Assembly (NCBI GenBank): GCA_963760755.1
Contig: CAVXEE010000007.1
Location: 434,459-498,458, forward strand
Direction: 5' to 3'
DNA length: 64,000 bases
Origin: an uncultured Actinomycetes bacterium
Lineage (GTDB): Bacteria; Actinomycetota; Thermoleophilia; Gaiellales; JAICJC01
A program made the translations under genes and the position numbers. Below are positions 1 to 64,000 of this stretch, piece after piece (within the stretch, counting starts at the first letter, position 1; the number at the start of each line of letters is the position of its first letter). A model generated the notes under the pieces. The model was given only the letters and a program-made list of their open reading frames with translations, was not told where the DNA came from and did not search any database.

Positions 1-487
1 GCCGGAAGAACGTGTTCTCCTCCTCGACCCGCTCGACCGGGGTCTTGTGGATGGGACACACATTTCCTGGCTGCTCGAGCTCGGACTCGGCGTAGAACTG
101 CTCGCACCCGGTGCAGTAGAGGCCCGAGTAGGTGTCCTCGTACAGGTGGCCCGCGTCGCGCAGCCGCACCATGAAGTCCTGGACGCGCCGCTCGTGCTCG
201 GGGTCGGTGGTGCGGATGAAGAAGTCGTTCGACGCCTCGAGCCGCTCGACCAGGTCACGGAAGCGCGCGGACACCCGGTCGCAGAACTCCTGCGGCTCAA
301 GGCCCGCCGCGGCGGCGGCCTGGGCCACCTTCGCGCCGTGCTCGTCGGTGCCCGTCAGGAAGAAGACCTCCTCGCCGCGCTGGCGGTGGTGGCGGGCCAG
401 GGCATCGGCCGCAACGGTCGTGTACGCGTGACCCAGATGCGGGTCCGAGTTCACGTAATAAATGGGAGTTGTAAGGGAAAACGGCAT
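1..487 (-). CDS. metG: methionyl-tRNA synthetase, N-terminal part (gene runs off the window start)
   Basis: Reverse translation from ATG at 487 gives MPFSLTTPIYYVNSDPHLGHAYTTVAADALARHHRQRGEEVFFLTGTDEHG. This is a class I aaRS HIGH-type signature (HLGH) and a typical MetRS N-terminus. It is absent from the ORF track because the window edge truncates it. Confidence 0.9.
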   Translation of the reverse strand, partial: MPFSLTTPIYYVNSDPHLGHAYTTVAADALARHHRQRGEEVFFLTGTDEHGAKVAQAAAAAGLEPQEFCDRVSARFRDLVERLEASNDFFIRTTDPEHERRVQDFMVRLRDAGHLYEDTYSGLYCTGCEQFYAESELEQPGNVCPIHKTPVERVEEENTFFR

Positions 488-571
488 ATCGCGTCCGCGG
501 TCTGGCAAATTGGCAGGAAGGCATCTATGCTCAGACGTGGGCTCCATCCTAACGAGATGGCGAGGGTCACT

Positions 572-880
572 ATGAGCGTTATCAGGCATGGCGCGGGTGT
601 GCGCGGTCGCGCGGCATCCACGCGGGCAGGGGGCGTGGTGCGCAGGGTGGACGAGCTGGGCCGGATCGTGATCCCGGTCGAGATCCGGCGCAGGTTCGGG
701 ATCGACGTGCGCGATCCGCTCGAGATCAGCGTGCGCGGCGAGACGATCGTGCTCTCGAAGCCGCATGACGCGTGCGTCTTCTGCGGGCGCACCGGCGGCC
801 TCGACGAGTTCCACGGCCGTCAGGTGTGCACGACCTGCCGGGTCGAGCTCGCGGGCAACGACGTCGTCAGGGCTTCGTAG
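572..880 (+). CDS. AbrB/SpoVT (swapped-hairpin) family transcriptional regulator
   Basis: 3' part of ORF 47..880 contains VRRVDELGRIVIPVEIRRRFGI, which matches the AbrB N-terminal DNA-binding domain. The C-terminal CVFCG...CTTC looks like a zinc ribbon. ATG 572 has a GAGGG Shine-Dalgarno 5 nt upstream. Alternative starts are 527, 557, 635 and 638. Confidence 0.8.
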   Translation: MSVIRHGAGVRGRAASTRAGGVVRRVDELGRIVIPVEIRRRFGIDVRDPLEISVRGETIVLSKPHDACVFCGRTGGLDEFHGRQVCTTCRVELAGNDVVRAS

Positions 881-1712
881 CGGCCTGATAGAGCTGGTTT
901 CGCGGCACCCCGGTGAGGCGCGACGCAAGCGCTGCGGCTCGCCGGGAGCCGAACGCCGCCACGAGCTCGGCCAGCGCGTCGGCGGGGACGTCGGCGGCGC
1001 CGGGGGGCGGCGCCGGCACGGCGGCGAGCACGAGCGTCACCTCGCCCTTCGGCGCCGTCGCGAACGTCTCGGCGAGGTCGGCGAGGCGGCCGCGCTCGAC
1101 CTGCTCGTGCAGCTTGGAGAGCTCGCGGCACACGACCGCCTCGCGGTCGGGCTCGGCCGCGGCCAGGGCGGCGAGCGTCGCCGCCAGCCGCTGCGGCGAC
1201 TCGAAGGCGACGACCGGCAGAGCGCCGGCGTCGAGGCGGCGCACCTCGGCCGCGGCCTTGGCCGCCGGGCGGGGCAGGAAGCCGGCGAACACGAAGCCGC
1301 CGCCGCCGAGGCCTGACACCGCCACCGCGGCGGTGACGGCCGAGGGCCCGGGCAGCACGGTCACCGGCAGCCCGGCCGCGGCCACCGCCGCCACGATGCG
1401 CGCGCCCGGATCGGAGACGCCCGGCATGCCCGCGTCGGTCGCAAGCGCCACCCGCTCGCCGGCGCGGATGCGCTCGACGAGCTCCGGGGCGCGGGCCGCC
1501 TCGTTGTGCTCGTGCACCGCGAGCAGGGGCACCGAGATGCCGTTGCGCTCGAGCAGGATGCGGGTGCGGCGGGTGTCCTCGCAGGCGACGACGTCAGCGG
1601 CCCGGAGCTCGTCGAGCAGCCGCAGCGTGACGTCGGCAAGGTTGCCGATCGGCGTCGGGCAGACGACCAAGGCGCCGGGTCGGCGGGAGGATTCGGGCAC
1701 TGCGTCTACCAT
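867..1712 (-). CDS. rsmI: 16S rRNA (cytidine1402-2'-O)-methyltransferase
   Basis: Last 281 codons of ORF 867..2798 read MVDAVPESS..LVVCPTPIGNLADVTLR..ACEDTRRT..TDAGMPGVSDPG, the tetrapyrrole-methylase-fold RsmI signature. ATG at 1712. Confidence 0.9.
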   Translation of the reverse strand: MVDAVPESSRRPGALVVCPTPIGNLADVTLRLLDELRAADVVACEDTRRTRILLERNGISVPLLAVHEHNEAARAPELVERIRAGERVALATDAGMPGVSDPGARIVAAVAAAGLPVTVLPGPSAVTAAVAVSGLGGGGFVFAGFLPRPAAKAAAEVRRLDAGALPVVAFESPQRLAATLAALAAAEPDREAVVCRELSKLHEQVERGRLADLAETFATAPKGEVTLVLAAVPAPPPGAADVPADALAELVAAFGSRRAAALASRLTGVPRNQLYQAATKP

Positions 1713-1721
1713 TAAAGCGTC

Positions 1722-2948
1722 GTGGCCGACACGAAGCCGACCAAGGCATACCGCACCTACCGCGGCGGCAGAGCCGGGCGCGACGACCCCGACGCCGCCC
1801 GCTTCGACTTCGGCGGCGGCGGCACGGGAACGGCCGCTCCGCCCCGCCCGCGCACGCCCGCAGGCCTGCCTCCACCGGACATGCGCCCCGGCGAGGTGCT
1901 GCCGGGCCGGCCGGTGGCGGTGCCAGGCGCCCCCGGGAAGCGGCCGCCCGGAACGCCCCCGGGGCGCGGGATCCGGCGCTGGCCCTGGAAGCGCATCATC
2001 GGCATCGGCATCCCGGTCGTCTTCCTGCTCTTCTGCGGGTGGCTCTACCTCGGCTACCGCAGCTTCTCGAACGAGATCGCGAACGCCAACAAGCGCCTCG
2101 ACAAGCGCACGCTCGCGGCGCTCGCCCCGGCCGGGAACATCCTCACGAGCTCGCAGATCAGCCTCATCATGGGCTCCGACAGCCGCGGCTCGAACGCGAT
2201 CTCCGGCGCGCGCTCCGACTCCATCCTGCTCGTGCGCACCGATCCGTCCAAGCACCTGATCTCGATGCTCTCGATCCCGCGCGACCTGAACGTGCCCATC
2301 CCGGGGCACGGGACGAACAAGATCAACGCCTCGTTCGCCTTCGGCGGGCCGCCGCTTCTGATCCACACCGTGAACAGGCTCACCGGCCTGCGCGTGAACC
2401 ACATGGTGCTCGTGGACTTCAACGGCTTCAGGGACCTGATCGACTCGCTCGGCGGGGTCACGGTCTACAACCCGTACAAGGTGGTGTCCTCGGTGCCGTT
2501 CGACGGCCTGATCTGGCACTTCGCCAAGGGCAACATCCACCTCGACGGCCGCCACGCGCTGGCCTACGCCCGCATCCGCCACACCACCAACCCGCGCGAT
2601 TCGGACATCACCCGCGAGGAGCGCCAGCAGCGGGTCGTCCAGGCGCTGATGCACAAGCTCGTCACCCCCTCGTCGCTCTTCAACCTGCCCGCCCTCGGGC
2701 GCGACATCGCCAAGCCGCTCGCGACCGACCTGTCGGCGCAGGAGATCCTGGGGATGGGCTGGCTCAAGTTCCGCGCGTCGCGCACGCTGCAGTGCCACCT
2801 GGGCGGCACGCCCGAGTCGATCGGCGGCCAGGACGTGCTGCAGCCGAGCGAGCAGAACGTGGCCGTGATCCAGATGTTCCTGGGCAACCAGGCGCCCCAG
2901 CCGCCGCCGGCGTCACAGCTCTACGCCCCGGGCTGCACGATCCACTGA
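1722..2948 (+). CDS. LytR-CpsA-Psr (LCP) family cell-wall glycopolymer phosphotransferase
   Basis: 408-aa ORF with a Pro/Gly-rich cytoplasmic N-terminus, one TM helix (IIGIGIPVVFLLFCGWLYLGY), then SDSILLVRTDP..MLSIPRDL..INASFAFGGP..VDFNGFRDLIDSLGGV, a typical LCP domain. Confidence 0.85.
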   Translation: MADTKPTKAYRTYRGGRAGRDDPDAARFDFGGGGTGTAAPPRPRTPAGLPPPDMRPGEVLPGRPVAVPGAPGKRPPGTPPGRGIRRWPWKRIIGIGIPVVFLLFCGWLYLGYRSFSNEIANANKRLDKRTLAALAPAGNILTSSQISLIMGSDSRGSNAISGARSDSILLVRTDPSKHLISMLSIPRDLNVPIPGHGTNKINASFAFGGPPLLIHTVNRLTGLRVNHMVLVDFNGFRDLIDSLGGVTVYNPYKVVSSVPFDGLIWHFAKGNIHLDGRHALAYARIRHTTNPRDSDITREERQQRVVQALMHKLVTPSSLFNLPALGRDIAKPLATDLSAQEILGMGWLKFRASRTLQCHLGGTPESIGGQDVLQPSEQNVAVIQMFLGNQAPQPPPASQLYAPGCTIH

Positions 2949-2990
2949 CAGAGCCGTTGCGCGCGGCCTCAGACGGCGTACATTCCAATT

Positions 2991-3623
2991 GTGCGGATGC
3001 GAACGTGGCTTGCGGGACTGGCCCTCACGGCCGCCGCGTCCGCGTGCGCCGGCTCGGGATCGGCGTCGCATCCGACGCTCACCGCCGCCCAGGCCCTGCA
3101 CGAGGCCCGCGCCGACGGGTTCACGGGGGTCGTCCGCACCGGCGGAGAGTCATGGCACTGCGACGCCCACACAAGCGAGGTCGGGCCGGCGCAGACCACC
3201 GGCCGCTACTCGAAGTACAAGCGCATGAACTACGGCGTGGAGTTCGGCGACCGCCGTGTGCCGCCGGCAAAGGACAACACCGGGCGCATCGCCATGTTCG
3301 TGGTCGCGCTCCCCGACGCCCGCCTGGCCGCCCGCTGCGCCGCGGCCGGCATCTACGCCGACGAGCATCAGCCGATCGACACCACGGCGGCCGCGCAGGG
3401 CAAACACACGAAGACGTACCGGTACAAGCTGATCGCGGGCACGACGGTCGAGAGTCACATGCACAAGTCGGGCTTGCCGGGGTCGGACTTCCCGTCGGAC
3501 GGCCAGTATGAGACCTTCATCGCCCACGGCCGCGTGCTCGCGCTGGGACTGGCGTACACCGAGCACACCTCCGCGATCGTCCAGGGTGACCTGAACCGCT
3601 TGGCCGCAGAGATCGCCGGCTAG
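2991..3623 (+). CDS. hypothetical secreted protein or lipoprotein
   Basis: 210-aa ORF with an N-terminal signal-like MRMRTWLAGLALTAAASACAGSG (Cys after the h-region). No domain recognised. Confidence 0.5.
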   Translation: MRMRTWLAGLALTAAASACAGSGSASHPTLTAAQALHEARADGFTGVVRTGGESWHCDAHTSEVGPAQTTGRYSKYKRMNYGVEFGDRRVPPAKDNTGRIAMFVVALPDARLAARCAAAGIYADEHQPIDTTAAAQGKHTKTYRYKLIAGTTVESHMHKSGLPGSDFPSDGQYETFIAHGRVLALGLAYTEHTSAIVQGDLNRLAAEIAG

Positions 3624-3636
3624 CCGACCGCGCCCC

Positions 3637-3665
3637 TTGCGCTTGTATCTCATTCGTGCTATATA
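3637..3665 (+). promoter_or_regulatory. candidate sigma70-type promoter for a leaderless transcript
   Basis: TTGCGC (3637-3642), a 17-nt spacer, then TATATA (3660-3665). The predicted start is about 7 nt downstream and coincides with GTG 3672. The -10 lies inside the 12-bp perfect palindrome TGCTATATAGCA (3657-3668), in a locally AT-rich patch. Confidence 0.4.
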
Positions 3666-3671
3666 GCATGC

Positions 3672-4157
3672 GTGAGATTGACACGGACGCGCGCTGCCCG
3701 CGCCACCCTGATTGCGGCCGTCCCCGCGTCGGCGATCGCCGCCCTCACGCTCCCGTCGGTGCATGTGCTCCGAAACGCCGACAACTCAACCACGCTGCTC
3801 GAGCTCGCAACCGTCCTTGCCTTCACGGCAGTCGCCGCGGCGGCCGGCCCGAGCGCGCTCGGAGGGACGACTCGCATCGGCGCCCTCGCGGTCGCGTTCG
3901 GTGCGGCGGCGACGCTTTGGGTCGGGGGCTTCGTGTGGCTGGTCGTGGCGTTCCTGCACCTGTGCAGCGCATCGACGGCGCCCGGCGTCGCCGCGCTCGG
4001 CAGCGCGGTCGCGGTCTACGCGCCCGGCTCGGCGCTCGCGTTCCGCGACCCCCGGCGCACGGCCTGGGAGTGGCCGCTCGTGATCGTGCTCGCCCTCGCG
4101 GTCTCGCTCGGCGTGCTCGCCCTCGCCACGGGCGGACCGCACTGGTGCGAGACCTGA
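3672..4157 (+). CDS. hypothetical integral membrane protein
   Basis: 161-aa ORF with about 4 hydrophobic helices (e.g. LAFTAVAAAAGPSALGG, GGFVWLVVAFLHL, WPLVIVLALAVSLGVLALA). No recognised motif. Confidence 0.45.
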   Translation: MRLTRTRAARATLIAAVPASAIAALTLPSVHVLRNADNSTTLLELATVLAFTAVAAAAGPSALGGTTRIGALAVAFGAAATLWVGGFVWLVVAFLHLCSASTAPGVAALGSAVAVYAPGSALAFRDPRRTAWEWPLVIVLALAVSLGVLALATGGPHWCET

Positions 4158-4164
4158 GCCCGGC

Positions 4165-4497
4165 TCAGCCCTCGGCGGCCTTCTTGGCCGTGCCGCCCTT
4201 GCCCGAGTCGCCAGACGACTTCGCCTCGGCGGGCTTGGAATCCGACGTCTTCGAGTCGCCGTCCTTGGACTTGCTGTCGCCCGACGACGCCTCGGCCCGG
4301 CCGTCGGCGGCCACCTTCTTGCCGCGGCCGTAGTCGGTCGAGTAGAAGCCGGAGCCCTTGAAGTGGATCGCGACGGGGTGCAGCACACGGACGGCCGCGG
4401 CGCCGCACACCTCGCAGGCCTCGATCGGGTCGTCGGCCATCCTCTGCATCACCTCGAACCGGTGCCCGTTGGTACAGCGGTACTCGTAGATCGGCAT
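4165..4497 (-). CDS. FmdB-family putative regulatory zinc-ribbon protein
   Basis: MPIYEYRCTNGHRFEVMQRMADDPIEACEVCGAAAVRVL is the CxxC..CxxC FmdB/zinc-ribbon N-terminus. It is followed by a Ser/Lys/Asp-rich tail. ATG at 4497 lies inside ORF 4165..4569. Confidence 0.8.
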   Translation of the reverse strand: MPIYEYRCTNGHRFEVMQRMADDPIEACEVCGAAAVRVLHPVAIHFKGSGFYSTDYGRGKKVAADGRAEASSGDSKSKDGDSKTSDSKPAEAKSSGDSGKGGTAKKAAEG

Positions 4498-4586
4498 GCA
4501 AACCGAGTATACCGCGCGCCTCGGGGGTGAAACTGGCCGGCCCTGGCACACTGGGGGCGAGAGTGCCAATACGGCCCTTCGGTAGC

Positions 4587-5798
4587 ATGGACGACTTGCG
4601 CATCGCCATCGTGACCGACTTCTACTACCCGTCGCTCGGCGGCATCACGGAGCACGTCGACGGACAGGCGCGCGAGCTCGCAAACCGCGGCCACGAGGTC
4701 ACGGTGATCACCGGGCACCTCGTGCGCACGCCGCCCGTGTCGGATGACGCCCTGGCGGTGCCCGAGCCGAACTTCGAGATCGTGCGGATGGGCATCGCCA
4801 TCCCGCTGTTCGTGCCGTACTGGGGCAACAACGCCCAGACCCTGCACACCTACGGCCCCCGCCTGGGCAAGCAGCTGCACGCGCTCTACCGCGAGCGCGG
4901 CTTCGACGTCGTGCACGTACACGCGCCGTACAACCCGCCGTTCCCGGCGTGGGCGATCGACCAGTGCCCCGACGACGCGATCTGCGTCGCGACCTTCCAC
5001 AGCGTGTTCCCGCAGACCACCGGCATGGACATCCTGGCCGAGTGGACGCGCCCGTGGATCGAGCGCCTGGACGGCCGCATCTGCGTCAGCGAGGCCTGCA
5101 TCGGCTCGCTCGCCCCGTACTACCCGTACGCCTACGACGTGATCCCGAACGGCATCGACGCGAACCACTTCTCCCCCGACGCCGAGCCGGTCGCCAAGAT
5201 CATGGGCGACCACCAGAACATCGTCTTCTGCGGCCGCTTCGACCCGCGCAACGGCCTCGACACCGTGATCGAGGCGTACCGGCTCCTGCACCGCGAGCGC
5301 GGCGATGCGGTGCGGCTCGTCGTGATCGGCGACGGCCCGCTGCGCAAGCTCTACCGCCGCCAGGTCGGTGAAGAGCTCGCGCCCTTCGTCCACTGGGCCG
5401 GGCGCCTCAACCGCAGCCGGCCCAACTACCTCACGTCGGGCTCGGTGTTCTGCACGCCGTGCAACCGGGCGTCGTTCGGGATGGTGCTGCTCGAGGCGAT
5501 GAGCTGCGGCCGCCCGGTGGTCGCCAGCCGCATCAGCGGCTTCCAGCTGCTGATGGAGGACGGCCGCCAGGGGTTCCTCGTCCACCCCGGCGACTCGGCC
5601 GAGCTGCACGCCGAGGCGCTCGCCCAGCTCCTGGACGATCCCGCCCTGCGCGCGCGGATGGGCGCCGAGGGGCGGCGCACCGCGCTCGAGAACTACGCCT
5701 GGCCGCGCGTCGCGGCCAAGCTCGAGACCTACTACGCCGACCTCCTGGCCGGCGAGCAACCGGTATGGGCAAGCGCGAAGTCATCACTCGCTTCGTAA
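4587..5798 (+). CDS. GT4-family (GT-B) glycosyltransferase, PimA-like architecture
   Basis: MDDLRIAIVTDFYYPSLGGITEHV..ELANRGHEVTVITG, then the C-terminal ASFGMVLLEAMSCGRPVVAS (EX7E-type region). Its 3' end overlaps the next gene by 34 nt. Confidence 0.85.
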   Translation: MDDLRIAIVTDFYYPSLGGITEHVDGQARELANRGHEVTVITGHLVRTPPVSDDALAVPEPNFEIVRMGIAIPLFVPYWGNNAQTLHTYGPRLGKQLHALYRERGFDVVHVHAPYNPPFPAWAIDQCPDDAICVATFHSVFPQTTGMDILAEWTRPWIERLDGRICVSEACIGSLAPYYPYAYDVIPNGIDANHFSPDAEPVAKIMGDHQNIVFCGRFDPRNGLDTVIEAYRLLHRERGDAVRLVVIGDGPLRKLYRRQVGEELAPFVHWAGRLNRSRPNYLTSGSVFCTPCNRASFGMVLLEAMSCGRPVVASRISGFQLLMEDGRQGFLVHPGDSAELHAEALAQLLDDPALRARMGAEGRRTALENYAWPRVAAKLETYYADLLAGEQPVWASAKSSLAS

Positions 5799-7615
5799 TC
5801 CTCGGAGCGGCGTGGGTCGCCGCCGCCGCGGTGATCGGACAGGCCGTCGGGGGGATTGCAGGCGAGGTCGTGGAGGGCGCCGCCGTGCTGCTCCTGCTCT
5901 TCGTGGCGTGGTCGGCGTTCACGCCGAATGGGCGCCTGTTCGGGCGCGTGATCGGCACGGGCTTCTCCCCCAGCCCGAAGGTGGCGATCACGTTCGACGA
6001 CGGCCCCAGCCCCGAGCACACGCCGGCGGTGCTCGACGCGCTGCGCTCGGCCGGGGCGCGGTCGACCTTCTTCGTGCTCGGCCGCCATGTCCGCGCCCAC
6101 CCCGAGCTGGCGCGCCGGATCGTGGCCGAGGGGCACGAGCTCGCGAGCCACGGCGACGACCACTCGCTGCTGACGTTCGCGGGCCCGGCGGCGATCGCCC
6201 ACCAGTTCCGGGCCGCCGACGAGGCCGTGACCGCGGCAGTCGGCACGTCGGTGGCACACCTCTTCCGCACGCCGCACGGGTACCGCGGGCCGTTCGTCGC
6301 CCCGGTCGCCCGCCGGCTCGGCTACCGCCTCGTCGGCTGGACAGGCGCGATCTTCGACACCGCCCGCCCCGGCGTCGACGTCATCGTCGACCGCTGCGCC
6401 GGGGTGCTCGCGCCCGGCGCGATCGTGCTGCTCCACGACGGCGACGGCTCCGGCCGGGGCGGCGATCGCACCCAGACCGTCGAGGCCCTGCCGCGCGTGC
6501 TCGAGACGGCCCGCGAGCGCGGCCTCGTGCCCGTCACCGTGTCGGAGCTCGCCGAGGACCTGCAGCCGAACCGGCACCGGATCCCCAAGGCGGCGGCGTT
6601 CGGGGCGATCACCGTCGCGATCGTGTTCGCGCTCTCGCGCAAGTTCGACCTGCAGGTCGTGGCCGACGTGTTCACCAAGGCGAACCCGCTCTACGTGCTC
6701 GCCGCGCTCGTCGCCAACCTGGTCTCGGTGGCCGCGAAGGCGCTCACGTGGAAGGCGGCCTTCGATGCGATCCCGGCCGACGACGGCGAGGAGCCGGTCG
6801 ACGTCGGCCTGCGCGACGTCGTGCCGGCGATCTTCATCGGGTTCCTGCTGAACACCGTGCTGTTCGCCCGGCTCGGCGAGGTCGCGCGCGTGTCGGTGGT
6901 GCGGCGCAAGCTGGCCGCGCGCGGCCAGCACGTGCCCGTCCCGACCGTGGTGGGGACGCTCGTCACCGAGCAGCTGCTCTCCGGCGTCACGCTCATCGCG
7001 GTGCTGATCGCCGTCGTGATCTACGTGCCCGTGCCCCGGGCCGCCGTCAACCTGCTCGCGGTGCTCTCCGGCGTCGTGATCTTCATCGCGCTCGTCGCCG
7101 TCTCGATCGAGGTGTACGGGCGCCTGCGCCGCCGCCAGCGGCCGCCCGACGACTACGTCGAGCGCTGGTGGCACCTGCTCGGCATCAGCTTCACCTCGAC
7201 GGTCGCGGCGCTGCGCCGCGGCCAGGCGATCTTCCAGCGGCCGCGGCTGCTGGCGTTCGGGATCACCACCGCGACGGCATCATGGATCGCGCAGATGGCC
7301 GGCATCTATCTGACGCTCGGTGCGTACGGCATCCACCAGGGCCTGGGCGAGACCGCGGTCGTGTTCCTGGCCTCGAACCTGGTGCAGCTGTTCCCGATCA
7401 CGCCGGGCAACCTGGGCGTGTTCCAGGGGGCGACGGCGACCAGTCTGACGCTCCTTTACAGTGTCCCCGCCAACCTGGCGCTGACGTTCTCGATCGGCCT
7501 GCAGCTGATCGAGGCGCTGCTGGGCGTCGGCGTTGGCTTCGTATTCCTGTCGATGGAAGGACTGTCGGTGGCAGAGCTGCAGACGCAGGCCGAGTCGGGG
7601 GCGCACGCCGAGTGA
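5765..7615 (+). CDS. fusion protein: NodB/CE4 polysaccharide deacetylase domain plus C-terminal MprF-type flippase-like (LPG_synthase_TM/UPF0104) domain
   Basis: From MGKREV there are 2 TM helices, then the CE4 motifs ITFDDGP, SHGDDH, FRTPHGY and LLHDG. About 8 TM helices follow, ending in ..LFPITPGNLGVFQGA.., which is typical of the flippase-like family. Confidence 0.8.
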   Translation: MGKREVITRFVILGAAWVAAAAVIGQAVGGIAGEVVEGAAVLLLLFVAWSAFTPNGRLFGRVIGTGFSPSPKVAITFDDGPSPEHTPAVLDALRSAGARSTFFVLGRHVRAHPELARRIVAEGHELASHGDDHSLLTFAGPAAIAHQFRAADEAVTAAVGTSVAHLFRTPHGYRGPFVAPVARRLGYRLVGWTGAIFDTARPGVDVIVDRCAGVLAPGAIVLLHDGDGSGRGGDRTQTVEALPRVLETARERGLVPVTVSELAEDLQPNRHRIPKAAAFGAITVAIVFALSRKFDLQVVADVFTKANPLYVLAALVANLVSVAAKALTWKAAFDAIPADDGEEPVDVGLRDVVPAIFIGFLLNTVLFARLGEVARVSVVRRKLAARGQHVPVPTVVGTLVTEQLLSGVTLIAVLIAVVIYVPVPRAAVNLLAVLSGVVIFIALVAVSIEVYGRLRRRQRPPDDYVERWWHLLGISFTSTVAALRRGQAIFQRPRLLAFGITTATASWIAQMAGIYLTLGAYGIHQGLGETAVVFLASNLVQLFPITPGNLGVFQGATATSLTLLYSVPANLALTFSIGLQLIEALLGVGVGFVFLSMEGLSVAELQTQAESGAHAE

Positions 7616-8178
7616 GGCGACTCGCGCTGCTCGTCGCCGCGGCGGCCTGCCTGACGGCCTCCGCCTGCGGCGGGAGCGGCGGCGGCAGCTCGAGCAGCGC
7701 CCCGAAGGGGCCGCCGCTGGCAACGACGCTGCCCACGTCCGGGACCGTGCGGTACAAGGGCGACGGCCGCATCTACACGGTCGCGCCGCTGCACAAGCCC
7801 CTGCGGCTCGACGACATCGTCGTCCAGGTGCGCAGCGTCGTCTGGCGCTCGTCGGCCGGCGTCGGGTTCAAGCCCCCGGGGACGACCACCTACGGCGTCG
7901 TCACGCTCACGGTCACGAACCTGACCAAGTCGCGGCAGACGGTCGCGCCGACCCAGATCTGGCTGCGCGACGCAAGCGGGGCGCCGTTCCTCGCCGCCGC
8001 GACGACCACGGTGCCCGGGAACCTGCTGCGCAGGCCGATCCCGCCGGGACGGTCGGTGACCGGGACGCTCGTCTACCCGACGCCGCGGCGTGAGACCGGC
8101 TACCTGCTGGTGTACCGCTTCGGCGACGCCGCGGCCATCGCCAAGGCCGAGCACGTCGGCCTGGTGCGCTACTCCTAG
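7612..8178 (+). CDS. lipoprotein, DUF4352-like Ig-fold
   Basis: GTG 7612 overlaps the upstream stop (GTGA). The lipobox-like stretch is LLVAAAACLTASACGG. YGVVTLTVTNLTKSRQTV...GRSVTGTLVY resembles DUF4352. Only the last 188 codons of ORF 5812..8178 look coding. Confidence 0.6.
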   Translation: MRRLALLVAAAACLTASACGGSGGGSSSSAPKGPPLATTLPTSGTVRYKGDGRIYTVAPLHKPLRLDDIVVQVRSVVWRSSAGVGFKPPGTTTYGVVTLTVTNLTKSRQTVAPTQIWLRDASGAPFLAAATTTVPGNLLRRPIPPGRSVTGTLVYPTPRRETGYLLVYRFGDAAAIAKAEHVGLVRYS

Positions 8179-9458
8179 CCCAGCTCGCGCGAGAGCAGGT
8201 CGGCGACGGTCTCGCGGGCGACGACCACACGCTCGGCCCCGTCCGCGACCATCACCGCCGCCGGCCGCGGCAGGCCGTTGTAGTTCGAGGACATCGTGGC
8301 GGTGTAGGCGCCCGTCGCCGCCAGGGCGATCACATCGCCCGTCCGCAGCTGCGGCAACGCGGCCGCCTCGATCAGGATGTCGCCCGACTCGCAGTGCTTG
8401 CCGGCCACCGTGTAGGTGTGCGTCGCCGGCTCCCCGAGGCGATCGACCACGAACGCCTGGTAGCGCGCCCCGTACATCGCCGGGCGGGGGTTGTCGGCGA
8501 TGCCCCCGTCGACGGCGGCGTAGGTGACGCCGGCGTCCGTGCGCTTGATCGCACCGACCGTGTAGAGGGTGACGCCGGCCGGCCCCGCGATCGAGCGGCC
8601 GGGCTCGAGCACGAGCTCGGGCAGCGGCAGCCCGCGATCGCCGAGCAGCCCGGCCAGCACGGTCGCCGTCTGCTCGACCGCGGCGCGCACGTCGGGCGCG
8701 CGGTCGGCGTCGGTGTAGGCGATGGCAAGGCCGCCGCCGAGGTCGAGCACCGGCAGGTCGCCCAGGCCGTGTTCGGCGATGAACGACGCGAGCCACGCGG
8801 CGGCCTCGAGGTAGGTGCCGACGTCGCGGATCTGCGAGCCGAGGTGCACGTGCAGGCCGGCCGCGCGCACGTGCGCAAGCCCCGCCGCCGCCCGCAGCGC
8901 GGCGACGGCCGCCGCCGGGGGCAGGCCGAACTTCGACGCGGCGTGGCCGGTCGCGATCTTGTGATGCGTGTCGGCCTCGATCCCCGGCGTGACCCGCACG
9001 AGCACGTCCTGGACACGCCCGGCCGCGGCGGCGAGCGCCTCGATCTGGGCGAGCTCGGCCGGGTGATCGACCACCACCAGGCCGGCGCCGGCCGCAAGCG
9101 CCGCCGCGATGTCCGCGTCGGACTTGTTGTTGCCGTGCACGATCAGGCGCTCGCCCGGCACGCCGGCGGCGAGCGCGAAGGCCAGCTCGCCCTCCGAGGC
9201 CACGTCCATGCCGAGCCCTTCCGAGACGAGCACCCGCAGCACCGCGACGGTGACCTGCGCCTTGCAGGCGAAGGCCGCCCGGGCCGCGCCCGGGTACGCC
9301 GCCAGGCCGTCCCGGTAGGCGCGCGCACGCAGGCGCAGCGTGGCCTCGTCGTAGACGAGCAGCGGCGTGCCGTGACGGGCGGCCAGGTCGCCGAGCGCGA
9401 CGCCGCCGACGGCCAGGCGGCCGCCGGTCACCACCGCCGTCTCGGGCAGGACGCTCAT
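8175..9458 (-). CDS. lysA: diaminopimelate decarboxylase
   Basis: 427-aa ORF with the motifs FACKA (PLP Lys), HGNNKS, LDLGGGLAIAY, EPGRSIAG and CESGD. Confidence 0.92.
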   Translation of the reverse strand: MSVLPETAVVTGGRLAVGGVALGDLAARHGTPLLVYDEATLRLRARAYRDGLAAYPGAARAAFACKAQVTVAVLRVLVSEGLGMDVASEGELAFALAAGVPGERLIVHGNNKSDADIAAALAAGAGLVVVDHPAELAQIEALAAAAGRVQDVLVRVTPGIEADTHHKIATGHAASKFGLPPAAAVAALRAAAGLAHVRAAGLHVHLGSQIRDVGTYLEAAAWLASFIAEHGLGDLPVLDLGGGLAIAYTDADRAPDVRAAVEQTATVLAGLLGDRGLPLPELVLEPGRSIAGPAGVTLYTVGAIKRTDAGVTYAAVDGGIADNPRPAMYGARYQAFVVDRLGEPATHTYTVAGKHCESGDILIEAAALPQLRTGDVIALAATGAYTATMSSNYNGLPRPAAVMVADGAERVVVARETVADLLSRELG

Positions 9459-9502
9459 CGGATGGCCATCCTAGAGAGTCGGCGCCGGTATCCTGCCCGC
9501 CC

Positions 9503-11008
9503 ATGTCGAACCGCGTGCTCGTCGTCGGCTGGGACGGCGCCGACTGGGAGGTGCTCGACCCGCTGCTGCGGGCCGGCGACCTGCCCAACCTGGCGGCGCT
9601 CGCCGAGCGCGGCAGCCGCGGCGTCGCCCGCTCCGTCATCCCGTCGCACTCCTGGGCGGCGTGGCCGTCGTTTCTGACGGGCGTCGATCCGGCCGGGCAC
9701 GGCGTGTTCGACATCCTCGAGCACCGGCCCGGGCAGACGCGCCGGCTACCGGTCTCGTCGCGGTCGATCCTCGCGCCGACATGGCCGCAGCGGCTCTCCG
9801 ACGCCGGCCGCACCGTGCTGCTCGTGAACGTGCCGCTGACCTATCCGCCGATCCCGGTGCGCGGCGTCGTGATCGCGGGCGGCGTGATCCCGCCCAAGGC
9901 GGTCTACTCGCACCCGCCCGAGACCGGCCCTGCGCTGCACTGGCCGATCAACGGCGGCTCGTGGACGACCTTCCGCCACCGGCCGCTCGAGCTCATCGCC
10001 GACGTCGAGCGGGTGACGGCCGACCGTGCGGCGGCGGTGCGGCAGCTGCTCGACGCCGAGCCGTGGGACGTCGCCTGCGTCGTCTTCGTCTCGCCCGACC
10101 GCATCCAGCACTGCCTGCTCGAGTACGTGCACCCCGGCCACCCCGATCACGCGCGTGCCTCGCAGACACCGGTGGCCGAGCGCGTGCGCGACGTCTACCG
10201 CCTGCTCGACCGCGAGCTCGGGGCGCTGATCGAGCGCACCGACGGCGAGGACACCGTGATCGTCATGTCCGACCACGGCCACCAGCCCTGCACCCGGGCG
10301 CTGAACATGAACCGCGTGCTCGAGCAGCTCGGCTACCTGCACCTGGGGCGCGGCTCGGCCTTGATCGGCCTGCTCGCCTGGGGCCGCGTGCGCTCGCTCG
10401 CCCGCGTCGCCTACGACAAGCTCGGCCTGCACGGCAAGGTGGCCGTGCCGACGGCCCCGATCGACTGGGCGCGGACGCGGGCGTACACGAGCGTCGTCTC
10501 GACGGGCGAGGGCGTCTCGCTCGCGCTGCAGGGCCGCGAGCCCGAGGGCACCGTGCCGGCGGCCGACTACGAGCGCGTCCGCGCCGAGCTCGCCGCCGCG
10601 CTCGAGGGCTTCATCGACCCCGCGACCGGCCGCCACCCGATCCGGCGGGCGGTGCCGCGGGAGCAGGTGCTCTCGGGCGCCTACCTCGACCGCGCCCCCG
10701 ACCTCCTGCTCGAGGCCGCGCCGCTCTACTCGCTCACCCACGCCCGGCAGATGGTCGAGGCGGCCGACTGGCTCTCCGGCGACCACCGCCCCGAGGGCGT
10801 GTACGTGGCCGCCGGGCCGGGCACGGGGCCGGCCGACGGCGGCGAGATCGCGCTCACCGACTTCGCCGCGATCATCGCCGCGGCCGCGGGCGTCGCGGCG
10901 GACACCGCCCCCTCGGCAGCGCCGGACGAGCCCGACGGGGCGGTGTTCTCTGACGAGGAGCAGCGCGAGGTCGAGGAGCGCCTGCGCGGGCTGGGCTACC
11001 TCGAGTAG
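9503..11008 (+). CDS. alkaline-phosphatase superfamily protein (type I phosphodiesterase/nucleotide pyrophosphatase-like)
   Basis: VLVVGWDGADWEVLDPLL..PSHSWAAWPSFLTG..VMSDHGH is typical of the metal-binding core of this family. Confidence 0.75.
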   Translation: MSNRVLVVGWDGADWEVLDPLLRAGDLPNLAALAERGSRGVARSVIPSHSWAAWPSFLTGVDPAGHGVFDILEHRPGQTRRLPVSSRSILAPTWPQRLSDAGRTVLLVNVPLTYPPIPVRGVVIAGGVIPPKAVYSHPPETGPALHWPINGGSWTTFRHRPLELIADVERVTADRAAAVRQLLDAEPWDVACVVFVSPDRIQHCLLEYVHPGHPDHARASQTPVAERVRDVYRLLDRELGALIERTDGEDTVIVMSDHGHQPCTRALNMNRVLEQLGYLHLGRGSALIGLLAWGRVRSLARVAYDKLGLHGKVAVPTAPIDWARTRAYTSVVSTGEGVSLALQGREPEGTVPAADYERVRAELAAALEGFIDPATGRHPIRRAVPREQVLSGAYLDRAPDLLLEAAPLYSLTHARQMVEAADWLSGDHRPEGVYVAAGPGTGPADGGEIALTDFAAIIAAAAGVAADTAPSAAPDEPDGAVFSDEEQREVEERLRGLGYLE

Positions 11009-11015
11009 CGCGCGG

Positions 11016-12488
11016 ATGACCGACGAGCGCACGCTGCTCGCGGGCACCGGCGCGAACGTCGTCGGCCTCGCGGTCGGCGTGCTGGCGGCCTTCGGCGTGC
11101 AGCTGCTGCTCGGCCGGCAGCTCCCCGGCGGCGGGCTCGCGCTCGTCACGGTCGCCGTCCAGATCGCGTTCGTCGTCGCGGCGGGGGCGCGCTTCGGCAT
11201 GGATCTTGCCTCGGTGCGCGCCGTCGCGATCGGCGCCGGGCGCGCGGACATGTCGGGCCTGCGCAGCCTCGTCGACCGCTGCGCCGGGATCGCGCTCGCC
11301 GCCGGTGTCGTGCTGGCCGTCGCCGTGGCGGCACTCTCGCCGCTTGCGGGCGACCGCGGAGCGGCGATCGCGGTCGGCGCGGCCTCGCTGCCGCTGATCG
11401 CCGCCGCCAACGTCTACCTCGGCGCCACCCGCGGCCTGAAGAAGATGGGGCCGACGCTGTGGGTGTTCTGGATCGGCCAGCCGGTGGCCTGGATCGCGCT
11501 CGCCGCCGCCGCGATCGCCGCCGGCGGGGGGACGAACGCCGCGATCGCCGCCTACGACCTGTCGTGGCTCGGGGCCGCGATCGCCGCCCGCGTCCTGTGG
11601 CGAGGGCTGGCGGCGTGGCCGGGTGCGCGCCCGGCGACTCGGGCCGAGGTGCGGGCCGTGCTGCGCTACGGCGCGCCGCGCGCACCGTCGGCGCTGCTCG
11701 CCCAGGCGCTCTTCTGGGGCGACCTGTTCGTGCTCGCCCACTTCGCCTCGGGCCGGACGCTCGACGCCTACGCCGCCGCCGCCCGGATCGCCCAGCTGAT
11801 CCTGCTCTTCCTCACGTCGGTGAACCTGGTGTTCTCGCCGTTTGCCGCCGACCTGCACGCGCGCGGCGAACGCGCCCAGCTCGACGCGCTCTTCAAACGC
11901 GCGACCCGCTGGGCGCTCGGGGCGACGCTGCCGCTCGCGATCGTGCTCTTCGTCGCAGCGCCCCAGGTGCTCGAGGCCTTCGGCCCGGGCTTCGCCGTGG
12001 GCGCGACGCCGCTGCGGATCATGCTGCTCGGCCAGACGGTGAACGTCGCCACCGGCGGCGTGGCCTTCGTGCTCGTCATGGCCGGGTTCACCGGCATCGA
12101 TCTGGCCGACAACGTGCTCGCGGCGGTCGTGCTCTTCGCCCTGGCGATCCCGCTCGCGGCGGAGGTCGGCCCGGCCGGCGCCGCCGCCGCCTCGGCCGCC
12201 GCGCTCGCGGCGGTGAACGTCGTGCGCCTGATCCAGGTTCAGCGCCTGGTCGGCGTGCAGCCGTTCGATGCCGACTACCTGCGCCTCGGCATCCCGGCCG
12301 CGGGCTGCGCGCTGGCGGCATGGACGGCGCGGGCGGCCACCGGCTCGCACGCGTGGTGGGTCGCGGTCGCGGCGACGACGCTCGCCGGCGCGGCCGCCTA
12401 CGCCGTGCTGCTGCCGGCGGGGCTGCCCGCCGCCGAGCGGTCGGCCGTGGCCGCGTTCACGCGCAGGATCGCGAACCGGCCCAGGTGA
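11016..12488 (+). CDS. MOP/Wzx-type polysaccharide (oligosaccharide) flippase
   Basis: 490 aa with about 12-14 TM helices. The N-terminus LLAGTGANVVGLAVGVLAAFGVQLLLGR and the overall layout are typical of polysaccharide biosynthesis protein family flippases. Confidence 0.7.
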   Translation: MTDERTLLAGTGANVVGLAVGVLAAFGVQLLLGRQLPGGGLALVTVAVQIAFVVAAGARFGMDLASVRAVAIGAGRADMSGLRSLVDRCAGIALAAGVVLAVAVAALSPLAGDRGAAIAVGAASLPLIAAANVYLGATRGLKKMGPTLWVFWIGQPVAWIALAAAAIAAGGGTNAAIAAYDLSWLGAAIAARVLWRGLAAWPGARPATRAEVRAVLRYGAPRAPSALLAQALFWGDLFVLAHFASGRTLDAYAAAARIAQLILLFLTSVNLVFSPFAADLHARGERAQLDALFKRATRWALGATLPLAIVLFVAAPQVLEAFGPGFAVGATPLRIMLLGQTVNVATGGVAFVLVMAGFTGIDLADNVLAAVVLFALAIPLAAEVGPAGAAAASAAALAAVNVVRLIQVQRLVGVQPFDADYLRLGIPAAGCALAAWTARAATGSHAWWVAVAATTLAGAAAYAVLLPAGLPAAERSAVAAFTRRIANRPR

Positions 12489-14506
12489 TCCGGCGTGTCG
12501 GCCGGGTCGCGGTAGATCAGGTGCAGCGCGGGGTCGGCCAGGATCTGCGCCACCACGTCGGGCGGCTGGTCGCGCAGGTCGAGCAGGACGTAGCGGGCAT
12601 GGAGGCGGCGCAGGATGGCGGCGCGGCGGGCGGCGGTCGTCTCGAGCGAGAAGAAGGACTGCTCGAGGTGGTTCAGGCGTGACTCGTCCAGGCGCGGCAC
12701 GGCCCGGGTGCGCGCCTCGGGCAGCACAGCGGCGCGGATGTTGGCGAACGCGAAGAGCTCGAACAGCCGCTGCGGGTCGCCCAGCACCACCGGCGGCGGC
12801 CCCGGGATGCGCCGGAAGGCGGCCGCCGCGCCGGGCGTGATCCGCACGGTCTCGAACGCGGGCGGGGAGCGGTACGGGCCGTCGACGGCCGACGTGCGCA
12901 CCACCGGGCCCCAGTGCCAGATCCACGGCCCAAGCGCCGCCACGACGAGCGCCACCGCGCCCGCCGAGACCGTGAGGGCAGGCGCCTGCCTGGCACGGAA
13001 GCGCAGCGCCAGCGGGACGGCCGCCAGGCCGGCGACGACGAGCACGCTCGCCGGGGTGTGCCACACCCACGGGATGCCGCGCACCTCGTGCCCGGCGAGC
13101 GCGAGCGCCACCGCGAGCGGCCACGCCCACCGGCCCAGGGCGGCGGCCGCAATGCACGCCCCCGCCGCGGCGACTGCCGGCCAGGTGAGCGGCTGCCAGA
13201 AGCGATGGAACTGGCCCATGCCGACCGCGGCGATCAGCACCGTGTTCACGCCGGGGACGAGCAGCATGACCAGTAGGGCGACGCTCGACGCCGCCAGCGG
13301 CAGCAGCGCGCGGTAGCGGGCCACGACCACGAGCAGCAGGATCGCGAGCAGGACGTAGCCGCGATCGAACACGGGCGCCCACGGGTACATGACGAGCGCA
13401 CGGCGGCCGTGGATCAGGAACTCGTCGGCGTGTGACAGCACCGGGTGGCGGTGGCCGCCGCGGATCGCGACCGCCCAGATCCAGACCGACACGGCGCCGA
13501 TCAGCGCCGTCGATCCCGCCAGGGTGAGCGCCGGGGTGCGGATCGCCCGGTCGCCGGCCAGCCACGCGCCGGCCAGGAGGCCGGCCGCGAGCACGAGCGC
13601 CGGGATGGCGTACGTCGGGTGCACGAGCGCGATCGCCACCATCGCGGCCAGCGTCGCCGGCGCCGCTCGCCGCACCCGCCCGATCTCGAGCAGGAACAGG
13701 ATCAGCACGGCAGGCGTCAGCACCCACACGCTGAACGGCGCGGGCTGGTTGATCTGGATGACGAGGCCGTTCAGGAGCGAGCACAGGTCCCAGGCGACGA
13801 AGGCGGCGGCGAGCACGGCGACGCCCCGCCGCCCCGTCAGCGCCTTGCCGAGCGCATAGGCGCTCGTGATCGCAAGCGCCGCGCACAGGGGCTGCACGTA
13901 CCGGAACGCCGTCACCGGGTCGGTGCCCGACAGGCGCGCCATCCCCGCGATCGCGGCGTGCATGACCGGGAAGGCGTAGCCGGCGTTCGCGGGGCCGTGC
14001 TCGAACGGGGAGAGGCTCGCGAACGAGATCCCCGGCACGTCCTCGAGCTTGCGGATCAGGCCGACGTGGAAGAGCCCGTCGCCCACGACCGGCAGCGACA
14101 GGCGCCAGCCCAGGTAGGCGAAGGCGGCGACGCCGGCCGCGCCCGCGCCGATCTCGCGGGCACCCGTGCTCGGGAGCGCGCAGCGGCGGCGCACGCAGAC
14201 GCCGAGCGCCAGGATCTCGGCCGCGACGCCGGCGAGCACGAAGCCGAGCGGCAGGTCGAGCAGGAAGGCGAGGGCGAGCGGCGGCCCCCACGCCACCAGC
14301 CCGAGCGCGGCGGCGACCGGGGCCGCCCCGGCGCGGCCGAGGTCGCCCTCGAGCTCGAGCGCGCGCAGCGCGAGCCAGCCCGGCAGCAGGAGCACGAGCC
14401 CCGCGGCGAGCCACACCGCGAGCGCGTCGAGGCCGAGGCCGCGGGCGACGGGCAGGCCGGCGGCCACGACGGCGACGGCGGCCAGCTCCAGCCTGCGCGC
14501 ATGCAC
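12398..14506 (-). CDS. large polytopic membrane protein with a C-terminal soluble domain (GT-C-like architecture, function unknown)
   Basis: 702 aa. More than 12 hydrophobic helices are followed by a roughly 170-aa soluble tail. The first loop carries VVGDGLFHVGLIRKLED. Its 3' end overlaps the convergent flippase gene by 91 nt. Confidence 0.6.
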   Translation of the reverse strand: MHARRLELAAVAVVAAGLPVARGLGLDALAVWLAAGLVLLLPGWLALRALELEGDLGRAGAAPVAAALGLVAWGPPLALAFLLDLPLGFVLAGVAAEILALGVCVRRRCALPSTGAREIGAGAAGVAAFAYLGWRLSLPVVGDGLFHVGLIRKLEDVPGISFASLSPFEHGPANAGYAFPVMHAAIAGMARLSGTDPVTAFRYVQPLCAALAITSAYALGKALTGRRGVAVLAAAFVAWDLCSLLNGLVIQINQPAPFSVWVLTPAVLILFLLEIGRVRRAAPATLAAMVAIALVHPTYAIPALVLAAGLLAGAWLAGDRAIRTPALTLAGSTALIGAVSVWIWAVAIRGGHRHPVLSHADEFLIHGRRALVMYPWAPVFDRGYVLLAILLLVVVARYRALLPLAASSVALLVMLLVPGVNTVLIAAVGMGQFHRFWQPLTWPAVAAAGACIAAAALGRWAWPLAVALALAGHEVRGIPWVWHTPASVLVVAGLAAVPLALRFRARQAPALTVSAGAVALVVAALGPWIWHWGPVVRTSAVDGPYRSPPAFETVRITPGAAAAFRRIPGPPPVVLGDPQRLFELFAFANIRAAVLPEARTRAVPRLDESRLNHLEQSFFSLETTAARRAAILRRLHARYVLLDLRDQPPDVVAQILADPALHLIYRDPADTPDHLGRFAILRVNAATADRSAAGSPAGSSTA

Positions 14507-14573
14507 GGCGGCATGCTAACGAAGGCCCTGCGTGCGCTGCGGACGCGGACCGGGCTATACCATCGGCTTCCCC

Positions 14574-14593
14574 CGATAGCATTCCGGCTATCG
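14574..14593. promoter_or_regulatory. perfect inverted repeat in the divergent intergenic region upstream of sqdB
   Basis: CGATAGC (14574-14580), 6 nt, then GCTATCG (14587-14593). A related GGCTATACCATCGG copy lies just upstream. The repeat sits between the divergent starts 14506 (-) and 14652 (+). Confidence 0.4.
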
Positions 14594-14651
14594 TTGTGCC
14601 GCGGTCGGAGGGGCCGCGTTCCAAATTCACCACTACGTACGGAGTGCGCGC

Positions 14652-15830
14652 ATGCGAGTTTTGATCCTCGGCGGGGACGGCTATCTGGGATGGCCGACGG
14701 CGATGCGGTTCTCGGGACGGGGCCACGACGTGGCCGTCGTCGACAACTTTGCGCGCCGGCGCTGGGTCGACGAGATGGGCGGCGACTCGCTGACGCCGAT
14801 CGTCTCGCTCGATGACCGCATCGAGGCGTGGCGGGAAACGTCCGGCAAGCGCATCCAGTCCTATGTCGGCGACCTGTCCGAGGACACCGTCGCGGCCGAC
14901 GTCGTGGTCGACTTCCAGCCGGACACGATCATCCACTACGGCGAGCAGCCGAGCGCACCCTGGTCGATGCGCAGCGTCGACCACGCGGTGATCACGCAGC
15001 GCAACAACGTCATCGGCTCGCTGAAGCTCCTGTGGGCGATGCGCGACCACGCGCCGAACGCACACCTGATCAAGCTCGGGACGATGGGCGAGTACGGCAC
15101 GCCGAACATCGACATCGAAGAGGGCTTCATCGAGATCACGCACAAGGGCCGCACCGACGTGCTGCCCTTCCCGAAGATGCCGGGCTCGCTGTACCACCTG
15201 TCCAAGGTGCACGACAGCCACAACATCCACTTCGCCTGCCGCGTCTGGGGCCTGCGCGCGACCGACCTCAACCAGGGCGTGGTGTACGGCGTCGAGACGC
15301 CGGAGGCGAAGCTCGACGAGCGCCTGCTGACCCGCTTCGACTACGACGAGGCGTTCGGCACGGCCCTCAACCGCTTCTGCGTCCAGGCGGTCGTCGGCAT
15401 GCCCCTCACCGTCTACGGCGGCGGCCACCAGACGCGTGGCTTCCTGAACATCGTGGACACGCTCCAGTGCGTCGAGCTCACCGCCGAGAACCCGGCCGGG
15501 GCGGGCGAGTACCGCGTGTTCAACCAGTTCACCGAGACGTTCACCGTCGCCGAGCTGGCCGAGAAGGTCAAGCACGCCGGCGGCGAGGTCGGCATCGACG
15601 TGACCATCGACCACGTCCAGAACCCGCGCTTCGAGGCCGAGGAGCACTACTACAACCCGATCCACACGAAGCTCCCGTCCCTGGGCCTGCACCCCACGCT
15701 GCTGAGCGAGAACCTGATCGAGTCGACGCTCGGCGTGATCCAGCGCTACCGCGACCGGGTCATCCCCGACGTGATCGCGCCGAGCACGCAGTGGCGGCCG
15801 GCTCCTCCGGTCGGCCAGCCCGCATCGTGA
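14652..15830 (+). CDS. sqdB: UDP-sulfoquinovose synthase
   Basis: MRVLILGGDGYLGWPTAMRFS..VDN..RRWVDEMGGDSLTPI..FGEQPSAPWSM..KLGTMGEYGTPNIDIEEGF..YHLSKVHDSHNIHFACRVWGLRATDLNQGVVYG..ALNRFCVQA..QTRGFL..NPRFEAEEHYYN. This is collinear with SQD1/SqdB as I recall those sequences. An ACGGAG Shine-Dalgarno lies upstream. Confidence 0.9.
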   Translation: MRVLILGGDGYLGWPTAMRFSGRGHDVAVVDNFARRRWVDEMGGDSLTPIVSLDDRIEAWRETSGKRIQSYVGDLSEDTVAADVVVDFQPDTIIHYGEQPSAPWSMRSVDHAVITQRNNVIGSLKLLWAMRDHAPNAHLIKLGTMGEYGTPNIDIEEGFIEITHKGRTDVLPFPKMPGSLYHLSKVHDSHNIHFACRVWGLRATDLNQGVVYGVETPEAKLDERLLTRFDYDEAFGTALNRFCVQAVVGMPLTVYGGGHQTRGFLNIVDTLQCVELTAENPAGAGEYRVFNQFTETFTVAELAEKVKHAGGEVGIDVTIDHVQNPRFEAEEHYYNPIHTKLPSLGLHPTLLSENLIESTLGVIQRYRDRVIPDVIAPSTQWRPAPPVGQPAS

Positions 15831-15843
15831 GAGAGTTGCCCGG

Positions 15844-16890
15844 GTGACACCGCTTCGCACGACCGGCCTCTTCGCGGCGCTGCTCTTCGCGGCCCTCACG
15901 ATCAACGCGTACCGCCAGGGCAAGATCGGAAACGGCGACCTGCTCGTGCGCCTGGGCGTGTTCACCCTGCCGCTCCTCCTGTTCTCGCTCGAGCCGGGGG
16001 CGCTGCAGTGGTCGTTCGACGAGCTCTCGTTCCGCAAGGGCGGCGGCCACCAGATCATGGGCGCGACCGTTCTGGCGGTCGGCGTGCTCTACCTGTTCAC
16101 GTTCGGCCTCGCCGGCCGCGGCGAGAAGTCGCGCCGCGACCTCACGCGCCTGATCGAGAACCTCGCGCTCGAGCAGTTCCGCGCCACCGGCCACCCCGAG
16201 CAGTTCGCCGGCGGCGTGGCCGTCGTCGTCCCCGCCTACAACGAGGCCGACAACATCGACCACGTGCTCTCGTCGCTTCCAGGCATGGTGTGCGGCCTGC
16301 CGCTGCACACGATCGTGGTCGACGACGGCTCCTCCGACGACACGACCGAGCGCGCCCGCGCGGCCGGCGCGGCGGCGGTGCGGCTGCCGCTCAACCGCGG
16401 CCAGGGCGCCGCGCTTCGCACCGGCTACCGGCTGGCCCTGGCGACCGGCGCCGAGATCGTCGTCACGATGGACGCCGACGGCCAGCACCAGCCTTCCGAG
16501 CTGTCGCGGCTCGTGCAGCCGATCGCAGACGGCGAGGCCGACGTCGTCGGCGGCTCGCGCGTGCTCGGCGACGCCGATCCGTCGCACGCCGCCCGCGAGA
16601 TGGGCATCCGCCTGTTCGCCCGGCTGCTGTCGCTGCTCACCTGGAGCCGGGTCACCGACCCGGCGTGCGGCTACCGCGCGGTGCGCACCGAGGCGCTGCG
16701 CGGGCTCGAGTTCCGCCAGGACCAGTTCCACAACTCGGAGTTCATCGTCGAGGCGTCCAAGAAGCACCTGCACACGATCGAGGTGCCGGTCACGGTGACG
16801 AGCCGCCTGTCCGGCACGTCGAAGAAGCCGCCCCACTTCCGCTACGGGATGGGCTTCGCCAACGCACTCGTCCGCGCCTGGCTTCGTTAA
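15844..16890 (+). CDS. membrane-anchored GT2 glycosyltransferase (polyprenyl-phosphate glycosyltransferase-like, DPM1/GtrB type)
   Basis: The N-terminal 110 or so aa carry 3 hydrophobic helices. These are followed by VVVPAYNEADNI..VVDDGSSDDT..TMDADGQHQP, the GT-A DXD-type core. Confidence 0.85.
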   Translation: MTPLRTTGLFAALLFAALTINAYRQGKIGNGDLLVRLGVFTLPLLLFSLEPGALQWSFDELSFRKGGGHQIMGATVLAVGVLYLFTFGLAGRGEKSRRDLTRLIENLALEQFRATGHPEQFAGGVAVVVPAYNEADNIDHVLSSLPGMVCGLPLHTIVVDDGSSDDTTERARAAGAAAVRLPLNRGQGAALRTGYRLALATGAEIVVTMDADGQHQPSELSRLVQPIADGEADVVGGSRVLGDADPSHAAREMGIRLFARLLSLLTWSRVTDPACGYRAVRTEALRGLEFRQDQFHNSEFIVEASKKHLHTIEVPVTVTSRLSGTSKKPPHFRYGMGFANALVRAWLR

Positions 16891-16924
16891 CCTGAAATCC
16901 CTCCGCTGCGCTGCGGGATTTCAG
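16891..16924. terminator. bidirectional intrinsic terminator hairpin between convergent genes
   Basis: CCTGAAATCCC (16891-16901), 12 nt, then GGGATTTCAGG (16914-16924), an 11-bp perfect stem. It starts right after the GT2 stop (TAA 16888-16890) and overlaps the epimerase stop. Confidence 0.7.
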
Positions 16925-17835
16925 GTGGAGAGAAACCATTCCCACGTGCGCTTGAGTCCCTCTCCGAGCTCGACGCGGGGCGAGTACCCAAGGACATCGC
17001 GGGCCTTCTCGATCAGCGAGTAGTTGCGCTGGATCTCGCCCGCGCGGGGCGGCTCGCGGCGCACGCGCGGGGTGATCCCCGAGGTCTCGGCGAGCAGTTC
17101 GAGCAGGCGGGCGAGGGTCGTCTCGACGCCGCTTGCGAGCTGGAAGATCTGGCCGCCGACGCCGGGTGTGCGCGCGGCCGCGATCAGGCCCGCCGCGAGG
17201 TCCTCGCAGAAGACGAAGTCGCGCGTCTGGCTGCCGTCGCCGTACACGATCAGCTCCTCGCCGGCGCGCAGGCGACGGATGAAGAGCGGGATCACATTGC
17301 CCTTGTGCGCCGAGCGCGGCCCGTAGGCGTTCGAGAACCGCACGACGACCGCGTCCATCCCGTAGGCGCCGTGGAACGCCGAGCAGTACGCCTCGCCGGT
17401 CGCCTTCGACGCGCCGTAGGGCGAGAGCGGCGCAACCGGCTTCTCCTCGCTCGCCGGGTAGGCGTTCTCGCCCAGAGGCGCGTTCGACGACGAGAACACG
17501 AGCCGCGGCACCTCGGCCCGGCGCGCCGCCTCGAGCACGGTCAGCGTCCCGCGCGCGTTCTGGTCGAAGTTCGTGAGCGGATCGTTCATCGACTCCACGA
17601 CGCCCGCGCCGGCGGCCAGGTGGAAGACGACGTCGCCGCCCCGCGCCGCCTCGGTCACGAAGGCGAGGTCGCGCACGTCGCCGACGCGCAGCTCGGCGCC
17701 GGTGCCCTCGAGGTTTCGCGGATCGCCCGACGAGAGGTCGTCGATGACGCGCACGCCGTAGCCCTCCGCGGCGAGCGCGCGACAGAGCGCCGAGCCGATG
17801 AACCCGGCGCCACCGGTGACGATCGCCCGGGGCAC
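16921..17835 (-). CDS. NAD-dependent sugar-nucleotide epimerase/dehydratase (extended SDR)
   Basis: MPRAIVTGGAGFIGSAL (GxxGxxG) and YGASKATGE (YxxxK). 304 aa. Confidence 0.85.
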   Translation of the reverse strand: MPRAIVTGGAGFIGSALCRALAAEGYGVRVIDDLSSGDPRNLEGTGAELRVGDVRDLAFVTEAARGGDVVFHLAAGAGVVESMNDPLTNFDQNARGTLTVLEAARRAEVPRLVFSSSNAPLGENAYPASEEKPVAPLSPYGASKATGEAYCSAFHGAYGMDAVVVRFSNAYGPRSAHKGNVIPLFIRRLRAGEELIVYGDGSQTRDFVFCEDLAAGLIAAARTPGVGGQIFQLASGVETTLARLLELLAETSGITPRVRREPPRAGEIQRNYSLIEKARDVLGYSPRVELGEGLKRTWEWFLST

Positions 17836-17859
17836 GGCGGCGGAGTCTACCGGCGGCGC

Positions 17860-18075
17860 CTACTCGCCGCCGTCGGAGGCGCCCGGCGCGGCGCCCTTCT
17901 GCCAGCACGGCGCGCCCTCGAACGCCTCGAGCCCCGACACCACCCGCACCGGCGCGCCGGGCGTGCGGCCGCGGCGCAGGCGCGGGGCGACGACCGCCGC
18001 GGCAGCGCCGACCAGACCGCCGACCACGAACGGGCGCACGACGCCACGACGGCGACCCGACCCGCGCTCGCTCAC
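17860..18075 (-). CDS. small hypothetical single-pass membrane protein
   Basis: 71 codons. GTG 18075 overlaps the upstream stop as GTGA. One hydrophobic segment, PFVVGGLVGAAAAVVAP. Supported only by position and coupling. Confidence 0.3.
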   Translation of the reverse strand: MSERGSGRRRGVVRPFVVGGLVGAAAAVVAPRLRRGRTPGAPVRVVSGLEAFEGAPCWQKGAAPGASDGGE

Positions 18076-18587
18076 GACGCCTCGCGGTAGGCGAAGAACG
18101 CCGCGATCGCGAGCCCGAGCACCTGGATGTAGGCGCGCGCGTTGCCGCCGAGCTGGGCGGCGATCACGATCCCGGCGATCACGTACGCCCAGGCGGCGCC
18201 GCCGGCGGCGATCCACCCGGTGGTCGTGCTGCGGTAGTACCCGGCCCCCCACAGGGTCGCCCGGCCGGCCAGGAGGCCGACGCCGTAGGCCAGGATGAAG
18301 GTGAAGAAGCCCACCCCGAACCCGCCGGCGTAGGCCAGGACGACGCCCATGACCGAGCCCGCGCCGAGCGCCGACAGGACGGCGCGCACGGCCTTGTCGG
18401 CGTGCAGCGTGACGCGCGCCGAGCGCGGCATGCGCGCGCACTCGCGGCACTTGATGCCGACCGGCGCCGGGACCATGCAATCGGGGCAGATCGGCTTGCC
18501 GCAGTTCGAGCACGACACGCCCGTCTCGACCTTCGGGTGGTTGGCGCAATAGACCGGCGCGGCGATGCCCGGGTCGACCGTGGACAC
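18072..18587 (-). CDS. membrane protein with an N-terminal B-box/zinc-ribbon-like Cys cluster
   Basis: CANHPKVETGVSCSNCGKPICPDCMVPAPVGIKCRECA is followed by about 4 TM helices. 171 aa. Confidence 0.6.
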   Translation of the reverse strand: MSTVDPGIAAPVYCANHPKVETGVSCSNCGKPICPDCMVPAPVGIKCRECARMPRSARVTLHADKAVRAVLSALGAGSVMGVVLAYAGGFGVGFFTFILAYGVGLLAGRATLWGAGYYRSTTTGWIAAGGAAWAYVIAGIVIAAQLGGNARAYIQVLGLAIAAFFAYREAS

Positions 18588-18640
18588 GCCTGCGAGTGTA
18601 GCATCGGCGCTGTGATGCAGGAATCCGCGCCGGGGGTCGG

Positions 18641-19561
18641 ATGACCCGCCACCCCTCCGGCCTCATGCAGATGACCGCCGAGGTCGAGCGGGCGCTGATC
18701 CGCTCCGAGCCCGTGGTGGCGCTCGAGTCGTCGGTCATCGCCCAGGGCCTGCCGCCCGAGATCGCGCCCACCGCGGCCCGCGACGCGCAGCAGCGCGTGC
18801 GCGACCGGGGCGCCGTGCCGGCGACGATCGCGATCATCGACGGCGTCGTGCGCGTCGGGCTCGACGACGAGTCGATCGACCGCCTCGCGAACGACGGCGA
18901 CGTGCGCAAGGTCGGCGGCCGCGACCTGGCCACCTGCGCCGTCAGCGGCCGCTGCGGCGCGACGACGGTCGCCGGAACGCTCGCGGTGTGCACCATGGCC
19001 GGCATCCACTTCATGGCCACGGGCGGCATCGGCGGCGTCCATCGCGGCTGGGAGCACACGCTCGACATCTCCGCCGACCTGACCGAGATCGGCCGCACCG
19101 AGGTTTGCGTCGTCTGCTCCGGGGCCAAGTCGCTGCTCGACATCCCGGCCACGCTCGAGATGCTCGAGACGCGCGGCGTGCCGATCATCGGCTACCGCAC
19201 CGACACGCTGCCGCTGTTCTACGTGACGCAGAGCCGGCACGCGCTGACCGACCGCGCCGACGACGCCGAGACGATCGCCGCGGCGGCCGCCGCCCACTGG
19301 GGATTCGCCCGCCGCACGGGGCTCCTGGTGGTGCAGCCGGTGGCGGCCGAGGTGGCGCTCGCAGGCGACGAGACCGAGGCCCTGGTCGAGACCGCGCTCG
19401 CGCAGGCGGCCGCCGAGGGCGTGCGCGGCCCGGCGGTCACGCCCTGGGTGCTGGCGCGTCTGCACGCCGCGACCGAGGGCCGGTCGCTGGTCGCGAACCA
19501 GCGCCTGCTGGTCGACAACGCCGGCCTCGCGGCCGAGATCGCCGCCGCCTACTACGCCTGA
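18641..19561 (+). CDS. psuG: pseudouridine-5'-phosphate glycosidase
   Basis: VALESSVIAQGLP..GATTVAGTL..AGIHFMATGGIGGVHRG..DISADL.E..VVCSGAKSLLDIP.TLE.LET.GVP. This is the family signature as I recall it. Confidence 0.9.
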   Translation: MTRHPSGLMQMTAEVERALIRSEPVVALESSVIAQGLPPEIAPTAARDAQQRVRDRGAVPATIAIIDGVVRVGLDDESIDRLANDGDVRKVGGRDLATCAVSGRCGATTVAGTLAVCTMAGIHFMATGGIGGVHRGWEHTLDISADLTEIGRTEVCVVCSGAKSLLDIPATLEMLETRGVPIIGYRTDTLPLFYVTQSRHALTDRADDAETIAAAAAAHWGFARRTGLLVVQPVAAEVALAGDETEALVETALAQAAAEGVRGPAVTPWVLARLHAATEGRSLVANQRLLVDNAGLAAEIAAAYYA

Positions 19562-21592
19562 CTACCCGGTGGGCAGGGCAGCTCGCCGGCACGTGAAGCC
19601 GGCCATGGTGGCCGGGTCGGGGAACGAGCCGCCGCCCGCCCCGCGCACGCGGTAGACGTCGAGCACCGGGCTCGAGTGCACGAGCGCGAGGAACGGCACC
19701 CCCCGGAACGCCTCCGGGTCGACGCCAGACTCGAGCACGCCGACCATGCTGCCGATGCGCACGCCCTTGACGACGAGCACCTCGTCGACGCCGAGCCGGT
19801 GCAGGAGCGCCGCCCCGCCGGCCGGAGCCTCGAAGAACCGGTGCGCCGCGAGCACGTTTCGGAGCACCGTGTGCAGCATCGCCGGACGCAGGTACGGGCC
19901 CATCCCCTCGGCGACGCTGACCCTGCCGGTGGTGGCGACGAACGTCCCCAGCGTGACGCGGTCGGGCAGGATGCGCGCATCGCAGGGCGCGTGCACGGCC
20001 ACCCAGTCGAGCACCGTCATCGCGTCGTGGCCGTTCTTCTGCCAGCCGCTGCGGGCGGGGCCGACGGTGGCCGCGACGGCGACCGCCGGCACGGCGATCG
20101 CGACCGCGACGACGGCGACCGGGATCCACGCACGCACGGTCCGCAGCCGCCCCACCGCCGCCTCGGCGAGCCCCAGCGCCGCCAGCACGAGCACGAGCGG
20201 GACGTAGTCGAACTCGCGGTCGATGCCGAACCGGCCCGGGATCTGGGTGCGGTAGCGGTACGAGAACAGGAACGCGATCCCGACCAGCGTGGCCGCCGCC
20301 CCCGCGGCGACGATCCCGATCGGCGCCAGCTCGGGCGGGAAGCGGCGCAGCATGACGACGGCCGCCGCGACCGCCGCGATGGGGAGCAGCCACACGAGCC
20401 AGGTGGGCACGCTCGGCAGCGTGGTCGCGCTCTCCGTGAAGTCCTGCATGATCGCCGCCGGCCGCACGTACCAGTGCCCGTGGTCGACGGGCGAGTGCTG
20501 CAGCGTGCCGGTGAGCAGCGACGCGGTCGGGTCAACGCCCTTGCCGAACGACGCGTACGAGCTCGCGCCGGACGCGCCCTGGAATCCCACCGATCCGCCC
20601 GACGCCAGCAGGAGCACGCCGGTCAGCGCCGCACCGGCGCCGGCGATCACCGCCAGCCGCCCGAACACGGCTCGCCAGCGGCCGTCGAGCATGCCGCGGG
20701 CCACGGCGTACCAGCCCAGGACGACGAGCAGCGCCACCACCGGCACGCCGTGGGTGGCAAACCCGGCGCCGAAGAGCAGCGCGGCCAGCAGGGGCTCCTT
20801 CCACCCGTCGCGGTCGCGCAGCGCCCGCACGCCGAGCACGAGCGCACACACCGACACCATGCGGCCGACGTTCTCGGCCGTGTACACGTCGAGGTTGCGG
20901 CGCAGCTCGTCGTTCAGGACGGCCAGGGTCAGGAGCGGCAGGAGCGGCGCCAGCCGGCGCAGGCCGAGCTCGCGGCCGAGCGCCCACAGGCCGGCGGCGA
21001 GGCCGACCGACGCCACCCAGAGCAGCGCGCCCATCGCGGGCAGCGGCGAGCGCCCGATCACGTAGGAGAGCCCGGCGTGGTAGCTGTTCAGCACGACCTT
21101 GCTGACCGTCGGCGTCCACGTCGCCCCCCACTGCAGGGTCTGTGCGGGCACGCGGCCGGCGTCGGCGATCTCGAGGCCGTCGGCCCAGTACCGCCACGGC
21201 CCGAACATCTCGAAGTTGAGCAGCGGCGAGCTGCGCAGGCGCACGATCGCGATCGCGACGAAGACGAGCACGCCCATGGCGAGGCCGAAGCGGTCATCGG
21301 CGATGTCGGCCTGCAGCGCGGCCAGGTGTGCCCGCGCACCGCCGCGGCGCAGGCCCGCCACGTACAGCGCCACCGTGACGACGAGGAGCGCGCCCAGAAA
21401 GGTCGCCGGATGCAGCACGTGCCCGATCACGAGCACGACCGCGGTCATGCCGACGACCGCGTAGCCGAGCCCGAACGTGAGCGCGAACCGCGTCACCAGC
21501 CCGACCCGCCCCGGCGGATACGCGGCCAGCGTCGCTCCCAGGCCGGGCACGAGCACGAACGCCGCGGCGGTCGCGATCGTGGCCGGGTTCAC
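19562..21592 (-). CDS. large polytopic membrane protein with a C-terminal soluble domain (GT-C-like architecture, function unknown)
   Basis: About 676 aa from GTG 21592, which overlaps the upstream stop as GTGA. The ATG at 21664 would overlap the upstream gene by 76 nt. Many TM helices, a YWADGLE loop and a soluble tail of about 150 aa. Confidence 0.6.
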   Translation of the reverse strand: MNPATIATAAAFVLVPGLGATLAAYPPGRVGLVTRFALTFGLGYAVVGMTAVVLVIGHVLHPATFLGALLVVTVALYVAGLRRGGARAHLAALQADIADDRFGLAMGVLVFVAIAIVRLRSSPLLNFEMFGPWRYWADGLEIADAGRVPAQTLQWGATWTPTVSKVVLNSYHAGLSYVIGRSPLPAMGALLWVASVGLAAGLWALGRELGLRRLAPLLPLLTLAVLNDELRRNLDVYTAENVGRMVSVCALVLGVRALRDRDGWKEPLLAALLFGAGFATHGVPVVALLVVLGWYAVARGMLDGRWRAVFGRLAVIAGAGAALTGVLLLASGGSVGFQGASGASSYASFGKGVDPTASLLTGTLQHSPVDHGHWYVRPAAIMQDFTESATTLPSVPTWLVWLLPIAAVAAAVVMLRRFPPELAPIGIVAAGAAATLVGIAFLFSYRYRTQIPGRFGIDREFDYVPLVLVLAALGLAEAAVGRLRTVRAWIPVAVVAVAIAVPAVAVAATVGPARSGWQKNGHDAMTVLDWVAVHAPCDARILPDRVTLGTFVATTGRVSVAEGMGPYLRPAMLHTVLRNVLAAHRFFEAPAGGAALLHRLGVDEVLVVKGVRIGSMVGVLESGVDPEAFRGVPFLALVHSSPVLDVYRVRGAGGGSFPDPATMAGFTCRRAALPTG

Positions 21593-23028
21593 GCGCTCGC
21601 CGCGTCGGCGGCTCCACCCGCGGCGGCCATCGTCGTCCCGGCCAGGAAGCCGGTCAGAAGCCACATCGTCGGATCCTCGAAGAACGAGTCATAGAAGAGC
21701 GAGCTGGCGAAGATCGCCACCAGGGCGGCCACGAGCACACGCGGCACGGGGCCGGACGCGCGCACGCGCACGGCCGCTGCCGCGAGCGCCCCGAGCACCC
21801 ACAGGTAGAGCACGAGCCCGAGCGGACCGAGCTCGGCGGCGACCGTCACCGGCGTCGTGTGCGACGCCGCCCCCTTGACCCGGTACGGATGCGCCGTGCC
21901 CGCCACCGCGGCCTTCGGCAGGCCGCCGAGGCCGGCGCCGATCACGGGATGGTTGCGGATCACCCTCCAGCCGAGGCTGATCAGGTGCGAGCGCGAGTCC
22001 GACACGCGCGCGGCCGAGTTGCCGCGCAGGGCGACCGCCAGCACCCCGATGAGCCCGACCGCCCCCGCGACGACGAGCGCGATCGTCACCCGCCGCGACC
22101 ACAGGCCGGCGCCGACGGCGAGCACGCCCGCCGCGACGGCGAAGTAGCTCGACTGCGAGTAGGTGAAGTAGAGGCCCAGGAAGACGAAGGCCATCGTGGC
22201 CGCGAGCGGCAGGTCGAGGCCGCGGTAGACGGCCACCCCGCAGCAGAGCACGAGCGTGACCGCCATGAAGCGACCGTACACGCTCGCGTCCCAGAAGAGC
22301 GAGTTGACGCGGAAGAACGAGCGGTAGGCGTTCGAGACCTCGACGCTCGGGTTCCAGAACACGTGCCGCGTCGCCTCCTGCCAGAGCGCCACCGCCCCGA
22401 ACAGGATCGCAAGCGCGCACTGGGCGGCGAACGCCGCCCGCAGTCCGCCCGGGTTCCAGCCCAGCTGGCCGATCCGCATCGCCATGAACGCGAACGGCAG
22501 GTAGAAGAAGAGCATCGTCACCGCGGCCTGGTGCAGGTCGACCGTCCACACGAGCGACGCGGCCGAGAAGGTCACGAACGCCGCCAGCGGCAGCGCCGCC
22601 CCCCACACCGGCAACTCGGGCTCGCTCGCCCGGGCGACGTCCCAGAGCGTGCACAGGGCGCCCACGGCCAGCACGCCGTAGAGCGGCAGCAGGAGCTTCG
22701 CGTCCTGCGCGCCGAAGTGGATCGGGATGCGCGCGGGTGCCGCCAGCACGCAGGCGATCGCAAACGCCCACGGCCACCGGTGCACCACGACGGCGGCGGC
22801 GATCATGACCGCGGCGCCGACGACGAGCGCGGGCACGACGAGCAGCGGATGGCCCGTGATCAGGTGGCCGGCGCGATCGACCGACGAGTGCAGCAGGCGC
22901 GCCGCCAGCCACACCGTGCCGATCACCCACGCGGCCGCGCCGGCACGGCGAGCCGTCGGGGTGCGGACGACGACCAGGGCACCCAGGCCGGCCGCGGCCA
23001 CGACGGCCGCGATCGCCTGGCTATTCAC
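21589..23028 (-). CDS. O-antigen ligase/polymerase-like (Wzy_C domain) membrane protein
   Basis: 479 aa with more than 10 TM helices. It has the characteristic periplasmic loop SDSRSHLISLGWRVIRNHPVIGAGLGG...ASHTTPVTVAAELGPLG. Confidence 0.68.
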   Translation of the reverse strand: MNSQAIAAVVAAAGLGALVVVRTPTARRAGAAAWVIGTVWLAARLLHSSVDRAGHLITGHPLLVVPALVVGAAVMIAAAVVVHRWPWAFAIACVLAAPARIPIHFGAQDAKLLLPLYGVLAVGALCTLWDVARASEPELPVWGAALPLAAFVTFSAASLVWTVDLHQAAVTMLFFYLPFAFMAMRIGQLGWNPGGLRAAFAAQCALAILFGAVALWQEATRHVFWNPSVEVSNAYRSFFRVNSLFWDASVYGRFMAVTLVLCCGVAVYRGLDLPLAATMAFVFLGLYFTYSQSSYFAVAAGVLAVGAGLWSRRVTIALVVAGAVGLIGVLAVALRGNSAARVSDSRSHLISLGWRVIRNHPVIGAGLGGLPKAAVAGTAHPYRVKGAASHTTPVTVAAELGPLGLVLYLWVLGALAAAAVRVRASGPVPRVLVAALVAIFASSLFYDSFFEDPTMWLLTGFLAGTTMAAAGGAADAASA

Positions 23029-23034
23029 CGCACC

Positions 23035-24318
23035 TCACGGCACGGCCGTCCGCGTGCGCAGGACGTAGATGTGGGTCGCGCCGGCGACGACCAGCCGACC
23101 CCCCGCGGCGATCGGCGTCGCGTACTTGCCGTCGCCGAACTGCCACATGAGCTTCCCCGTCCTGGGGTCGTAGGCGAAGGTGCGCCCACGCGAGCCGGGC
23201 GACGGCCCGAGGTCGGTCACGTACACGTAGGGGCCGATCACGGTGGGCGAGGCCAGGCTCTTGAACGGGAGGCGGTGCTGCCAGAGCACCGCACCCGTGC
23301 GCGCGTTGAACGCCGCAAAGGTGCCGTCGAAGCTCGTCGCGAACACGCGCCCGTCCGACACGGCCGGCGAGCCGTACGCCCAGTTCGGCATGGTGTACGT
23401 CCAGGCCACCTGGCCGGTCGCGGCCACGAACGAGTAGAGCTTGTCGTCGGTGTTGCCGATGTACACGCGCCCGTACGCCACGGCCGGGGTCGAGAAGAAG
23501 TTGCCCGAGCGCAGCCCGGAGGACAGCCCGTCGGTGGTGCTGTGCCAGATCTGGTGGCCGTTGGACGCGTGCAGGCAGTACATCGCCCCGCCGTAGTCGC
23601 CGAAGTAGACGCGGCCGCCGACGACCGCAGGCCCGTGCTTCACCGCACCGCCCGCCTGGTACTTCCACACGACCTTGCCGGTCGCGAGCGCGAGCGCGCG
23701 CACGACCCCGTTCTGGTCGGCCATGTACAGGTAGCGCGAGTCGAAGGCCGGCGAGGACTCCATCGTGGCGCCGACGTTCGTCCGCCAGATCGTCCGGCCC
23801 GTCGCCGCCGAGAGCGCATAGATGTTGCCATCGCGCGCCCCCAGGTAGACCACGCCCGCGTGCACGGCCGGCGACCCCTGGCCGAGGTCCGAGCGCTGCT
23901 TGAGCAGCGCGCGCTGCCACAGGAGCTTGCCGGTGAACAGATCGCGCGCGCTGATGAAGCCGCCGTTCGCGTACAGGTAGAGCACGCCCTTGGCGTACAC
24001 CGGCGGATACTCCAGGAAGCCGATTCCGGCGCTCCAGGTGACGTGGTAGGGCGGGTGGACGTCGGTCAGGCCGGAGGCGTCGCGGGTGCGGTCGTCGGAG
24101 AGCCCGTACACGGGCCACGAGGGCCCGAAGCGGTGCAGGGGCGAGGTCGGCGGCGTCGATCCCTGCGTGGTCGGGTCCGACGTGAGCGTGAAGGGCAGCT
24201 TGTCGCCGCGGTGCACGTCGGCCGTCTTGCGGTTTGCCACCCAGTAGGCCGCCCCGCTCCCGAGCGCCAGGAGGACGACGACGGCGAGGCCGATCAGGGC
24301 GATGGTGCGTCGGCGCAT
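23035..24318 (-). CDS. PQQ-like beta-propeller repeat protein, membrane-anchored or secreted
   Basis: It starts MRRRTIALIGLAVVVLLALG. Repeated units follow: G.VY.G..DG.lYAL.A.TG...W (e.g. GVVYLGARDGNIYALSAATGRTIW, GRVYIGNTDDKLYSFVAATGQVAW). ATG at 24318 lies inside ORF 23035..25143. Confidence 0.8.
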   Translation of the reverse strand: MRRRTIALIGLAVVVLLALGSGAAYWVANRKTADVHRGDKLPFTLTSDPTTQGSTPPTSPLHRFGPSWPVYGLSDDRTRDASGLTDVHPPYHVTWSAGIGFLEYPPVYAKGVLYLYANGGFISARDLFTGKLLWQRALLKQRSDLGQGSPAVHAGVVYLGARDGNIYALSAATGRTIWRTNVGATMESSPAFDSRYLYMADQNGVVRALALATGKVVWKYQAGGAVKHGPAVVGGRVYFGDYGGAMYCLHASNGHQIWHSTTDGLSSGLRSGNFFSTPAVAYGRVYIGNTDDKLYSFVAATGQVAWTYTMPNWAYGSPAVSDGRVFATSFDGTFAAFNARTGAVLWQHRLPFKSLASPTVIGPYVYVTDLGPSPGSRGRTFAYDPRTGKLMWQFGDGKYATPIAAGGRLVVAGATHIYVLRTRTAVP

Positions 24319-24371
24319 CCAGGGGACGCTAGCAACGGCTCGTTGGACGCTGATCCGGGTCGTCGGGCAAT

Positions 24372-24406
24372 GGGGACTGTCCCCAGGCGGGGACAGTCCC
24401 CGGTTT
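24372..24406. repeat. tandem palindromic element GGGGACTGTCCCC-AGGC-GGGGACAGTCCCC plus GGTTT
   Basis: Two 13-nt palindromes (24372-24384 and 24389-24401) together form a 30-nt inverted repeat. The 19-mer CGGGGACAGTCCCCGGTTT (24388-24406) recurs exactly at 38738-38756. The element lies in the 101-bp gap between two minus-strand genes. Confidence 0.7.
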
Positions 24407-24419
24407 GCGGTCCTGCGAC

Positions 24420-25111
24420 CTACGCGGTGCGGTCCTGCGGCGCGACCACGACGCGGCCGGTGAGATCGCCGTAGAGGGCGCGCAGGAAGAGGGCGGAGAA
24501 CGGCCAGATGATGGGGATCGCGAGGGCGATGCCGATGAGGATCGAGGTGGTGTTGCCGGCGAACGCGGACACGATCAGGAACATCGCCAGCACGACCGGC
24601 GCCGAGAAGAGCACGGTGATCAGCCACACGAGCCAGGTCCGCGAGAAGTTGCGGCTCGCGAGCGCGCCCGAGTGGACGATCGCCCGGGCGGGCCCGACGT
24701 CGCCGGCAGCGATCGCCGGCACCGCGAACAGGAACAGCGGGATGACCACGACGGCGTAGGTCTGGAACAGGGCGACCAGGGCTCCGCACAGGATCCCGAT
24801 CAGGACCGCGGTCATGTACGTCCACACCACCCTGCGCCGCGGCGCCCGCTCCGGCAGGCCGCGCAGCATCACCCACCCGAGCAGGCAGAAGTAGCCGATC
24901 GCATACGAGAAGATCGCGGCCGCGACCGCCTCGGGCACCGTCCCTCCCGTCGTCCGGATGAGCACCACGGGCGCCGAGGCCAGGATCAGCGTGGCGACTG
25001 CCGCCACCATCAGGTCGGCCCACACCGAGCCGAACCGGTGCACCGCCGTCGCGAACAGGTCGGACATCGGCGTCCGCGGCGGCGGCGCGTCGGTCGTGGG
25101 GCCGGCCTCGG

Positions 25112-25115
<4 letters not shown>
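24420..25115 (-). CDS. hypothetical integral membrane protein, last gene of the heat-shock operon
   Basis: About 6 TM helices (e.g. [33 protein letters not shown]). GTG 25115 overlaps the clpB stop as GTGA. The alternative ATG is at 25067. Confidence 0.55.
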
Positions 25116-27660
<2,545 letters not shown>

Positions 27661-27679
<19 letters not shown>

Positions 27680-28065
27680 GGCACCGGTGGTTTGGGGGTT
27701 TGATAGAGGACGAGGTCACGGCGGTAGCTGCGATGCACCCGGTCGAGCTCGGCCCGCAGCTCTTCCGAGGCGGCGGCCAGCTGGGAGCGCAGAGCGCTGA
27801 CCTCGCGAGTCATGCGCTCCATCGCCTCCTCGAGGTCGAGGACGCGGGTCGCCCCGGCCAGGTTCATGCCGAGGTCGCCCGTGAGCACCCCGATCTTGCG
27901 CAGCCGCTCGAGGTCGCGGTCGGAGTACCGGCGCGTGCCGCCCGGCGTGCGCCGGGGGCGCACGAGGCCCTTCGCCTCGTACGTCCGCAGCGTCTGCGGG
28001 TGCATCCCGGCCAGCTCGGCCGCGACCGAGATCGAGTAGCGGGGATGGTCGTCGGGCGATCTCAC
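27661..28065 (-). CDS. hspR: MerR-family heat-shock repressor
   Basis: [39 protein letters not shown] is a MerR HTH. The gene sits directly after dnaJ, as in actinobacterial dnaK operons. GTG at 28065. Its 3' end overlaps the clpB start by 19 nt. Confidence 0.85.
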
Positions 28066-28111
28066 CAGCGAGCACCGGTGGGGTCTGACGCCGAATATGC
28101 ACGCGCAGCGT

Positions 28112-28140
28112 GAATACACGGGGTCTGACCCCGTTTATTC
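28112..28140. repeat. 29-nt near-perfect palindrome in the dnaJ-hspR spacer (terminator-like hairpin)
   Basis: GAATACACGGGGTCTGACCCCGTTTATTC. The core 21-mer ACGGGGTCTGACCCCGTTTAT (28118-28138) is identical to 60891-60911. A degenerate half copy, GGGGTCTGACGCC, lies at 28079-28091. Confidence 0.7.
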
Positions 28141-28147
28141 ATGCCGG

Positions 28148-29266
<1,119 letters not shown>

Positions 29267-29269
29267 GCG

Positions 29270-29817
29270 CTACTCCCCGGCGCCGGCGTCGGCCGGGCCG
29301 CTCGAGACCACCACGCGGGCCGCGCGCACGATCCGGTCGCCGAGCCGGTAGCCCCGCTGCCACACGGCGGCGATGGTGCCGTCGGGATGCTCGGACGGCT
29401 GGTTGGAGAGCGCCTCGTGCATGTGGGGATCGAACGGCGTGCCCGGCTCGGCCTCGATCTCCTCGATGCCGCGCCGGCGCAGGATGTCGGCCAGCTGCGT
29501 GTGCACGCGGCTCACGCCCTCGGCCACCTGGACCTCCTCGTGATGCTCCGAGGCGTCGAGCGCGCGCTCGAGGTTGTCGAGCACGGGCAGGAGCTCGGCC
29601 ACGATCGACTCGGACGCGCGCTGGACCTGGGTCTCGGAGTCGCGCGCCACGCGCTTGCGATAGTTGTCGAAGTCGGCCGCGACGCGGCGCAGGTCGTTCA
29701 GGTACTCCTCCGCCCTGCGCCGCGCCTCGACGAGCTCCGACTCGAGCTCGCCGGCCTCGAATTCAGCCGACTCCTCGACCGACTGCTCGGCCGGCGAGCT
29801 CTTGCGCGGATCGGTCA

Positions 29818-29818
<1 letters not shown>
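29270..29818 (-). CDS. grpE: nucleotide exchange factor GrpE
   Basis: 182 aa. LRRVAADFDNYRKR...FDP..HEA...V.QRGY is the canonical GrpE layout. Confidence 0.9.
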
Positions 29819-31729
<1,911 letters not shown>

Positions 31730-31776
31730 GCGTTTCGGCTCCTTTAGTTGAAAACACGAATCAAATCTATGTCGCG
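31730..31776 (-). promoter_or_regulatory. AT-rich dnaK leader and candidate operator region
   Basis: There are only 47 bp between the nth stop and the dnaK ATG. The minus strand reads CGCGACATAGATTTGATTCGTGTTTTCAACTAAAGGAGCCGAAACGC. It contains a strong AAAGGAG Shine-Dalgarno. An imperfect inverted repeat, AAATCT..N15..AGATTT, spans a TATAAC hexamer at the nth 3' end. Confidence 0.4.
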
Positions 31777-32433
31777 TTATAGCAGATTTTCTTCGCGTCC
31801 ACCATAGGGACACAGGTCGAGCAGGACGCACTCGCCGCAGCGCGGCCGTTGCGCGCGGCACGTGGCCCGCCCGTGCGCGATCAGGAGCAGATGCGCCTCG
31901 AGCATCCGCGCGTCGGGGACGAGCGCGGTCAGATGCGCATGCGCCCGGTCGGCGGACATCCCCGCCGGGATCAGCCCCAGCCGGCCCGCCACCCTGTGGA
32001 TGTGCGTGTCCACCGGCATGACCGGCACGCCGAGGCTGAAGAGGAGCACGCAGCTGGCCGTCTTCGGCCCCACCCCCGGCAGCCGCTCCAGCCGCGCCAT
32101 CGCCTCGTCCGGCGAAAGCGAGGCGACCCAGTCGAGCGCCGGCGCCCCGCCGCCGGCCGAGAGCTCGCGGAGCACCGCCTGGATCCGCGGCGCCTTCTGC
32201 GCGGCCAGGCCGCCGGGGCGCAGAACGTGCTCGAGCTCGGCCACGTCGGCGTCGCGCACCTGCGTCCAGGCCGGGAATCGCTCGCGCATGGTTGCATAGG
32301 CACGCTCACAGTTGCGGTCGCTCGTGTTCTGGGACAGGATCGTGAGGACGAGCTCGTCCAGCGGCGGGAGCGCACGGTGCCTGCGCACGGGCCCGTAGGA
32401 GGCGCGCAGGCGGTCGAGGACGAGACCGATCAT
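31777..32433 (-). CDS. nth: endonuclease III / HhH-GPD DNA glycosylase
   Basis: LSQNTSD, the helix-hairpin-helix [23 protein letters not shown], and a C-terminal Fe-S cluster [20 protein letters not shown] at 32433. Confidence 0.85.
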
Positions 32434-32448
32434 CGTGTCGAAAAGCCT

Positions 32449-33480
32449 ATGCACGGGTACGCTGCACAGGTGGAGCCCGTGACCGACACCCGCGACCGCC
32501 CCTTGCGCGACCTGCGTATCTCGGTCACCGACCGCTGCGACTTCCGCTGCGTCTACTGCATGCCGAAGGAGGTCTTCGGGCGCGACTTCGAGTTCCTGCG
32601 CCGCTCGCAGCTGCTCACCTTCGAGGAGATCACACGCCTGGCCCGGATCTTCGCCGCCGCGGGCGTGCGCAAGCTGCGCCTGACGGGCGGCGAGCCGCTC
32701 CTGCGGCGCGACCTCGAGCGGCTCGTCGAGATGCTGGCCGCGATCGACGGCATCGAGGACATCGCGCTCACGACCAACGGCAGCCTGCTGGCCCGCAAGG
32801 CGCGCACGCTGCGCGATGCCGGCCTGCGCCGCGTGACCGTGAGCCTCGACTCGCTGGACGACGAGGTCTTCGGCGGTGTGAACGACGTCGGTGCGCCGGT
32901 GAGCCGCGTGCTCGAGGGCATCGAGGCCGCCGCGGCCGCCGGCCTCGGCCCCGTGAAGGTGAACATGGTCGTCAAGCGCGGCCTGAACGACGCGAGCGTG
33001 CTCGGCATGGCGCGGCACTTCCGCGGCAGCGGGCACATCCTGCGCCTGATCGAGTTCATGGACGTCGGTGCGAGCAACGGCTGGCGCCTGGACGACGTCG
33101 TGCCCGCGGCCGAGCTCGTCTCGGCGATCGCCGCCGAGTGGCCGCTCGAGCCGGTGGCGCCGGCCTACCCCGGCGAGGTGGCGGCGCGCTACCGCTATCG
33201 CGACGGCGGCGGCGAGATCGGCGTCATCGCGTCGGTTACCCAGCCCTTCTGCGGCGCCTGCACCCGCGCGCGCCTGTCGGCCGACGGACGCCTGTACACG
33301 TGCCTGTTCGCGCACCTCGGCCGCGACCTGCGCGGGCCCCTGCGCGCCGGGGCGACCGACGCCGACCTGGAGACGCTGCTGGGCCGCGTCTGGGGCCGCC
33401 GCGGCGACCGCTACTCGGAGCTGCGCACCGCGCAGACCGCCGCCGCGCCGAAGGTGGAGATGTCCTATATCGGCGGCTGA
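32449..33480 (+). CDS. moaA: GTP 3',8-cyclase (molybdenum cofactor biosynthesis)
   Basis: Radical [24 protein letters not shown], and a C-terminal cluster [20 protein letters not shown]. The alternative start is GTG 32470. Confidence 0.9.
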
Positions 33481-33556
33481 CGCGCCGCCCGGGCGGGAAT
33501 GGACCGGCGCCGGCGGACGTTTGAGTGCTCATGAGACGACCGGAACCTGCGATAGC

Positions 33557-34399
33557 ATGAACGGTCTCATGGACGCGGTGGCGACAACCGAGAGCGGCGG
33601 CGTGCGCGCACGCATGCGCGGGATCCTGCCCAAGGGGTGGCGCGACTTCGCCCTGCAGCTCTTCCTGTTCACGCTCGTGGACATCGCGTACGAGCTCACG
33701 CGCGGCCTGTCCGAGGGCAGCGTGCTGCCGGCGTTCAACCACGCCCGCGACGTCGTCTCGCTCGAGCGCTCGCTCGGCGTCTTCACCGAGCTCGACGTCC
33801 AGCACTGGGCGCTGCGCCGCCACTGGGCGCTCGACATCGCCGACTTCACGTACTTCCACGCCCACTTCGTGATCACCGTGGCGTTCATGTTCTGGCTGTA
33901 CCTGCGCCGCAACCAGCACTACTACTTCATCCGCAACGCCGTGTTCGTGGCCGACGCGATCGCGCTCGTGGGCTTCACCGTGTTCCCGACCGCGCCGCCG
34001 CGGATGCTCACCGACCTCGGCTTCACCGACACGCTCGACCGGTACGCGTCGATCAGCAACTACTCGGGGCCGGTGGCGGCGCTCGCGAACCCGTTCGCGG
34101 CCGTGCCGAGCATCCACACCTGCTACTCGCTGATCATCGGCGTCACGTGCTTCTTCCTCGTCCGCCACCGCGCGCTCGGGCTCACGTGGCTCTTCTACCC
34201 CGCGCTGATCGTGTTCTCGATCGTGGCGACCGGCAACCACTTCTGGACGGACGCCTTCCTCGGCGGGGTGCTTGCCTGCGTCGCGCTCGGCACGGCGTGG
34301 CTGATCGAGCGCTGGCGCCCGACGCTGCCCCACTCCGCGCGCGTGCGCATGCGGCTCGAGCCGCCCCGGCAGACCAGCACACCGATCACCGCACGATAG
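33557..34399 (+). CDS. PAP2-superfamily integral membrane protein (PAP2_C / inositol-phosphorylceramide-synthase-like)
   Basis: 280 aa with about 6 TM helices. FPTAPPRM, AAVPSIHTCYS and TGNHFWTDAFLG resemble the C2/C3 phosphatase motifs (SxH ... H..D) of the AUR1/SMS-like PAP2 branch. Confidence 0.7.
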   Translation: MNGLMDAVATTESGGVRARMRGILPKGWRDFALQLFLFTLVDIAYELTRGLSEGSVLPAFNHARDVVSLERSLGVFTELDVQHWALRRHWALDIADFTYFHAHFVITVAFMFWLYLRRNQHYYFIRNAVFVADAIALVGFTVFPTAPPRMLTDLGFTDTLDRYASISNYSGPVAALANPFAAVPSIHTCYSLIIGVTCFFLVRHRALGLTWLFYPALIVFSIVATGNHFWTDAFLGGVLACVALGTAWLIERWRPTLPHSARVRMRLEPPRQTSTPITAR

Positions 34400-34426
34400 T
34401 CACCGCAAGATAGCCTCCGTGGTATA

Positions 34427-35047
34427 GTGCGCGGGATGAGCACCGTGCTCACCCGAATCAAGACCGGATACACGAACGGCGGCCGCGGCCTCGGCATGGC
34501 GCTGATGGGCCGGTTCCGCTCGCTCCCGTTCACGCCCAACCAGGTGACCGTCGCCGGCCTCTCGCTGAACGGCGTCGCGGCGGTGCTGATCTACGAGCAG
34601 CACTTCGTGTGGGCGACGGTCGCGTTCGTCGCCGGCAGCATCCTGGACATCCTGGACGGGGCGCTCGCACGGTCTCACGGCAAGCTGACCCAGTTCGGCA
34701 GCTTCCTCGACTCGACCACCGACCGCATCTCGGAAGGGCTCGTCCTGGGCGCGATCGCGCTCGTGCTCTCCAAGCAGGGGCACGAGGCGGCGCTCGCGAG
34801 CGTGTTCGTGGCGCTCGTCGGCTCGTTCCTGGTGAGCTACACCCGCGCCAAGGCCGAGGCGATCGGCCTGAGCGGCACGGTCGGGCTGATGGGGCGGGCC
34901 GAGCGAATCGTGCTGGTGGCGGTGGCGCTGCCGTTCGCGGGGCGCGGATCGCTGCCCTATGCCATGTATCTGCTCGCCGCGCTGACCGCGTTCACGGTCG
35001 TGCAGCGGGTCAACCATGTTCGTACGCAACTCGACGGGGGGGATTAG
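34427..35047 (+). CDS. CDP-alcohol phosphatidyltransferase (phosphatidylinositol-phosphate synthase-like)
   Basis: [30 protein letters not shown] matches D(x2)DG(x2)AR(x8)G(x3)D(x3)D. It lies immediately upstream of ino1. The alternative start is ATG 34436. Confidence 0.85.
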
Positions 35048-35049
35048 CC

Positions 35050-36216
35050 ATGGCCGAAGCGGCCACGACAAACGGATCCAACGGACACAAGAAGAGCTCG
35101 GGCAAGGTGCGCGTCGCCATCGTCGGCGTCGGCAACTGCGCCTCGTCGCTCGTGCAGGGCGTGCGCTACTACCGCGACGCCAAGCCGGGCGACTTCGTGC
35201 CCGGCCTGATGCACGTCGACCTCGGCGGCTACCACATCTCCGACATCGAGTTCTCGGCCGCCTTCGACGTCGACGCCGACAAGGTCGGCTATGACCTCGG
35301 CGAGGCGATCGGCCGTGGCCAGAACAACACCGTGCGCTTCTGCGAGGTGCCCGAGCTGGGCGTTCCCGTGCATCGGGGCATGACCCATGACGGCATCGGC
35401 AAGTACCTCTCCACGGTGATCAAGAAGTCGCCCGGCGAGACCGCCGACGTCGTGCAGGTGCTCAAGGACACGCAGACCGACGTCGTCGTCTCCTACCTGC
35501 CCGTCGGCTCCGAGCAGGCCACCAAGTGGTACGTCGAGCAGGTGCTGCAGGCCGGGTGCGCGTTCGTGAACTGCATCCCGGTGTTCATCGCCCGCGAGCC
35601 GTACTGGCAGCGCCGCTTCGAGCAGCGCGGCCTGCCGATCATCGGCGACGACATCAAGTCGCAGGTCGGCGCGACCATCGTGCACCGCGCGCTGACGCGG
35701 CTCTTCGCCGATCGCGGCGTGCGCCTCGAGCGCACGCATCAGCTGAACGTCGGCGGCAACACCGACTTCATGAACATGCTCGAGCGCGAGCGGCTCGAGT
35801 CGAAGAAGATCTCGAAGACCAACGCGGTCACGTCGCAGCTCGACTACGACATCGGCGCCCGCAACGTGCACATCGGGCCGAGCGACTACGTCCAGTGGCT
35901 CGACGACCGCAAGTGGGCGTACATCCGCATGGAGGGCCGCAGCTTCGGCGACGTGCCCCTGAACATCGAGATGAAGCTCGAGGTCGTCGACTCGCCCAAC
36001 TCGGCCGGCATCGTCATCGACGCGGTCCGCTGCGCCAAGCTCGGCCTCGACAACGGCCTCTCCGGAGCACTCGAGTGGCCGAGCTCGTACTTCATGAAGT
36101 CGCCGCCGGTGCAGCACCACGACGACGCGTGCCGCGACGGCGTCGAGAAGTTCATCTCCAAGTACGGCACAAAGGCGCCGAAGAAGGCGCGGGAGCGCAC
36201 CACGTCAGAGGCGTAG
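35050..36216 (+). CDS. ino1: myo-inositol-1-phosphate synthase
   Basis: [21 protein letters not shown]...GLMH..LGGY...[23 protein letters not shown], and the C-terminal [12 protein letters not shown] are typical of bacterial/archaeal MIPS. ATG at 35050. Confidence 0.9.
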
Positions 36217-36230
36217 AGGCCGCACCCGCA

Positions 36231-38036
36231 GTGAACCCGCTCAAGCTGTGCCTGGCGTCCCCGTACGCACTTGCCGGCGCCCACCCGGTGGCCGAGCACG
36301 TGCGCGGGGTCGCCACGGCGCTCGCCGAGCGGGGCCACCGGGTGACGGTGCTCGCACCGAACTCCTCGACGCGCGCGCTGCGCAGCGGCCGGCGGCGGTT
36401 GCGCGCGCTCGCGGCGGGTGACCACGAAGCCCTGATCGCGCTCGACGGCGAGCCGCTGCAGGTGGCGGTGGCACCGGCGACGCCGTTGCGCCAGCGCGGC
36501 CGCCGCCGGGGCGTCGGCCTGCCGGTCGCCGCCCGGGCGAACGTCGCTCTCGCGGTGGGCCAGGGCGGCTTCGACGTCGTGCACGCGTTCGAGCCGCTGC
36601 TTCCCGGTGTCGCCACGTCGGCGCTGCGGCACTCGCCGGGGCTGACCGTCGCCACGTTCCACGCGCACGACCGGGCGCTGCACTACCCCGTGCGCGGCGG
36701 CACGCTCGAGCGCTACCGGGCGCGCATCGACGCGCTGCTCGCGACGTCGGCCGAGGCCGCCGAGCAGGCGGCCGCGATCTACCCCGGCGACTACACCGTC
36801 ATCCCCGAGGGGATCGGCGCCGCGTTCGCCCCGGGTGAGAAGACCGGCACCCGGGTCGCGGTCGAGTGGCACGGCGAGGGCCGCGCGGTCGTGCGCGCGC
36901 TCGTCAAGCTGGCCGCCTCGACCCCGGACATCGAGCTCGTGCTCGTCTGGAGCCGCCGCAGCCGCAGGCCGATGCGGCCGTTCGTCCCGGCACAGGCGCG
37001 CGGGCGCGTGCATGCGACGAGCCCCGAGGACGCCGACGGCCGCGCGGCGGTGCTGGCGACGGCCGACGTGTTCGTCGCCTGCGAGGGCGACGACCCGTCG
37101 CTGGCCTGGGAGGCGCGCGCGTGCGGCTGCGCGGTCGTCGCACCGCTCCCCGCCGGCGCGCTCGACCTGGCCGCGCCGGGACTCGGCTTCGCGATCGACC
37201 AGCCCGCCCTCGCGGCGGCGGCGACCGCCCGCCTGCTCGACGACCCCGACCTGCGCGCACAGCAGGTCGAGGAGGGACGCGTGGCGGCCGCCGAGCGCAC
37301 GTTCGCGGCCGTGGCGGCACGGGTCGAGGACGTCTACGCGGCGCTCGACTCGCGCCGGCGCGTGCACCGGCCCCCGGCGCTCGCCGGGCGGCCCGTGATC
37401 TCGGCCGACCTGCACATGCACACGAGCCACTCCTACGACTGCGCCACCGACCCGGAGGCGCTCGTCGACCACTGCATCGAGCAGGGCCTCGGCGCCATCG
37501 CGATCACCGACCACAACGAGGTGTCGGGCGCCCTCGAGGCCGCGGCGCTCGGCAAGCCCATCACGGTGATCGTCGGCGAGGAGGTGAAGACGGCGCAGGG
37601 CGAGGTGATCGGCCTCTTCCTGCACGAGCGGATCGAGCCCGGGCTCAGCATGGGCGACACCATCGCCGCGATCCAGGAGCAGGGCGGGCTCGTCTACATG
37701 CCCCACCCCTTCGACCGGCTGCACACGATCCCCGACGCCTCGACGCTCCTGCGCAACCTCGACCAGATCGACATCCTCGAGGTCTACAACTCGCGCCTGC
37801 TGTTCGACAGCTTCAACGACGACGCGCTGCGGTTCGCCTCGAAGTACAACCTGATCCAGGCGGCCGGCTCGGACGCACACGTGCTCCCGGGCATCGGCAC
37901 CGCGGTCAACCGGATCCCGGCGTTCGACGGGCCGGAGGAGTTCCTGCTGGCCATGCGCCAGAACGAGATCCTGCGCCGCCCGAAGAGCCTGCTGTATCTT
38001 CAGGGGCTGAAATGGGTGCAAAGCGTGGCCAGGTAG
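36231..38036 (+). CDS. fusion protein: N-terminal GT4 (PimA-like) glycosyltransferase domain plus C-terminal PHP-family phosphoesterase domain
   Basis: GTG 36231. The N-terminal part reads LCLASPYALAGAHPVAEHVRGVATALAERGHRVTVLAP...FDVVHAFEP...VATFHA (GT-B). From about residue 385 come ADLHMHTSHSYDC, ITDHN, VYMPHPFD and GSDAH, the PHP metal-binding motifs. It is one uninterrupted frame. Confidence 0.75.
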   Translation: MNPLKLCLASPYALAGAHPVAEHVRGVATALAERGHRVTVLAPNSSTRALRSGRRRLRALAAGDHEALIALDGEPLQVAVAPATPLRQRGRRRGVGLPVAARANVALAVGQGGFDVVHAFEPLLPGVATSALRHSPGLTVATFHAHDRALHYPVRGGTLERYRARIDALLATSAEAAEQAAAIYPGDYTVIPEGIGAAFAPGEKTGTRVAVEWHGEGRAVVRALVKLAASTPDIELVLVWSRRSRRPMRPFVPAQARGRVHATSPEDADGRAAVLATADVFVACEGDDPSLAWEARACGCAVVAPLPAGALDLAAPGLGFAIDQPALAAAATARLLDDPDLRAQQVEEGRVAAAERTFAAVAARVEDVYAALDSRRRVHRPPALAGRPVISADLHMHTSHSYDCATDPEALVDHCIEQGLGAIAITDHNEVSGALEAAALGKPITVIVGEEVKTAQGEVIGLFLHERIEPGLSMGDTIAAIQEQGGLVYMPHPFDRLHTIPDASTLLRNLDQIDILEVYNSRLLFDSFNDDALRFASKYNLIQAAGSDAHVLPGIGTAVNRIPAFDGPEEFLLAMRQNEILRRPKSLLYLQGLKWVQSVAR

Positions 38037-38077
38037 AGCGGCAGGCATCGGACGCCGACCGACGAATAGGTCGGTGG

Positions 38078-38683
38078 GTGAACGTGGCCGACGATCAGAT
38101 CTACGAGCGCTACCAGGCCAAGGCGATCGACGAGATCAACGCCCTCGGCCACGACATCGCCGAGTGGCTCGGCGAGCGCCATCCCGGAGCCGCCCCCGTG
38201 CTCGGCACGGGCCATCCCCTGGCCGACATCCTGCTCGTCAAGCACCGGCCGATGCCGGCCGAGGTGCAGGAGGGCGTCGCGTTCTTCGGCCGGGCCGGGC
38301 AGGCGATCCTGAAGAGCCTGCAGCGCCTGCGCATCGACCCGCTGATGCTCTACGGGACGGTGTGCCTGAAGGCCGCCATCGATGCCGACGCCGCCGACCT
38401 CGAGCAGTCGCGCGCCTGGCTGACCCGCGAGCTGCACATCACCCAGCCGCGCATCCTGGTCACCTGCGGCGAGGAGGCGCGCGCGTTCGTCGACGCGCTG
38501 GCGTTCCCCCTGGCGGCGCCGTGCACGGCTGCGGTCGGCGAGATCGCCCGGTTCACCCCGACGATCGAGACGCTGGCGGTGCCCGACATCGACCGCTGCC
38601 TCGACGACTCCGCCTCGAAGCAGGCGTTCTGGGACGCGTTCAAGGTGCTCGGCACCTGGTACGAGAACCTGCCGCCGTACTGA
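38078..38683 (+). CDS. uracil-DNA glycosylase superfamily protein (divergent motif A)
   Basis: ADILLVKHRPMPAEVQEGVAFFGRAGQAILKSL aligns to the family 4/5 GEAPG..E...G.PF.G.AG..L region, but GEAPG is replaced. There is a C-terminal HP-less end. Start at GTG 38078 or 38084. Confidence 0.65.
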   Translation: MNVADDQIYERYQAKAIDEINALGHDIAEWLGERHPGAAPVLGTGHPLADILLVKHRPMPAEVQEGVAFFGRAGQAILKSLQRLRIDPLMLYGTVCLKAAIDADAADLEQSRAWLTRELHITQPRILVTCGEEARAFVDALAFPLAAPCTAAVGEIARFTPTIETLAVPDIDRCLDDSASKQAFWDAFKVLGTWYENLPPY

Positions 38684-38696
38684 GCGTCGTGGCGAT

Positions 38697-38722
38697 GGGG
38701 CCTGGCCCTGGGGCCAGGCCCC
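38697..38722 (+). terminator. intrinsic terminator hairpin after the UDG-like gene
   Basis: GGGGCCTGGCCC-TG-GGGCCAGGCCCC forms a 12-bp perfect stem and is followed by GCGTTTCC. Confidence 0.65.
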
Positions 38723-38737
38723 GCGTTTCCGCCTGAG

Positions 38738-38757
38738 CGGGGACAGTCCCCGGTTTT
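38738..38757 (+). repeat. second copy of the GGGGACAGTCCCC palindromic element (terminator-like)
   Basis: CGGGGACAGTCCCCGGTTTT. The first 19 nt are identical to 24388-24406. It lies 17 nt upstream of the next gene start. Confidence 0.65.
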
Positions 38758-38774
38758 CGGCCATACTGCGCGCC

Positions 38775-39473
38775 ATGGCGGGTCGGCATATCGTGGCGAT
38801 GGGCGGCGGCGGGTTCCTGATGGAGCAGCCGTCACTGCTCGACGACTACGTGCTCGCGCTGGCCGACAGGCCCGATCCGCGCGTGTGCTACCTCGGCACG
38901 GCCGCGGGCGACGCGGCCGCCGACATCGTCGCGTTCTACCGGGCATTCCCGCTCGGCCGCGCCGACGCGAGCCACCTGAGCCTGTTCCAGCGCGACGAGC
39001 GCGACCCGCGCGCGCACCTGCTCGCCCAGGACGTGATCTACGTCGGCGGCGGCAACACAGTGAACCTGCTCGCGATCTGGCGCGCCCACGGCGTGGACGC
39101 CGCGCTGCGCGAGGCGTGGGAGGCCGGCGTTGTCCTGTGCGGCATGAGCGCCGGGTCGCTGTGCTGGTTCGAAGCGGGCATCACCGACTCCTACGGGCCG
39201 CTGCGCGCCCTGCACGACGGGCTCGGCCTGCTTCCCGGCAGCAACTGCCCGCACTACGACGGCGAGCCGGGACGGCGGCCGACCTACCAGCGCGCGGTCG
39301 CCGACGGCCTGCCCGCCGGCATCGCCGCCGACGACTGCTGCGGCCTGCGCTTCGCCGGCACCGAGCTCGCCGACGTCGTGAGCTCGCGGCCCGACGCCCG
39401 CGCATACCGGGTGGAGCGCGGGCCCGACGGCGTCCGCGAGACGCCGATCGCCGCGCGGTTTCTCGGCGCATGA
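38775..39473 (+). CDS. peptidase S51 family (dipeptidase E / cyanophycinase-like)
   Basis: IVAMGGGGF, VIYVGGGNTVNLL and the nucleophile elbow GMSAGS. 232 aa. Confidence 0.8.
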   Translation: MAGRHIVAMGGGGFLMEQPSLLDDYVLALADRPDPRVCYLGTAAGDAAADIVAFYRAFPLGRADASHLSLFQRDERDPRAHLLAQDVIYVGGGNTVNLLAIWRAHGVDAALREAWEAGVVLCGMSAGSLCWFEAGITDSYGPLRALHDGLGLLPGSNCPHYDGEPGRRPTYQRAVADGLPAGIAADDCCGLRFAGTELADVVSSRPDARAYRVERGPDGVRETPIAARFLGA

Positions 39474-40195
39474 GCCGACGGGTGGTCGCCGCCCTGGCCG
39501 TCCTGGGAGCGGTCAACCTGGCCGCCCCGCACCTGCCCGACCCGGGCCGCCACGCCCAGATCGCCGCGCTCGCGCTCGTGTCGTTCCCGCTGGCGACGCT
39601 CGTGGTGGCCGCGCTCGTGCCGGCCCGCACCTCGGCGCCGCGGCTGCTGCTCGGTGCCCTCGCGGCCGTCGCCGTGACCGCCGCACTGATCGCCGCGGGC
39701 CTCGAGGGCACACCGGCGACGCTCTCGAAGCTCGTCGCCGCCACCTGCATCGGCATGGCACTCGCCGGCCTGCTGCAGACGGCGGTCGAGATCGTGGCGA
39801 TCGCGGTGCTCGTCGCCGCCGTCGACGCCTACAGCGTCGCCGCCGGGCCGACCCACGCCATCGTGCTGCACCACCAGCAGGTGCTCGGCGCCTTCACGCT
39901 CGCGTTCCATCCGCCCGGTAGCTACGCCGTCGCCCAGATCGGCGCGAGCGATTTCGTGTTCTTCGCGCTCTTCCTGTCGGCGACGGTGCGGATGGGCCTG
40001 CGCATGTGGCCGACCTGGGCGGCGATGACCGCGTCGCTCGGCGTCACGATGACGCTCTCCTACGCGTTCGATGCGGCGCTGCCGGCGCTGCCGCTGCTCT
40101 CGCTCGCCTTCCTGGGCACGAACGCCGACCTGCTGCTCCGGCGTGTGCGGGGGAGGCACGGCTCACCCGAACGGGAGAGCGGAACAGGGGGGTGA
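39470..40195 (+). CDS. hypothetical polytopic membrane protein
   Basis: The ATG overlaps the upstream stop (ATGA). About 7 TM helices. The conserved-looking acidic sites AAVDAYSVAAGP and IGASDFVFFALF are faintly reminiscent of intramembrane aspartyl proteases, but this is not established. Confidence 0.5.
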   Translation: MSRRVVAALAVLGAVNLAAPHLPDPGRHAQIAALALVSFPLATLVVAALVPARTSAPRLLLGALAAVAVTAALIAAGLEGTPATLSKLVAATCIGMALAGLLQTAVEIVAIAVLVAAVDAYSVAAGPTHAIVLHHQQVLGAFTLAFHPPGSYAVAQIGASDFVFFALFLSATVRMGLRMWPTWAAMTASLGVTMTLSYAFDAALPALPLLSLAFLGTNADLLLRRVRGRHGSPERESGTGG

Positions 40196-40213
40196 ACTGC
40201 CGATCTCGTTTGG

Positions 40214-42130
40214 ATGCGCCCCCGGCCGCTCCGAACGATGCTCCTCGCCTGCGCGTGCAGCCTCGCGGCCGCGGCGGGCGCCGCTCCGGCGGACGCCTCG
40301 CAGGTCGCCACCGTGGCCGACACGCAGCCGGCGTGGGCCAACCCCGCCAACCTCGCCCAGCCCGCCGCCGCCGGCGACCGGATGGTGTTCTCGGTGTGGC
40401 TCGGCTGGCACAACACCGCCGACCTGAACGGCATGCTGCAGGCCCAGTACGACCCCACGTCGCCCTGGTACCACCGCTGGCTCTCGCCCGATGCGTTCCA
40501 TGCCCGCTACTCGCCCTCGCAGAGCCAGGTCGCAGCGGTGCGCTCGTGGCTGACCGACGCCGGCTTCGACATCGTGGACGTCCCCGACAACCGCCTGTTC
40601 GTGACCGCGTCGGGCACGGTCGCAGACGTCGAGCGCACCTTCGACGTCTCGGAGAACATGTACCGGATCGACGGGACGACGGTGCGCGCGCCGGACGGCG
40701 ACCCGGCCGTGCCCGCGGCCATCGCCCGCGACGTGCGCGCGATCACCGGGCTCGACGGCTCGCTCGCGCTGGCGACGCCCGACCACAACTCCCCCGCCCC
40801 GCCGCCGCCGGCGGGGACGTCGGTCGGCCCCTGCTCGCACTACTGGGGCGAGCACACGTCGACGCAGTTCACCAACCCGTACGCGCCGGGGACGCCGCTG
40901 CCGTGGCTGATCTGCGGGTACACGCCGGCCCAGATCGACTCGGCCTACGGCATCGGCCGGCTGCGCGCCTTCGGCCTCGACGGCCGCGGCCAGACGATCG
41001 CGATCACCGGCGCGTTCTTCTCGCCCACCATCCGCCAGGACGCCGAGAGCTTCTCGCGCCAGTTCGGCCTGCCGCCGCTGCACGGGTGGGATTACCGCGA
41101 GCTGGTCGCGCCCGGCACGCGGCAGTACCCGCAGGACCCGGCCGAGACGCAGAGCTGGTACATCGAGCAGGCTCTCGACGTCGAGTGGGCGCACGCGGTG
41201 GCGCCCGGCGCCCGGATCGTGTACGTCGGCGCCGCCAACGACGCCGGCGGGCTCGACCAGGCGGTCAACGAGGTCGTCGACCACCACCTGGCGAACATCG
41301 TCTCGAACAGCTGGGGCCTGCCCGAGTCGCTCGCGCCGCGGGGCGAGATCCTGGCCATGAACGCCGTCTTCCAGCAGGCCGCGGCCGAGGGCATCGGCGT
41401 CTACTTCGCCTCCGGCGATGACGGCGACAACCGCGCCGCGGCCGGGAAGGTGTCGGCGGGCTTCCCCGACTCGAGCCCATGGGTGACGTCGGTCGGCGGC
41501 ACGAGCCTCGCGATCGGCCGCGACGGCAGCTACCAGTGGGAGTCCGGCTGGGGGACGACGACGACCGACTGGAGCGGCACGGCGTGGTCGCCCCGGGCGC
41601 CGGGCGACTTCATGTACGGGTCGGGCGGCGGCGCGAGTCACGTCTTCCCGATGCCGTCCTACCAGGTCGGCGTCGTCCCGGCGGCGCTCGCGACGTGGAA
41701 GGGCGTCGCCCGCCGGGCCGAGCCCGACATCGCCATGGACGCCGACCCCCAGACCGGCGTCACGTTCGCCCAGACCTACGTGCAGCCGAACGGCCGCCGC
41801 CAGATCATCGACTCGTGGATCGGCGGCACCAGCCTGGCGGCGCCGCTGGCCGCCGGGGTGATGGCGCTCTCCGACCAGTGGAGCGGCCACCCGCACGGGT
41901 TCGTGAACCCTGCGCTCTACCGCCTCGGCGGCACCGGCGCCCTGCGCGACGTGATCGGCGGGCACCGGTCGATCGGGGTGCTGCGAAACGCGCTCACACC
42001 GACGGGCGCAATCGTCACCCGGCTGCGCTCGTTCGACCGCGACAGCTCGCTCGCGGCGGCCGCCGGCTGGGATCCCGTCACCGGGCTCGGCTCGCTGAAC
42101 GTGCCGAACCTGCTCGCAGCGCTCAGATGA
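40214..42130 (+). CDS. S53 (sedolisin/kumamolisin-like) serine peptidase with pro-domain, secreted
   Basis: Signal peptide MRPRPLRTMLLACACSLAAAAGAAPA. The pro-kumamolisin activation region reads ..F.V.L......L......YDP.SP.YH.WLSP..F. The catalytic motifs are FASGDDGD and WIGGTSLAAPLAAG. Confidence 0.85.
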   Translation: MRPRPLRTMLLACACSLAAAAGAAPADASQVATVADTQPAWANPANLAQPAAAGDRMVFSVWLGWHNTADLNGMLQAQYDPTSPWYHRWLSPDAFHARYSPSQSQVAAVRSWLTDAGFDIVDVPDNRLFVTASGTVADVERTFDVSENMYRIDGTTVRAPDGDPAVPAAIARDVRAITGLDGSLALATPDHNSPAPPPPAGTSVGPCSHYWGEHTSTQFTNPYAPGTPLPWLICGYTPAQIDSAYGIGRLRAFGLDGRGQTIAITGAFFSPTIRQDAESFSRQFGLPPLHGWDYRELVAPGTRQYPQDPAETQSWYIEQALDVEWAHAVAPGARIVYVGAANDAGGLDQAVNEVVDHHLANIVSNSWGLPESLAPRGEILAMNAVFQQAAAEGIGVYFASGDDGDNRAAAGKVSAGFPDSSPWVTSVGGTSLAIGRDGSYQWESGWGTTTTDWSGTAWSPRAPGDFMYGSGGGASHVFPMPSYQVGVVPAALATWKGVARRAEPDIAMDADPQTGVTFAQTYVQPNGRRQIIDSWIGGTSLAAPLAAGVMALSDQWSGHPHGFVNPALYRLGGTGALRDVIGGHRSIGVLRNALTPTGAIVTRLRSFDRDSSLAAAAGWDPVTGLGSLNVPNLLAALR

Positions 42131-42575
42131 TCTGGACGCGGTGCGCGTCGCGCTGGACGCAGGCCAGCCGGTCGCAGCGCTCGTTCAGCTCGATGTTGCT
42201 GTGCCCCTTGTGCCATTGCCACGTGACCTGGTGTGCGGCGACGAGCTCGTCGAGGCGCACCCACAGGTCCGGGTTCTTGACGGGCTTCCCGGCGGCAGTC
42301 TTCCAGCCGCGCCGCTTCCACCTCTCGATCCAGCCCTGGGTGAACGCGTGCATGACGTAGGTGGAGTCGACGTTCACGGTGACGGCGCAACGTGTGCGCA
42401 ACGCCGCGAGGCCCTCGATGACGGCGGTCAGCTCCATGCGATTGTTCGTCGTCTCGGGCACGCCGCCCGAGAGCTCCCGAAGGTGGTCTCCGGAGTGCAG
42501 GATCGCCGCCCAGCCGCCGGGGCCGCCGGGGTTCCCGGCGCAGGCACCATCCGTCCAGAGGTCGACGCTCACCAT
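42123..42575 (-). CDS. rnhA: ribonuclease HI
   Basis: LWTDGACAGNPGGPGGWAAIL, TNNRMEL, VDSTYV and WQWHKGHS. ATG at 42575. Confidence 0.9.
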   Translation of the reverse strand: MVSVDLWTDGACAGNPGGPGGWAAILHSGDHLRELSGGVPETTNNRMELTAVIEGLAALRTRCAVTVNVDSTYVMHAFTQGWIERWKRRGWKTAAGKPVKNPDLWVRLDELVAAHQVTWQWHKGHSNIELNERCDRLACVQRDAHRVQII

Positions 42576-42647
42576 CAGCCGCGTGATCCTCGCCGATGCG
42601 GCGGACGGATCGCGCGGGCCGTGGAACCGATCATCTAGGCTGAGCGC

Positions 42648-43526
42648 CTGCGCGTCTGCTCCCTGCTTCCAAGCGCCACCGAGATCGTCGCCGAGCTCGG
42701 CTGCACCGACCTCCTCGTCGGCCGCTCGGCCGAGTGCGACCACCCGCCGGCCGTGGCCGCCCTCCCCGTCGTCACCGCCGCCCGCATCGACTCCTCCATG
42801 CTCTCGAGCGACGCGATCGACGCCGCCGTGCGCGAGGCCGTGCTCGACGGGCAGGCGCTCTACGCGCTTGACGAGGCCCTGATCGCGCGGCTCGCGCCCG
42901 ACGTGGTCATCACGCAGGACCTGTGCCGCGTATGCGCAGTCTCGAGCGACGACGTGCGGCGCGTGTCGAGCCTGGCTGCCGACGTGCTCGCGCTCGACCC
43001 GCACACGCTCGCGGAGCTGGCGGAGTCGGTGCGGACGGTGGCCCGGCGGCTGGGCGTCGCCGAGCGCGGCGAGCACGTGGCCGCCGCCATGGAGGGGCGG
43101 ATCGAGGCGACCCGGCGGGCGGTCGCGGGCGCCGATCCGGTGCGGGTGTTCGTGGCCGAGTGGCTCGACCCGCCGTTCGCGGCCGGGCACTGGCTGCCCG
43201 AGATGGTGACCGCCGCCGGCGGGATCGAGGTGCTCGGCCGGGCGGGCGAGCCCTCGTACCCGACCACGTGGGATGCCGTCGCAGCCGCGGAGCCCGAGGT
43301 GATCGTCGCGGCCGCCTGCGGGTTCGACGCCGCCAGGATCGCGGCCGAGGCGGCCGGGCTCGCGTTCCCCTGCCGCACGGTCGCCGTCGACGCGAACGCG
43401 TACTACTCGCGGCCGGCGCCAAGGCTGGCGGACGGCGTCGTCCAGCTCGCCCATCTCCTCCACCCCGGCGCCGTCCCCGACCCCGGCCTGCCCTGCATCG
43501 AGCTCGAGGCGGCGTGGACGAGGTAG
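42648..43526 (+). CDS. BtuF/FhuD-type (class 8) periplasmic-binding-fold protein without a signal peptide; apparent CTG start
   Basis: The conserved-type N-terminus (L)RVCSLLPSATEIVAELGCTDLLVGRSAECDHPP lies upstream of the first GTG (42753). It is bounded by the in-frame TAG at 42636-42638. CTG 42648 is the only candidate initiator in between. Confidence 0.65.
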   Translation: MRVCSLLPSATEIVAELGCTDLLVGRSAECDHPPAVAALPVVTAARIDSSMLSSDAIDAAVREAVLDGQALYALDEALIARLAPDVVITQDLCRVCAVSSDDVRRVSSLAADVLALDPHTLAELAESVRTVARRLGVAERGEHVAAAMEGRIEATRRAVAGADPVRVFVAEWLDPPFAAGHWLPEMVTAAGGIEVLGRAGEPSYPTTWDAVAAAEPEVIVAAACGFDAARIAAEAAGLAFPCRTVAVDANAYYSRPAPRLADGVVQLAHLLHPGAVPDPGLPCIELEAAWTR

Positions 43527-44620
43527 CCGCCCTGCTCACGCAGCTGGTCGCGATCGACTCGGTCAACCCCGACCTCGTGCCCGGCGGGGCGGGCGAGGCC
43601 GAGATCGCCGCCTTCGCGTCCGGCTGGCTGGCGCGGGCCGGACTCGAGTCAGAGATCCAGGAGGTGGCGCCGGGGCGGGCCAACGTGGTCGCACGCGTGC
43701 CCGGGACCGGCGGCGGCCGTTCGCTGCTCCTGAACGCACACATGGACGTGGTCGGCGTCGAGGGCATGCGCGACCCGTTCTCGCCCCGCATCGACGCCGG
43801 CCGGCTGTACGGCCGGGGCGGCTTCGACATGAAGGGCGGCCTGGCGGCGATCATGCTCGCCGGGGCCCGCCTCGCCGGTGCCGGTCTGTGCGGCGACGTG
43901 ATCGTGACCGCCGTGTGCGACGAGGAGTACGCGAGCATCGGCTGCGAGGCCCTGGCCGCGAGCGTGTGGGCCGACGCGGCGATCGTCACCGAGCCGACCG
44001 GCCTGCAGGTGTGCGTCGCCCACAAGGGGTTCCTGTGGCTCGAGGTCGAGACGACCGGGGTCGCGGCGCACGGGTCGCGGCCCGACCTGGGCATCGACGC
44101 GATCGCGGCCATGGGCGGCGTGCTCACGGGCGTCGAGCGGCTGGCGGCCGCGCTCGCGGCGGGCCGCGCCCACCCCCTGCTCGGGCCGGGATCCGTCCAC
44201 GCCTCGCTGATCGAGGGCGGCCGCGAGCTCTCGAGCTACCCCGATCGCTGCCGCCTGGCGCTCGAGCGGCGCACGATCCCGGGCGAGACGCGTGCGCAGG
44301 TCGAGGCCGAGGTGCGGGCGCTCGCAGGCGACGCCACGGTGCGCACGACGTTCGAGCGGCCGCCGTTCGAGGTCGACCCGGCCGCGCCCATCGTCGCCGC
44401 CGTCCGCAGCCACGCCGCCGCGGTGTGCGGCGCCGACCCGGCGGTGGTCGGCCACAGCGCGTGGATGGACGCGGCCGTGCTCTCGGCGGCGGGCATCCCG
44501 ACGGTCGTCTTCGGCCCGGCCGGCGCGGGCGCGCACGCGACCGAGGAGTGGGTCGACCTGGCCTCGGTCGCGGCGTGCGCGGACGTGCTCGAGGCCGTCG
44601 CCCGCGACTTCTGCGCGTAG
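43514..44620 (+). CDS. M20 family metallopeptidase (ArgE/DapE/acetylornithine deacetylase-like)
   Basis: LLLNAHMDVV, GRGGFDMKGG, CDEEY, AHGSRP and the C-terminal EW. GTG at 43514. Confidence 0.85.
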   Translation: MDEVAALLTQLVAIDSVNPDLVPGGAGEAEIAAFASGWLARAGLESEIQEVAPGRANVVARVPGTGGGRSLLLNAHMDVVGVEGMRDPFSPRIDAGRLYGRGGFDMKGGLAAIMLAGARLAGAGLCGDVIVTAVCDEEYASIGCEALAASVWADAAIVTEPTGLQVCVAHKGFLWLEVETTGVAAHGSRPDLGIDAIAAMGGVLTGVERLAAALAAGRAHPLLGPGSVHASLIEGGRELSSYPDRCRLALERRTIPGETRAQVEAEVRALAGDATVRTTFERPPFEVDPAAPIVAAVRSHAAAVCGADPAVVGHSAWMDAAVLSAAGIPTVVFGPAGAGAHATEEWVDLASVAACADVLEAVARDFCA

Positions 44621-44630
44621 CCGACCGCGC

Positions 44631-45278
44631 TCAGGCGATCGTCCACGTCCAGGTCGCGGCGGCGGTGAGCGCGCCGTCGGCGTCCGCGGCCTGCACCTGG
44701 AAGGTGTGGGTGCCGGTCGCGAGCCCCGCATACGCGGCCGATCCGGCGCAGTCGGCGAGCGCACCGCCGTCGAGCCGGCACCGGAACGCGTGGAAGGCGG
44801 GGTGCGTGAAGGTGAACGCCGCCGTCCTCTGCGTCGTCCCCGAGACCGGGCCGGACGTGATCGCCGGGGCGGCGCTCGAGACTCTGATCGACGCGGTCGG
44901 GGCGCTGGCGGGGCCGGCCCAGCCGTTCACCTGGGCGGTGACCGTGTAGGTCGCCTTCCCGTCGGGAATGCCCGTCAGGACGCACGCGGCCGCCGTGGTC
45001 GTGCACACGACGGTGTCGGACGCGGTCGCATGGCGCGCAACCGCGTAGGCCACGCCGGCCGCGGCCGGGACGGCCAGCGGTGTCCACATCACCGTGAACG
45101 TGGTCGTGGCCACGGTGTTTCGGACGGACGTGTCCACACCGTCGACGCCGGCGAGGCTCCCGGTGGCGGCGAGCCCCGGCCCGGCGCCGCCGGCCGACCA
45201 GTAGGCGCCGGCGCCGGCGGCCGCGACGAGGGCGGCCGCGGACACGGCCAGCATGCTGACGAGCGCCCGGCCGATCAC
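44631..45278 (-). CDS. secreted protein A of the YW-motif operon (N-terminal AYWS motif plus FN3-like and Ig-like domains)
   Basis: GTG 45278 overlaps the upstream stop (GTGA). VIGRALVSMLAVSAAALVAAAGAGAYWSAGGAGPG comes first. Then YAVARH...C.....C.LTGIPDGKATYTVTAQVNGWAGPAS (FN3-like). Then TAAFTFTHPAFHAFRCRLDGGALADCAGSAAYAGLATGTHTFQVQAAD (Ig-like repeat type). Confidence 0.55.
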   Translation of the reverse strand: MIGRALVSMLAVSAAALVAAAGAGAYWSAGGAGPGLAATGSLAGVDGVDTSVRNTVATTTFTVMWTPLAVPAAAGVAYAVARHATASDTVVCTTTAAACVLTGIPDGKATYTVTAQVNGWAGPASAPTASIRVSSAAPAITSGPVSGTTQRTAAFTFTHPAFHAFRCRLDGGALADCAGSAAYAGLATGTHTFQVQAADADGALTAAATWTWTIA

Positions 45279-45736
45279 AGCGCCGCCTTCAGATAGACGT
45301 GCACGGCGAGGCCCTGGCACGAGGCCGGCGCCGAGGCCGCCATCGCCAGCGAGTCGCGCAGGTCGAGGTCGATGGTCGCGCCGGCCGGCACATCCCAGCC
45401 GCCTGTCGCCGGGACGAAGGTGAGTCCGCACCCGGCGGCGTTGGCCGAGAAGCCGCCGCTTGCCGCCGCGGTGTCGAGCACGAGCGCCGCCACGTGCACG
45501 CCGTAGGTGTTCGGGTTCGTGACCGCCACGGCGACGTCGCCCATCGCCTGCCCGGTCGGATAGAGCGCCTGCGTGGCCGCGGTGCCCGGCGCGATCGTGA
45601 CCGGCTGCGGCGATGCGGCCGTGGCGGCGGCGGTGCCCGCGCCGTTCGTCCAGTAGGCATACGCGGCCGGGGCAGCGGCGAGCAGCGCCCCGGCGAGCGT
45701 GGCGGCGAGCGCCGCGCGGACGGTGCGGGTGCTCAT
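45275..45736 (-). CDS. small secreted protein B of the YW-motif operon
   Basis: MSTRTVRAALAATLAGALLAAAPAAYAYWTNGAGTAAATAAS. It has a Cys pair (AAGCGLTF ... ASCQGLAVHVYL). 153 aa. The ATG overlaps the upstream stop (ATGA). Confidence 0.55.
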   Translation of the reverse strand: MSTRTVRAALAATLAGALLAAAPAAYAYWTNGAGTAAATAASPQPVTIAPGTAATQALYPTGQAMGDVAVAVTNPNTYGVHVAALVLDTAAASGGFSANAAGCGLTFVPATGGWDVPAGATIDLDLRDSLAMAASAPASCQGLAVHVYLKAAL

Positions 45737-46215
45737 CGGGCCCTCCTCGCCGTCGCCGCATAGGCCAGGGCGACGTGCGCGCCCCAGCAGGCGGTCTGAT
45801 CCGATCGTGTGTCGAGCATCGCCACGCCGGGCCAGCGGGCGGCCGGGTAGCCGAGCTGGGCGAGCGTGCGGCTGCGGCCGGGGTGAAGCACGATCGAGAA
45901 GCGGCCGCGGAACGGCAGCGCCCGGAAGTTGCGCCGCGCCGCGCAGCCGCGCCCCGGCGTCACGCCGCGCACGGTGACGACGAGGCGGGTGATGCGAACC
46001 GCGAACGGGCGCCGGTCGGTGAGGCGCAGGTCGATCGGCACCCGCCGGCCCGGGACGAGCGCCCCGGACGGCCGGCCGGCGATGGCGACGCCAGGCCCGG
46101 CGGCCCGATGGGTGCCGCCCGCGGCGGCCGCGCCGCCGGCGGCCGCCGCGCCGGCGACGCAGACCGCGGCGACGACCGCCGCGCGGACGCGGGAGGTGGA
46201 GAGGAGGCGGCGCAT
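45733..46215 (-). CDS. small secreted protein C of the YW-motif operon (paralog lacking the YW motif)
   Basis: MRRLLSTSRVRAAVVAAVCVAGAAAAGG is the signal. The Cys pair is RGCAARRNF ... TACWGAHVALAY. 160 aa. Its start overlaps the gene D stop by 1 nt. Confidence 0.5.
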   Translation of the reverse strand: MRRLLSTSRVRAAVVAAVCVAGAAAAGGAAAAGGTHRAAGPGVAIAGRPSGALVPGRRVPIDLRLTDRRPFAVRITRLVVTVRGVTPGRGCAARRNFRALPFRGRFSIVLHPGRSRTLAQLGYPAARWPGVAMLDTRSDQTACWGAHVALAYAATARRAR

Positions 46216-46673
46216 CACGAGCTCGAGAGGGCGAGCGTGAGGGTCGCGCCCTTGCAGACGTCCTGGCTGACGCCGGTGTCGGCCATCTGCAGCGTGCCGG
46301 TGCCGGCGAGCGCGTACGCGCTGCTCGCGGCCGACACACGCGTGTTCGAGACGACGTCGGCCATGGTGAAGTCGGCGACGGCGCAGCCCGAGTGCGCGGC
46401 GTCGGCGGTCACGCCGTCGAGGTGGATGCGGGTCACCTGCAGGCTCGACGAGCCCGGGTTGTCGGCGGTGAACGAGACGGTGGCCGCGCCACCGGGGGCG
46501 AGCGCAGCCGCGGCGACACCGTGCAGCACGACGGTGCCGTTCGCCGAGGCCACCGTCGCCGTGCCGGTGCCTGCGCCGGTCGTCGTCCAGTAGCCGTAGG
46601 CGGCGCCCGAGGCGGCCAGGCAGGCGACGACGGCGAGCGCCGCAACGCGGCGCGGTCGGAGGAATGGGGACAT
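46215..46673 (-). CDS. small secreted protein D of the YW-motif operon
   Basis: MSPFLRPRRVAALAVVACLAASGAAYGYWTTTGAGTGTATVAS. The Cys pair is HSGCAVADF ... DVCKGATLTLAL. An AGGAG Shine-Dalgarno lies 10 nt upstream of ATG 46673. 152 aa. Confidence 0.55.
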   Translation of the reverse strand: MSPFLRPRRVAALAVVACLAASGAAYGYWTTTGAGTGTATVASANGTVVLHGVAAAALAPGGAATVSFTADNPGSSSLQVTRIHLDGVTADAAHSGCAVADFTMADVVSNTRVSAASSAYALAGTGTLQMADTGVSQDVCKGATLTLALSSS

Positions 46674-46710
46674 GATCGGGGGTCTCCTGATCGGATCGAT
46701 GGCCCGCGAC

Positions 46711-46746
46711 CCGGCCGTGCGCGGGGTGCAGCGGGCGCACGGCCGG
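46711..46746 (-). promoter_or_regulatory. strong hairpin in the 5' leader of the YW-motif operon
   Basis: CCGGCCGTGCGC (46711-46722), a 12-nt loop, then GCGCACGGCCGG (46735-46746), a 12-bp perfect stem. It lies 38-73 nt upstream of the first start codon, inside a 238-bp non-coding gap. Confidence 0.45.
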
Positions 46747-46911
46747 TGAGCGTGGGAGCCTCGGGGTACGAGGGCTTCGCGGATGGCCGCCGGCGGGGGA
46801 CTGCGGCCGATCCGGCGCCGGGAGAGGTGATCTCGGCGGCGCAATTCGAAGCATGGTCCGGACGCTCCTGTTGCGGTATCCCCGCCTCGCCGTATGCGGC
46901 CTACCGCAGGA

Positions 46912-48282
46912 TCAGGCCGGCGCCTGCGCGCCGCGGCGAAGCAGCGCGACGCACTCGATGTGGGGCGTGTGCGGGAACATGTCCAGCGGCCGCACGCGCT
47001 CGAGCTCGTAGCCCCCATCGACGAGCTGGCGCGCGTTCGGCGCGAACGTGGTCGGGTTGCACGACACGTACACGATGCGCTGCGGCGCGAGCTCGATCAC
47101 CCGCCGGACGGCCCTGGGAGTCAGCCCCGAGCGGGGCGGATCGACGAAGACGACGTCGGGCCGCGGCACGCGCTCGAGCAGCGGCCGCACGCTCTTGGCG
47201 ACGTCTCCGGCGACGAACTCGGCGTTGGCGATGCCGTTTCGCGCGGCGTTCCGGCGCGCGCTCGCGATCGACTCCGGCGAGATCTCGATCCCGTACACGG
47301 CCGCCGCCCCCGGCGCGGCCAGCAGGCCGATCGCGCCGGCGCCGCAGTAGAGATCCCACACGACGTCGTCGGGCCGCAGGGCGGCGAACTCGATCGCCAT
47401 CGCGTACAACCGCTCGGCCATCACCGTGTTGGTCTGCATGAACGCGCCCGCGCTCACCTGGAACTCGAGCCCGCCGATGCGCTCGCAGAACCAGTCCCGC
47501 CCGATCAGCACGGACTGCTCGTGGCCGGCGGCGACCTCGGCCACGCCGGCGTTCACCGCGTGCACCACGCCGACCACGCCCGCCGGCAGGAGCTCCGCCA
47601 GCCGGTCGACGCCGGGCAGCTCGCCCGGCGCGGTCACGAGCACCGCGAGCAGCTCGCCGGTGCGGACACCCTCGCGCACGACCAGATGGCGCAGGAGGCC
47701 CGACCCGCCGCGCTGGTCGTAGGCGGGCAGGCCGAGCTCGCGCGCCCACTGCACGAACGCCCGGCGCACGTCGTTTGAGGCATCCGAGGCGATGTGGCAG
47801 TGGTCGACGGCGATCAGCCGGTCCCAGCGGCCGAGCTGGTGGTAGCCGAGCGCGGGGCCGGCGCCGGTCTGCGACCACGAGTACTCGACCTTGTTGCGGT
47901 AGCCGTACAGCTGCCCGGCGGCGACCATCGGCTCGGTGGCGAATCCGGCGAACCCGCCCAGCCGCGTGAGCGCGTCCCCCACCTGGGCGCCCTTGTGCCG
48001 CACCTGCTCGGCGTAGTCGAGGTCCTGCCAGGCGCACCCGCCGCAGACGCCGAAGTGGGCGCAGCGCGGATCGACGCGGCCCGGGCCGGGCTCGAGCAGC
48101 TCGATCGCCTGGGCCTCGGCGTAGCGGCGCTTGAACTTCGTCACCCGGGCGCGGACGCGGTCGCCCGGGAGCGCGCGCGCCACGAACACGACGAGCTCGC
48201 CGTGACGGGCGACGCCGCGGCCGCCGTACGCGAGCGAGTCGATGCGCAGCTCGATCTCCTGATCCCTGGCCAGCACCGCCAC
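46912..48282 (-). CDS. 23S rRNA (uracil-5-)-methyltransferase, RlmD/RumA family
   Basis: TRAM domain (IDSLAYGGRGVARH...VFVARALPGDRV), Fe-S cysteines (C.HFGVCGGCAWQ), SAM motif DLYCGAGAIGL, DPPRSG and the catalytic YVSCNP. GTG at 48282. Confidence 0.85.
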   Translation of the reverse strand: MAVLARDQEIELRIDSLAYGGRGVARHGELVVFVARALPGDRVRARVTKFKRRYAEAQAIELLEPGPGRVDPRCAHFGVCGGCAWQDLDYAEQVRHKGAQVGDALTRLGGFAGFATEPMVAAGQLYGYRNKVEYSWSQTGAGPALGYHQLGRWDRLIAVDHCHIASDASNDVRRAFVQWARELGLPAYDQRGGSGLLRHLVVREGVRTGELLAVLVTAPGELPGVDRLAELLPAGVVGVVHAVNAGVAEVAAGHEQSVLIGRDWFCERIGGLEFQVSAGAFMQTNTVMAERLYAMAIEFAALRPDDVVWDLYCGAGAIGLLAAPGAAAVYGIEISPESIASARRNAARNGIANAEFVAGDVAKSVRPLLERVPRPDVVFVDPPRSGLTPRAVRRVIELAPQRIVYVSCNPTTFAPNARQLVDGGYELERVRPLDMFPHTPHIECVALLRRGAQAPA

Positions 48283-48303
48283 CCGACTAGTGTATGGGCG
48301 CAG

Positions 48304-49764
48304 ATGCCGGTCGCCGTCGACACCTACCGCGAGCGGCTCGAGGACATGACGGCCGAGGCGATGGAGGAGTACTACCTGCACGCCGCCGGCCTCAAGCCGA
48401 CCTACGAGATCGCTGCGGTCTACGCGCGCTACCCCGATCTGACGACGCTCGACCAGGCGCGGGCGCTCGCGGCGGGCGCCGCCCCGGCGGAGCTGCAGCG
48501 ATTCGCCTGCGAAGCCTACGCCGGCGAGGGCACCAAGCACCTGAGCGAGGAGCTCGCAAACACCGAGGCGGCGCTCGTCGTCGAGGCGGACGGCGCCGAG
48601 GTGCCCTACCGCGAGGTGCCGCCGCGCCTCGTCAACGAGCCCGACCGCGACCGCCGGCTGCGGCTCTACGCCGCCCGCTGCCGCGCCACCGCCGAGCGGC
48701 TGAACCCCCTGCACGAGCGCATCGCCGCCCGCACCGGCGAGCTCGTCGGCGACCTCGGCGCCGGGTCGGTGCTCGAGCTCTACCAGCGGTTCGGCTATGC
48801 GCCGCGGACGCTGCACGAGGCCACGAGCGCGTTCCTCGCCGCGACCGGCGATCTCTACCGCCGGCGCCTGGACGCCGAGCTGCGCAGCCACCTGGGCATC
48901 GCGCTCGCCGAGGCGGCCCCGCCCGACCTCGCCCGCCTGTGGCGGGCGCCGCAGTTCGACGCCGCCTTCACGCCGCAGCACGCGCTCCCGGCGCTGCGGG
49001 CGACGCTGCTTGGCCTCGGCATCGACCTCGACGCGCAGCCGAACGTGAAGCTCGACATCTCGGAGCGCGCCGGCAAGGTGCCGCGGGCGTTCTGCGCGCC
49101 GATCCGCGTCCCCGGGCGGGTGATGCTCGTCATGCTGCCCCAGGGGGGCCAGGACGACTACCGCGCCCTGTTCCACGAGGCCGGCCACGCCGAGCACTTC
49201 GCCCACATGCCGGAGCGTCTGCCGGCCGAAGATCGCGTGCTCGGCGACAACGCGGTCACCGAGGGGTTCGCGTTCCTCTTCGAGCACCTGCTCGTCGACC
49301 CGGCGTGGCTCTCGGCCCACCTCGGCGACGGCGCACCCGGCTACACCGCATTCTCCGCGCTCTACAAGCTCTTCCTCGTGCGCCGCTACGCGGCCAAGCT
49401 CGCCTACGAGATCGAGCTGCATGCCGCCGGGGCGCAGCTCGAGCGGATGCCGGCGCGCTACGCCGAGCTGCTGTCGGGGGCGATCGGCGTGCCCTATCCG
49501 GCGACCGACTACCTCGAGGACGTGGACGAGGGCTTCTACTGCACCGCCTACCTGCGCGCGTGGGCGTTCGAGGCCCAGCTCGCCGACCACCTGCGCACCC
49601 GCTTCGGCCGCGCCTGGTTCGCCGATCCGCGCGCCGGGGAGCTGCTGCGCGAAATGTGGGGCCTGGGCCAGTCGCTGCGCGCGGAGGCGCTCCTGCGCCA
49701 GGTCGCGGGTGCGGACCTCGACTTTGCGGCGCTCACCGCCGAGGCCGAGGCGGCGCTGGCCTGA
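48304..49764 (+). CDS. putative zinc metallopeptidase (M3-like, HExxH)
   Basis: 486 aa with FHEAGHAEH (HExxH) and a downstream E (AVTEGFAF). The layout resembles the oligoendopeptidase F-like M3 family. The family assignment is tentative. Confidence 0.65.
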   Translation: MPVAVDTYRERLEDMTAEAMEEYYLHAAGLKPTYEIAAVYARYPDLTTLDQARALAAGAAPAELQRFACEAYAGEGTKHLSEELANTEAALVVEADGAEVPYREVPPRLVNEPDRDRRLRLYAARCRATAERLNPLHERIAARTGELVGDLGAGSVLELYQRFGYAPRTLHEATSAFLAATGDLYRRRLDAELRSHLGIALAEAAPPDLARLWRAPQFDAAFTPQHALPALRATLLGLGIDLDAQPNVKLDISERAGKVPRAFCAPIRVPGRVMLVMLPQGGQDDYRALFHEAGHAEHFAHMPERLPAEDRVLGDNAVTEGFAFLFEHLLVDPAWLSAHLGDGAPGYTAFSALYKLFLVRRYAAKLAYEIELHAAGAQLERMPARYAELLSGAIGVPYPATDYLEDVDEGFYCTAYLRAWAFEAQLADHLRTRFGRAWFADPRAGELLREMWGLGQSLRAEALLRQVAGADLDFAALTAEAEAALA

Positions 49765-49773
49765 GGGCCGGGT

Positions 49774-51432
49774 TCAGACGCCGCAGTCGCCGGCAGCCTG
49801 GACGGCGGCCGCGTGCCGGTAGAGGCGCACCATCCGGCGGACGTCGAAGGCGGTCGGATCGGCCAGGACCGCCTTGTGCCACAGGTAGCGCGCGGACAGG
49901 TCGACTGACAGCACGGTCGGCTTGTGCGGCGCCTTGGAGACGACCAGGAAGGGGCCGAAGCCGCGCACGTGCGCTCCGACGGCGCGCAGCGCCGCGCCCA
50001 CGGCGGCGGGGTCGGACACGGTCATCATCATCCACAGCGTGCCGATCGCGCCGCGCTGGCCGAGCCGGTGGTCGAGCCGGCACCCGCGGCTCGAGCCGAC
50101 GTGCTGCCACGAGCTGAGCGGTGAGGAGTCCGGCGCGGCCAGCACCGCGTAGGCGCCGATCAGGCGCGGGTCCTCGCCCTGGGCGAGGCTGCCGGCGGTC
50201 GTCGCGAGCACGTCGGTCGGGCCGAAGCGCCCTGCCATGTACAGGCTCGCGTTGCGCAGGTTGGCGTTGAAGTTCGCGAGCTCGTTGTGGTCGGCCACCC
50301 AGCCGGGCGCGAGCAGCGCGGCCATCACTGCCGCGGCGATCCAGGCGCCGAAGCGCACCCCGGCGCGGCGGCGCAGCTCGAGCGCGAACCCGGCGAGCGC
50401 GACGGCGTAGCCGGGCAGCAGGAACGACAGATGGCGCTCGGGGGCGAAGTCGCGCGACGCCGCGGTCAGCACCGAGAGCAGGACGACCGGGAGCACCAGC
50501 CACACGGTCGCAAAGGCCGCAGCCCGGCGGTCGCGGAACGCCAGCGCGACGACGCCGAGCACGGCCGCCACGGCGAGCGCGATCCCGAAGCCGACGTGCC
50601 CCGACCCCGACGCCGCGTCGCCGAGCTGCTCCCAGAACCGGGCCGAGCCGAGCCTGATCACCGGCGCGCCCGAGCCGACGCCGTACTTGTTCTGCAGCGG
50701 CGAGTACAGGTGGCGCAGCAGCACGAGCGCGAGCCCGCCGAGCACGAGCGCCGCGGCGAGCGAGGCCGCCAACCGCCGTTGCCCGGCGAGGCCGTGGCGC
50801 AGGCGCAGCGCCGCGAACCCGGCCATCAGCACCAGCTCGGACAGGAGCGCGAACAGACCGAACGGGTGCGCCGAGACGAGCATCAGCGCCGTGAGCGCGT
50901 ACGGCACGACGTAGCGGGCGCGGCCGGTGCGCACGAGCAGGAGCATCAGCCAGGCGCTCGCGTACGCGGCGGCGATCATGGCCGTGTAGCCGCGCGCGAA
51001 CTGGCCGAGGTGGATCGTGATCGGCGACGAGGCGGTGACGACCGCGACCACGGCGCCGCCCGCGCGGCCGACGATCTCGCGGCCGAAGCCGTAGCTGAGC
51101 GCCACCGCGGCGATGCCGAGCAGCGCCGACGGCGCCCGCAGCGCCAGGATGTCGTACCGCCACCAGAGCGCCGCGTGCACCATCAGGTAGTGCAGCGGCG
51201 GCCCGTGGCGGTGGTCGACGGCGACGCGCAGCACGTCGAGCGCCGACGCTCGCGACGCGACGCCCAGCGTGACGCCCTCGTCGTTGTGCAGAGGGCGGAA
51301 GTCGAGGCCGAAGCCGATGACCACGACGGCGTAGCCGAGGGTGGCGGCGAACGCCACGAGCGGCGGCCAGCGGGCGCGCAGGAAACGGCCTGCCCCGTCG
51401 CGAGTCAGCATCGGCGCGGCATTATCCGCCAC
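49774..51432 (-). CDS. GT-C glycosyltransferase (ArnT/PMT_2, GT39/GT83-like)
   Basis: 552 aa. FRPLHNDEGVTLGVA in the first loop is the acidic DE-type motif. More than 10 TM helices are followed by a C-terminal soluble domain. Confidence 0.75.
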   Translation of the reverse strand: MADNAAPMLTRDGAGRFLRARWPPLVAFAATLGYAVVVIGFGLDFRPLHNDEGVTLGVASRASALDVLRVAVDHRHGPPLHYLMVHAALWWRYDILALRAPSALLGIAAVALSYGFGREIVGRAGGAVVAVVTASSPITIHLGQFARGYTAMIAAAYASAWLMLLLVRTGRARYVVPYALTALMLVSAHPFGLFALLSELVLMAGFAALRLRHGLAGQRRLAASLAAALVLGGLALVLLRHLYSPLQNKYGVGSGAPVIRLGSARFWEQLGDAASGSGHVGFGIALAVAAVLGVVALAFRDRRAAAFATVWLVLPVVLLSVLTAASRDFAPERHLSFLLPGYAVALAGFALELRRRAGVRFGAWIAAAVMAALLAPGWVADHNELANFNANLRNASLYMAGRFGPTDVLATTAGSLAQGEDPRLIGAYAVLAAPDSSPLSSWQHVGSSRGCRLDHRLGQRGAIGTLWMMMTVSDPAAVGAALRAVGAHVRGFGPFLVVSKAPHKPTVLSVDLSARYLWHKAVLADPTAFDVRRMVRLYRHAAAVQAAGDCGV

Positions 51433-51520
51433 ATCCGCGCCCGACCGGCGGAGGTGGCGCCGCGCTCGTTGCGATGGTCACCTGCGTGTCGCCGCCTGCC
51501 CACCGGATACCCTTCCGGTC

Positions 51521-52492
51521 ATGGCATCCGACCCCGCGCTGGCCGGCTCGGCAGACCCCGCCGCCGCAGCGGCGCCGGAGGTGACCGTGGTGGTGCCGGT
51601 GCTGAACGAGCAGGCCACGGTGGAGCCGCTCTACGACGGCATCGTGACGACGTTGCAGGCGGCCCGCATCCCGGCCGAGCTGATCTTCATCGACGACGGC
51701 TCGACCGACGGCACGTTCGCCATCCTCGAGCGCCTGCACGACGCCGACCCGCGCGTGCGGGTCGTCAAGTTCAAGCGCAACTTCGGCCAGCACCCGGCCA
51801 TGCACGCCGGCATCGCCCGCGCGCGCGGCGACATCGTCGTCACGATGGACGGCGACCTGCAGAACCAGCCCGCCGACATCCCCCGGCTCGTCGCCGCCGT
51901 CGAGGCGGGCGCCGACGTCGCCAGCGGACGCCGGGTGACCCGCCGCGACGCGATGCTGCCGCGGCGGCTGCCGTCGCTCTTCATCAACCGCCTGCTCGGC
52001 CGCCTCACCGGCGCGCCGGTGAGCGACTTCGGCTGCGCGTTCAACGCCTACCGACGCGACGCGCTCGAGCCCGTGATGCACCGCATCGGCCGGCAGAAGT
52101 TCACGAAGGCGCTCGTCTGCTCGACCGGCGCGCGCGTGACCGAGGTCGACCTCGACCACCGCGCCCGCGCCGACCGCAGCCGGTACGGGATGGTCAGCCT
52201 GATCAAGCTCGCGCTGCACGTCCTGACCGGGTTCTGGGCGCAGCTCGTGCAGTGGCTCGGCACCGTGCTCGGCGTGCTCGGTATCCTTACGGCTCTGGGG
52301 GTGGGAATCTGGGGGGTCGTCTACTGGATCCGGTACGACAATTTCCCGGGTCCGCTGCTCCTGGGAGGCCTCGTCCTCTTCGTGCTCGGCCTGCAGGGGC
52401 TCCTGATGGCCGTGCTGGGCGAGAACCTGCAACGGATCCAGCGCGACGTCGAGCAACGGCCGCTGTACTACATCGATCGAGAGCTGGGATAG
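51521..52492 (+). CDS. polyprenyl-phosphate glycosyltransferase, GT2 (ArnC/GtrB-like) with two C-terminal TM helices
   Basis: VVVPVLNEQ, IFIDDGSTDGT and TMDGDLQNQP. The C-terminus is GFWAQLVQWLGTVLGVLGIL..LLLGGLVLFVLGLQGLLMAVLGENL, the ArnC-type layout. Confidence 0.85.
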   Translation: MASDPALAGSADPAAAAAPEVTVVVPVLNEQATVEPLYDGIVTTLQAARIPAELIFIDDGSTDGTFAILERLHDADPRVRVVKFKRNFGQHPAMHAGIARARGDIVVTMDGDLQNQPADIPRLVAAVEAGADVASGRRVTRRDAMLPRRLPSLFINRLLGRLTGAPVSDFGCAFNAYRRDALEPVMHRIGRQKFTKALVCSTGARVTEVDLDHRARADRSRYGMVSLIKLALHVLTGFWAQLVQWLGTVLGVLGILTALGVGIWGVVYWIRYDNFPGPLLLGGLVLFVLGLQGLLMAVLGENLQRIQRDVEQRPLYYIDRELG

Positions 52493-52499
52493 CACAGAA

Positions 52500-53513
52500 G
52501 TGACAGGGGGCGACACGGTGAAACGGATACTGGTGACCGGCGGGGCGGGGTTCATCTCGTCGAACATGATCCGCTACCTCCTGCACGAGACGTCGCACGA
52601 CGTGGTGACGATGGACGCGCTCACGTACGCGGGCAACATGGCCAACCTGGCCGACGTGACCGACCACGACCGGCTGCGCTTCATCCACGGCGACATCCGC
52701 GACCTGGCCGACGTCACCGCGGCGCTCGACGGCGTCGACGTGATCGTGAACGCGGCCGCCGAGTCGCACGTGTCCAAGTCGATCGCCGAGGGCGGCGCCG
52801 AGTTCGTGACCACAAACGTCGTCGGCACCCAGGTGCTGATGGACGCGATGCGCAACCACCCCATCGAGCGGTTCATCCTCATCTCCTCGTCCGAGGTCTA
52901 CGGCACCGCCGAGACCGAGCCGATGAGCGAGGATCATCCGCTCAACCCGCGCTCCCCGTATGCGGGCACCAAGGCGGGCGGCGACCGGCTGGCGTACTCG
53001 TACTACTGCACGTACGACCTGCCGATCACGGTCATCCGGCCCTTCAACAACTACGGGCCGTACCAGCACCCCGAGAAGGTCATCCCCCGCTTCATCATCC
53101 AGGCGCTCTGCGACCGGCCGCTGACGATCCACGGCGACGGCCACGCCAGCCGCGACTGGCTGCACGTGTTCGACACGGCCGAGGCGATCACGACCGCGTG
53201 CGAGACGCCGCTCTCGAATATCGTCGGCGAGACGATCAACGTCGCCACGGGCATCGACGAGACGGTCGAGCAGATCGCCGACATGATCCTCGAGATCCTG
53301 GGCAAGCCGGCGTCGCTGAAGCGGCATGTCGTCGACCGGCCCGGGCAGGTCGATCGCCACATCGGCTCCACCGACAAGGCGGAGCGGCTGCTCGGCTGGC
53401 GGTCGCGCATCCCCTTCGCCGACGGGCTGGAGCGCACCATCCGCTGGTACAGCGAGAATCCGGAATGGTGGCAGGCCGTCCTGGCCTCGGAGCAGACGGC
53501 GCAGGCCGTCTGA
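52500..53513 (+). CDS. rfbB: dTDP-glucose 4,6-dehydratase
   Basis: ILVTGGAGFISSN, DALTYAGN, SSSEVYG and YAGTKAGGD (YxxxK). 337 aa. Confidence 0.9.
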   Translation: MTGGDTVKRILVTGGAGFISSNMIRYLLHETSHDVVTMDALTYAGNMANLADVTDHDRLRFIHGDIRDLADVTAALDGVDVIVNAAAESHVSKSIAEGGAEFVTTNVVGTQVLMDAMRNHPIERFILISSSEVYGTAETEPMSEDHPLNPRSPYAGTKAGGDRLAYSYYCTYDLPITVIRPFNNYGPYQHPEKVIPRFIIQALCDRPLTIHGDGHASRDWLHVFDTAEAITTACETPLSNIVGETINVATGIDETVEQIADMILEILGKPASLKRHVVDRPGQVDRHIGSTDKAERLLGWRSRIPFADGLERTIRWYSENPEWWQAVLASEQTAQAV

Positions 53514-54619
53514 CGCGCCCCCGCACACTGGTGGTGCTCGGTGGCGGCCCGGCGCAGCGGCATGCCATCGACGCCGCCCGCGCGCTCGGCGTGCGCACGA
53601 TCGTCTGCGACGCCGATCCGCGCCTCGCGGACGTGCCGGTGTCGAGCGAGGACGGCGCGGGCGTGCGCCGCGCCGCGCACGACGCCGACGGGCTGATCGC
53701 GCCCGGCACCGACTGGCCCGTGCGCGTCGCCGCCGCCGCCGCGGAGGATCTGCACATCCCCCACCCCATCGCCGCGACGGTGGCGGAGACGTGCACCGAC
53801 AAGATCGCGCAGCGCACACGGCTGGACGCGGCCGGCGTGCCCCAGCCGCGGTGGTCTGCCGAGGCGCCGCCCGCGTACCCGTGCGTCGTCAAGGCGGCCG
53901 ACCGCCAGGGCCAGCGGGCGATGACCATCGTTCGCGACCCGGACGGACTGGCCGAGGCCACCGAGCGCGCGCGCGAGGGCTCGCGCAGCGGCCGGGTGAT
54001 CTACGAGGAGTTCGTGCCCGGCCCCGAGGTGACGGTGAACGCCTTCTCGATCGACGGCCGCTTCCTGCCCGTCACCGTGACCGACCGCATCCACTTCGAG
54101 GGCGTCCCCGGCGTCGCCCGCCGGCACGTCTACCCCGCGGCCGCCGAAGGGGCCGCCGACGCTGCGGCGGTGGCCGAGGCCGCGGTGGCCGCGGTCGGGA
54201 TCACGTCCGGGCCGAGCTACGTGCAGCTGATCCTCGCCGCCGACGGCCCGCGGGTCGTCGAGGTGGCCGCCCGGCTCGGCGGCGGCCACGACTCCGAGAT
54301 CTGCCGCACCGCGGTCGGCGTCGATCTCGCCACCGCCGCGGTGCTGGCGGCCGTCGGCGAGCCGGTGGCCGCGGAGGAGCTCGAGCCGCATCCGAACGGC
54401 GCGGCGGTGATCGAGTTCCTGGCCGCGCCGCCGGGCGAGCTCGTGGCCGCGACCGGCCCGCCGGAGGTGTGCTTCTACGACCCGCGCGGACACGTCTACG
54501 GGCCGCTGCGAATCGCGACCGACCGGGCCGGGTACGTGCTCGCGACCGGCCCCGACCGTGCCCAGGCCCTCCGCCGCGCGGCCGCCGCAGTCGACTCCGT
54601 CAGGTTCGAGGTGCGGTGA
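53465..54619 (+). CDS. ATP-grasp domain protein
   Basis: LVVLGGGPAQRHAIDAARALGV..., then DK...R..L..AGVP.P, PCVVKAADRQGQRAM, YEEFV.GPEV.VNAF and LGGGHD. The start is uncertain: ATG 53465 overlaps rfbB by 49 nt, and GTG/CTG alternatives exist near 53508-53530. Confidence 0.7.
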   Translation: MVAGRPGLGADGAGRLTRPRTLVVLGGGPAQRHAIDAARALGVRTIVCDADPRLADVPVSSEDGAGVRRAAHDADGLIAPGTDWPVRVAAAAAEDLHIPHPIAATVAETCTDKIAQRTRLDAAGVPQPRWSAEAPPAYPCVVKAADRQGQRAMTIVRDPDGLAEATERAREGSRSGRVIYEEFVPGPEVTVNAFSIDGRFLPVTVTDRIHFEGVPGVARRHVYPAAAEGAADAAAVAEAAVAAVGITSGPSYVQLILAADGPRVVEVAARLGGGHDSEICRTAVGVDLATAAVLAAVGEPVAAEELEPHPNGAAVIEFLAAPPGELVAATGPPEVCFYDPRGHVYGPLRIATDRAGYVLATGPDRAQALRRAAAAVDSVRFEVR

Positions 54620-55818
54620 GCCATCCGGCCGCCACCCGCCTTGCGATCGACGGCGGCACGCCCGTGCGCGCGACGATGCTCGACTTCTCACCGCCCGTGA
54701 TCGGCGCCGAGGAGATCGACTCGGTCGTCGCCACGCTGCGCTCCGGCTGGCTGACGTCGGGGCCGCGCAGCGCCGAGCTCGAGCGCCGCTTCGCCGAGCG
54801 CACCGGCGTCCCCCATGCGATCGCGACGTCGTCGTGCACCGAGGCGCTGCACCTGTCACTCGTCGCGGCCGACGTCGGCGCCGGTGACGAGGTGGTGACG
54901 ACCTCGTTCACCTGGCCCGCGACCGTGAACGCGATCCTGCACACCGGCGCGACGCCGGTGTTCGCGGACGTCGATCCCGGCACGCTCGACCTCGACCCCG
55001 CCGCTGCCCGGCGCGCGGTCACCGCCCGCACCCGGGCGCTCCTGCCCGTGCACTTCGCCGGCGGCCCGTGCGACATGGACGCGCTCGGGGCGGTCGCCGA
55101 GGAGCACGGCCTGCGCACCATCGAGGACGCCGCCCACGCGGTCGAGGCCGACGTGCGCGGGCGGCGCATCGGCGCGATCGGCGAGTTCACCTGTTTCTCG
55201 CTATACGCGACGAAGAGCCTCGCCGGCGGCGAGGGCGGGATCATCACCACGCGCTCCGACGCCGCCGCCGAGCGCCTGCGGTTGCTGCGGGCGCACGGCA
55301 TCACCCGCGACCCGTGGAAGCGCGCCCAGACGCACACGCTCGGCCACTACGACGTCGTCGAGCCGGGCTTCAAGGCCAATCTGGCCGATCTGCAGGCCGC
55401 CGTCGCCCTCCCCAAGATCGATCGCCTGGAGCGCTTCCACGCCCACCGCGCCGACCTCGTCGCGCGCTACGACGAGGGGCTCTCGGGCCTCCCCGGGATC
55501 ACGCCGATCGGGCGGCCGGCGTACGGCCGCCACGCCCACCACCTGTACGTGATCCGGATCGACCCGGCCCTGGCCGGCGCCGACCGCGACCGCTATGCCG
55601 CCGCGCTCATGGCCGAGAATGTCTCGACGGGGCTGCACTTCCTGCCGGTGCACACGCTCTCGTGGTATCGCCACAACCTGGCCGTCCCGGAGCTGCCCGT
55701 GACCGAGCTCGCCGGCGCCCAGGTGCTCTCGCTGCCGCTCGCGGCCGCCCACTCCCACGCCGACATCGACGACGCCGTCTCCGCGGTGCGCAAGGTGCAC
55801 GCCGCGCTCGCGAGGTGA
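54616..55818 (+). CDS. DegT/DnrJ/EryC1/StrS family PLP-dependent sugar aminotransferase
   Basis: GTG overlaps the upstream stop (GTGA). GWLTSGPR..ELE..FA, SSCTEALHL, and FSLYATKSLAGGEGGIITT with the PLP lysine. Confidence 0.88.
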   Translation: MSHPAATRLAIDGGTPVRATMLDFSPPVIGAEEIDSVVATLRSGWLTSGPRSAELERRFAERTGVPHAIATSSCTEALHLSLVAADVGAGDEVVTTSFTWPATVNAILHTGATPVFADVDPGTLDLDPAAARRAVTARTRALLPVHFAGGPCDMDALGAVAEEHGLRTIEDAAHAVEADVRGRRIGAIGEFTCFSLYATKSLAGGEGGIITTRSDAAAERLRLLRAHGITRDPWKRAQTHTLGHYDVVEPGFKANLADLQAAVALPKIDRLERFHAHRADLVARYDEGLSGLPGITPIGRPAYGRHAHHLYVIRIDPALAGADRDRYAAALMAENVSTGLHFLPVHTLSWYRHNLAVPELPVTELAGAQVLSLPLAAAHSHADIDDAVSAVRKVHAALAR

Positions 55819-56816
55819 GGATCGACCGGCGCACCCGGGTCGCGGTCGAGGCGGTGATCTCGGCCGTGGTGCTCGGCCTCCTGCTGCGCTGGGCGGGCAT
55901 CCACCAGGTCGCCCACACCCTGCGCGGGACAGAGCTGCGGTGGTTTCTCCCCGCCGTTGCCGTCAGCATGGCGACGGTCGTCGTGATGGCGCTGCGGTGG
56001 CAGATGCTGCTCACCGCCAAGGACATCAACGTGCCGCTGGGATGGCTCGTGCGCACCTACTTCGTCGCCCTCTTTGCGGGCCAGTTCCTGCCGGCGGCGA
56101 TCGGCGGCGACGCGGTGCGCGTCGTCGAGCTCGGCCGCTATACCGGCGACGCGCCCGAGGCGGTCGCCTCGGTGCTGATCGACCGCCTGGTCGGGCTCGT
56201 CTCGCTCGTCGTGCTGGCCGTGTTCGCCGTGCTCGTGAGCGGCGCAGGCCGGCGGCCCGGCGTGATCGCCGCCGAGGTGGCGTTCGGCGTCGCGGCCGCT
56301 GCCGTGCTCGCGATGCTCTTCTCGAGCCGGCTGCGGGGCGCCGTCGCGCGCTGGCTCGAGCCGCGTGCGGCGGGGCGGCGGCTCGCGGTCGGACAGCGCT
56401 TCTATGACGCGCTGCACGCCTACCGCGACCACCGCGCCACGCTCGTCGTGGTCGGCCTGCTCGCGCTCGGAGTGCAGCTCGCCCGCGTCGGCGTGATCTG
56501 GATGCTCGTGCGCGCGCTCAGCCTCGACGTGCCCGACTCGATCGTGCTCCTGGCCGGGCCGGTCGTGTTCGCCGCGCTGGCGCTGCCCGTGTCGCTGAAC
56601 GGGATCGGCGTGCGCGAGGCGGTCTTCGTCTACTTCCTGCACGGCCACTCCGGCCGGCCCGAGGCGATCGCGCTCGGCCTGGCCTTCTTCGCCGTCGGGA
56701 CGCTCACCGCGCTGGTCGGGGCCGGCGTGCTCGTGGTGCGGTTCGTCCGCTATGGCGTCGGCGCGGTGCGGCCGCGCACCGAGATCGCCGAGCCGCCCAC
56801 GGCGAAGGGCGACTAG
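55815..56816 (+). CDS. flippase-like membrane protein (LPG_synthase_TM / UPF0104 family)
   Basis: GTG overlaps the upstream stop (GTGA). 8 TM helices. RWQMLL, FFAGQFLPAAIGGDAVRV and LPVSLNGIGVREAVFVYFL are typical of this family. Confidence 0.75.
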   Translation: MRIDRRTRVAVEAVISAVVLGLLLRWAGIHQVAHTLRGTELRWFLPAVAVSMATVVVMALRWQMLLTAKDINVPLGWLVRTYFVALFAGQFLPAAIGGDAVRVVELGRYTGDAPEAVASVLIDRLVGLVSLVVLAVFAVLVSGAGRRPGVIAAEVAFGVAAAAVLAMLFSSRLRGAVARWLEPRAAGRRLAVGQRFYDALHAYRDHRATLVVVGLLALGVQLARVGVIWMLVRALSLDVPDSIVLLAGPVVFAALALPVSLNGIGVREAVFVYFLHGHSGRPEAIALGLAFFAVGTLTALVGAGVLVVRFVRYGVGAVRPRTEIAEPPTAKGD

Positions 56817-57017
56817 GGCGGACGGCGTGAATGCCGCAAGCGGGTGATGACAGCCCCGGGTCGCGGGGCCGATGCTTGCAGACATGCACACCCCCTCCCC
56901 CCGCTCCCGCGTCCGCGCCCTCGCCGTCCCCGCCGGGTCGATGCGCGCGGTCAACACCCTGCTCGCCGTCGCCGCAACCCTGTGCCTGCTGGCCGTCGCG
57001 GCCGCCGGCATCGCTCG

Positions 57018-57407
57018 CTAGAGCGAGGTCACCCACACCTCGCGCGTGCGCGGGCCGTCGAACTCGCACAGGAACACCCGCTGCCAGCGGCCGAGCGCGA
57101 GCGCGCCGTCCTCGACGGCGAGCGGATGCGCGCAGCCGACGAGGATCGCCTTGATGTGCGAGTCGCTGTTGCCCTCGGCGTGGGCGAACCGGGGCGAGCG
57201 CGGCACGAGCGCGGCGAGATGGCCGAGGACGTCTGCGGCCACGTCGGGGTCGTAGCCCTCGTTCACCGTTACGGCGGCGGTGGTGTGCGGCACATGCACG
57301 AGCACGGCGCCGCGGTCGATCCCAAGCGCGGTGACGGCGCCCGCGACGGCGTCGGTGATGTCGAGCATCTGGTCGCGGCGGTCGGTGCGGAACGTGAGCC
57401 GGTGCAC
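57018..57407 (-). CDS. yjbQ: YjbQ/UPF0047 family protein (secondary thiamine-phosphate synthase-like)
   Basis: ITD.V......G...G...V.V.HTTAAVTVNE..DP.V..D.......L.P......H.EGNS.SHIKA...G. 129 aa. Confidence 0.85.
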   Translation of the reverse strand: MHRLTFRTDRRDQMLDITDAVAGAVTALGIDRGAVLVHVPHTTAAVTVNEGYDPDVAADVLGHLAALVPRSPRFAHAEGNSDSHIKAILVGCAHPLAVEDGALALGRWQRVFLCEFDGPRTREVWVTSL

Positions 57408-57433
57408 GAGCCGATCCTACCCGGCCGCTGCGG

Positions 57434-58354
57434 TCATCCCACGAGGGCGGGCGGCGGAGCGTCCATGTAGGCCGCGAGGCCGGGGGTCGTGCCGATGTGC
57501 CCGGCCGTGTCGACCACGAGCGCCTCGGCGCCGGTGCCCTCGAGCACCGCCTCCGGCGAGCGGCCGGAGGCCAGGAGCACAGCCTTGGCCAGCACCTCGG
57601 CGACCCAGGCCTGACCGGTCGCCACCGCCGCGAGGGACGTGTCGGTGGCGCTCGGACGGCGGGTGGCCGGGTCGATCAGGTGGTGGTGCACCTCGCCGCC
57701 CACGCGCCAGCGCCGCCGCAGCGTCGTCGAGGTGGCGACCGCGCCGTCGGCGAGCCCGAGCAGGGCGATCGGCGCGTCCGCGGCCGGGTGCTCCACGGCC
57801 ACCGTCCACGTCCCGCCGCCGGGCGCCGCGCCGGTCACGCGCACGTCGCCGCCGAGGTTGACGCAGGCGCCGTCGGCGCCTGCGGCCACGAGCTCGGTGG
57901 CGACGATGTCGGCAGCCAGGCCCTTGCCGATCCCGCCCGGGTCAAAGCCGCTGCCCGCCGGCAGCCGCGCCCACCCCGGCCCGTACTCGATTCCGGCACA
58001 GGCCGGCTCGGCGTCGCTGCGCCCGGGCCGCGCGGCCGGCGGGATCAGCTCGAACGTGCGGTCATAGCCGGCGCGGATCACGGGCCCGAGCAGGGTGGGG
58101 TCGTACATGCCGCCGGTCAGGAGGAAGCCGTCGATTGCGCGCTCCACGAGCTCGACCGTCTCCGGAGCGACCGCGACGTGGGCGCCCGCATGCTGGTTCA
58201 GCCGGCTGACGTCGCTGCGGGGACGAAACCGGCTCCACAGGCTCTCGAGCTGCTCGATCCGGGCGGCGGCGACGTCGGCCAGGCCGGCGCGACCGCCGAC
58301 GACGATCACGTGCGCCCGCGCGCCCATCGCGCCGAAGCGGCGCTCAGCTACCAC
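57434..58354 (-). CDS. apbE: FAD:protein FMN transferase (ApbE) catalytic domain; its N-terminal export region appears to lie in another frame
   Basis: RRFGAMGARAHVIVVG is the first beta-strand motif F.AMGT...I. Then SRFRPRSDVSRLN, DPGGIGKGLAAD, NLGGDV, TSTT.RR and HHLIDP.T. No signal peptide is present in this frame. Upstream of GTG 58354 the frame is Arg/Pro junk. Confidence 0.8.
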   Translation of the reverse strand: MVAERRFGAMGARAHVIVVGGRAGLADVAAARIEQLESLWSRFRPRSDVSRLNQHAGAHVAVAPETVELVERAIDGFLLTGGMYDPTLLGPVIRAGYDRTFELIPPAARPGRSDAEPACAGIEYGPGWARLPAGSGFDPGGIGKGLAADIVATELVAAGADGACVNLGGDVRVTGAAPGGGTWTVAVEHPAADAPIALLGLADGAVATSTTLRRRWRVGGEVHHHLIDPATRRPSATDTSLAAVATGQAWVAEVLAKAVLLASGRSPEAVLEGTGAEALVVDTAGHIGTTPGLAAYMDAPPPALVG

Positions 58355-58667
58355 CGCTCGAGGTGTTGGCCTGCGTGGACGGCGCCGCCGGCGTCGCCGC
58401 CTGCGTCGTCGCCTGGGTGGTGGTCGGCGCCTGGGTGGTGATCGTCGTCTCGTCGTCGGAGGACGAGGGCCGCGCGTGCGTCGTCGTCCTGTGGTGCGTC
58501 GTGTTGGCGGAGGAGCCGGCCGCGCTCGCCGAGGCGGTGCGCGACGCGGTGCCCGCCAGGGCGAGGTGACCGGTGATCGCGACCGTGGCGACCGCGCTTG
58601 CGGCGGCCGCGGCGATGCGTGCGCGCCGGGCGGGGTGGCGGCGCGAGGGAGTCTGGCGTGCATCCAT
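58344..58667 (-). CDS. Tat-type signal peptide plus Thr/Ala/Ser-rich linker; probably the displaced N-terminus of ApbE rather than a stand-alone protein
   Basis: MDARQTPSRRHPARRARIAAAAASAVATVAITGHLALAGTAS is followed by low-complexity TTHHRTTTH...TTQAPTTTQATTQAATPAAPS. It ends 11 nt inside the ApbE frame. The span 58667-57434 is 1234 nt (3n+1). Confidence 0.4.
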   Translation of the reverse strand: MDARQTPSRRHPARRARIAAAAASAVATVAITGHLALAGTASRTASASAAGSSANTTHHRTTTHARPSSSDDETTITTQAPTTTQATTQAATPAAPSTQANTSSGGS

Positions 58668-58796
58668 CCGCTCATGGTCGCCCGCCCACCTGCGAGATCC
58701 CTGTGAATGCGATCCGAGATCGCCCAGAGCGACGCTCCCAGCCGACTCCCAGGATTGGCGCAGGTCGCTCACAGCGCCGCGGGCGACGATGGGAGG

Positions 58797-59393
58797 ATGT
58801 CGCACAGCACGCTGCTCTGGTACACGGCCCGCGCGTCGGGCATCGTCACGTGGGCGCTCCTGACAGCGAGCGTCCTCTGGGGCCTGGCACTCAGCACCCG
58901 TGTGCTCGGCCGCCGCCCGCGCCCGGCCTGGCTGCTCGATCTGCACCGCTTCCTCGGCGGCGCCGCCGTCATCTTCCTGGGCGTCCACATCGTCACGATC
59001 GTGCTCGACACCTACGTGCACTTCGGCCTCGTCGAGGTGCTCGTGCCCCTGGCCGCGACGTGGCGTCCCGGCCCCGTCGCCTGGGGCATCGCCGCCATGT
59101 ACCTGCTGGTCGCGGTCGAGCTCACATCGCTCGCCCGCGCGCACCTGCCCCGGCGGATCTGGGACACGAGCCACTACCTCGCCTTCCCGCTCTTCCTCTT
59201 CGCCAGCATCCACGCGGTCACCGCCGGCACCGACCGCAACTCGGGAGCGCTGCGGCTGGCGGTGTTCGGGGCCGGTGTGGCCGTCGCCGCGCTGACCGCC
59301 GTGCGCGCCGCAGAAGTGGCCAGGCACGGCACGGGCCGGGCCCGGGCGCCGCTGCCGCCGCCGCGCCGCACCGCCGTGCGGAGGGCGCGATGA
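58797..59393 (+). CDS. ferric-reductase-like transmembrane (MsrQ/YedZ-type, di-haem b) domain protein
   Basis: MSHSTLLWYTARASGIVTWALLTASVLWGL, LHRFLGGAAVIFLGVHIV and SHYLAFPLFLFASIHAV carry conserved His pairs on TM helices. The ATG at 58797 lies inside ORF 58707..59393. Confidence 0.75.
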   Translation: MSHSTLLWYTARASGIVTWALLTASVLWGLALSTRVLGRRPRPAWLLDLHRFLGGAAVIFLGVHIVTIVLDTYVHFGLVEVLVPLAATWRPGPVAWGIAAMYLLVAVELTSLARAHLPRRIWDTSHYLAFPLFLFASIHAVTAGTDRNSGALRLAVFGAGVAVAALTAVRAAEVARHGTGRARAPLPPPRRTAVRRAR

Positions 59394-60682
59394 GCACCGT
59401 CGCAACGACCGGCGTGCGTACCGACGAGCGCCGCCTGCTGCGCGAGGCCGGCGCCGACGGGCGCCCGGCGACGCTGGCCGAGCACCGCTCGCGCTACCGC
59501 CCGGCGCCGATCGCGGCGCGGCGGCCGCAGCGCTCGCTGATCGACCTCGTCGCCGAGGCCGGCCTGCGCGGGCGCGGCGGCGCCGGCTTCCCCACCACGC
59601 GCAAGCTCCAGGCCGTCGCCGAAGGCCGCGGCCCGCGCATCGTCGTCGCCAACGGCACCGAGGGCGAGCCCGCGAGCAGCAAGGACCGCACCCTGCTCGC
59701 CCGCGCGCCGCACCTCGTGCTCGACGGCGCGGCCGTCGCGGCCGCCGCGGTGGGCGCGGCCCAGGTGATCGTCTGCATCGACCGCAGCGACCGCCCCGCC
59801 GTGCGCGCGCTCCGCGCCGCCACCGCCGAGCGGGCGGCAGAGCGGGGCGTCCCGATCGAGCTGGCCGAGACGCCGACGCGCTACGTCGCCGGCGAGGAGA
59901 CCGCGCTCGTGCACTGGCTGAACGGGGGCGACGCCAAGCCCACGCACGTGCCGCCACGCCCCTTCGAGAAGGGGGTCGACGGCCGCCCGACCCTGATCCA
60001 GAACGTCGAGACGCTCGCGCACGTCGCCCAGATCGCGCGCTTCGGCGCCGACTGGTTTCGCCAGACCGGCACCGGGGACGAGCCCGGAACGACGCTCGTC
60101 ACGGTCACCGGGGCCGTCGCGCGCCCCGCGATCGTCGAGGTGCCCGTCGGGACGCGGATCGACCGCATCGTCGCGCGCGCCGGCGGCCCGGCCGAGCCGA
60201 TCGCGGCGTTCCTCGCCGGCGGCTTCGCCGGCACGTGGATCCCGGCCGGCGCCGGTGGCGCCGCGTTCAGCCGCGCCGGGCTCGCCGAGTTCGGCGCGAG
60301 CCCCGGCGCGGGCATCCTGGTCGCCCTGCCGGCGTCGGCGTGCGGACTGGTCGAGACCGCGCGCCTGATGCGCTGGTTCGCGGGCGAGAGCGCCGGGCAG
60401 TGCGGGCCGTGCGTGTTCGGGCTCTCCGACATGGCCCAGATGACGGCGGCAATCGCGGCCGGCCGCTCGAGCGCGGGCGACGTCGAGCGGCTGCGCCGCT
60501 GGGCGGCGCAGATCGAGCGCCGCGGCGCCTGCCGGCATCCCGACGGCGCCGTGCACCTCGTCCGGAGCGCCCTGGACGTGTTCGCCACCGACCTGCGCCG
60601 GCACCTCGACGGCAATCCGTGCGTGGCCGCCCGCGGCCCCGGCCGCCTGGCCGTCCCCGAGTCCGTCGCCGGGTGGAGGTGA
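59390..60682 (+). CDS. NuoF-like (complex I 51-kDa subunit family) NAD(P)H/FMN and 4Fe-4S protein
   Basis: The ATG overlaps the upstream stop (ATGA). GLRGRGGAGFPTTRKL, ANGTEGEPASSKDR, YVAGEETAL, and the C-terminal ESAGQCGPCVFG...C Fe-S motif. Confidence 0.8.
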   Translation: MSTVATTGVRTDERRLLREAGADGRPATLAEHRSRYRPAPIAARRPQRSLIDLVAEAGLRGRGGAGFPTTRKLQAVAEGRGPRIVVANGTEGEPASSKDRTLLARAPHLVLDGAAVAAAAVGAAQVIVCIDRSDRPAVRALRAATAERAAERGVPIELAETPTRYVAGEETALVHWLNGGDAKPTHVPPRPFEKGVDGRPTLIQNVETLAHVAQIARFGADWFRQTGTGDEPGTTLVTVTGAVARPAIVEVPVGTRIDRIVARAGGPAEPIAAFLAGGFAGTWIPAGAGGAAFSRAGLAEFGASPGAGILVALPASACGLVETARLMRWFAGESAGQCGPCVFGLSDMAQMTAAIAAGRSSAGDVERLRRWAAQIERRGACRHPDGAVHLVRSALDVFATDLRRHLDGNPCVAARGPGRLAVPESVAGWR

Positions 60683-60686
60683 GCGC

Positions 60687-60890
60687 ATGAGCGCCCACAG
60701 GCTCACGGTCGACCCGGCCGGCTGCGTCGGCCACGGCATCTGCGCCGAGCTCTTGCCGGAGTGGATCACGCTCGACGACTGGGGCTATCCGATCGTGCGC
60801 GCCGACGCCGTCCCGCCCGAGCTCCTGCGCCAGGCCCGCTGGGCGGTCTCGAACTGCCCCGCCCTGGCACTCCGCCTCAAGCGTGCATAA
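60687..60890 (+). CDS. small ferredoxin (single-cluster type)
   Basis: 67 aa. VDPAGCVGHGICAELLPE....GYP........ARWAVSNCPALAL is typical of actinobacterial [3Fe-4S]/[4Fe-4S] Fer4_13/15 ferredoxins. Confidence 0.8.
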   Translation: MSAHRLTVDPAGCVGHGICAELLPEWITLDDWGYPIVRADAVPPELLRQARWAVSNCPALALRLKRA

Positions 60891-60913
60891 ACGGGGTCTG
60901 ACCCCGTTTATGC
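60885..60913. terminator. 29-nt perfect palindrome, a bidirectional terminator shared by convergent genes
   Basis: GCATAAACGGGGTC-T-GACCCCGTTTATGC. Both convergent ORFs end with GCA TAA inside the arms (stops at 60888-60890 on plus and 60910-60908 on minus). There is an A-tract on the 5' side and a T-tract on the 3' side on both strands. Confidence 0.75.
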
Positions 60914-61138
60914 AGTGACGGCGGCGGCCACCAGGCCGACCAGGACGGCGACGGCGAGCACCATCGCCGCGAGGCCGGGCAGGCGGCTCGTGCCGCCCAG
61001 CCGCGCCACCGTGAAGCCGACGAAGCCGAGCGCGAGCGCTGCCAGCGCCAGAAGGCCGGCGAGCAGCGCGAGCGCCTGGCCGCCCTGCGATCCCAGGCCG
61101 GCCGCCGCCGCGCCGGCGGCCACGAGCGCCCCCAGCAC
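60908..61138 (-). CDS. small hypothetical membrane protein (2 TM)
   Basis: 76 codons from GTG 61138: VLGALVAAGAAAAGLGSQGGQALALLAGLLALAALALGFVGF...LAAMVLAVAVLVGLVAAAV. The start is uncertain and support is weak. Confidence 0.3.
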   Translation of the reverse strand: MLGALVAAGAAAAGLGSQGGQALALLAGLLALAALALGFVGFTVARLGGTSRLPGLAAMVLAVAVLVGLVAAAVTA

Positions 61139-61185
61139 TCCGGCGGCGATGCCGATCGCGCCTGAGCGCGGTGACTGCGGGGCCG

Positions 61186-61644
61186 CTACCGCGTCCCCCA
61201 GGCGTAGGTCATCTTGACCATGTCCAGGTACATGAACGTCTCGGTCGACTTCACCCCGTCGATCTCGCGCAGCCGCTGCACGACCTCGAGCAGGTGCCGG
61301 TTGTGCTCGCACACGATCTCGACCAGCAGGTCGTAGCTGCCCGAGGTGATCACGACGTAGCTCGTCTCGCGCCAGGCCGACACGGCCCCGGCGACGTGGT
61401 CGAGGTCGCTGTTGGCCTGGACGCCGACCAGGGCCATCACCTCGAACCCGAGCTTGAGCGGGTTTGTGACCGCGACCACATCGAGCACGCCGGCATCGGT
61501 CAGCCGCTGCATCCGCGCCCGCACCGCCGCCTCGGAGATGCCGACCTCGCGGGCGATGGTCGTGAACGGGCACCTGCCCTCGCGCTGGAGGATCTCGATG
61601 ATCCGGCGGTTGACCGGATCGAGCTTGACCGTGGGAGCATTCAT
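61186..61644 (-). CDS. Lrp/AsnC family transcriptional regulator
   Basis: LDPVNRRIIEILQREGRCPFTTIAREVGISEAAVRARMQRL is the HTH. An AsnC-type RAM domain follows. It is divergent from potA. Confidence 0.88.
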   Translation of the reverse strand: MNAPTVKLDPVNRRIIEILQREGRCPFTTIAREVGISEAAVRARMQRLTDAGVLDVVAVTNPLKLGFEVMALVGVQANSDLDHVAGAVSAWRETSYVVITSGSYDLLVEIVCEHNRHLLEVVQRLREIDGVKSTETFMYLDMVKMTYAWGTR

Positions 61645-61688
61645 GCGAGATACCCGCCAAACCCCCGCGTTCGGTGCGAACTTCGTGG

Positions 61689-61716
61689 TTGACAGGCGGA
61701 AAACCAACGATATACC
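61689..61716 (+). promoter_or_regulatory. candidate sigma70-type promoter of the pot operon
   Basis: TTGACA (61689-61694), a 16-nt spacer, then TATACC (61711-61716). The predicted start is about 6 nt before ATG 61729, giving a very short leader. Confidence 0.5.
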
Positions 61717-61728
61717 CTTGCCACCGGG

Positions 61729-62888
<1,160 letters not shown>

Positions 62889-62892
<4 letters not shown>

Positions 62893-64000
62893 CCGACCCC
62901 CGCGACTCGCTCAACATCCTCGCGCCGACGAGCGCGAAGCCGAAGCTCGACTACCTGCGCCGCCAGCTCTACCGCGACGCCTCCGAGCGCTCCGGACTGA
63001 ACCGGCGCGAGCTCCTCGGCCTGGGCGCGCTCGGCCTCTTGGCGGCTGCCTGCGGAGGCTCGACGAACGCGGGCGGCGGTGGTGGCGGCGGCGGCGCGAG
63101 CAGCGCGCCCGGCGGGGGCAACACGCTGGCCGGAAAGCCGATGGAGAACTCGCTCGTGATCTACAACTGGTCGGAGTACGACTCCCCCAGCACGTTCAGC
63201 AAGTTCAAGGCGGCGCATCCGAACACGCACGTGACCGAGACGTTCTACTCGAGCAACGACGAGCTGCTGGCAAAGCTCTCGGCCGGCGGCACCGGCTACG
63301 ACATCATCGTGCCGAGCCAGAACGCCGTCGCCCAGCTGATCGGCGAGAACGGCCTGATGGCGCTCGACGCGGCCGCCATACCCAACCTGAAGAACCTCGA
63401 CCCGGCGTTCCTGAAGCCCTCGTATGACCCCACCGGGCAGTTCCACGTCATCAAGGACTACGGCATCACGATGTTCTTCTTCATGAACACCGTGGTGAAG
63501 GACAACCCCAAGTCGATGCTCGACTTCTACAACCTGCTGCCCAAGTACGGCAGCAAGGGCCGCACCAACGTCCTCGACGGCGCCGAGGAGGTCGTGCCGC
63601 TCGCGCTCATGGCACTCGGCCTCGACCCGAACACGACCAGCAGCTCCGACTTCGCCAAGGTGAAGAGCTTCCTGCTCAAAATCCGCCCGGGCGTCACCAC
63701 GATCGACTCGTCCGGCTACATCAACGACGCCATCGCGGGCAAGATCATCCTCAGCCAGGGCTGGAACGGCGACGTGCGCCGCATCGTCCAGGCGCGCAAG
63801 AAGCAGGGCGACATCACCGCGGTCATCCCCACCGGCGCGTCCGAGGTGTGGGCCGACAACTGGTGCGTCCCCGTGAACGCGCCGCACCCGGTCGCCGCCC
63901 ACGCGTGGATCAACTGGCTGCTCGAGCCGGCGACGGCCGTGGCGGAGATGAACTACCACAACTACCCGATCCCGATCCCGGCCGCGCTGGCGCAAGATGC
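62889..64000 (+). CDS. polyamine ABC transporter substrate-binding lipoprotein (PotD/PotF family), truncated by the window end
   Basis: GTG overlaps the potA stop (GTGA). The Tat/lipobox-like stretch is RRELLGLGALGLLAAACGG. Then LVIYNWSEY, YDIIVPS and GWNGD. It is not in the ORF track because no stop lies in the window. Confidence 0.85.

Follow-up and report, generated by a model that had tools for sequence, protein, structure and literature searches.

The window analyzed here, a stretch of 64,000 nucleotides, carries a gene for a predicted UDP-sulfoquinovose synthase (sqdB) whose neighbor encodes a glycosyltransferase of family GT2, which raises the question of what becomes of the sulfoquinovose (SQ) in this organism. 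The source is a soil actinobacterium that named homologues and MAG loci of 99% identity place in the order Gaiellales. SQ is usually seen as a product of phototrophs in the form of SQDG, and a few rhizobia and archaeal N-glycans are the exceptions. We consider it rather probable that a three-component system for extracytoplasmic glycosylation, with SQ as its sugar, is encoded at this locus. The genes on which the argument draws are as follows (TM, transmembrane).

1716-2948 (+): LytR-CpsA-Psr (LCP) glycopolymer transferase, cell-wall glycopolymer context (Pfam LytR_cpsA_psr 1.2e-40)
4362-5798: GT4, PimA-like, ~9 kb from sqdB, accompanying a deacetylase/LPG_synthase_TM gene
9503-11008 (+): AP-superfamily type I phosphodiesterase with a C-terminal TM helix at residues 448-466 (Pfam Phosphodiest 1.7e-36)
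11016-12488 (+): Wzx/MATE-like MOP-superfamily membrane protein, 490 aa (Polysacc_synt 33.7 bits, cut-off 28.2; MatE 23.9 bits)
12398-14506 (-): predicted GT-C-fold polytopic protein (DUF6541), 702 aa, divergent from sqdB, ~13 TM helices (AF2 and Foldseek)
14652-15830 (+): predicted UDP-sulfoquinovose synthase of the SqdB/SQD1 type, 392 aa (E 3e-151 to 1QRR)
15844-16890 (+): DUF2304-GT2 fusion, 348 aa (Pfam Glycos_transf_2 at residues 127-286, DUF2304 at 5-110)
16921-17835 (-): GalE-like SDR, 304 aa (solved-structure matches 1e-53 to 1e-56)
19562-21592 (-): predicted second GT-C-fold paralogue, 676 aa (AF2 and Foldseek; longest ORF to 21664)
21589-23028 (-): Wzy_C (O-antigen ligase/polymerase-like) polytopic protein, 479 aa (Pfam Wzy_C 34.9 bits, cut-off 31.7)
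23035-25143 (-): PQQ-like beta-propeller protein, partner of the Wzy_C protein (PQQ_2 and Beta-prop_ACSF4 matches)

A preliminary description of this DNA had placed a GT2 with three N-terminal TM helices and DPM1/GtrB-like motifs 13 nt downstream of sqdB and, divergent from sqdB, a 702-aa polytopic protein with a soluble C-terminal domain. Both were recovered in full: the GT2 starts 13 nt past the sqdB stop codon and possesses three hydrophobic helices at its N-terminus and the motifs PAYNE, DDGSSDDT and DADGQH, and the product of 12398-14506 (minus strand) shows about 13 TM helices followed by a soluble C-terminal domain. Concerning the flanking genes it had named, the Wzx-like and SDR genes lie within the interval 11016-17835, while the AP-superfamily gene is present but located just before its start. 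Past the end of this interval follow the GT-C-fold paralogue, the Wzy_C protein and the PQQ propeller, the latter two of which form a single fused 921-aa gene in the related locus L001. Candidates for a lipid-phosphate-sugar synthase, a flippase and a GT-C enzyme are thereby co-located in the window at 11016-16890, with the second GT-C candidate at 19562-21592. An Rfam scan found no RNA elements in the window. A second module of similar organization is present in the same window at 49.8-53.5 kb, comprising a polytopic protein, an ArnC-type GT2 and a 4,6-dehydratase, which suggests that the organism uses this architecture generally.

The preliminary description had proposed a survey of sqdB-GT2 adjacency in related genomes. 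We examined related loci with 10-kb flanks, in which neighboring genes were called by six-frame HMM search; the set comprised 81 species-level genome loci, 56 of which had full flanks, i.e. at least 5 kb on both sides of sqdB. A GT2 was found near sqdB in 71/81 of these loci and in 53/56 of those with full flanks. In the reverse test, which was seeded with the GT2 and used 80 metagenome loci, all 26 loci in which the sequence upstream of the GT2 extended for 4 kb or more contained sqdB. The pair occurs in two gene orders and in differing genomic contexts, with ilvBN, menF and gatAB as neighbors in Solirubrobacterales, and its adjacency is far beyond chance. SqdX as a replacement for the GT2 at loci lacking the latter was considered and rejected, as sqdB is there surrounded by MoaA, GNAT, isopropylmalate/isocitrate dehydrogenase, permease and muramidase genes; several other loci without GT2 are truncated contigs.

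Which reaction might the GT2 catalyze? The protein matches Pfam Glycos_transf_2 at 2.8e-25, and its DxD motif (D210-A-D212) is invariant in 32 homologues. The top named families are PpgS, AglJ, Dol-P-hexose transferase and ArnC, with PpgS scoring best (3.4e-31; 108 bits, cut-off 370) and AglJ and ArnC reaching 97 bits (cut-off 325) and 59 bits (cut-off 529), respectively. Judged by these scores, the GT2 is a separate subfamily that can be likened to polyprenyl-phosphate synthases and is not an orthologue of any characterized synthase. When the family profile was compared with solved structures, residues 124-329 matched Pyrococcus DPMS (1e-25) and next ArnC, and matches covering the whole catalytic domain were obtained for polyprenyl-phosphate glycosyltransferases only, whereas GpgS and other soluble GT2s match the profile solely in the N-terminal half, to about residue 233. 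The homology extends into the C-terminal half of the catalytic domain, which is the lipid-phosphate-binding region.

The N-terminal TM region of the GT2, whose identity had been missed in the preliminary description, represents a DUF2304 domain, through which the enzyme would be anchored in the membrane. In the window protein the domain scores slightly below the cut-off (E 3e-5, 24.7 bits versus 25.5), and it was found in 18 of the 32 members of the GT2 family (best 5.6e-10; 34.9 bits in locus L050). GacJ and Rv3632 belong to the DUF2304 family and are small membrane partners that form complexes with and stimulate polyprenyl-phosphate-HexNAc synthases, namely GacI (Und-P-GlcNAc) and PpgS (polyprenyl-P-GalNAc), and DUF2304-GT2 fusions are already known, the two sometimes being one gene (bioRxiv 10.1101/180810). 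We infer UDP-SQ as the donor and polyprenyl phosphate as the acceptor of the present GT2 from family resemblance and gene linkage only.

Single-sequence searches of both polytopic proteins against PDB sequences returned no useful match, so that profiles and structure prediction were needed. The guess that these proteins are GT-C-like is supported by two confident AlphaFold models (pLDDT 90.8 and pTM 0.91 for the 702-aa protein; pLDDT 87.6 for the 676-aa paralogue, which is identical to the 676-aa database protein P0241), whose top Foldseek matches in the PDB are exclusively GT-C enzymes. For the 702-aa protein these are the top 18, headed by AftA (best E 4e-6) and then DPY19, STT3, AftD, AglB and PglB, and for the paralogue the top 26, including STT3, DPY19, AftD, ALG12, PglB, ArnT, AftB and PimE (best E 1e-6). 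The Foldseek probability was 1.00 for the top 18 and top 20 matches, respectively, and 0.72-0.99 for the last six of the paralogue. Comparison by hhalign links the paralogue family to the DUF6541 family of the 702-aa protein (97.7% probability, E 2e-12) and the latter to the PMT_2-like family (88%, E 3e-6). All 42 homologues of the DUF6541 family share D143, H147 and R152, and D143 aligns with the invariant D138 of the paralogue family; this Asp is predicted, by the positive-inside rule only, to lie in an outward loop. With regard to curated GT-C Pfam families, the window proteins stay outside, with 23.9 bits for DUF6541 (gathering threshold 29) or zero Pfam matches, while sqdB-linked polytopic proteins of other loci pass PMT_2 (49.7 and 55.8 bits, cut-off 26.1). 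Homologues of the 676-aa paralogue are found near sqdB in loci L016, L050, L051 and L066. Based on its modeled fold, the 702-aa protein is a candidate extracytoplasmic sulfoquinovosyltransferase.

The Wzx/MATE-like protein contains about 11 TM helices, and its gene is positioned directly upstream of sqdB, which is conserved in the Gaiellales loci L001-L015 except L014. In Gaiellales it is likely the flippase candidate for the lipid-linked sugar; a flippase is linked to the module in this order and in locus L061 only. Joint conservation of the AP-superfamily phosphodiesterase gene and the Wzx-like gene is confined to Gaiellales. The GalE-like SDR adjoins sqdB-GT2 across Gaiellales, while an SDR also follows sqdB in L075 and, in L061, follows a PMT_2 gene that itself comes after sqdB. 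Its best solved structures are 6WJB and 6WJ9, deposited as NAD-dependent epimerase/dehydratase family protein, and within the same range it also matches the UDP-glucose 4-epimerase 4ZRM; it is probably a UDP-hexose 4-epimerase with an auxiliary role.

The commonest architecture in soil consists of sqdB divergent from an operon of two PMT_2 GT-C genes and the GT2, in this order, and was found in 22 complete loci and in truncated copies. A PMT_2-like GT-C is located beside the GT2 in 47/80 metagenome loci, on the same strand in all but one and usually between GT2 and sqdB. Among the genome loci with full flanks, a recognized GT-C lies within 10 kb in 23/56 only and the pair stands alone in many genomes, with many Solirubrobacterales harboring sqdB and GT2 as a stand-alone two-gene module amid housekeeping genes. 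This distribution would be compatible with the GT2 product being a terminal membrane sulfoglycolipid, either polyprenyl-P-SQ as an end product or a phosphorus-sparing lipid of the beta-SQ-diacylglycerol type, with the GT-Cs serving other pathways. GT2-family lipid glycosyltransferases acting on diacylglycerol do exist, as exemplified by the cyanobacterial MGlcDG synthase. We nonetheless regard this explanation as unlikely, since the catalytic domain aligns over its full length with polyprenyl-phosphate glycosyltransferases only, the known DUF2304 partners serve polyprenyl-P-HexNAc synthases only, and a GT-C accompanies the GT2 in the majority of the metagenome loci.

A further question is whether UDP-SQ might instead enter ordinary SQDG through an unlinked synthase of the SqdX/SqdD type, in which case the GT2 would use another donor (UDP-Glc or UDP-GlcNAc) and the linkage would reflect shared regulation or UDP-glucose supply. 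The preliminary description had stated that neither SqdX nor SqdD is adjacent to sqdB. The GT4 part of this statement stands, as the sequence up to 3 kb from sqdB was free of GT4-like ORFs in all 81 genome loci and the nearest GT4 of the window is PimA-like; for the GT8 part, no GT8 match appeared in the Pfam annotation of the neighbors. The possibility that the GT4 at 4362-5798 is a hidden SqdX was rejected, with PimA as its best solved match (1e-36, full length), and also because its partner is the deacetylase/LPG_synthase_TM gene and it lies about 9 kb from sqdB. It has to be considered that the GT4/SqdX evidence covers the 64-kb window and the 10-kb flanks of related loci, that the GT2 sequence does not reveal donor specificity and that sqdB and sqdX are unlinked in some cyanobacteria (review PMC13436972). 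However, the linkage of sqdB and GT2 is near-obligatory whichever of the two is taken as the starting point, and it holds throughout different orders, genomic contexts and gene arrangements, which is hard to explain without a shared pathway. Hence, we rate an SQDG fate of UDP-SQ as even less likely than the sulfoglycolipid.

The clear SqdB/SQD1 homologue recognized at 14652-15830 in the preliminary description proved to be full-length: residues 2-383 align to residues 3-384 of Arabidopsis SQD1 (1QRR) without gaps and with 221/382 residues identical (58%, E 3e-151). A check of the conserved active-site residues showed that T145, Y182, H183 and K186 of SQD1 correspond to T144, Y181, H182 and K185 of SqdB, i.e. 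the His specific to SQD1 is retained along with the catalytic Thr, Tyr and Lys. It is well supported that the predicted activity of the protein is the formation of UDP-SQ from UDP-glucose and sulfite. Production of another C6-modified UDP-hexose by the SqdB homologue of this lineage, to be loaded onto the carrier by the GT2, appears highly improbable given this conservation and next best solved structures that match about 140 orders of magnitude more weakly than SQD1, even though the score against the NCBIfam equivalog NF041015 is 498 bits, under the cut-off of 575, with a match spanning model positions 1-384 of 384, and close homologues are named UDP-sulfoquinovose synthase by JGI and just 'NAD-dependent epimerase/dehydratase' by NCBI.

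In the proposed polyprenyl-phosphate route, cytoplasmic SqdB would convert UDP-glucose and sulfite to UDP-SQ, the well-supported step. The DUF2304-GT2 fusion, as an inverting GT2 of the polyprenyl-phosphate type with a built-in stimulatory membrane partner, would load SQ onto polyprenyl monophosphate on the inner side of the membrane to yield polyprenyl-P-SQ. The lipid-linked SQ would then be flipped, in Gaiellales likely by the Wzx/MATE-like protein, and transferred outside the membrane to an acceptor by GT-C-fold enzymes, a role that would fall to the DUF6541 protein and its paralogue in the window and to enzymes of the PMT_2 type in Solirubrobacterales. The GalE-like epimerase may tune the nucleotide-sugar pool or the sugar configuration. 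Judged by the LCP, Wzy_C and deacetylase genes nearby, the acceptor may be a cell-wall glycopolymer, a lipoglycan or a surface glycoprotein. Transfer of SQ via polyprenyl phosphate to an extracytoplasmic acceptor had already been suggested in the preliminary description, and every computational test that we ran favored it; the support for this route comes from genomics. For Thermoleophilia at large (Gaiellales, Solirubrobacterales and relatives), we see an about even chance that polyprenyl-phosphate-SQ is made and serves to decorate a wall polymer, a lipoglycan or a surface glycoprotein with SQ. In line with the earlier remark that no such SQ route was known in bacteria, our literature search found no publication linking SQ to polyprenyl, undecaprenyl or decaprenyl phosphate, GT-C enzymes, bacterial surface glycans or Thermoleophilia.

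We compared the locus to already characterized systems. The GacI/GacJ/GacK/GacL system of Streptococcus pyogenes, which forms the GlcNAc side chain of the group A carbohydrate, likewise combines a polyprenyl-P-sugar synthase of family GT2 and its DUF2304 partner with a flippase of the Wzx family and a polytopic GT-C, and its polymer is attached by LCP, a gene for which is also present in our window (bioRxiv 10.1101/180810). Its sugar is GlcNAc from UDP-GlcNAc, whereas the present locus couples a dedicated UDP-SQ synthase; moreover, the GT-C families differ (DUF6541 and PMT_2 here) and DUF2304 is here fused N-terminally. The PpgS (Rv3631)/Rv3632/Rv3779 system of Mycobacterium tuberculosis, which places GalN on arabinogalactan, is likewise actinobacterial, with the DUF2304 protein Rv3632 stimulating PpgS, a GalE-type epimerase nearby and a GT-C performing the last step. 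It differs in its sugar nucleotide and in having two genes instead of a fusion, and the present GT2 is not an orthologue of PpgS (108 versus 370 bits). Three-component systems such as GtrA/B/C, ArnC/ArnT and PPPRS-MATE-GT136 share the logic of a lipid-monophosphate sugar synthase, a flippase and a GT-C whose C-terminal domain is soluble; an auxiliary epimerase is optional, and the pentofuranose systems use a MATE/MOP-type flippase as here (PMC11127046). The present locus departs from them in its predicted sugar, a C-sulfonated hexose that is both new and anionic, in the inclusion of the nucleotide-sugar synthase in the conserved module, and in the flippase being unlinked in many genomes.

The SQDG pathway (SqdB-SqdX in cyanobacteria, SQD1-SQD2 in plants, SqdBDC/SqdA in alpha-proteobacteria) has the first enzyme and the UDP-SQ intermediate in common with the present locus. 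Its second enzyme is a retaining GT4 (SqdX/SQD2) or GT8 (SqdD) and its end product a diacylglycerol lipid, while the transferase linked here is a GT2, predicted to be inverting and of the polyprenyl-phosphate type, that has GT-C partners; linkage to GT4 or GT8 was not seen. A non-lipid fate of UDP-SQ is given by the Agl3-dependent N-glycosylation of Sulfolobus acidocaldarius, where SQ reaches a surface glycoprotein via a lipid-linked pathway (PMC4388408). That system is archaeal. The Sulfolobus SQ glycan is presumably built up on a dolichol-linked oligosaccharide before its transfer by AglB, and no polyprenyl-monophosphate-SQ donor acting with a GT-C side-chain transferase is known from this system.

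The proposed system is best filed as a known framework, consisting of a polyprenyl-P-sugar synthase, a flippase and a GT-C, in which the new element is the sugar. Current accounts of the SQ cycle begin at SqdB-SqdX (e.g. PMC13436972). Thermoleophilia are among the most abundant soil Actinomycetota, and the genomic evidence suggests that abundant non-photosynthetic soil bacteria place SQ on their cell surface by an undescribed route. If true, this would be the first bacterial SQ glycoconjugate besides SQDG and the first polyprenyl-monophosphate carrier of a sulfonated sugar, and would add a new fate of UDP-SQ and a new lipid-linked donor. It would also make these non-phototrophs a large source of SQ within the sulfur cycle of soils and supply SQ-degrading soil bacteria with a new source of organosulfonate. 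For the organism itself, SQ would provide a permanently anionic, phosphate-free surface decoration that could affect envelope charge under phosphate limitation, comparable to the replacement of teichoic acids by teichuronic acids.

The window has a G+C content of about 73%. Gene calling by third-position GC and annotation with Pfam and NCBIfam yielded the following genes:

1716-2948, + strand, LCP transferase
4362-5798, + strand, PimA-like GT4
5459-7615, + strand, polysaccharide deacetylase fused to an LPG_synthase_TM domain
8175-9458, - strand, lysA
9503-11008, + strand, AP-superfamily type I phosphodiesterase
11016-12488, + strand, Wzx/MATE-like protein
12398-14506, - strand, DUF6541 polytopic protein of 702 aa
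14652-15830, + strand, SqdB
15844-16890, + strand, GT2
16921-17835, - strand, GalE-like SDR
18072-18587, - strand, small membrane protein
18641-19561, + strand, PsuG-like protein
19562-21592, - strand, second polytopic protein
21589-23028, - strand, Wzy_C protein
23035-25143, - strand, PQQ propeller
beyond the PQQ propeller gene, ClpB and the DnaJ/GrpE/DnaK region

Save for coordinate corrections, the genes flanking sqdB and the GT2 gene match the preliminary description. The Wzx-like and DUF6541 genes are convergent, and their 3′ ends overlap by 91 nt as called (12398-12488). The phosphodiesterase carries a single C-terminal TM helix without an apparent signal peptide, and in Gaiellales only, its gene is kept upstream of sqdB along with that of the Wzx-like protein. 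A group of PimA-like GT4, deacetylase and LCP genes is likewise conserved upstream in Gaiellales; the LPG_synthase_TM domain of the deacetylase fusion (4362-7615 region) is flippase-like, and the three together resemble a module for a glycolipid or an aminosugar-lipid. Wzy_C and the PQQ-type beta-propeller are encoded by separate adjacent genes here (21589-25143) but form one 921-aa fusion in L001, one of the numbered sqdB loci of our genome survey (16935-19700), in a related genome; this points to a ligase or polymerase that carries a propeller domain outside the membrane. A long ORF at 35526-38036 matches a Glyco_transf_4 N-terminal domain, PHP and PHP_C, and could be either an unusual fusion or two genes wrongly called as one ORF.

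The protein encoded at 14652-15830 had been regarded as a clear homologue of SQD1, the UDP-sulfoquinovose synthase, and this is borne out by an ungapped alignment to the Arabidopsis enzyme (1QRR; E 3e-151) with 221 of 382 residues identical (58%). The SQD1 active-site residues T145, Y182, H183 and K186, a comparison suggested in the preliminary description, are all kept. After SQD1, the best matches among solved structures are generic SDRs (1e-10). Homologues of the protein are named UDP-sulfoquinovose synthase by JGI and bear a generic name at NCBI because the NCBIfam equivalog score of 498 bits lies below the cut-off of 575. Copies with 99% identity are found in uncultured Actinomycetes MAGs, and named homologues with 91-95% identity come from Gaiellales MAGs (class Thermoleophilia).

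The GT2 gene starts 13 nt past the sqdB stop codon, and the motifs originally quoted for its product are present. For its catalytic domain (residues 125-348), the top named families are PpgS (3e-31), AglJ, the haloarchaeal Dol-P-hexose transferase and ArnC, all of them polyprenyl- or dolichyl-phosphate sugar synthases. Since its scores against these models lie far under the equivalog cut-offs, the GT2 represents a separate subfamily. A profile of 32 family members matched Pyrococcus Dol-P-Man synthase (1e-25) and ArnC over residues 124-329, and GpgS and other soluble GT2s over the nucleotide-binding half only. Residues 5-110 match DUF2304, which was matched independently in 18 of the 32 members. 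DUF2304 is the family of GacJ, which complexes with GacI, the Und-P-GlcNAc synthase, and reduces the Km of this enzyme for Und-P, and of Rv3632, which stimulates PpgS; GacJ-GacI fusions are already on record (bioRxiv 10.1101/180810). Given its DUF2304 N-terminus and PpgS-type catalytic domain, the GT2 is, as judged from its sequence, a fusion of the GacJ-GacI or Rv3632-PpgS type. A length of about 350 aa is common to every sqdB-linked GT2 homologue, and the DUF2304-GT2 fusion is therefore universal in the sqdB-linked family.

A scan with SqdB as query and one genome per species returned 80 loci from Gaiellales, Solirubrobacterales, Thermoleophilales and other Actinomycetota, along with single bins of Acidimicrobiia, Dehalococcoidia, Anaerolineae and Planctomycetaceae. 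In six-frame HMM searches of 81 loci, 71 had a member of the GT2 family near sqdB. Where each flank spans 5 kb or more, the pair, whose survey in related genomes had been proposed, was found in 53 of 56 loci; the remaining three contain a lone sqdB amid housekeeping genes. The GT2 gene lies either directly downstream of sqdB or upstream and divergent. In Solirubrobacterales the pair is surrounded by housekeeping genes (e.g. ilvBN, menF, menD, gatAB, ndh), and it is hence conserved as a unit and not as a larger syntenic block. In the window, sqdB had been noted to have no adjacent SqdX-type GT4 or SqdD-type GT8; a GT4-like ORF was found within 3 kb in none of the 81 genome loci. In 30 of 81 loci, sqdB has a GT-C-fold gene no more than 10 kb away; DUF6541 and/or its paralogue, the second polytopic protein, occur in Gaiellales and four other loci, and a PMT_2-type GT-C in 17, with the order Wzx-like, sqdB, PMT_2, SDR in L061 (Acidimicrobiia).

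Two further genes recur beside sqdB. A class-V aminotransferase (Aminotran_5, 3.9e-55) is encoded directly upstream on the same strand in nine genome loci, a subset of those from Actinomycetota (e.g. L050, 8672-9946; L047, 3197-4702; L034, 2651-3901), and could be a candidate source of sulfite for SqdB of the cysteine-sulfinate-desulfinase type. The PsuG-like gene (Indigoidine_A, pseudouridine-5'-phosphate glycosidase family) adjoins sqdB-GT2 in the window and 15 further genome loci (including L034, L050, L057, L063, L071, L072 and L077) and stays there in distant loci at only ~40% identity to the window copy, with no obvious functional link.

The reverse scan, in which metagenomes were queried with the GT2 family profile, also returned 80 loci. 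Where the sequence upstream of the GT2 gene spans 4 kb or more, sqdB is present in all 26 loci, and the loci without it are short contigs; thus, the GT2 subfamily occurs solely with sqdB within this sample. In the most frequent arrangement, two PMT_2-like genes and the GT2 gene form an operon divergent from sqdB (22 complete copies and 16 cut by contig ends), and in 12 loci sqdB is directly divergent from the GT2 gene. GT-C genes are co-transcribed with the GT2 gene in most soil representatives of the sample.

A direct PDB sequence search gave no match for the DUF6541 protein or its paralogue. We therefore aligned 42 and 32 homologues, respectively, and predicted the structures with AlphaFold2; the models reached a mean pLDDT of 90.8 and 87.6 and a pTM of 0.91 each. 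In Foldseek searches of the PDB, the first 18 matches of the DUF6541 model are GT-C enzymes (AftA, DPY19, STT3, AftD, AglB, PglB), followed by an unrelated transporter; the top 26 of the paralogue are GT-C only (STT3, DPY19, AftD, ALG12, PglB, ArnT, AftB, Pmt, PimE, ALG3). The models therefore support the earlier 'GT-C-like' label at the level of predicted fold. The two families are homologous (hhalign 97.7%, E 2e-12), with the invariant D143 of DUF6541 aligned to the invariant D138 of the paralogue, for which we infer a catalytic role. A remote relationship also links DUF6541 to the PMT_2-like proteins of other loci (hhalign 88%, E 3e-6).

What the four protein types are, and that their genes are coupled, is directly evident or strongly supported. 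GT2 polyprenyl-P glycosyltransferases are inverting enzymes that convert UDP-alpha-sugars to polyprenyl-P-beta-sugars at the cytoplasmic face; these donors are flipped by MOP or GtrA-type proteins and used outside the membrane by GT-C enzymes (bioRxiv 10.1101/180810; PMC11127046). In the window, the GT2 would use UDP-sulfoquinovose (UDP-SQ) as donor and polyprenyl-P as acceptor, and the GT-C enzymes would pass SQ to a surface acceptor. The nearby LCP, Wzy_C-propeller and deacetylase genes point to a wall-linked glycopolymer or glycoprotein as this acceptor. The GalE-like SDR has its counterpart in the auxiliary epimerases found with other three-component systems and could supply UDP-Glc or change the sugar configuration. 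The genomic evidence supports the lipid-carrier route for SQ put forward in the preliminary description, and we hold the full mechanism, from SqdB via GT2 and flippase to GT-C transfer, to be moderately probable. Production of a terminal sulfoglycolipid by the GT2 alone would agree with the stand-alone two-gene sqdB-GT2 modules, but is at odds with the family resemblance of the GT2 and with the operonic GT-C genes, and has a low probability in our judgement. Lower still is that of an SQDG synthase unlinked to sqdB, with the GT2 using an unrelated donor, which leaves the near-obligatory sqdB-GT2 linkage without explanation. With 58% of residues identical to SQD1 and the catalytic ones kept, an SqdB product other than SQ is unlikely.

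A second module of the same logic, probably an independent side-chain system based on polyprenyl-P-deoxyhexose, is located at 49774-53513:

49774-51432, - strand, polytopic protein of 552 aa with ~10 TM helices, no Pfam match, divergent from the ArnC/GtrB-type GT2 gene
51341-52492, + strand, ArnC/GtrB-type GT2 with two C-terminal TM helices (ArnC model, 176 bits)
52500-53513, + strand, RmlB-like NDP-hexose 4,6-dehydratase (328 bits), after the ArnC/GtrB-type GT2

A 2026 review of SQ cycling gives SqdB-SqdX as the sole bacterial route described (PMC13436972), and full-text literature searches found no report of SQ on polyprenyl phosphate, nor of SQ in Thermoleophilia or as part of a surface glycan of bacteria. 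It is the second enzyme that sets the system around sqdB apart from every described SQ pathway. Its working logic is like that of GacIJKL, PpgS/Rv3632/Rv3779, Gtr, ArnC/ArnT and the pentofuranose three-component systems; it is, however, not orthologous to any of these, since the equivalog cut-offs are missed. The three-component logic is already known; the proposed sulfonated sugar and the presence of a dedicated nucleotide-sugar synthase within the module are new.

Follow-up and report, generated by a model that had tools for sequence, protein, structure and literature searches.

A Four-Gene Actinobacterial Operon of Secreted Beta-Sandwich Proteins with Candidate Subunits of a Donor-Strand Fiber

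Introduction

Four small overlapping genes, here called D, C, B, and A, raise the question of what a set of related secreted proteins, encoded side by side in one actinobacterial operon, might build outside the cell. The known surface fibers of Actinomycetota are sortase pili, Tad/type IV pili, chaplin/rodlin amyloids, and the mycobacterial MTP. Chaperone-free donor-strand fibers are documented in Bacillota and Archaea. A preliminary description of the locus proposed secreted paralogs of a single beta-sandwich fold together with an FN3-bearing protein, linked them through a conserved aromatic motif to the TasA family, and suggested that they form a surface fiber. The analysis below covers the 64-kb window (the whole stretch of DNA analyzed) and homologous loci in other genomes.

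Operon Organization and Distribution

The operon lies on the minus strand and consists of gene D (46215–46673, 152 aa), gene C (45733–46215, 160 aa), gene B (45275–45736, 153 aa), and gene A (44631–45278, 215 aa, with a GTG start). The D/C, C/B, and B/A junctions read TGATG, ATGA, and GTGA; direct reading thus upholds the chain of 1–4 nt stop/start overlaps originally reported. Overlaps of 4 nt recur in one related locus (L002). DNA at the cassette is 75% G+C, and chance open reading frames are common in such DNA. The GC3 of D, C, B, and A is 0.94–0.95 in the called frames versus 0.64–0.78 in the other two, and because of this contrast the four are taken as genuine genes. The original call of four minus-strand reading frames therefore holds in position, junctions, and codon composition.

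The non-coding leader (46674–46911, minus strand) spans 238 bp between an upstream TRAM/tRNA-U5-methyltransferase-like gene and D. It contains the AGGAG Shine-Dalgarno sequence of D (46684–46688) and, 38–73 nt upstream of the D start codon, the hairpin noted earlier (46711–46746, minus strand), whose 12-bp stem, CCGGCCGTGCGC / GCGCACGGCCGG, is perfect and encloses a 12-nt loop. The hairpin is kept in six of the seven syntenic relatives checked, where it sits 63–78 nt upstream of the start; the stem there carries a compensatory T:A to C:G change, and the loop is variable. A scan of the leader gave no Rfam match and found neither a sigma-70 nor a terminator consensus. The hairpin may act as a 5′ UTR element or as the terminator of the upstream methyltransferase gene.

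At least 246 species genomes contain the D family. A homologue search returned 208 homologues, and the family comprises 4225 representative clusters. The best 80 loci all belong to Actinomycetota, and loci span Gaiellales, Solirubrobacterales, Acidimicrobiia, Kribbella, Arthrobacter, and Cryobacterium. Hosts include culturable soil genera (Arthrobacter, Kribbella, Cryobacterium, and Patulibacter) as well as abundant uncultured Thermoleophilia and Acidimicrobiia. Of 61 loci with D, 52 also have a C-like gene, 45 an A-like gene, and 26 a B-like gene; no accessory gene is conserved in the neighborhoods of related loci. Co-occurrence of the cassette across related genomes, which had been put forward as a check, is thus seen in dozens of distinct actinobacterial genomes, and this recurrence marks the cassette as more than a chance arrangement. 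The family was not found described in the literature.

The N-Terminal Strand and Its Cleavage Site

Proteins D, B, and A each begin with a basic N-terminus and a hydrophobic helix, followed by the shared motif A-x-A↓Y-W-T-x-x-G-x-G-x-G, in which the arrow marks the predicted cut; C lacks the motif, as first described. The individual sites are AAYG↓YWTTTGAGTG in D, AAYA↓YWTNGAGT in B, and AGA↓YWSAGGAGPG in A. A logo of 247 sequences has A at −3 in 95% and A or G at −1 in 98%, directly before Y-W. Downstream, +1 is Y in 88%, +2 is W in 83% or F in 15%, +3 is T/S, and glycine occupies +6 (100%), +8 (98%), and +10 (93%), with V/A at +14. The Y-W pair is accordingly conserved in the homologues examined, as the fiber proposal had supposed.

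The putative donor strand of D is YWTTTGAGTGTATVASAN (residues 28–45; 46539–46592, minus strand). It is amphipathic, with one face formed by G-G-G-A-V and the other by S/T, and G33, G35, and G37 are three of the 11 near-invariant positions of D. The strand is conserved, yet it is the lowest-confidence part of the D and A monomer models (AlphaFold2). By its residue pattern, the motif is most simply an ordinary signal-peptidase I site followed by a conserved amphipathic strand at the predicted mature N-terminus, and the signal peptides of D, B, and A are probably cleaved there. The A-Y-x-Y-W-T/S motif of the preliminary description is therefore present but divides in two: A-Y-x corresponds to the −3/−1 signal-peptidase site, and Y-W-T/S to the predicted mature N-terminus. 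The TasA superfamily comprises TasA, AbpA, AbpX, CanA/X, the 0406 threads, and Tafi. Judged from sequence, the cassette proteins appear to share a feature by which it is recognized, an N-terminal beta-strand whose first residue follows the signal peptidase I cut. The TasA donor strand comprises residues 28–38, with F29 at +2 (PMC9674648), and the conserved segment does sit at this position, as had been proposed.

The N-terminal segments might instead be uncleaved signal anchors that hold a small hetero-complex in the membrane, with Y-W at the membrane interface, the Gly/Ser/Thr stretch as a flexible tether, and no fiber. The hydrophobic segment of D is fairly long (17–18 uncharged residues ahead of the motif), aromatic residues often lie at membrane interfaces, and the stretch is modeled at low confidence. 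However, the near-absolute small residues at −3 and −1 suit signal peptidase I and would be useless to an uncleaved anchor, and an amphipathic strand pattern of G at i, i+2, and i+4 together with A/V would not be preserved in a tether. We consider membrane anchoring of this kind distinctly improbable.

Domain Architecture of the Four Proteins

D is composed of a signal peptide (residues 1–27, ending in A-Y-G), the N-terminal strand (28–45), and a beta-sandwich (46–152) with Cys97 and Cys140, which gives a predicted mature protein of 125 aa. Its AlphaFold2 model has a pLDDT of 75 overall, 86–92 in the core, and below 50 at residues 22–44. In this monomer model, the N-strand pairs with the next strand via a tight S-N-G turn and could be a simple cis edge strand. 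B has the same layout, with a signal peptide ending in A-Y-A, a YWTNGAGTAAATAAS strand, and a D-type beta-sandwich with Cys103 and Cys140.

C is very basic and consists of an N-terminal hydrophobic segment, predicted to be a signal peptide or membrane anchor, and a beta-sandwich of the D type that is not preceded by the YW/GxGxG strand. Where C-like proteins are long, the sandwich begins 3–4 residues past the final strand of the Ig domain ahead of it, and this spacing leaves no room for a cis equivalent of the strand. Profile comparison (hhalign) matches D to B over the full length (99.7%, E 2.9e-25) and D to C over D residues 42–152 only (99.3%, E 3e-20), so the proposed paralogy of D, C, and B within one beta-sandwich fold is confirmed at the profile level. 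The Cys pair noted in the preliminary description is invariant across the D, B, and C families; apart from it, only Q/D is conserved across all three.

A differs in architecture. Its signal peptide ends in A-G-A and its YWSAGGAGPG segment (residues 26–44) is modeled as coil, followed by two FN3-like domains at about 45–120 and 131–214 and no D-type sandwich (AlphaFold2). Searched against known structures with Foldseek, the A model matches tandem FN3 domains at E about 1e-5, with 70 matches at E≤1e-3, which agrees with the FN3-like and Ig-like modules assigned to it earlier. A gives no match to the D, B, or C profiles at E≤1e-3. A-like proteins of other genomes have predicted mature lengths of about 190–1590 aa and carry Big_5 and CHB_HEX_C_1 domains; by analogy, this length range resembles that of adhesins. 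The operon thus encodes secreted paralogs that share a single beta-sandwich fold, together with an FN3-bearing protein, and the parts are distributed in a complementary manner: the strand without the domain in A, both in D and B, and the domain without the strand in C.

The proteins could also be ordinary, non-polymerizing envelope or secreted Ig-like proteins, such as adhesins or binding proteins. The shared segment would then be a sorting, processing, or modification signal, for example a Thr/Ser-rich target of O-glycosylation or the recognition site of an unlinked enzyme; in D and B it would also be the first cis strand. The D monomer model folds the strand onto its own domain via the tight turn, the segment is indeed Thr/Ser-rich, the neighborhoods scanned hold no assembly factor genes, and known fiber subunits give no significant structural or sequence match. 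What such a function leaves unexplained is that C has the domain without the strand and A the strand without the domain, and that these complementary forms are kept in one coupled operon across the phylum. In addition, we know of no glycosylation or sorting signal built on alternating invariant Gly. Non-polymerizing Ig-like proteins are therefore a rather unlikely account of the operon.

Relationship to Known Families and Peptidases

Searches of Pfam and NCBIfam return no match for D, C, B, or A, and the family has no model in either collection. The signal-peptide models TIGR04088 and TIGR04089 match neither the four cassette proteins nor 48 diverse D-family members at E≤1, and PF12389 (Peptidase_M73), NF046066 (TasA), and TIGR04090 (BsaA) match none of the four at E≤1. 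Five of the 48 members match PF12389 below threshold (best E 1.3e-4), which makes Peptidase_M73 the Pfam family with the largest number of matching members, and one of the 48 matches TIGR04090 (E 0.029). Ten “AYFT”-type members yield a single Peptidase_M73 match (E 0.35), at residues 7–46 in the signal-peptide region. Alignment of the D family with three TasA-like proteins encoded beside SipW-type peptidases reaches a probability of 7.7% (hhalign).

The D profile run against PDB sequences has AbpX as its third match, with an E of 0.46 (below significance) and a plausible 46-residue alignment that includes a PG...V.FT..N.G...C block. The best Foldseek matches of the D model in the PDB are arrestin and GAE at E≥0.035, with none at E≤0.001, and TasA and AbpA are absent from the top 50. 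Neither sequence nor fold searches group the sandwich with TasA, AbpA, or FimA, and no DUF1102 or Taf-related match was found for the cassette proteins or the D-family members searched. The original assignments to the SipW-dependent, “alternate-type” signal-peptide class and to the TasA/Peptidase_M73 family are thus not supported, and membership in the TasA superfamily is not established, the links being the sub-threshold Peptidase_M73 and AbpX matches.

The 64-kb window contains no SipW-type (TIGR02228) peptidase and no S26 motif. The absence of a peptidase gene pointed out earlier is therefore real, but it is less unusual than claimed, because the A-x-A site is a textbook signal-peptidase I site and CanX donor-strand filaments also lack a dedicated peptidase (10.1101/2024.12.30.630787). 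The cassette might nevertheless be a genuine but highly diverged branch of the TasA superfamily that requires a SipW-type (archaeal/ER-type) signal peptidase with its gene in another part of the genome. Along with the sub-threshold Peptidase_M73, BsaA, and AbpX matches, two of 80 related loci (L056 and L083, both Solirubrobacterales) have a SipW-type peptidase (TIGR02228, 79–85 bits) and TasA-like genes beside the cassette, directly downstream and on the same strand in L056. The small count of two loci, from a single order and set against roughly 0.5 of 80 expected by chance by our own estimate, the low hhalign probability, the confinement of the Peptidase_M73 match to the signal-peptide region where inspected, the lack of TIGR04088/TIGR04089 matches and of an S26 motif in the window, and an A-x-A site suited to the housekeeping enzyme all weigh against such a branch, which we judge improbable.

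Several other systems were considered and rejected. Sortase pili would need LPXTG ends, and the proteins end otherwise (D ...LTLALSSS, B ...YLKAAL, A ...WTWTIA); related loci contain no credible sortase and one stray LPxTG match in 86 loci. Of five TLxTC pattern matches, three fall within large A-like reading frames that run in the direction of the cassette, and the other two (L007 and L008) are on the opposite strand. Type IV pilins and Tad pseudopilins are excluded by the position of the conserved motif, which sits after the hydrophobic helix and not before it as in a class III signal peptide, whose short basic leader is cut at G↓F/M-T-L-x-E, and no ATPase, platform, or prepilin peptidase occurs in the neighborhoods examined. 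A chaperone-usher system was rejected by direct reading and neighborhood scans. Tat export is suggested by P-R-R-V-A-A-L in the cassette’s own clade, but the wider family mostly has KK or KR. Weak matches of the D and C profiles and of some family members to the copper proteins PmoB (E 0.006), SilF, and PCuAC are attributed to a generic “PG...N.G” sandwich motif, because only the Cys pair and Q/D are conserved across D, B, and C.

Proposed Assembly and Significance

The favored explanation, to which we give about an even chance, is that the operon encodes subunits of a sortase-independent, chaperone-free cell-surface fiber formed by donor-strand complementation. It is preferred because the split between donors (A, B, and D) and acceptors (B, C, and D) mirrors TasA/TapA and the archaeal Tat-fimbriae (Tafi). 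Cleavage, strand exchange, polymerization, polarity, and the location of the fiber are inferences. All four proteins would be exported by Sec, and general signal peptidase I would cut D, B, and A at A-x-A, exposing Y-W-(T/S) and then a G-x-G-x-G-x-A-x-V strand as the new N-terminus. The exposed strand would insert into the beta-sandwich of the next subunit. D, which is first in the operon and most widespread, would be the repeating shaft (major) subunit, both donor and acceptor, and B an optional adaptor or minor subunit with the same two capacities. A would be a donor-only tip, initiator, and/or adhesin at one end, like TapA or TafC. C would be acceptor-only and close the other end, and it may tie the fiber to the envelope via its N-terminal hydrophobic segment, like TafF.

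The major, minor, and terminal roles first suggested for the cassette fit this distribution of strand and sandwich. A complementary set of donor-only, dual, and acceptor-only proteins in one locus, conserved across loci, is also what characterizes a Tafi-like functional class, and the operon has such a set. More tentatively, and with somewhat less than even confidence, it may represent the first donor-strand-complemented pilus system of Actinomycetota. Such a system would be phylum-wide, would do without sortase, chaperone, or dedicated peptidase, and would use a new family of miniature (about 125 aa) beta-sandwich pilins, with assembly order set by which paralog has the G-x-G-x-G donor strand and which the acceptor domain. 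Its origin would lie either in an unrecognized deep lineage within the TasA superfamily or in a separate invention of the same principle.

The family is worth attention as thousands of sequence clusters without a Pfam or NCBIfam model. If it forms a fiber, it provides a new, very small self-assembling building block, and the order of assembly could be read directly from the genes present. It would also supply candidate adhesins, up to about 1600 aa long, for biofilm formation and attachment in soil, and a test of whether the TasA/Tafi principle is older than the divergence of the domains or has arisen more than once. If no fiber is formed, the conserved N-terminus A-x-A↓Y-W-T-x-x-G-x-G-x-G is still the mark of an export or processing class in need of explanation.

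Comparison with Known Systems

Chaperone-usher (type 1/P) pili of Gram-negative bacteria resemble the cassette in their Ig-like pilins, N-terminal extension of alternating small or hydrophobic residues with a conserved Gly, conserved disulfide, and ordered tip, adaptor, rod, and terminator subunits that share an operon. They differ in needing a periplasmic chaperone and an outer-membrane usher, which are absent here, in a phylum without that compartment. The archaeal CanX/CanA cannulae and AbpX have in common with the proposed fiber a Sec/SPI signal peptide and chaperone-free donor-strand complementation (10.1101/2024.12.30.630787). Like the cassette, CanX loci have no dedicated peptidase or chaperone, and AbpX (163–174 aa) is the PDB fiber subunit closest to D by sequence profile, although below significance (E 0.46). 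These proteins differ in being archaeal, calcium-dependent homopolymers with no tip, adaptor, or terminator paralogs in an operon.

The TasA cleavage site reads ...W-A↓A-F-N-D, compared with A-x-A↓Y-W-T-x-x-G-x-G-x-G in the cassette. The TasA donor strand begins at the signal-peptidase cut, as the putative donor strand of the cassette is predicted to do, and both have an aromatic residue at +2, F29 in TasA and W here (PMC9674648; 10.64898/2026.01.04.697558). TapA carries the same N-terminal strand as TasA and nucleates the fiber, which likens it to the role proposed for A, and the TasA monomer is self-complemented, as in the D model. A “PG....V.F...N.G” strand-turn-strand block is common to the TasA superfamily and the cassette. 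TasA differs in its jelly-roll of about 230 aa, as against 125 aa for mature D, and the tapA-sipW-tasA operon carries its own peptidase, which the cassette lacks.

The four-role architecture has been described for Tafi, where it rests largely on AlphaFold modeling (PMC11821415), and in part for TasA/TapA (PMC9674648). Tafi are archaeal and are Tat-exported in haloarchaea, their locus has a dedicated signal peptidase (TafD), and the searches made detect no sequence similarity to the cassette. The anchor of TafF is a C-terminal helix; the hydrophobic segment of C is N-terminal. Tafi subunits are Ig-like, with an N-terminal strand that folds back (“closed”) or extends, and use no chaperone or usher; the major subunit TafA, at about 150–190 aa, is similar in size to D. 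As proposed for the cassette, one locus provides four structural roles: TafC is a multi-domain tip or initiator that only donates, TafE an adaptor, TafA the major subunit, and TafF a terminator that only accepts. In the Tafi of Haloarcula hispanica and its Sec-dependent archaeal analogues (PMC11821415), TafC thus resembles A, TafE resembles B, TafA resembles D, and TafF resembles C.

Operon Organization and Leader

The window has a G+C content of about 73–77%, and because of this, long chance ORFs occur everywhere along it. The four genes singled out in the preliminary description stand out from these, with a third-position G+C of 0.94–0.95 in the called frames versus 0.64–0.78 in the other two. 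All lie on the minus strand in the order D (46215–46673), C (45733–46215), B (45275–45736), and A (44631–45278), meet at TGATG, ATGA, and GTGA junctions, and are headed by an AGGAG Shine-Dalgarno sequence 10 nt ahead of the D ATG. Every protein feature listed in that description was found in the four proteins.

A 238-bp leader gap separates D from an upstream TRAM/tRNA-U5-methyltransferase-like gene and contains, as had been described, a hairpin with a perfect 12-bp stem (46711–46746, minus strand), for which Rfam holds no match. Six of the seven syntenic relatives examined keep the hairpin, 63–78 nt 5′ of the D start (L007, L008, L009, L010, L012, and L002). Its stem carries a compensatory change (CCGGCCGTGCGC/GCGCACGGCCGG versus CCGGCCGCGCGC/GCGCGCGGCCGG) and its loop varies in sequence and length (8–12 nt), which favours a putative RNA structure rather than a protein operator; it could be a 5′ UTR element or a U-less terminator for the gene upstream.

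D, B, and C Protein Families

No Pfam or NCBIfam model matches D, C, B, or A at E≤1, including those of the TasA/SipW signal-peptide class to which the proteins had been likened. D has 208 homologues in an index of 5.8 billion proteins, all labelled "hypothetical", about 150 aa long, and from Actinomycetota; among 1.84 billion cluster representatives, its profile returns 4225 matches at E≤0.001 and 1406 at E≤1e-10. The family is large and unnamed. D, C, and B are indeed paralogues, as proposed: hhalign matches the D and B profiles over their whole length (99.7%, E 2.9e-25) and the D family to the final 130 residues of the C family (99.3%, E 3e-20), the latter alignment starting at D residue 42, past the N-terminal motif, and two cysteines are invariant throughout all three families. 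The AlphaFold2 monomer of D is an eight-strand beta-sandwich with pLDDT of 86–92 in the core and <50 at residues 22–44.

Asn72 (46458–46460) is invariant in the D family and Asp138 (46260–46262) and Lys141 (46251–46253) are nearly so, recalling the isopeptide triads of Gram-positive pilins, archaeal threads, and BsaA. In B, however, Gln takes the place of Lys141, and C of the window clade does not conserve the Lys either. D residues about 49–100 (46374–46529) recurrently give weak matches to copper-related beta-sandwich proteins (PmoB/AmoB C-terminal domain, E 0.006–0.6; SilF and a copper ABC-transporter binding protein, E 0.36–0.61), and one homologue, P0074, bears a precomputed PCuAC (PF04314) label. 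These matches probably reflect a generic "PG....V.h.v.N.G" motif. Near-invariance of D91 and H94 is confined to the D family.

N-Terminal Motif

A logo of 247 D-family sequences, anchored on the aromatic pair, has A (95%) at −3, Y/F/V at −2, A (84%) or G (14%) at −1, Y (88%) or F (11%) at +1, W (83%) or F (15%) at +2, T or S at +3, G at +6 (100%), +8 (98%), and +10 (93%), A or G at +12, and V or A at +14. B and A keep the same layout. The A-Y-x-Y-W-T/S motif reported after the signal h-region is therefore present, but it divides in two: on the residue frequencies at −3 and −1, "A-Y-A" is a classical signal peptidase I site, and "Y-W-T" is the predicted opening tripeptide of the mature protein. 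The residues that follow form an amphipathic strand with G-G-G-A-V on one face and Ser/Thr on the other. This strand-like periodicity and the conserved −3/−1 pattern both argue against an uncleaved, signal-anchored membrane complex, which we regard as very unlikely. For cutting at A-x-A the general signal peptidase should be enough; CanX filaments have no dedicated peptidase either (10.1101/2024.12.30.630787).

Complementary Architecture of A and C

The AlphaFold2 model of A, built on a shallow alignment of nine sequences, consists of a signal helix, a coil over the motif (residues 29–44), and two beta-sandwich domains. Foldseek pairs both with tandem fibronectin type III structures (E about 1e-5; 70 hits at E≤1e-3), bearing out the FN3-like modules noted earlier, and the D-type domain, the beta-sandwich of D, B, and C, is absent. 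The C-terminal domain of A (residues 131–214, 44637–44888; F.F...F.C.LDG...C..Y..L..G.H.F.V.A.D...W.W.I) is an Ig-type module that recurs ahead of the D-type domain in long C-like proteins of other genomes (L005 8962–10239; P0309). These proteins carry one or more such modules, with only 3–4 residues between the last strand of the preceding domain and the start of the D-type domain. A-like proteins of related loci range from about 190 to about 1590 aa in predicted mature length, and the large ones contain Big_5 and CHB_HEX_C_1 domains above threshold. A and the long C-like proteins thus resemble domain-shuffled versions of each other, the one joining the strand to modules and the other joining modules to the acceptor.

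C begins with a hydrophobic run of 19–30 residues. In Solirubrobacteraceae (L039, L044, L058, L025, L034, L040, and L052, about 8530–10050), the C-like N-terminus reads ...A-G-A-F-A-P and continues into a proline-rich linker (up to 33% Pro). Because Pro at +1 should block signal peptidase I, the run may, in this clade alone, stay uncleaved as an anchor whose linker spans the wall; it appears cleavable in other lineages (A-Y-A, then T-Q). C may also act as the envelope tether.

D and B combine strand and domain, A has the strand without the domain, and C has the domain without the strand. By analogy, this complementary split is the signature of donor-strand-complemented fibres, and we give even chances to the cassette encoding one; every step beyond secreted paralogues with complementary parts is one that we infer. 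The proteins could instead sit at the surface without polymerising, their N-terminus serving as a signal for sorting or modification. The D model, with the strand in a cis hairpin, and the lack of a significant match to fibre subunits fit that reading, but it leaves the complementary loss of strand and domain unexplained, and we consider it unlikely.

Distribution of the Cassette

A pattern scan covering one genome per species placed relatives in at least 246 genomes, and the best 80 loci are all from Actinomycetota. They include uncultured or poorly cultured groups (Gaiellales, Solirubrobacterales, Acidimicrobiia), the cultured genera Kribbella, Arthrobacter, Cryobacterium, and Patulibacter, and Jatrophihabitans, Intrasporangiaceae, and Frankiaceae. 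All ORFs of the related loci were searched with the D, B, and C profiles; genes named there are ORF and profile calls of this analysis, not curated annotation. Among 61 loci having at least 5 kb downstream of D, a C-like gene follows on the same strand in 52, an A-like gene (N-motif plus long extension) in 45, and a B-like gene in 26. Gene order can vary (D-B-C-A in L005), and the neighbouring genes include no recurrent sortase, ATPase, chaperone, or regulator.

Two genomes each hold two separate cassettes with different A-like proteins (L024 and L030 in MAG JBBQUW01; L077 and L086 in MAG CAVUMZ01), which would be expected if specificity were set by the variable protein. In Arthrobacter sp. 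AL12 (L001 10552–14118), D is followed only by an 1188-aa protein with a degenerate N-terminal motif (…GTAWPYSTGPVSGAGSA…), with neither a C-like nor a B-like gene detected; the locus is, on its predicted genes, a reduced two-gene form. The best match to D over the aligned segment (95% identity) lies in an uncultured Actinomycetes MAG (L013 7884–9403), where D, C, and B are broken into pieces that lie in different reading frames, which suggests frameshifts, from assembly errors or a decayed cassette.

Relation to Known Fibre Systems

The cassette could also be a diverged TasA-superfamily system with its SipW peptidase encoded elsewhere, a reading that overlaps the fibre model. Peptidase_M73 is the Pfam family matched by the most D-family members (5/48, best E 1.3e-4), but the sole match inspected is confined to the signal region. 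One member matches the BsaA model, and AbpX is the third-best PDB sequence match (E 0.46; aligned block PG..V.FT..N.G...TI.L....C), but Foldseek did not return TasA. A SipW-type signal peptidase (TIGR02228, 79–85 bits) and TasA-like genes adjoin the cassette only in two Solirubrobacterales loci, directly downstream on the same strand in L056 (13129–15013) and beside it in L083 (1221–3612), against an estimated chance expectation of about 0.5 cases. Even these neighbours, with motifs GTFAAFSASTTNVGNQITSGTV and GVYGLFTGTTQNTGNELTSGTV, score no better than E 0.007–0.03 against the TasA and BsaA models, and hhalign against them gives 7.7%. We judge a diverged TasA system quite unlikely.

No description of the cassette was found in the literature. 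It is a new protein family and cassette, probably built on the donor-strand principle, which has not previously been reported in Actinomycetota. None of the sequence or fold tests placed it in the TasA family or the SipW signal-peptide class, or with sortase or type IV pili.

In TasA, the segment that completes the next subunit's sheet comprises residues 28–38, F29 among them, and starts where the signal peptidase cuts; TapA, with a similar N-terminus, supplies the first strand (PMC9674648). In the archaeal Tat-fimbriae (Tafi), the multi-domain TafC is purely a donor, TafE and TafA are both donors and acceptors, and TafF, which is bound to the membrane, is purely an acceptor (PMC11821415). Analogous roles in the proposed fibre would be initiator or adhesin end for A, optional adaptor for B, shaft for D, and terminator for C. 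In its working the proposed fibre would most resemble Tafi and TasA/TapA, and the cassette shows the architecture of that functional class.
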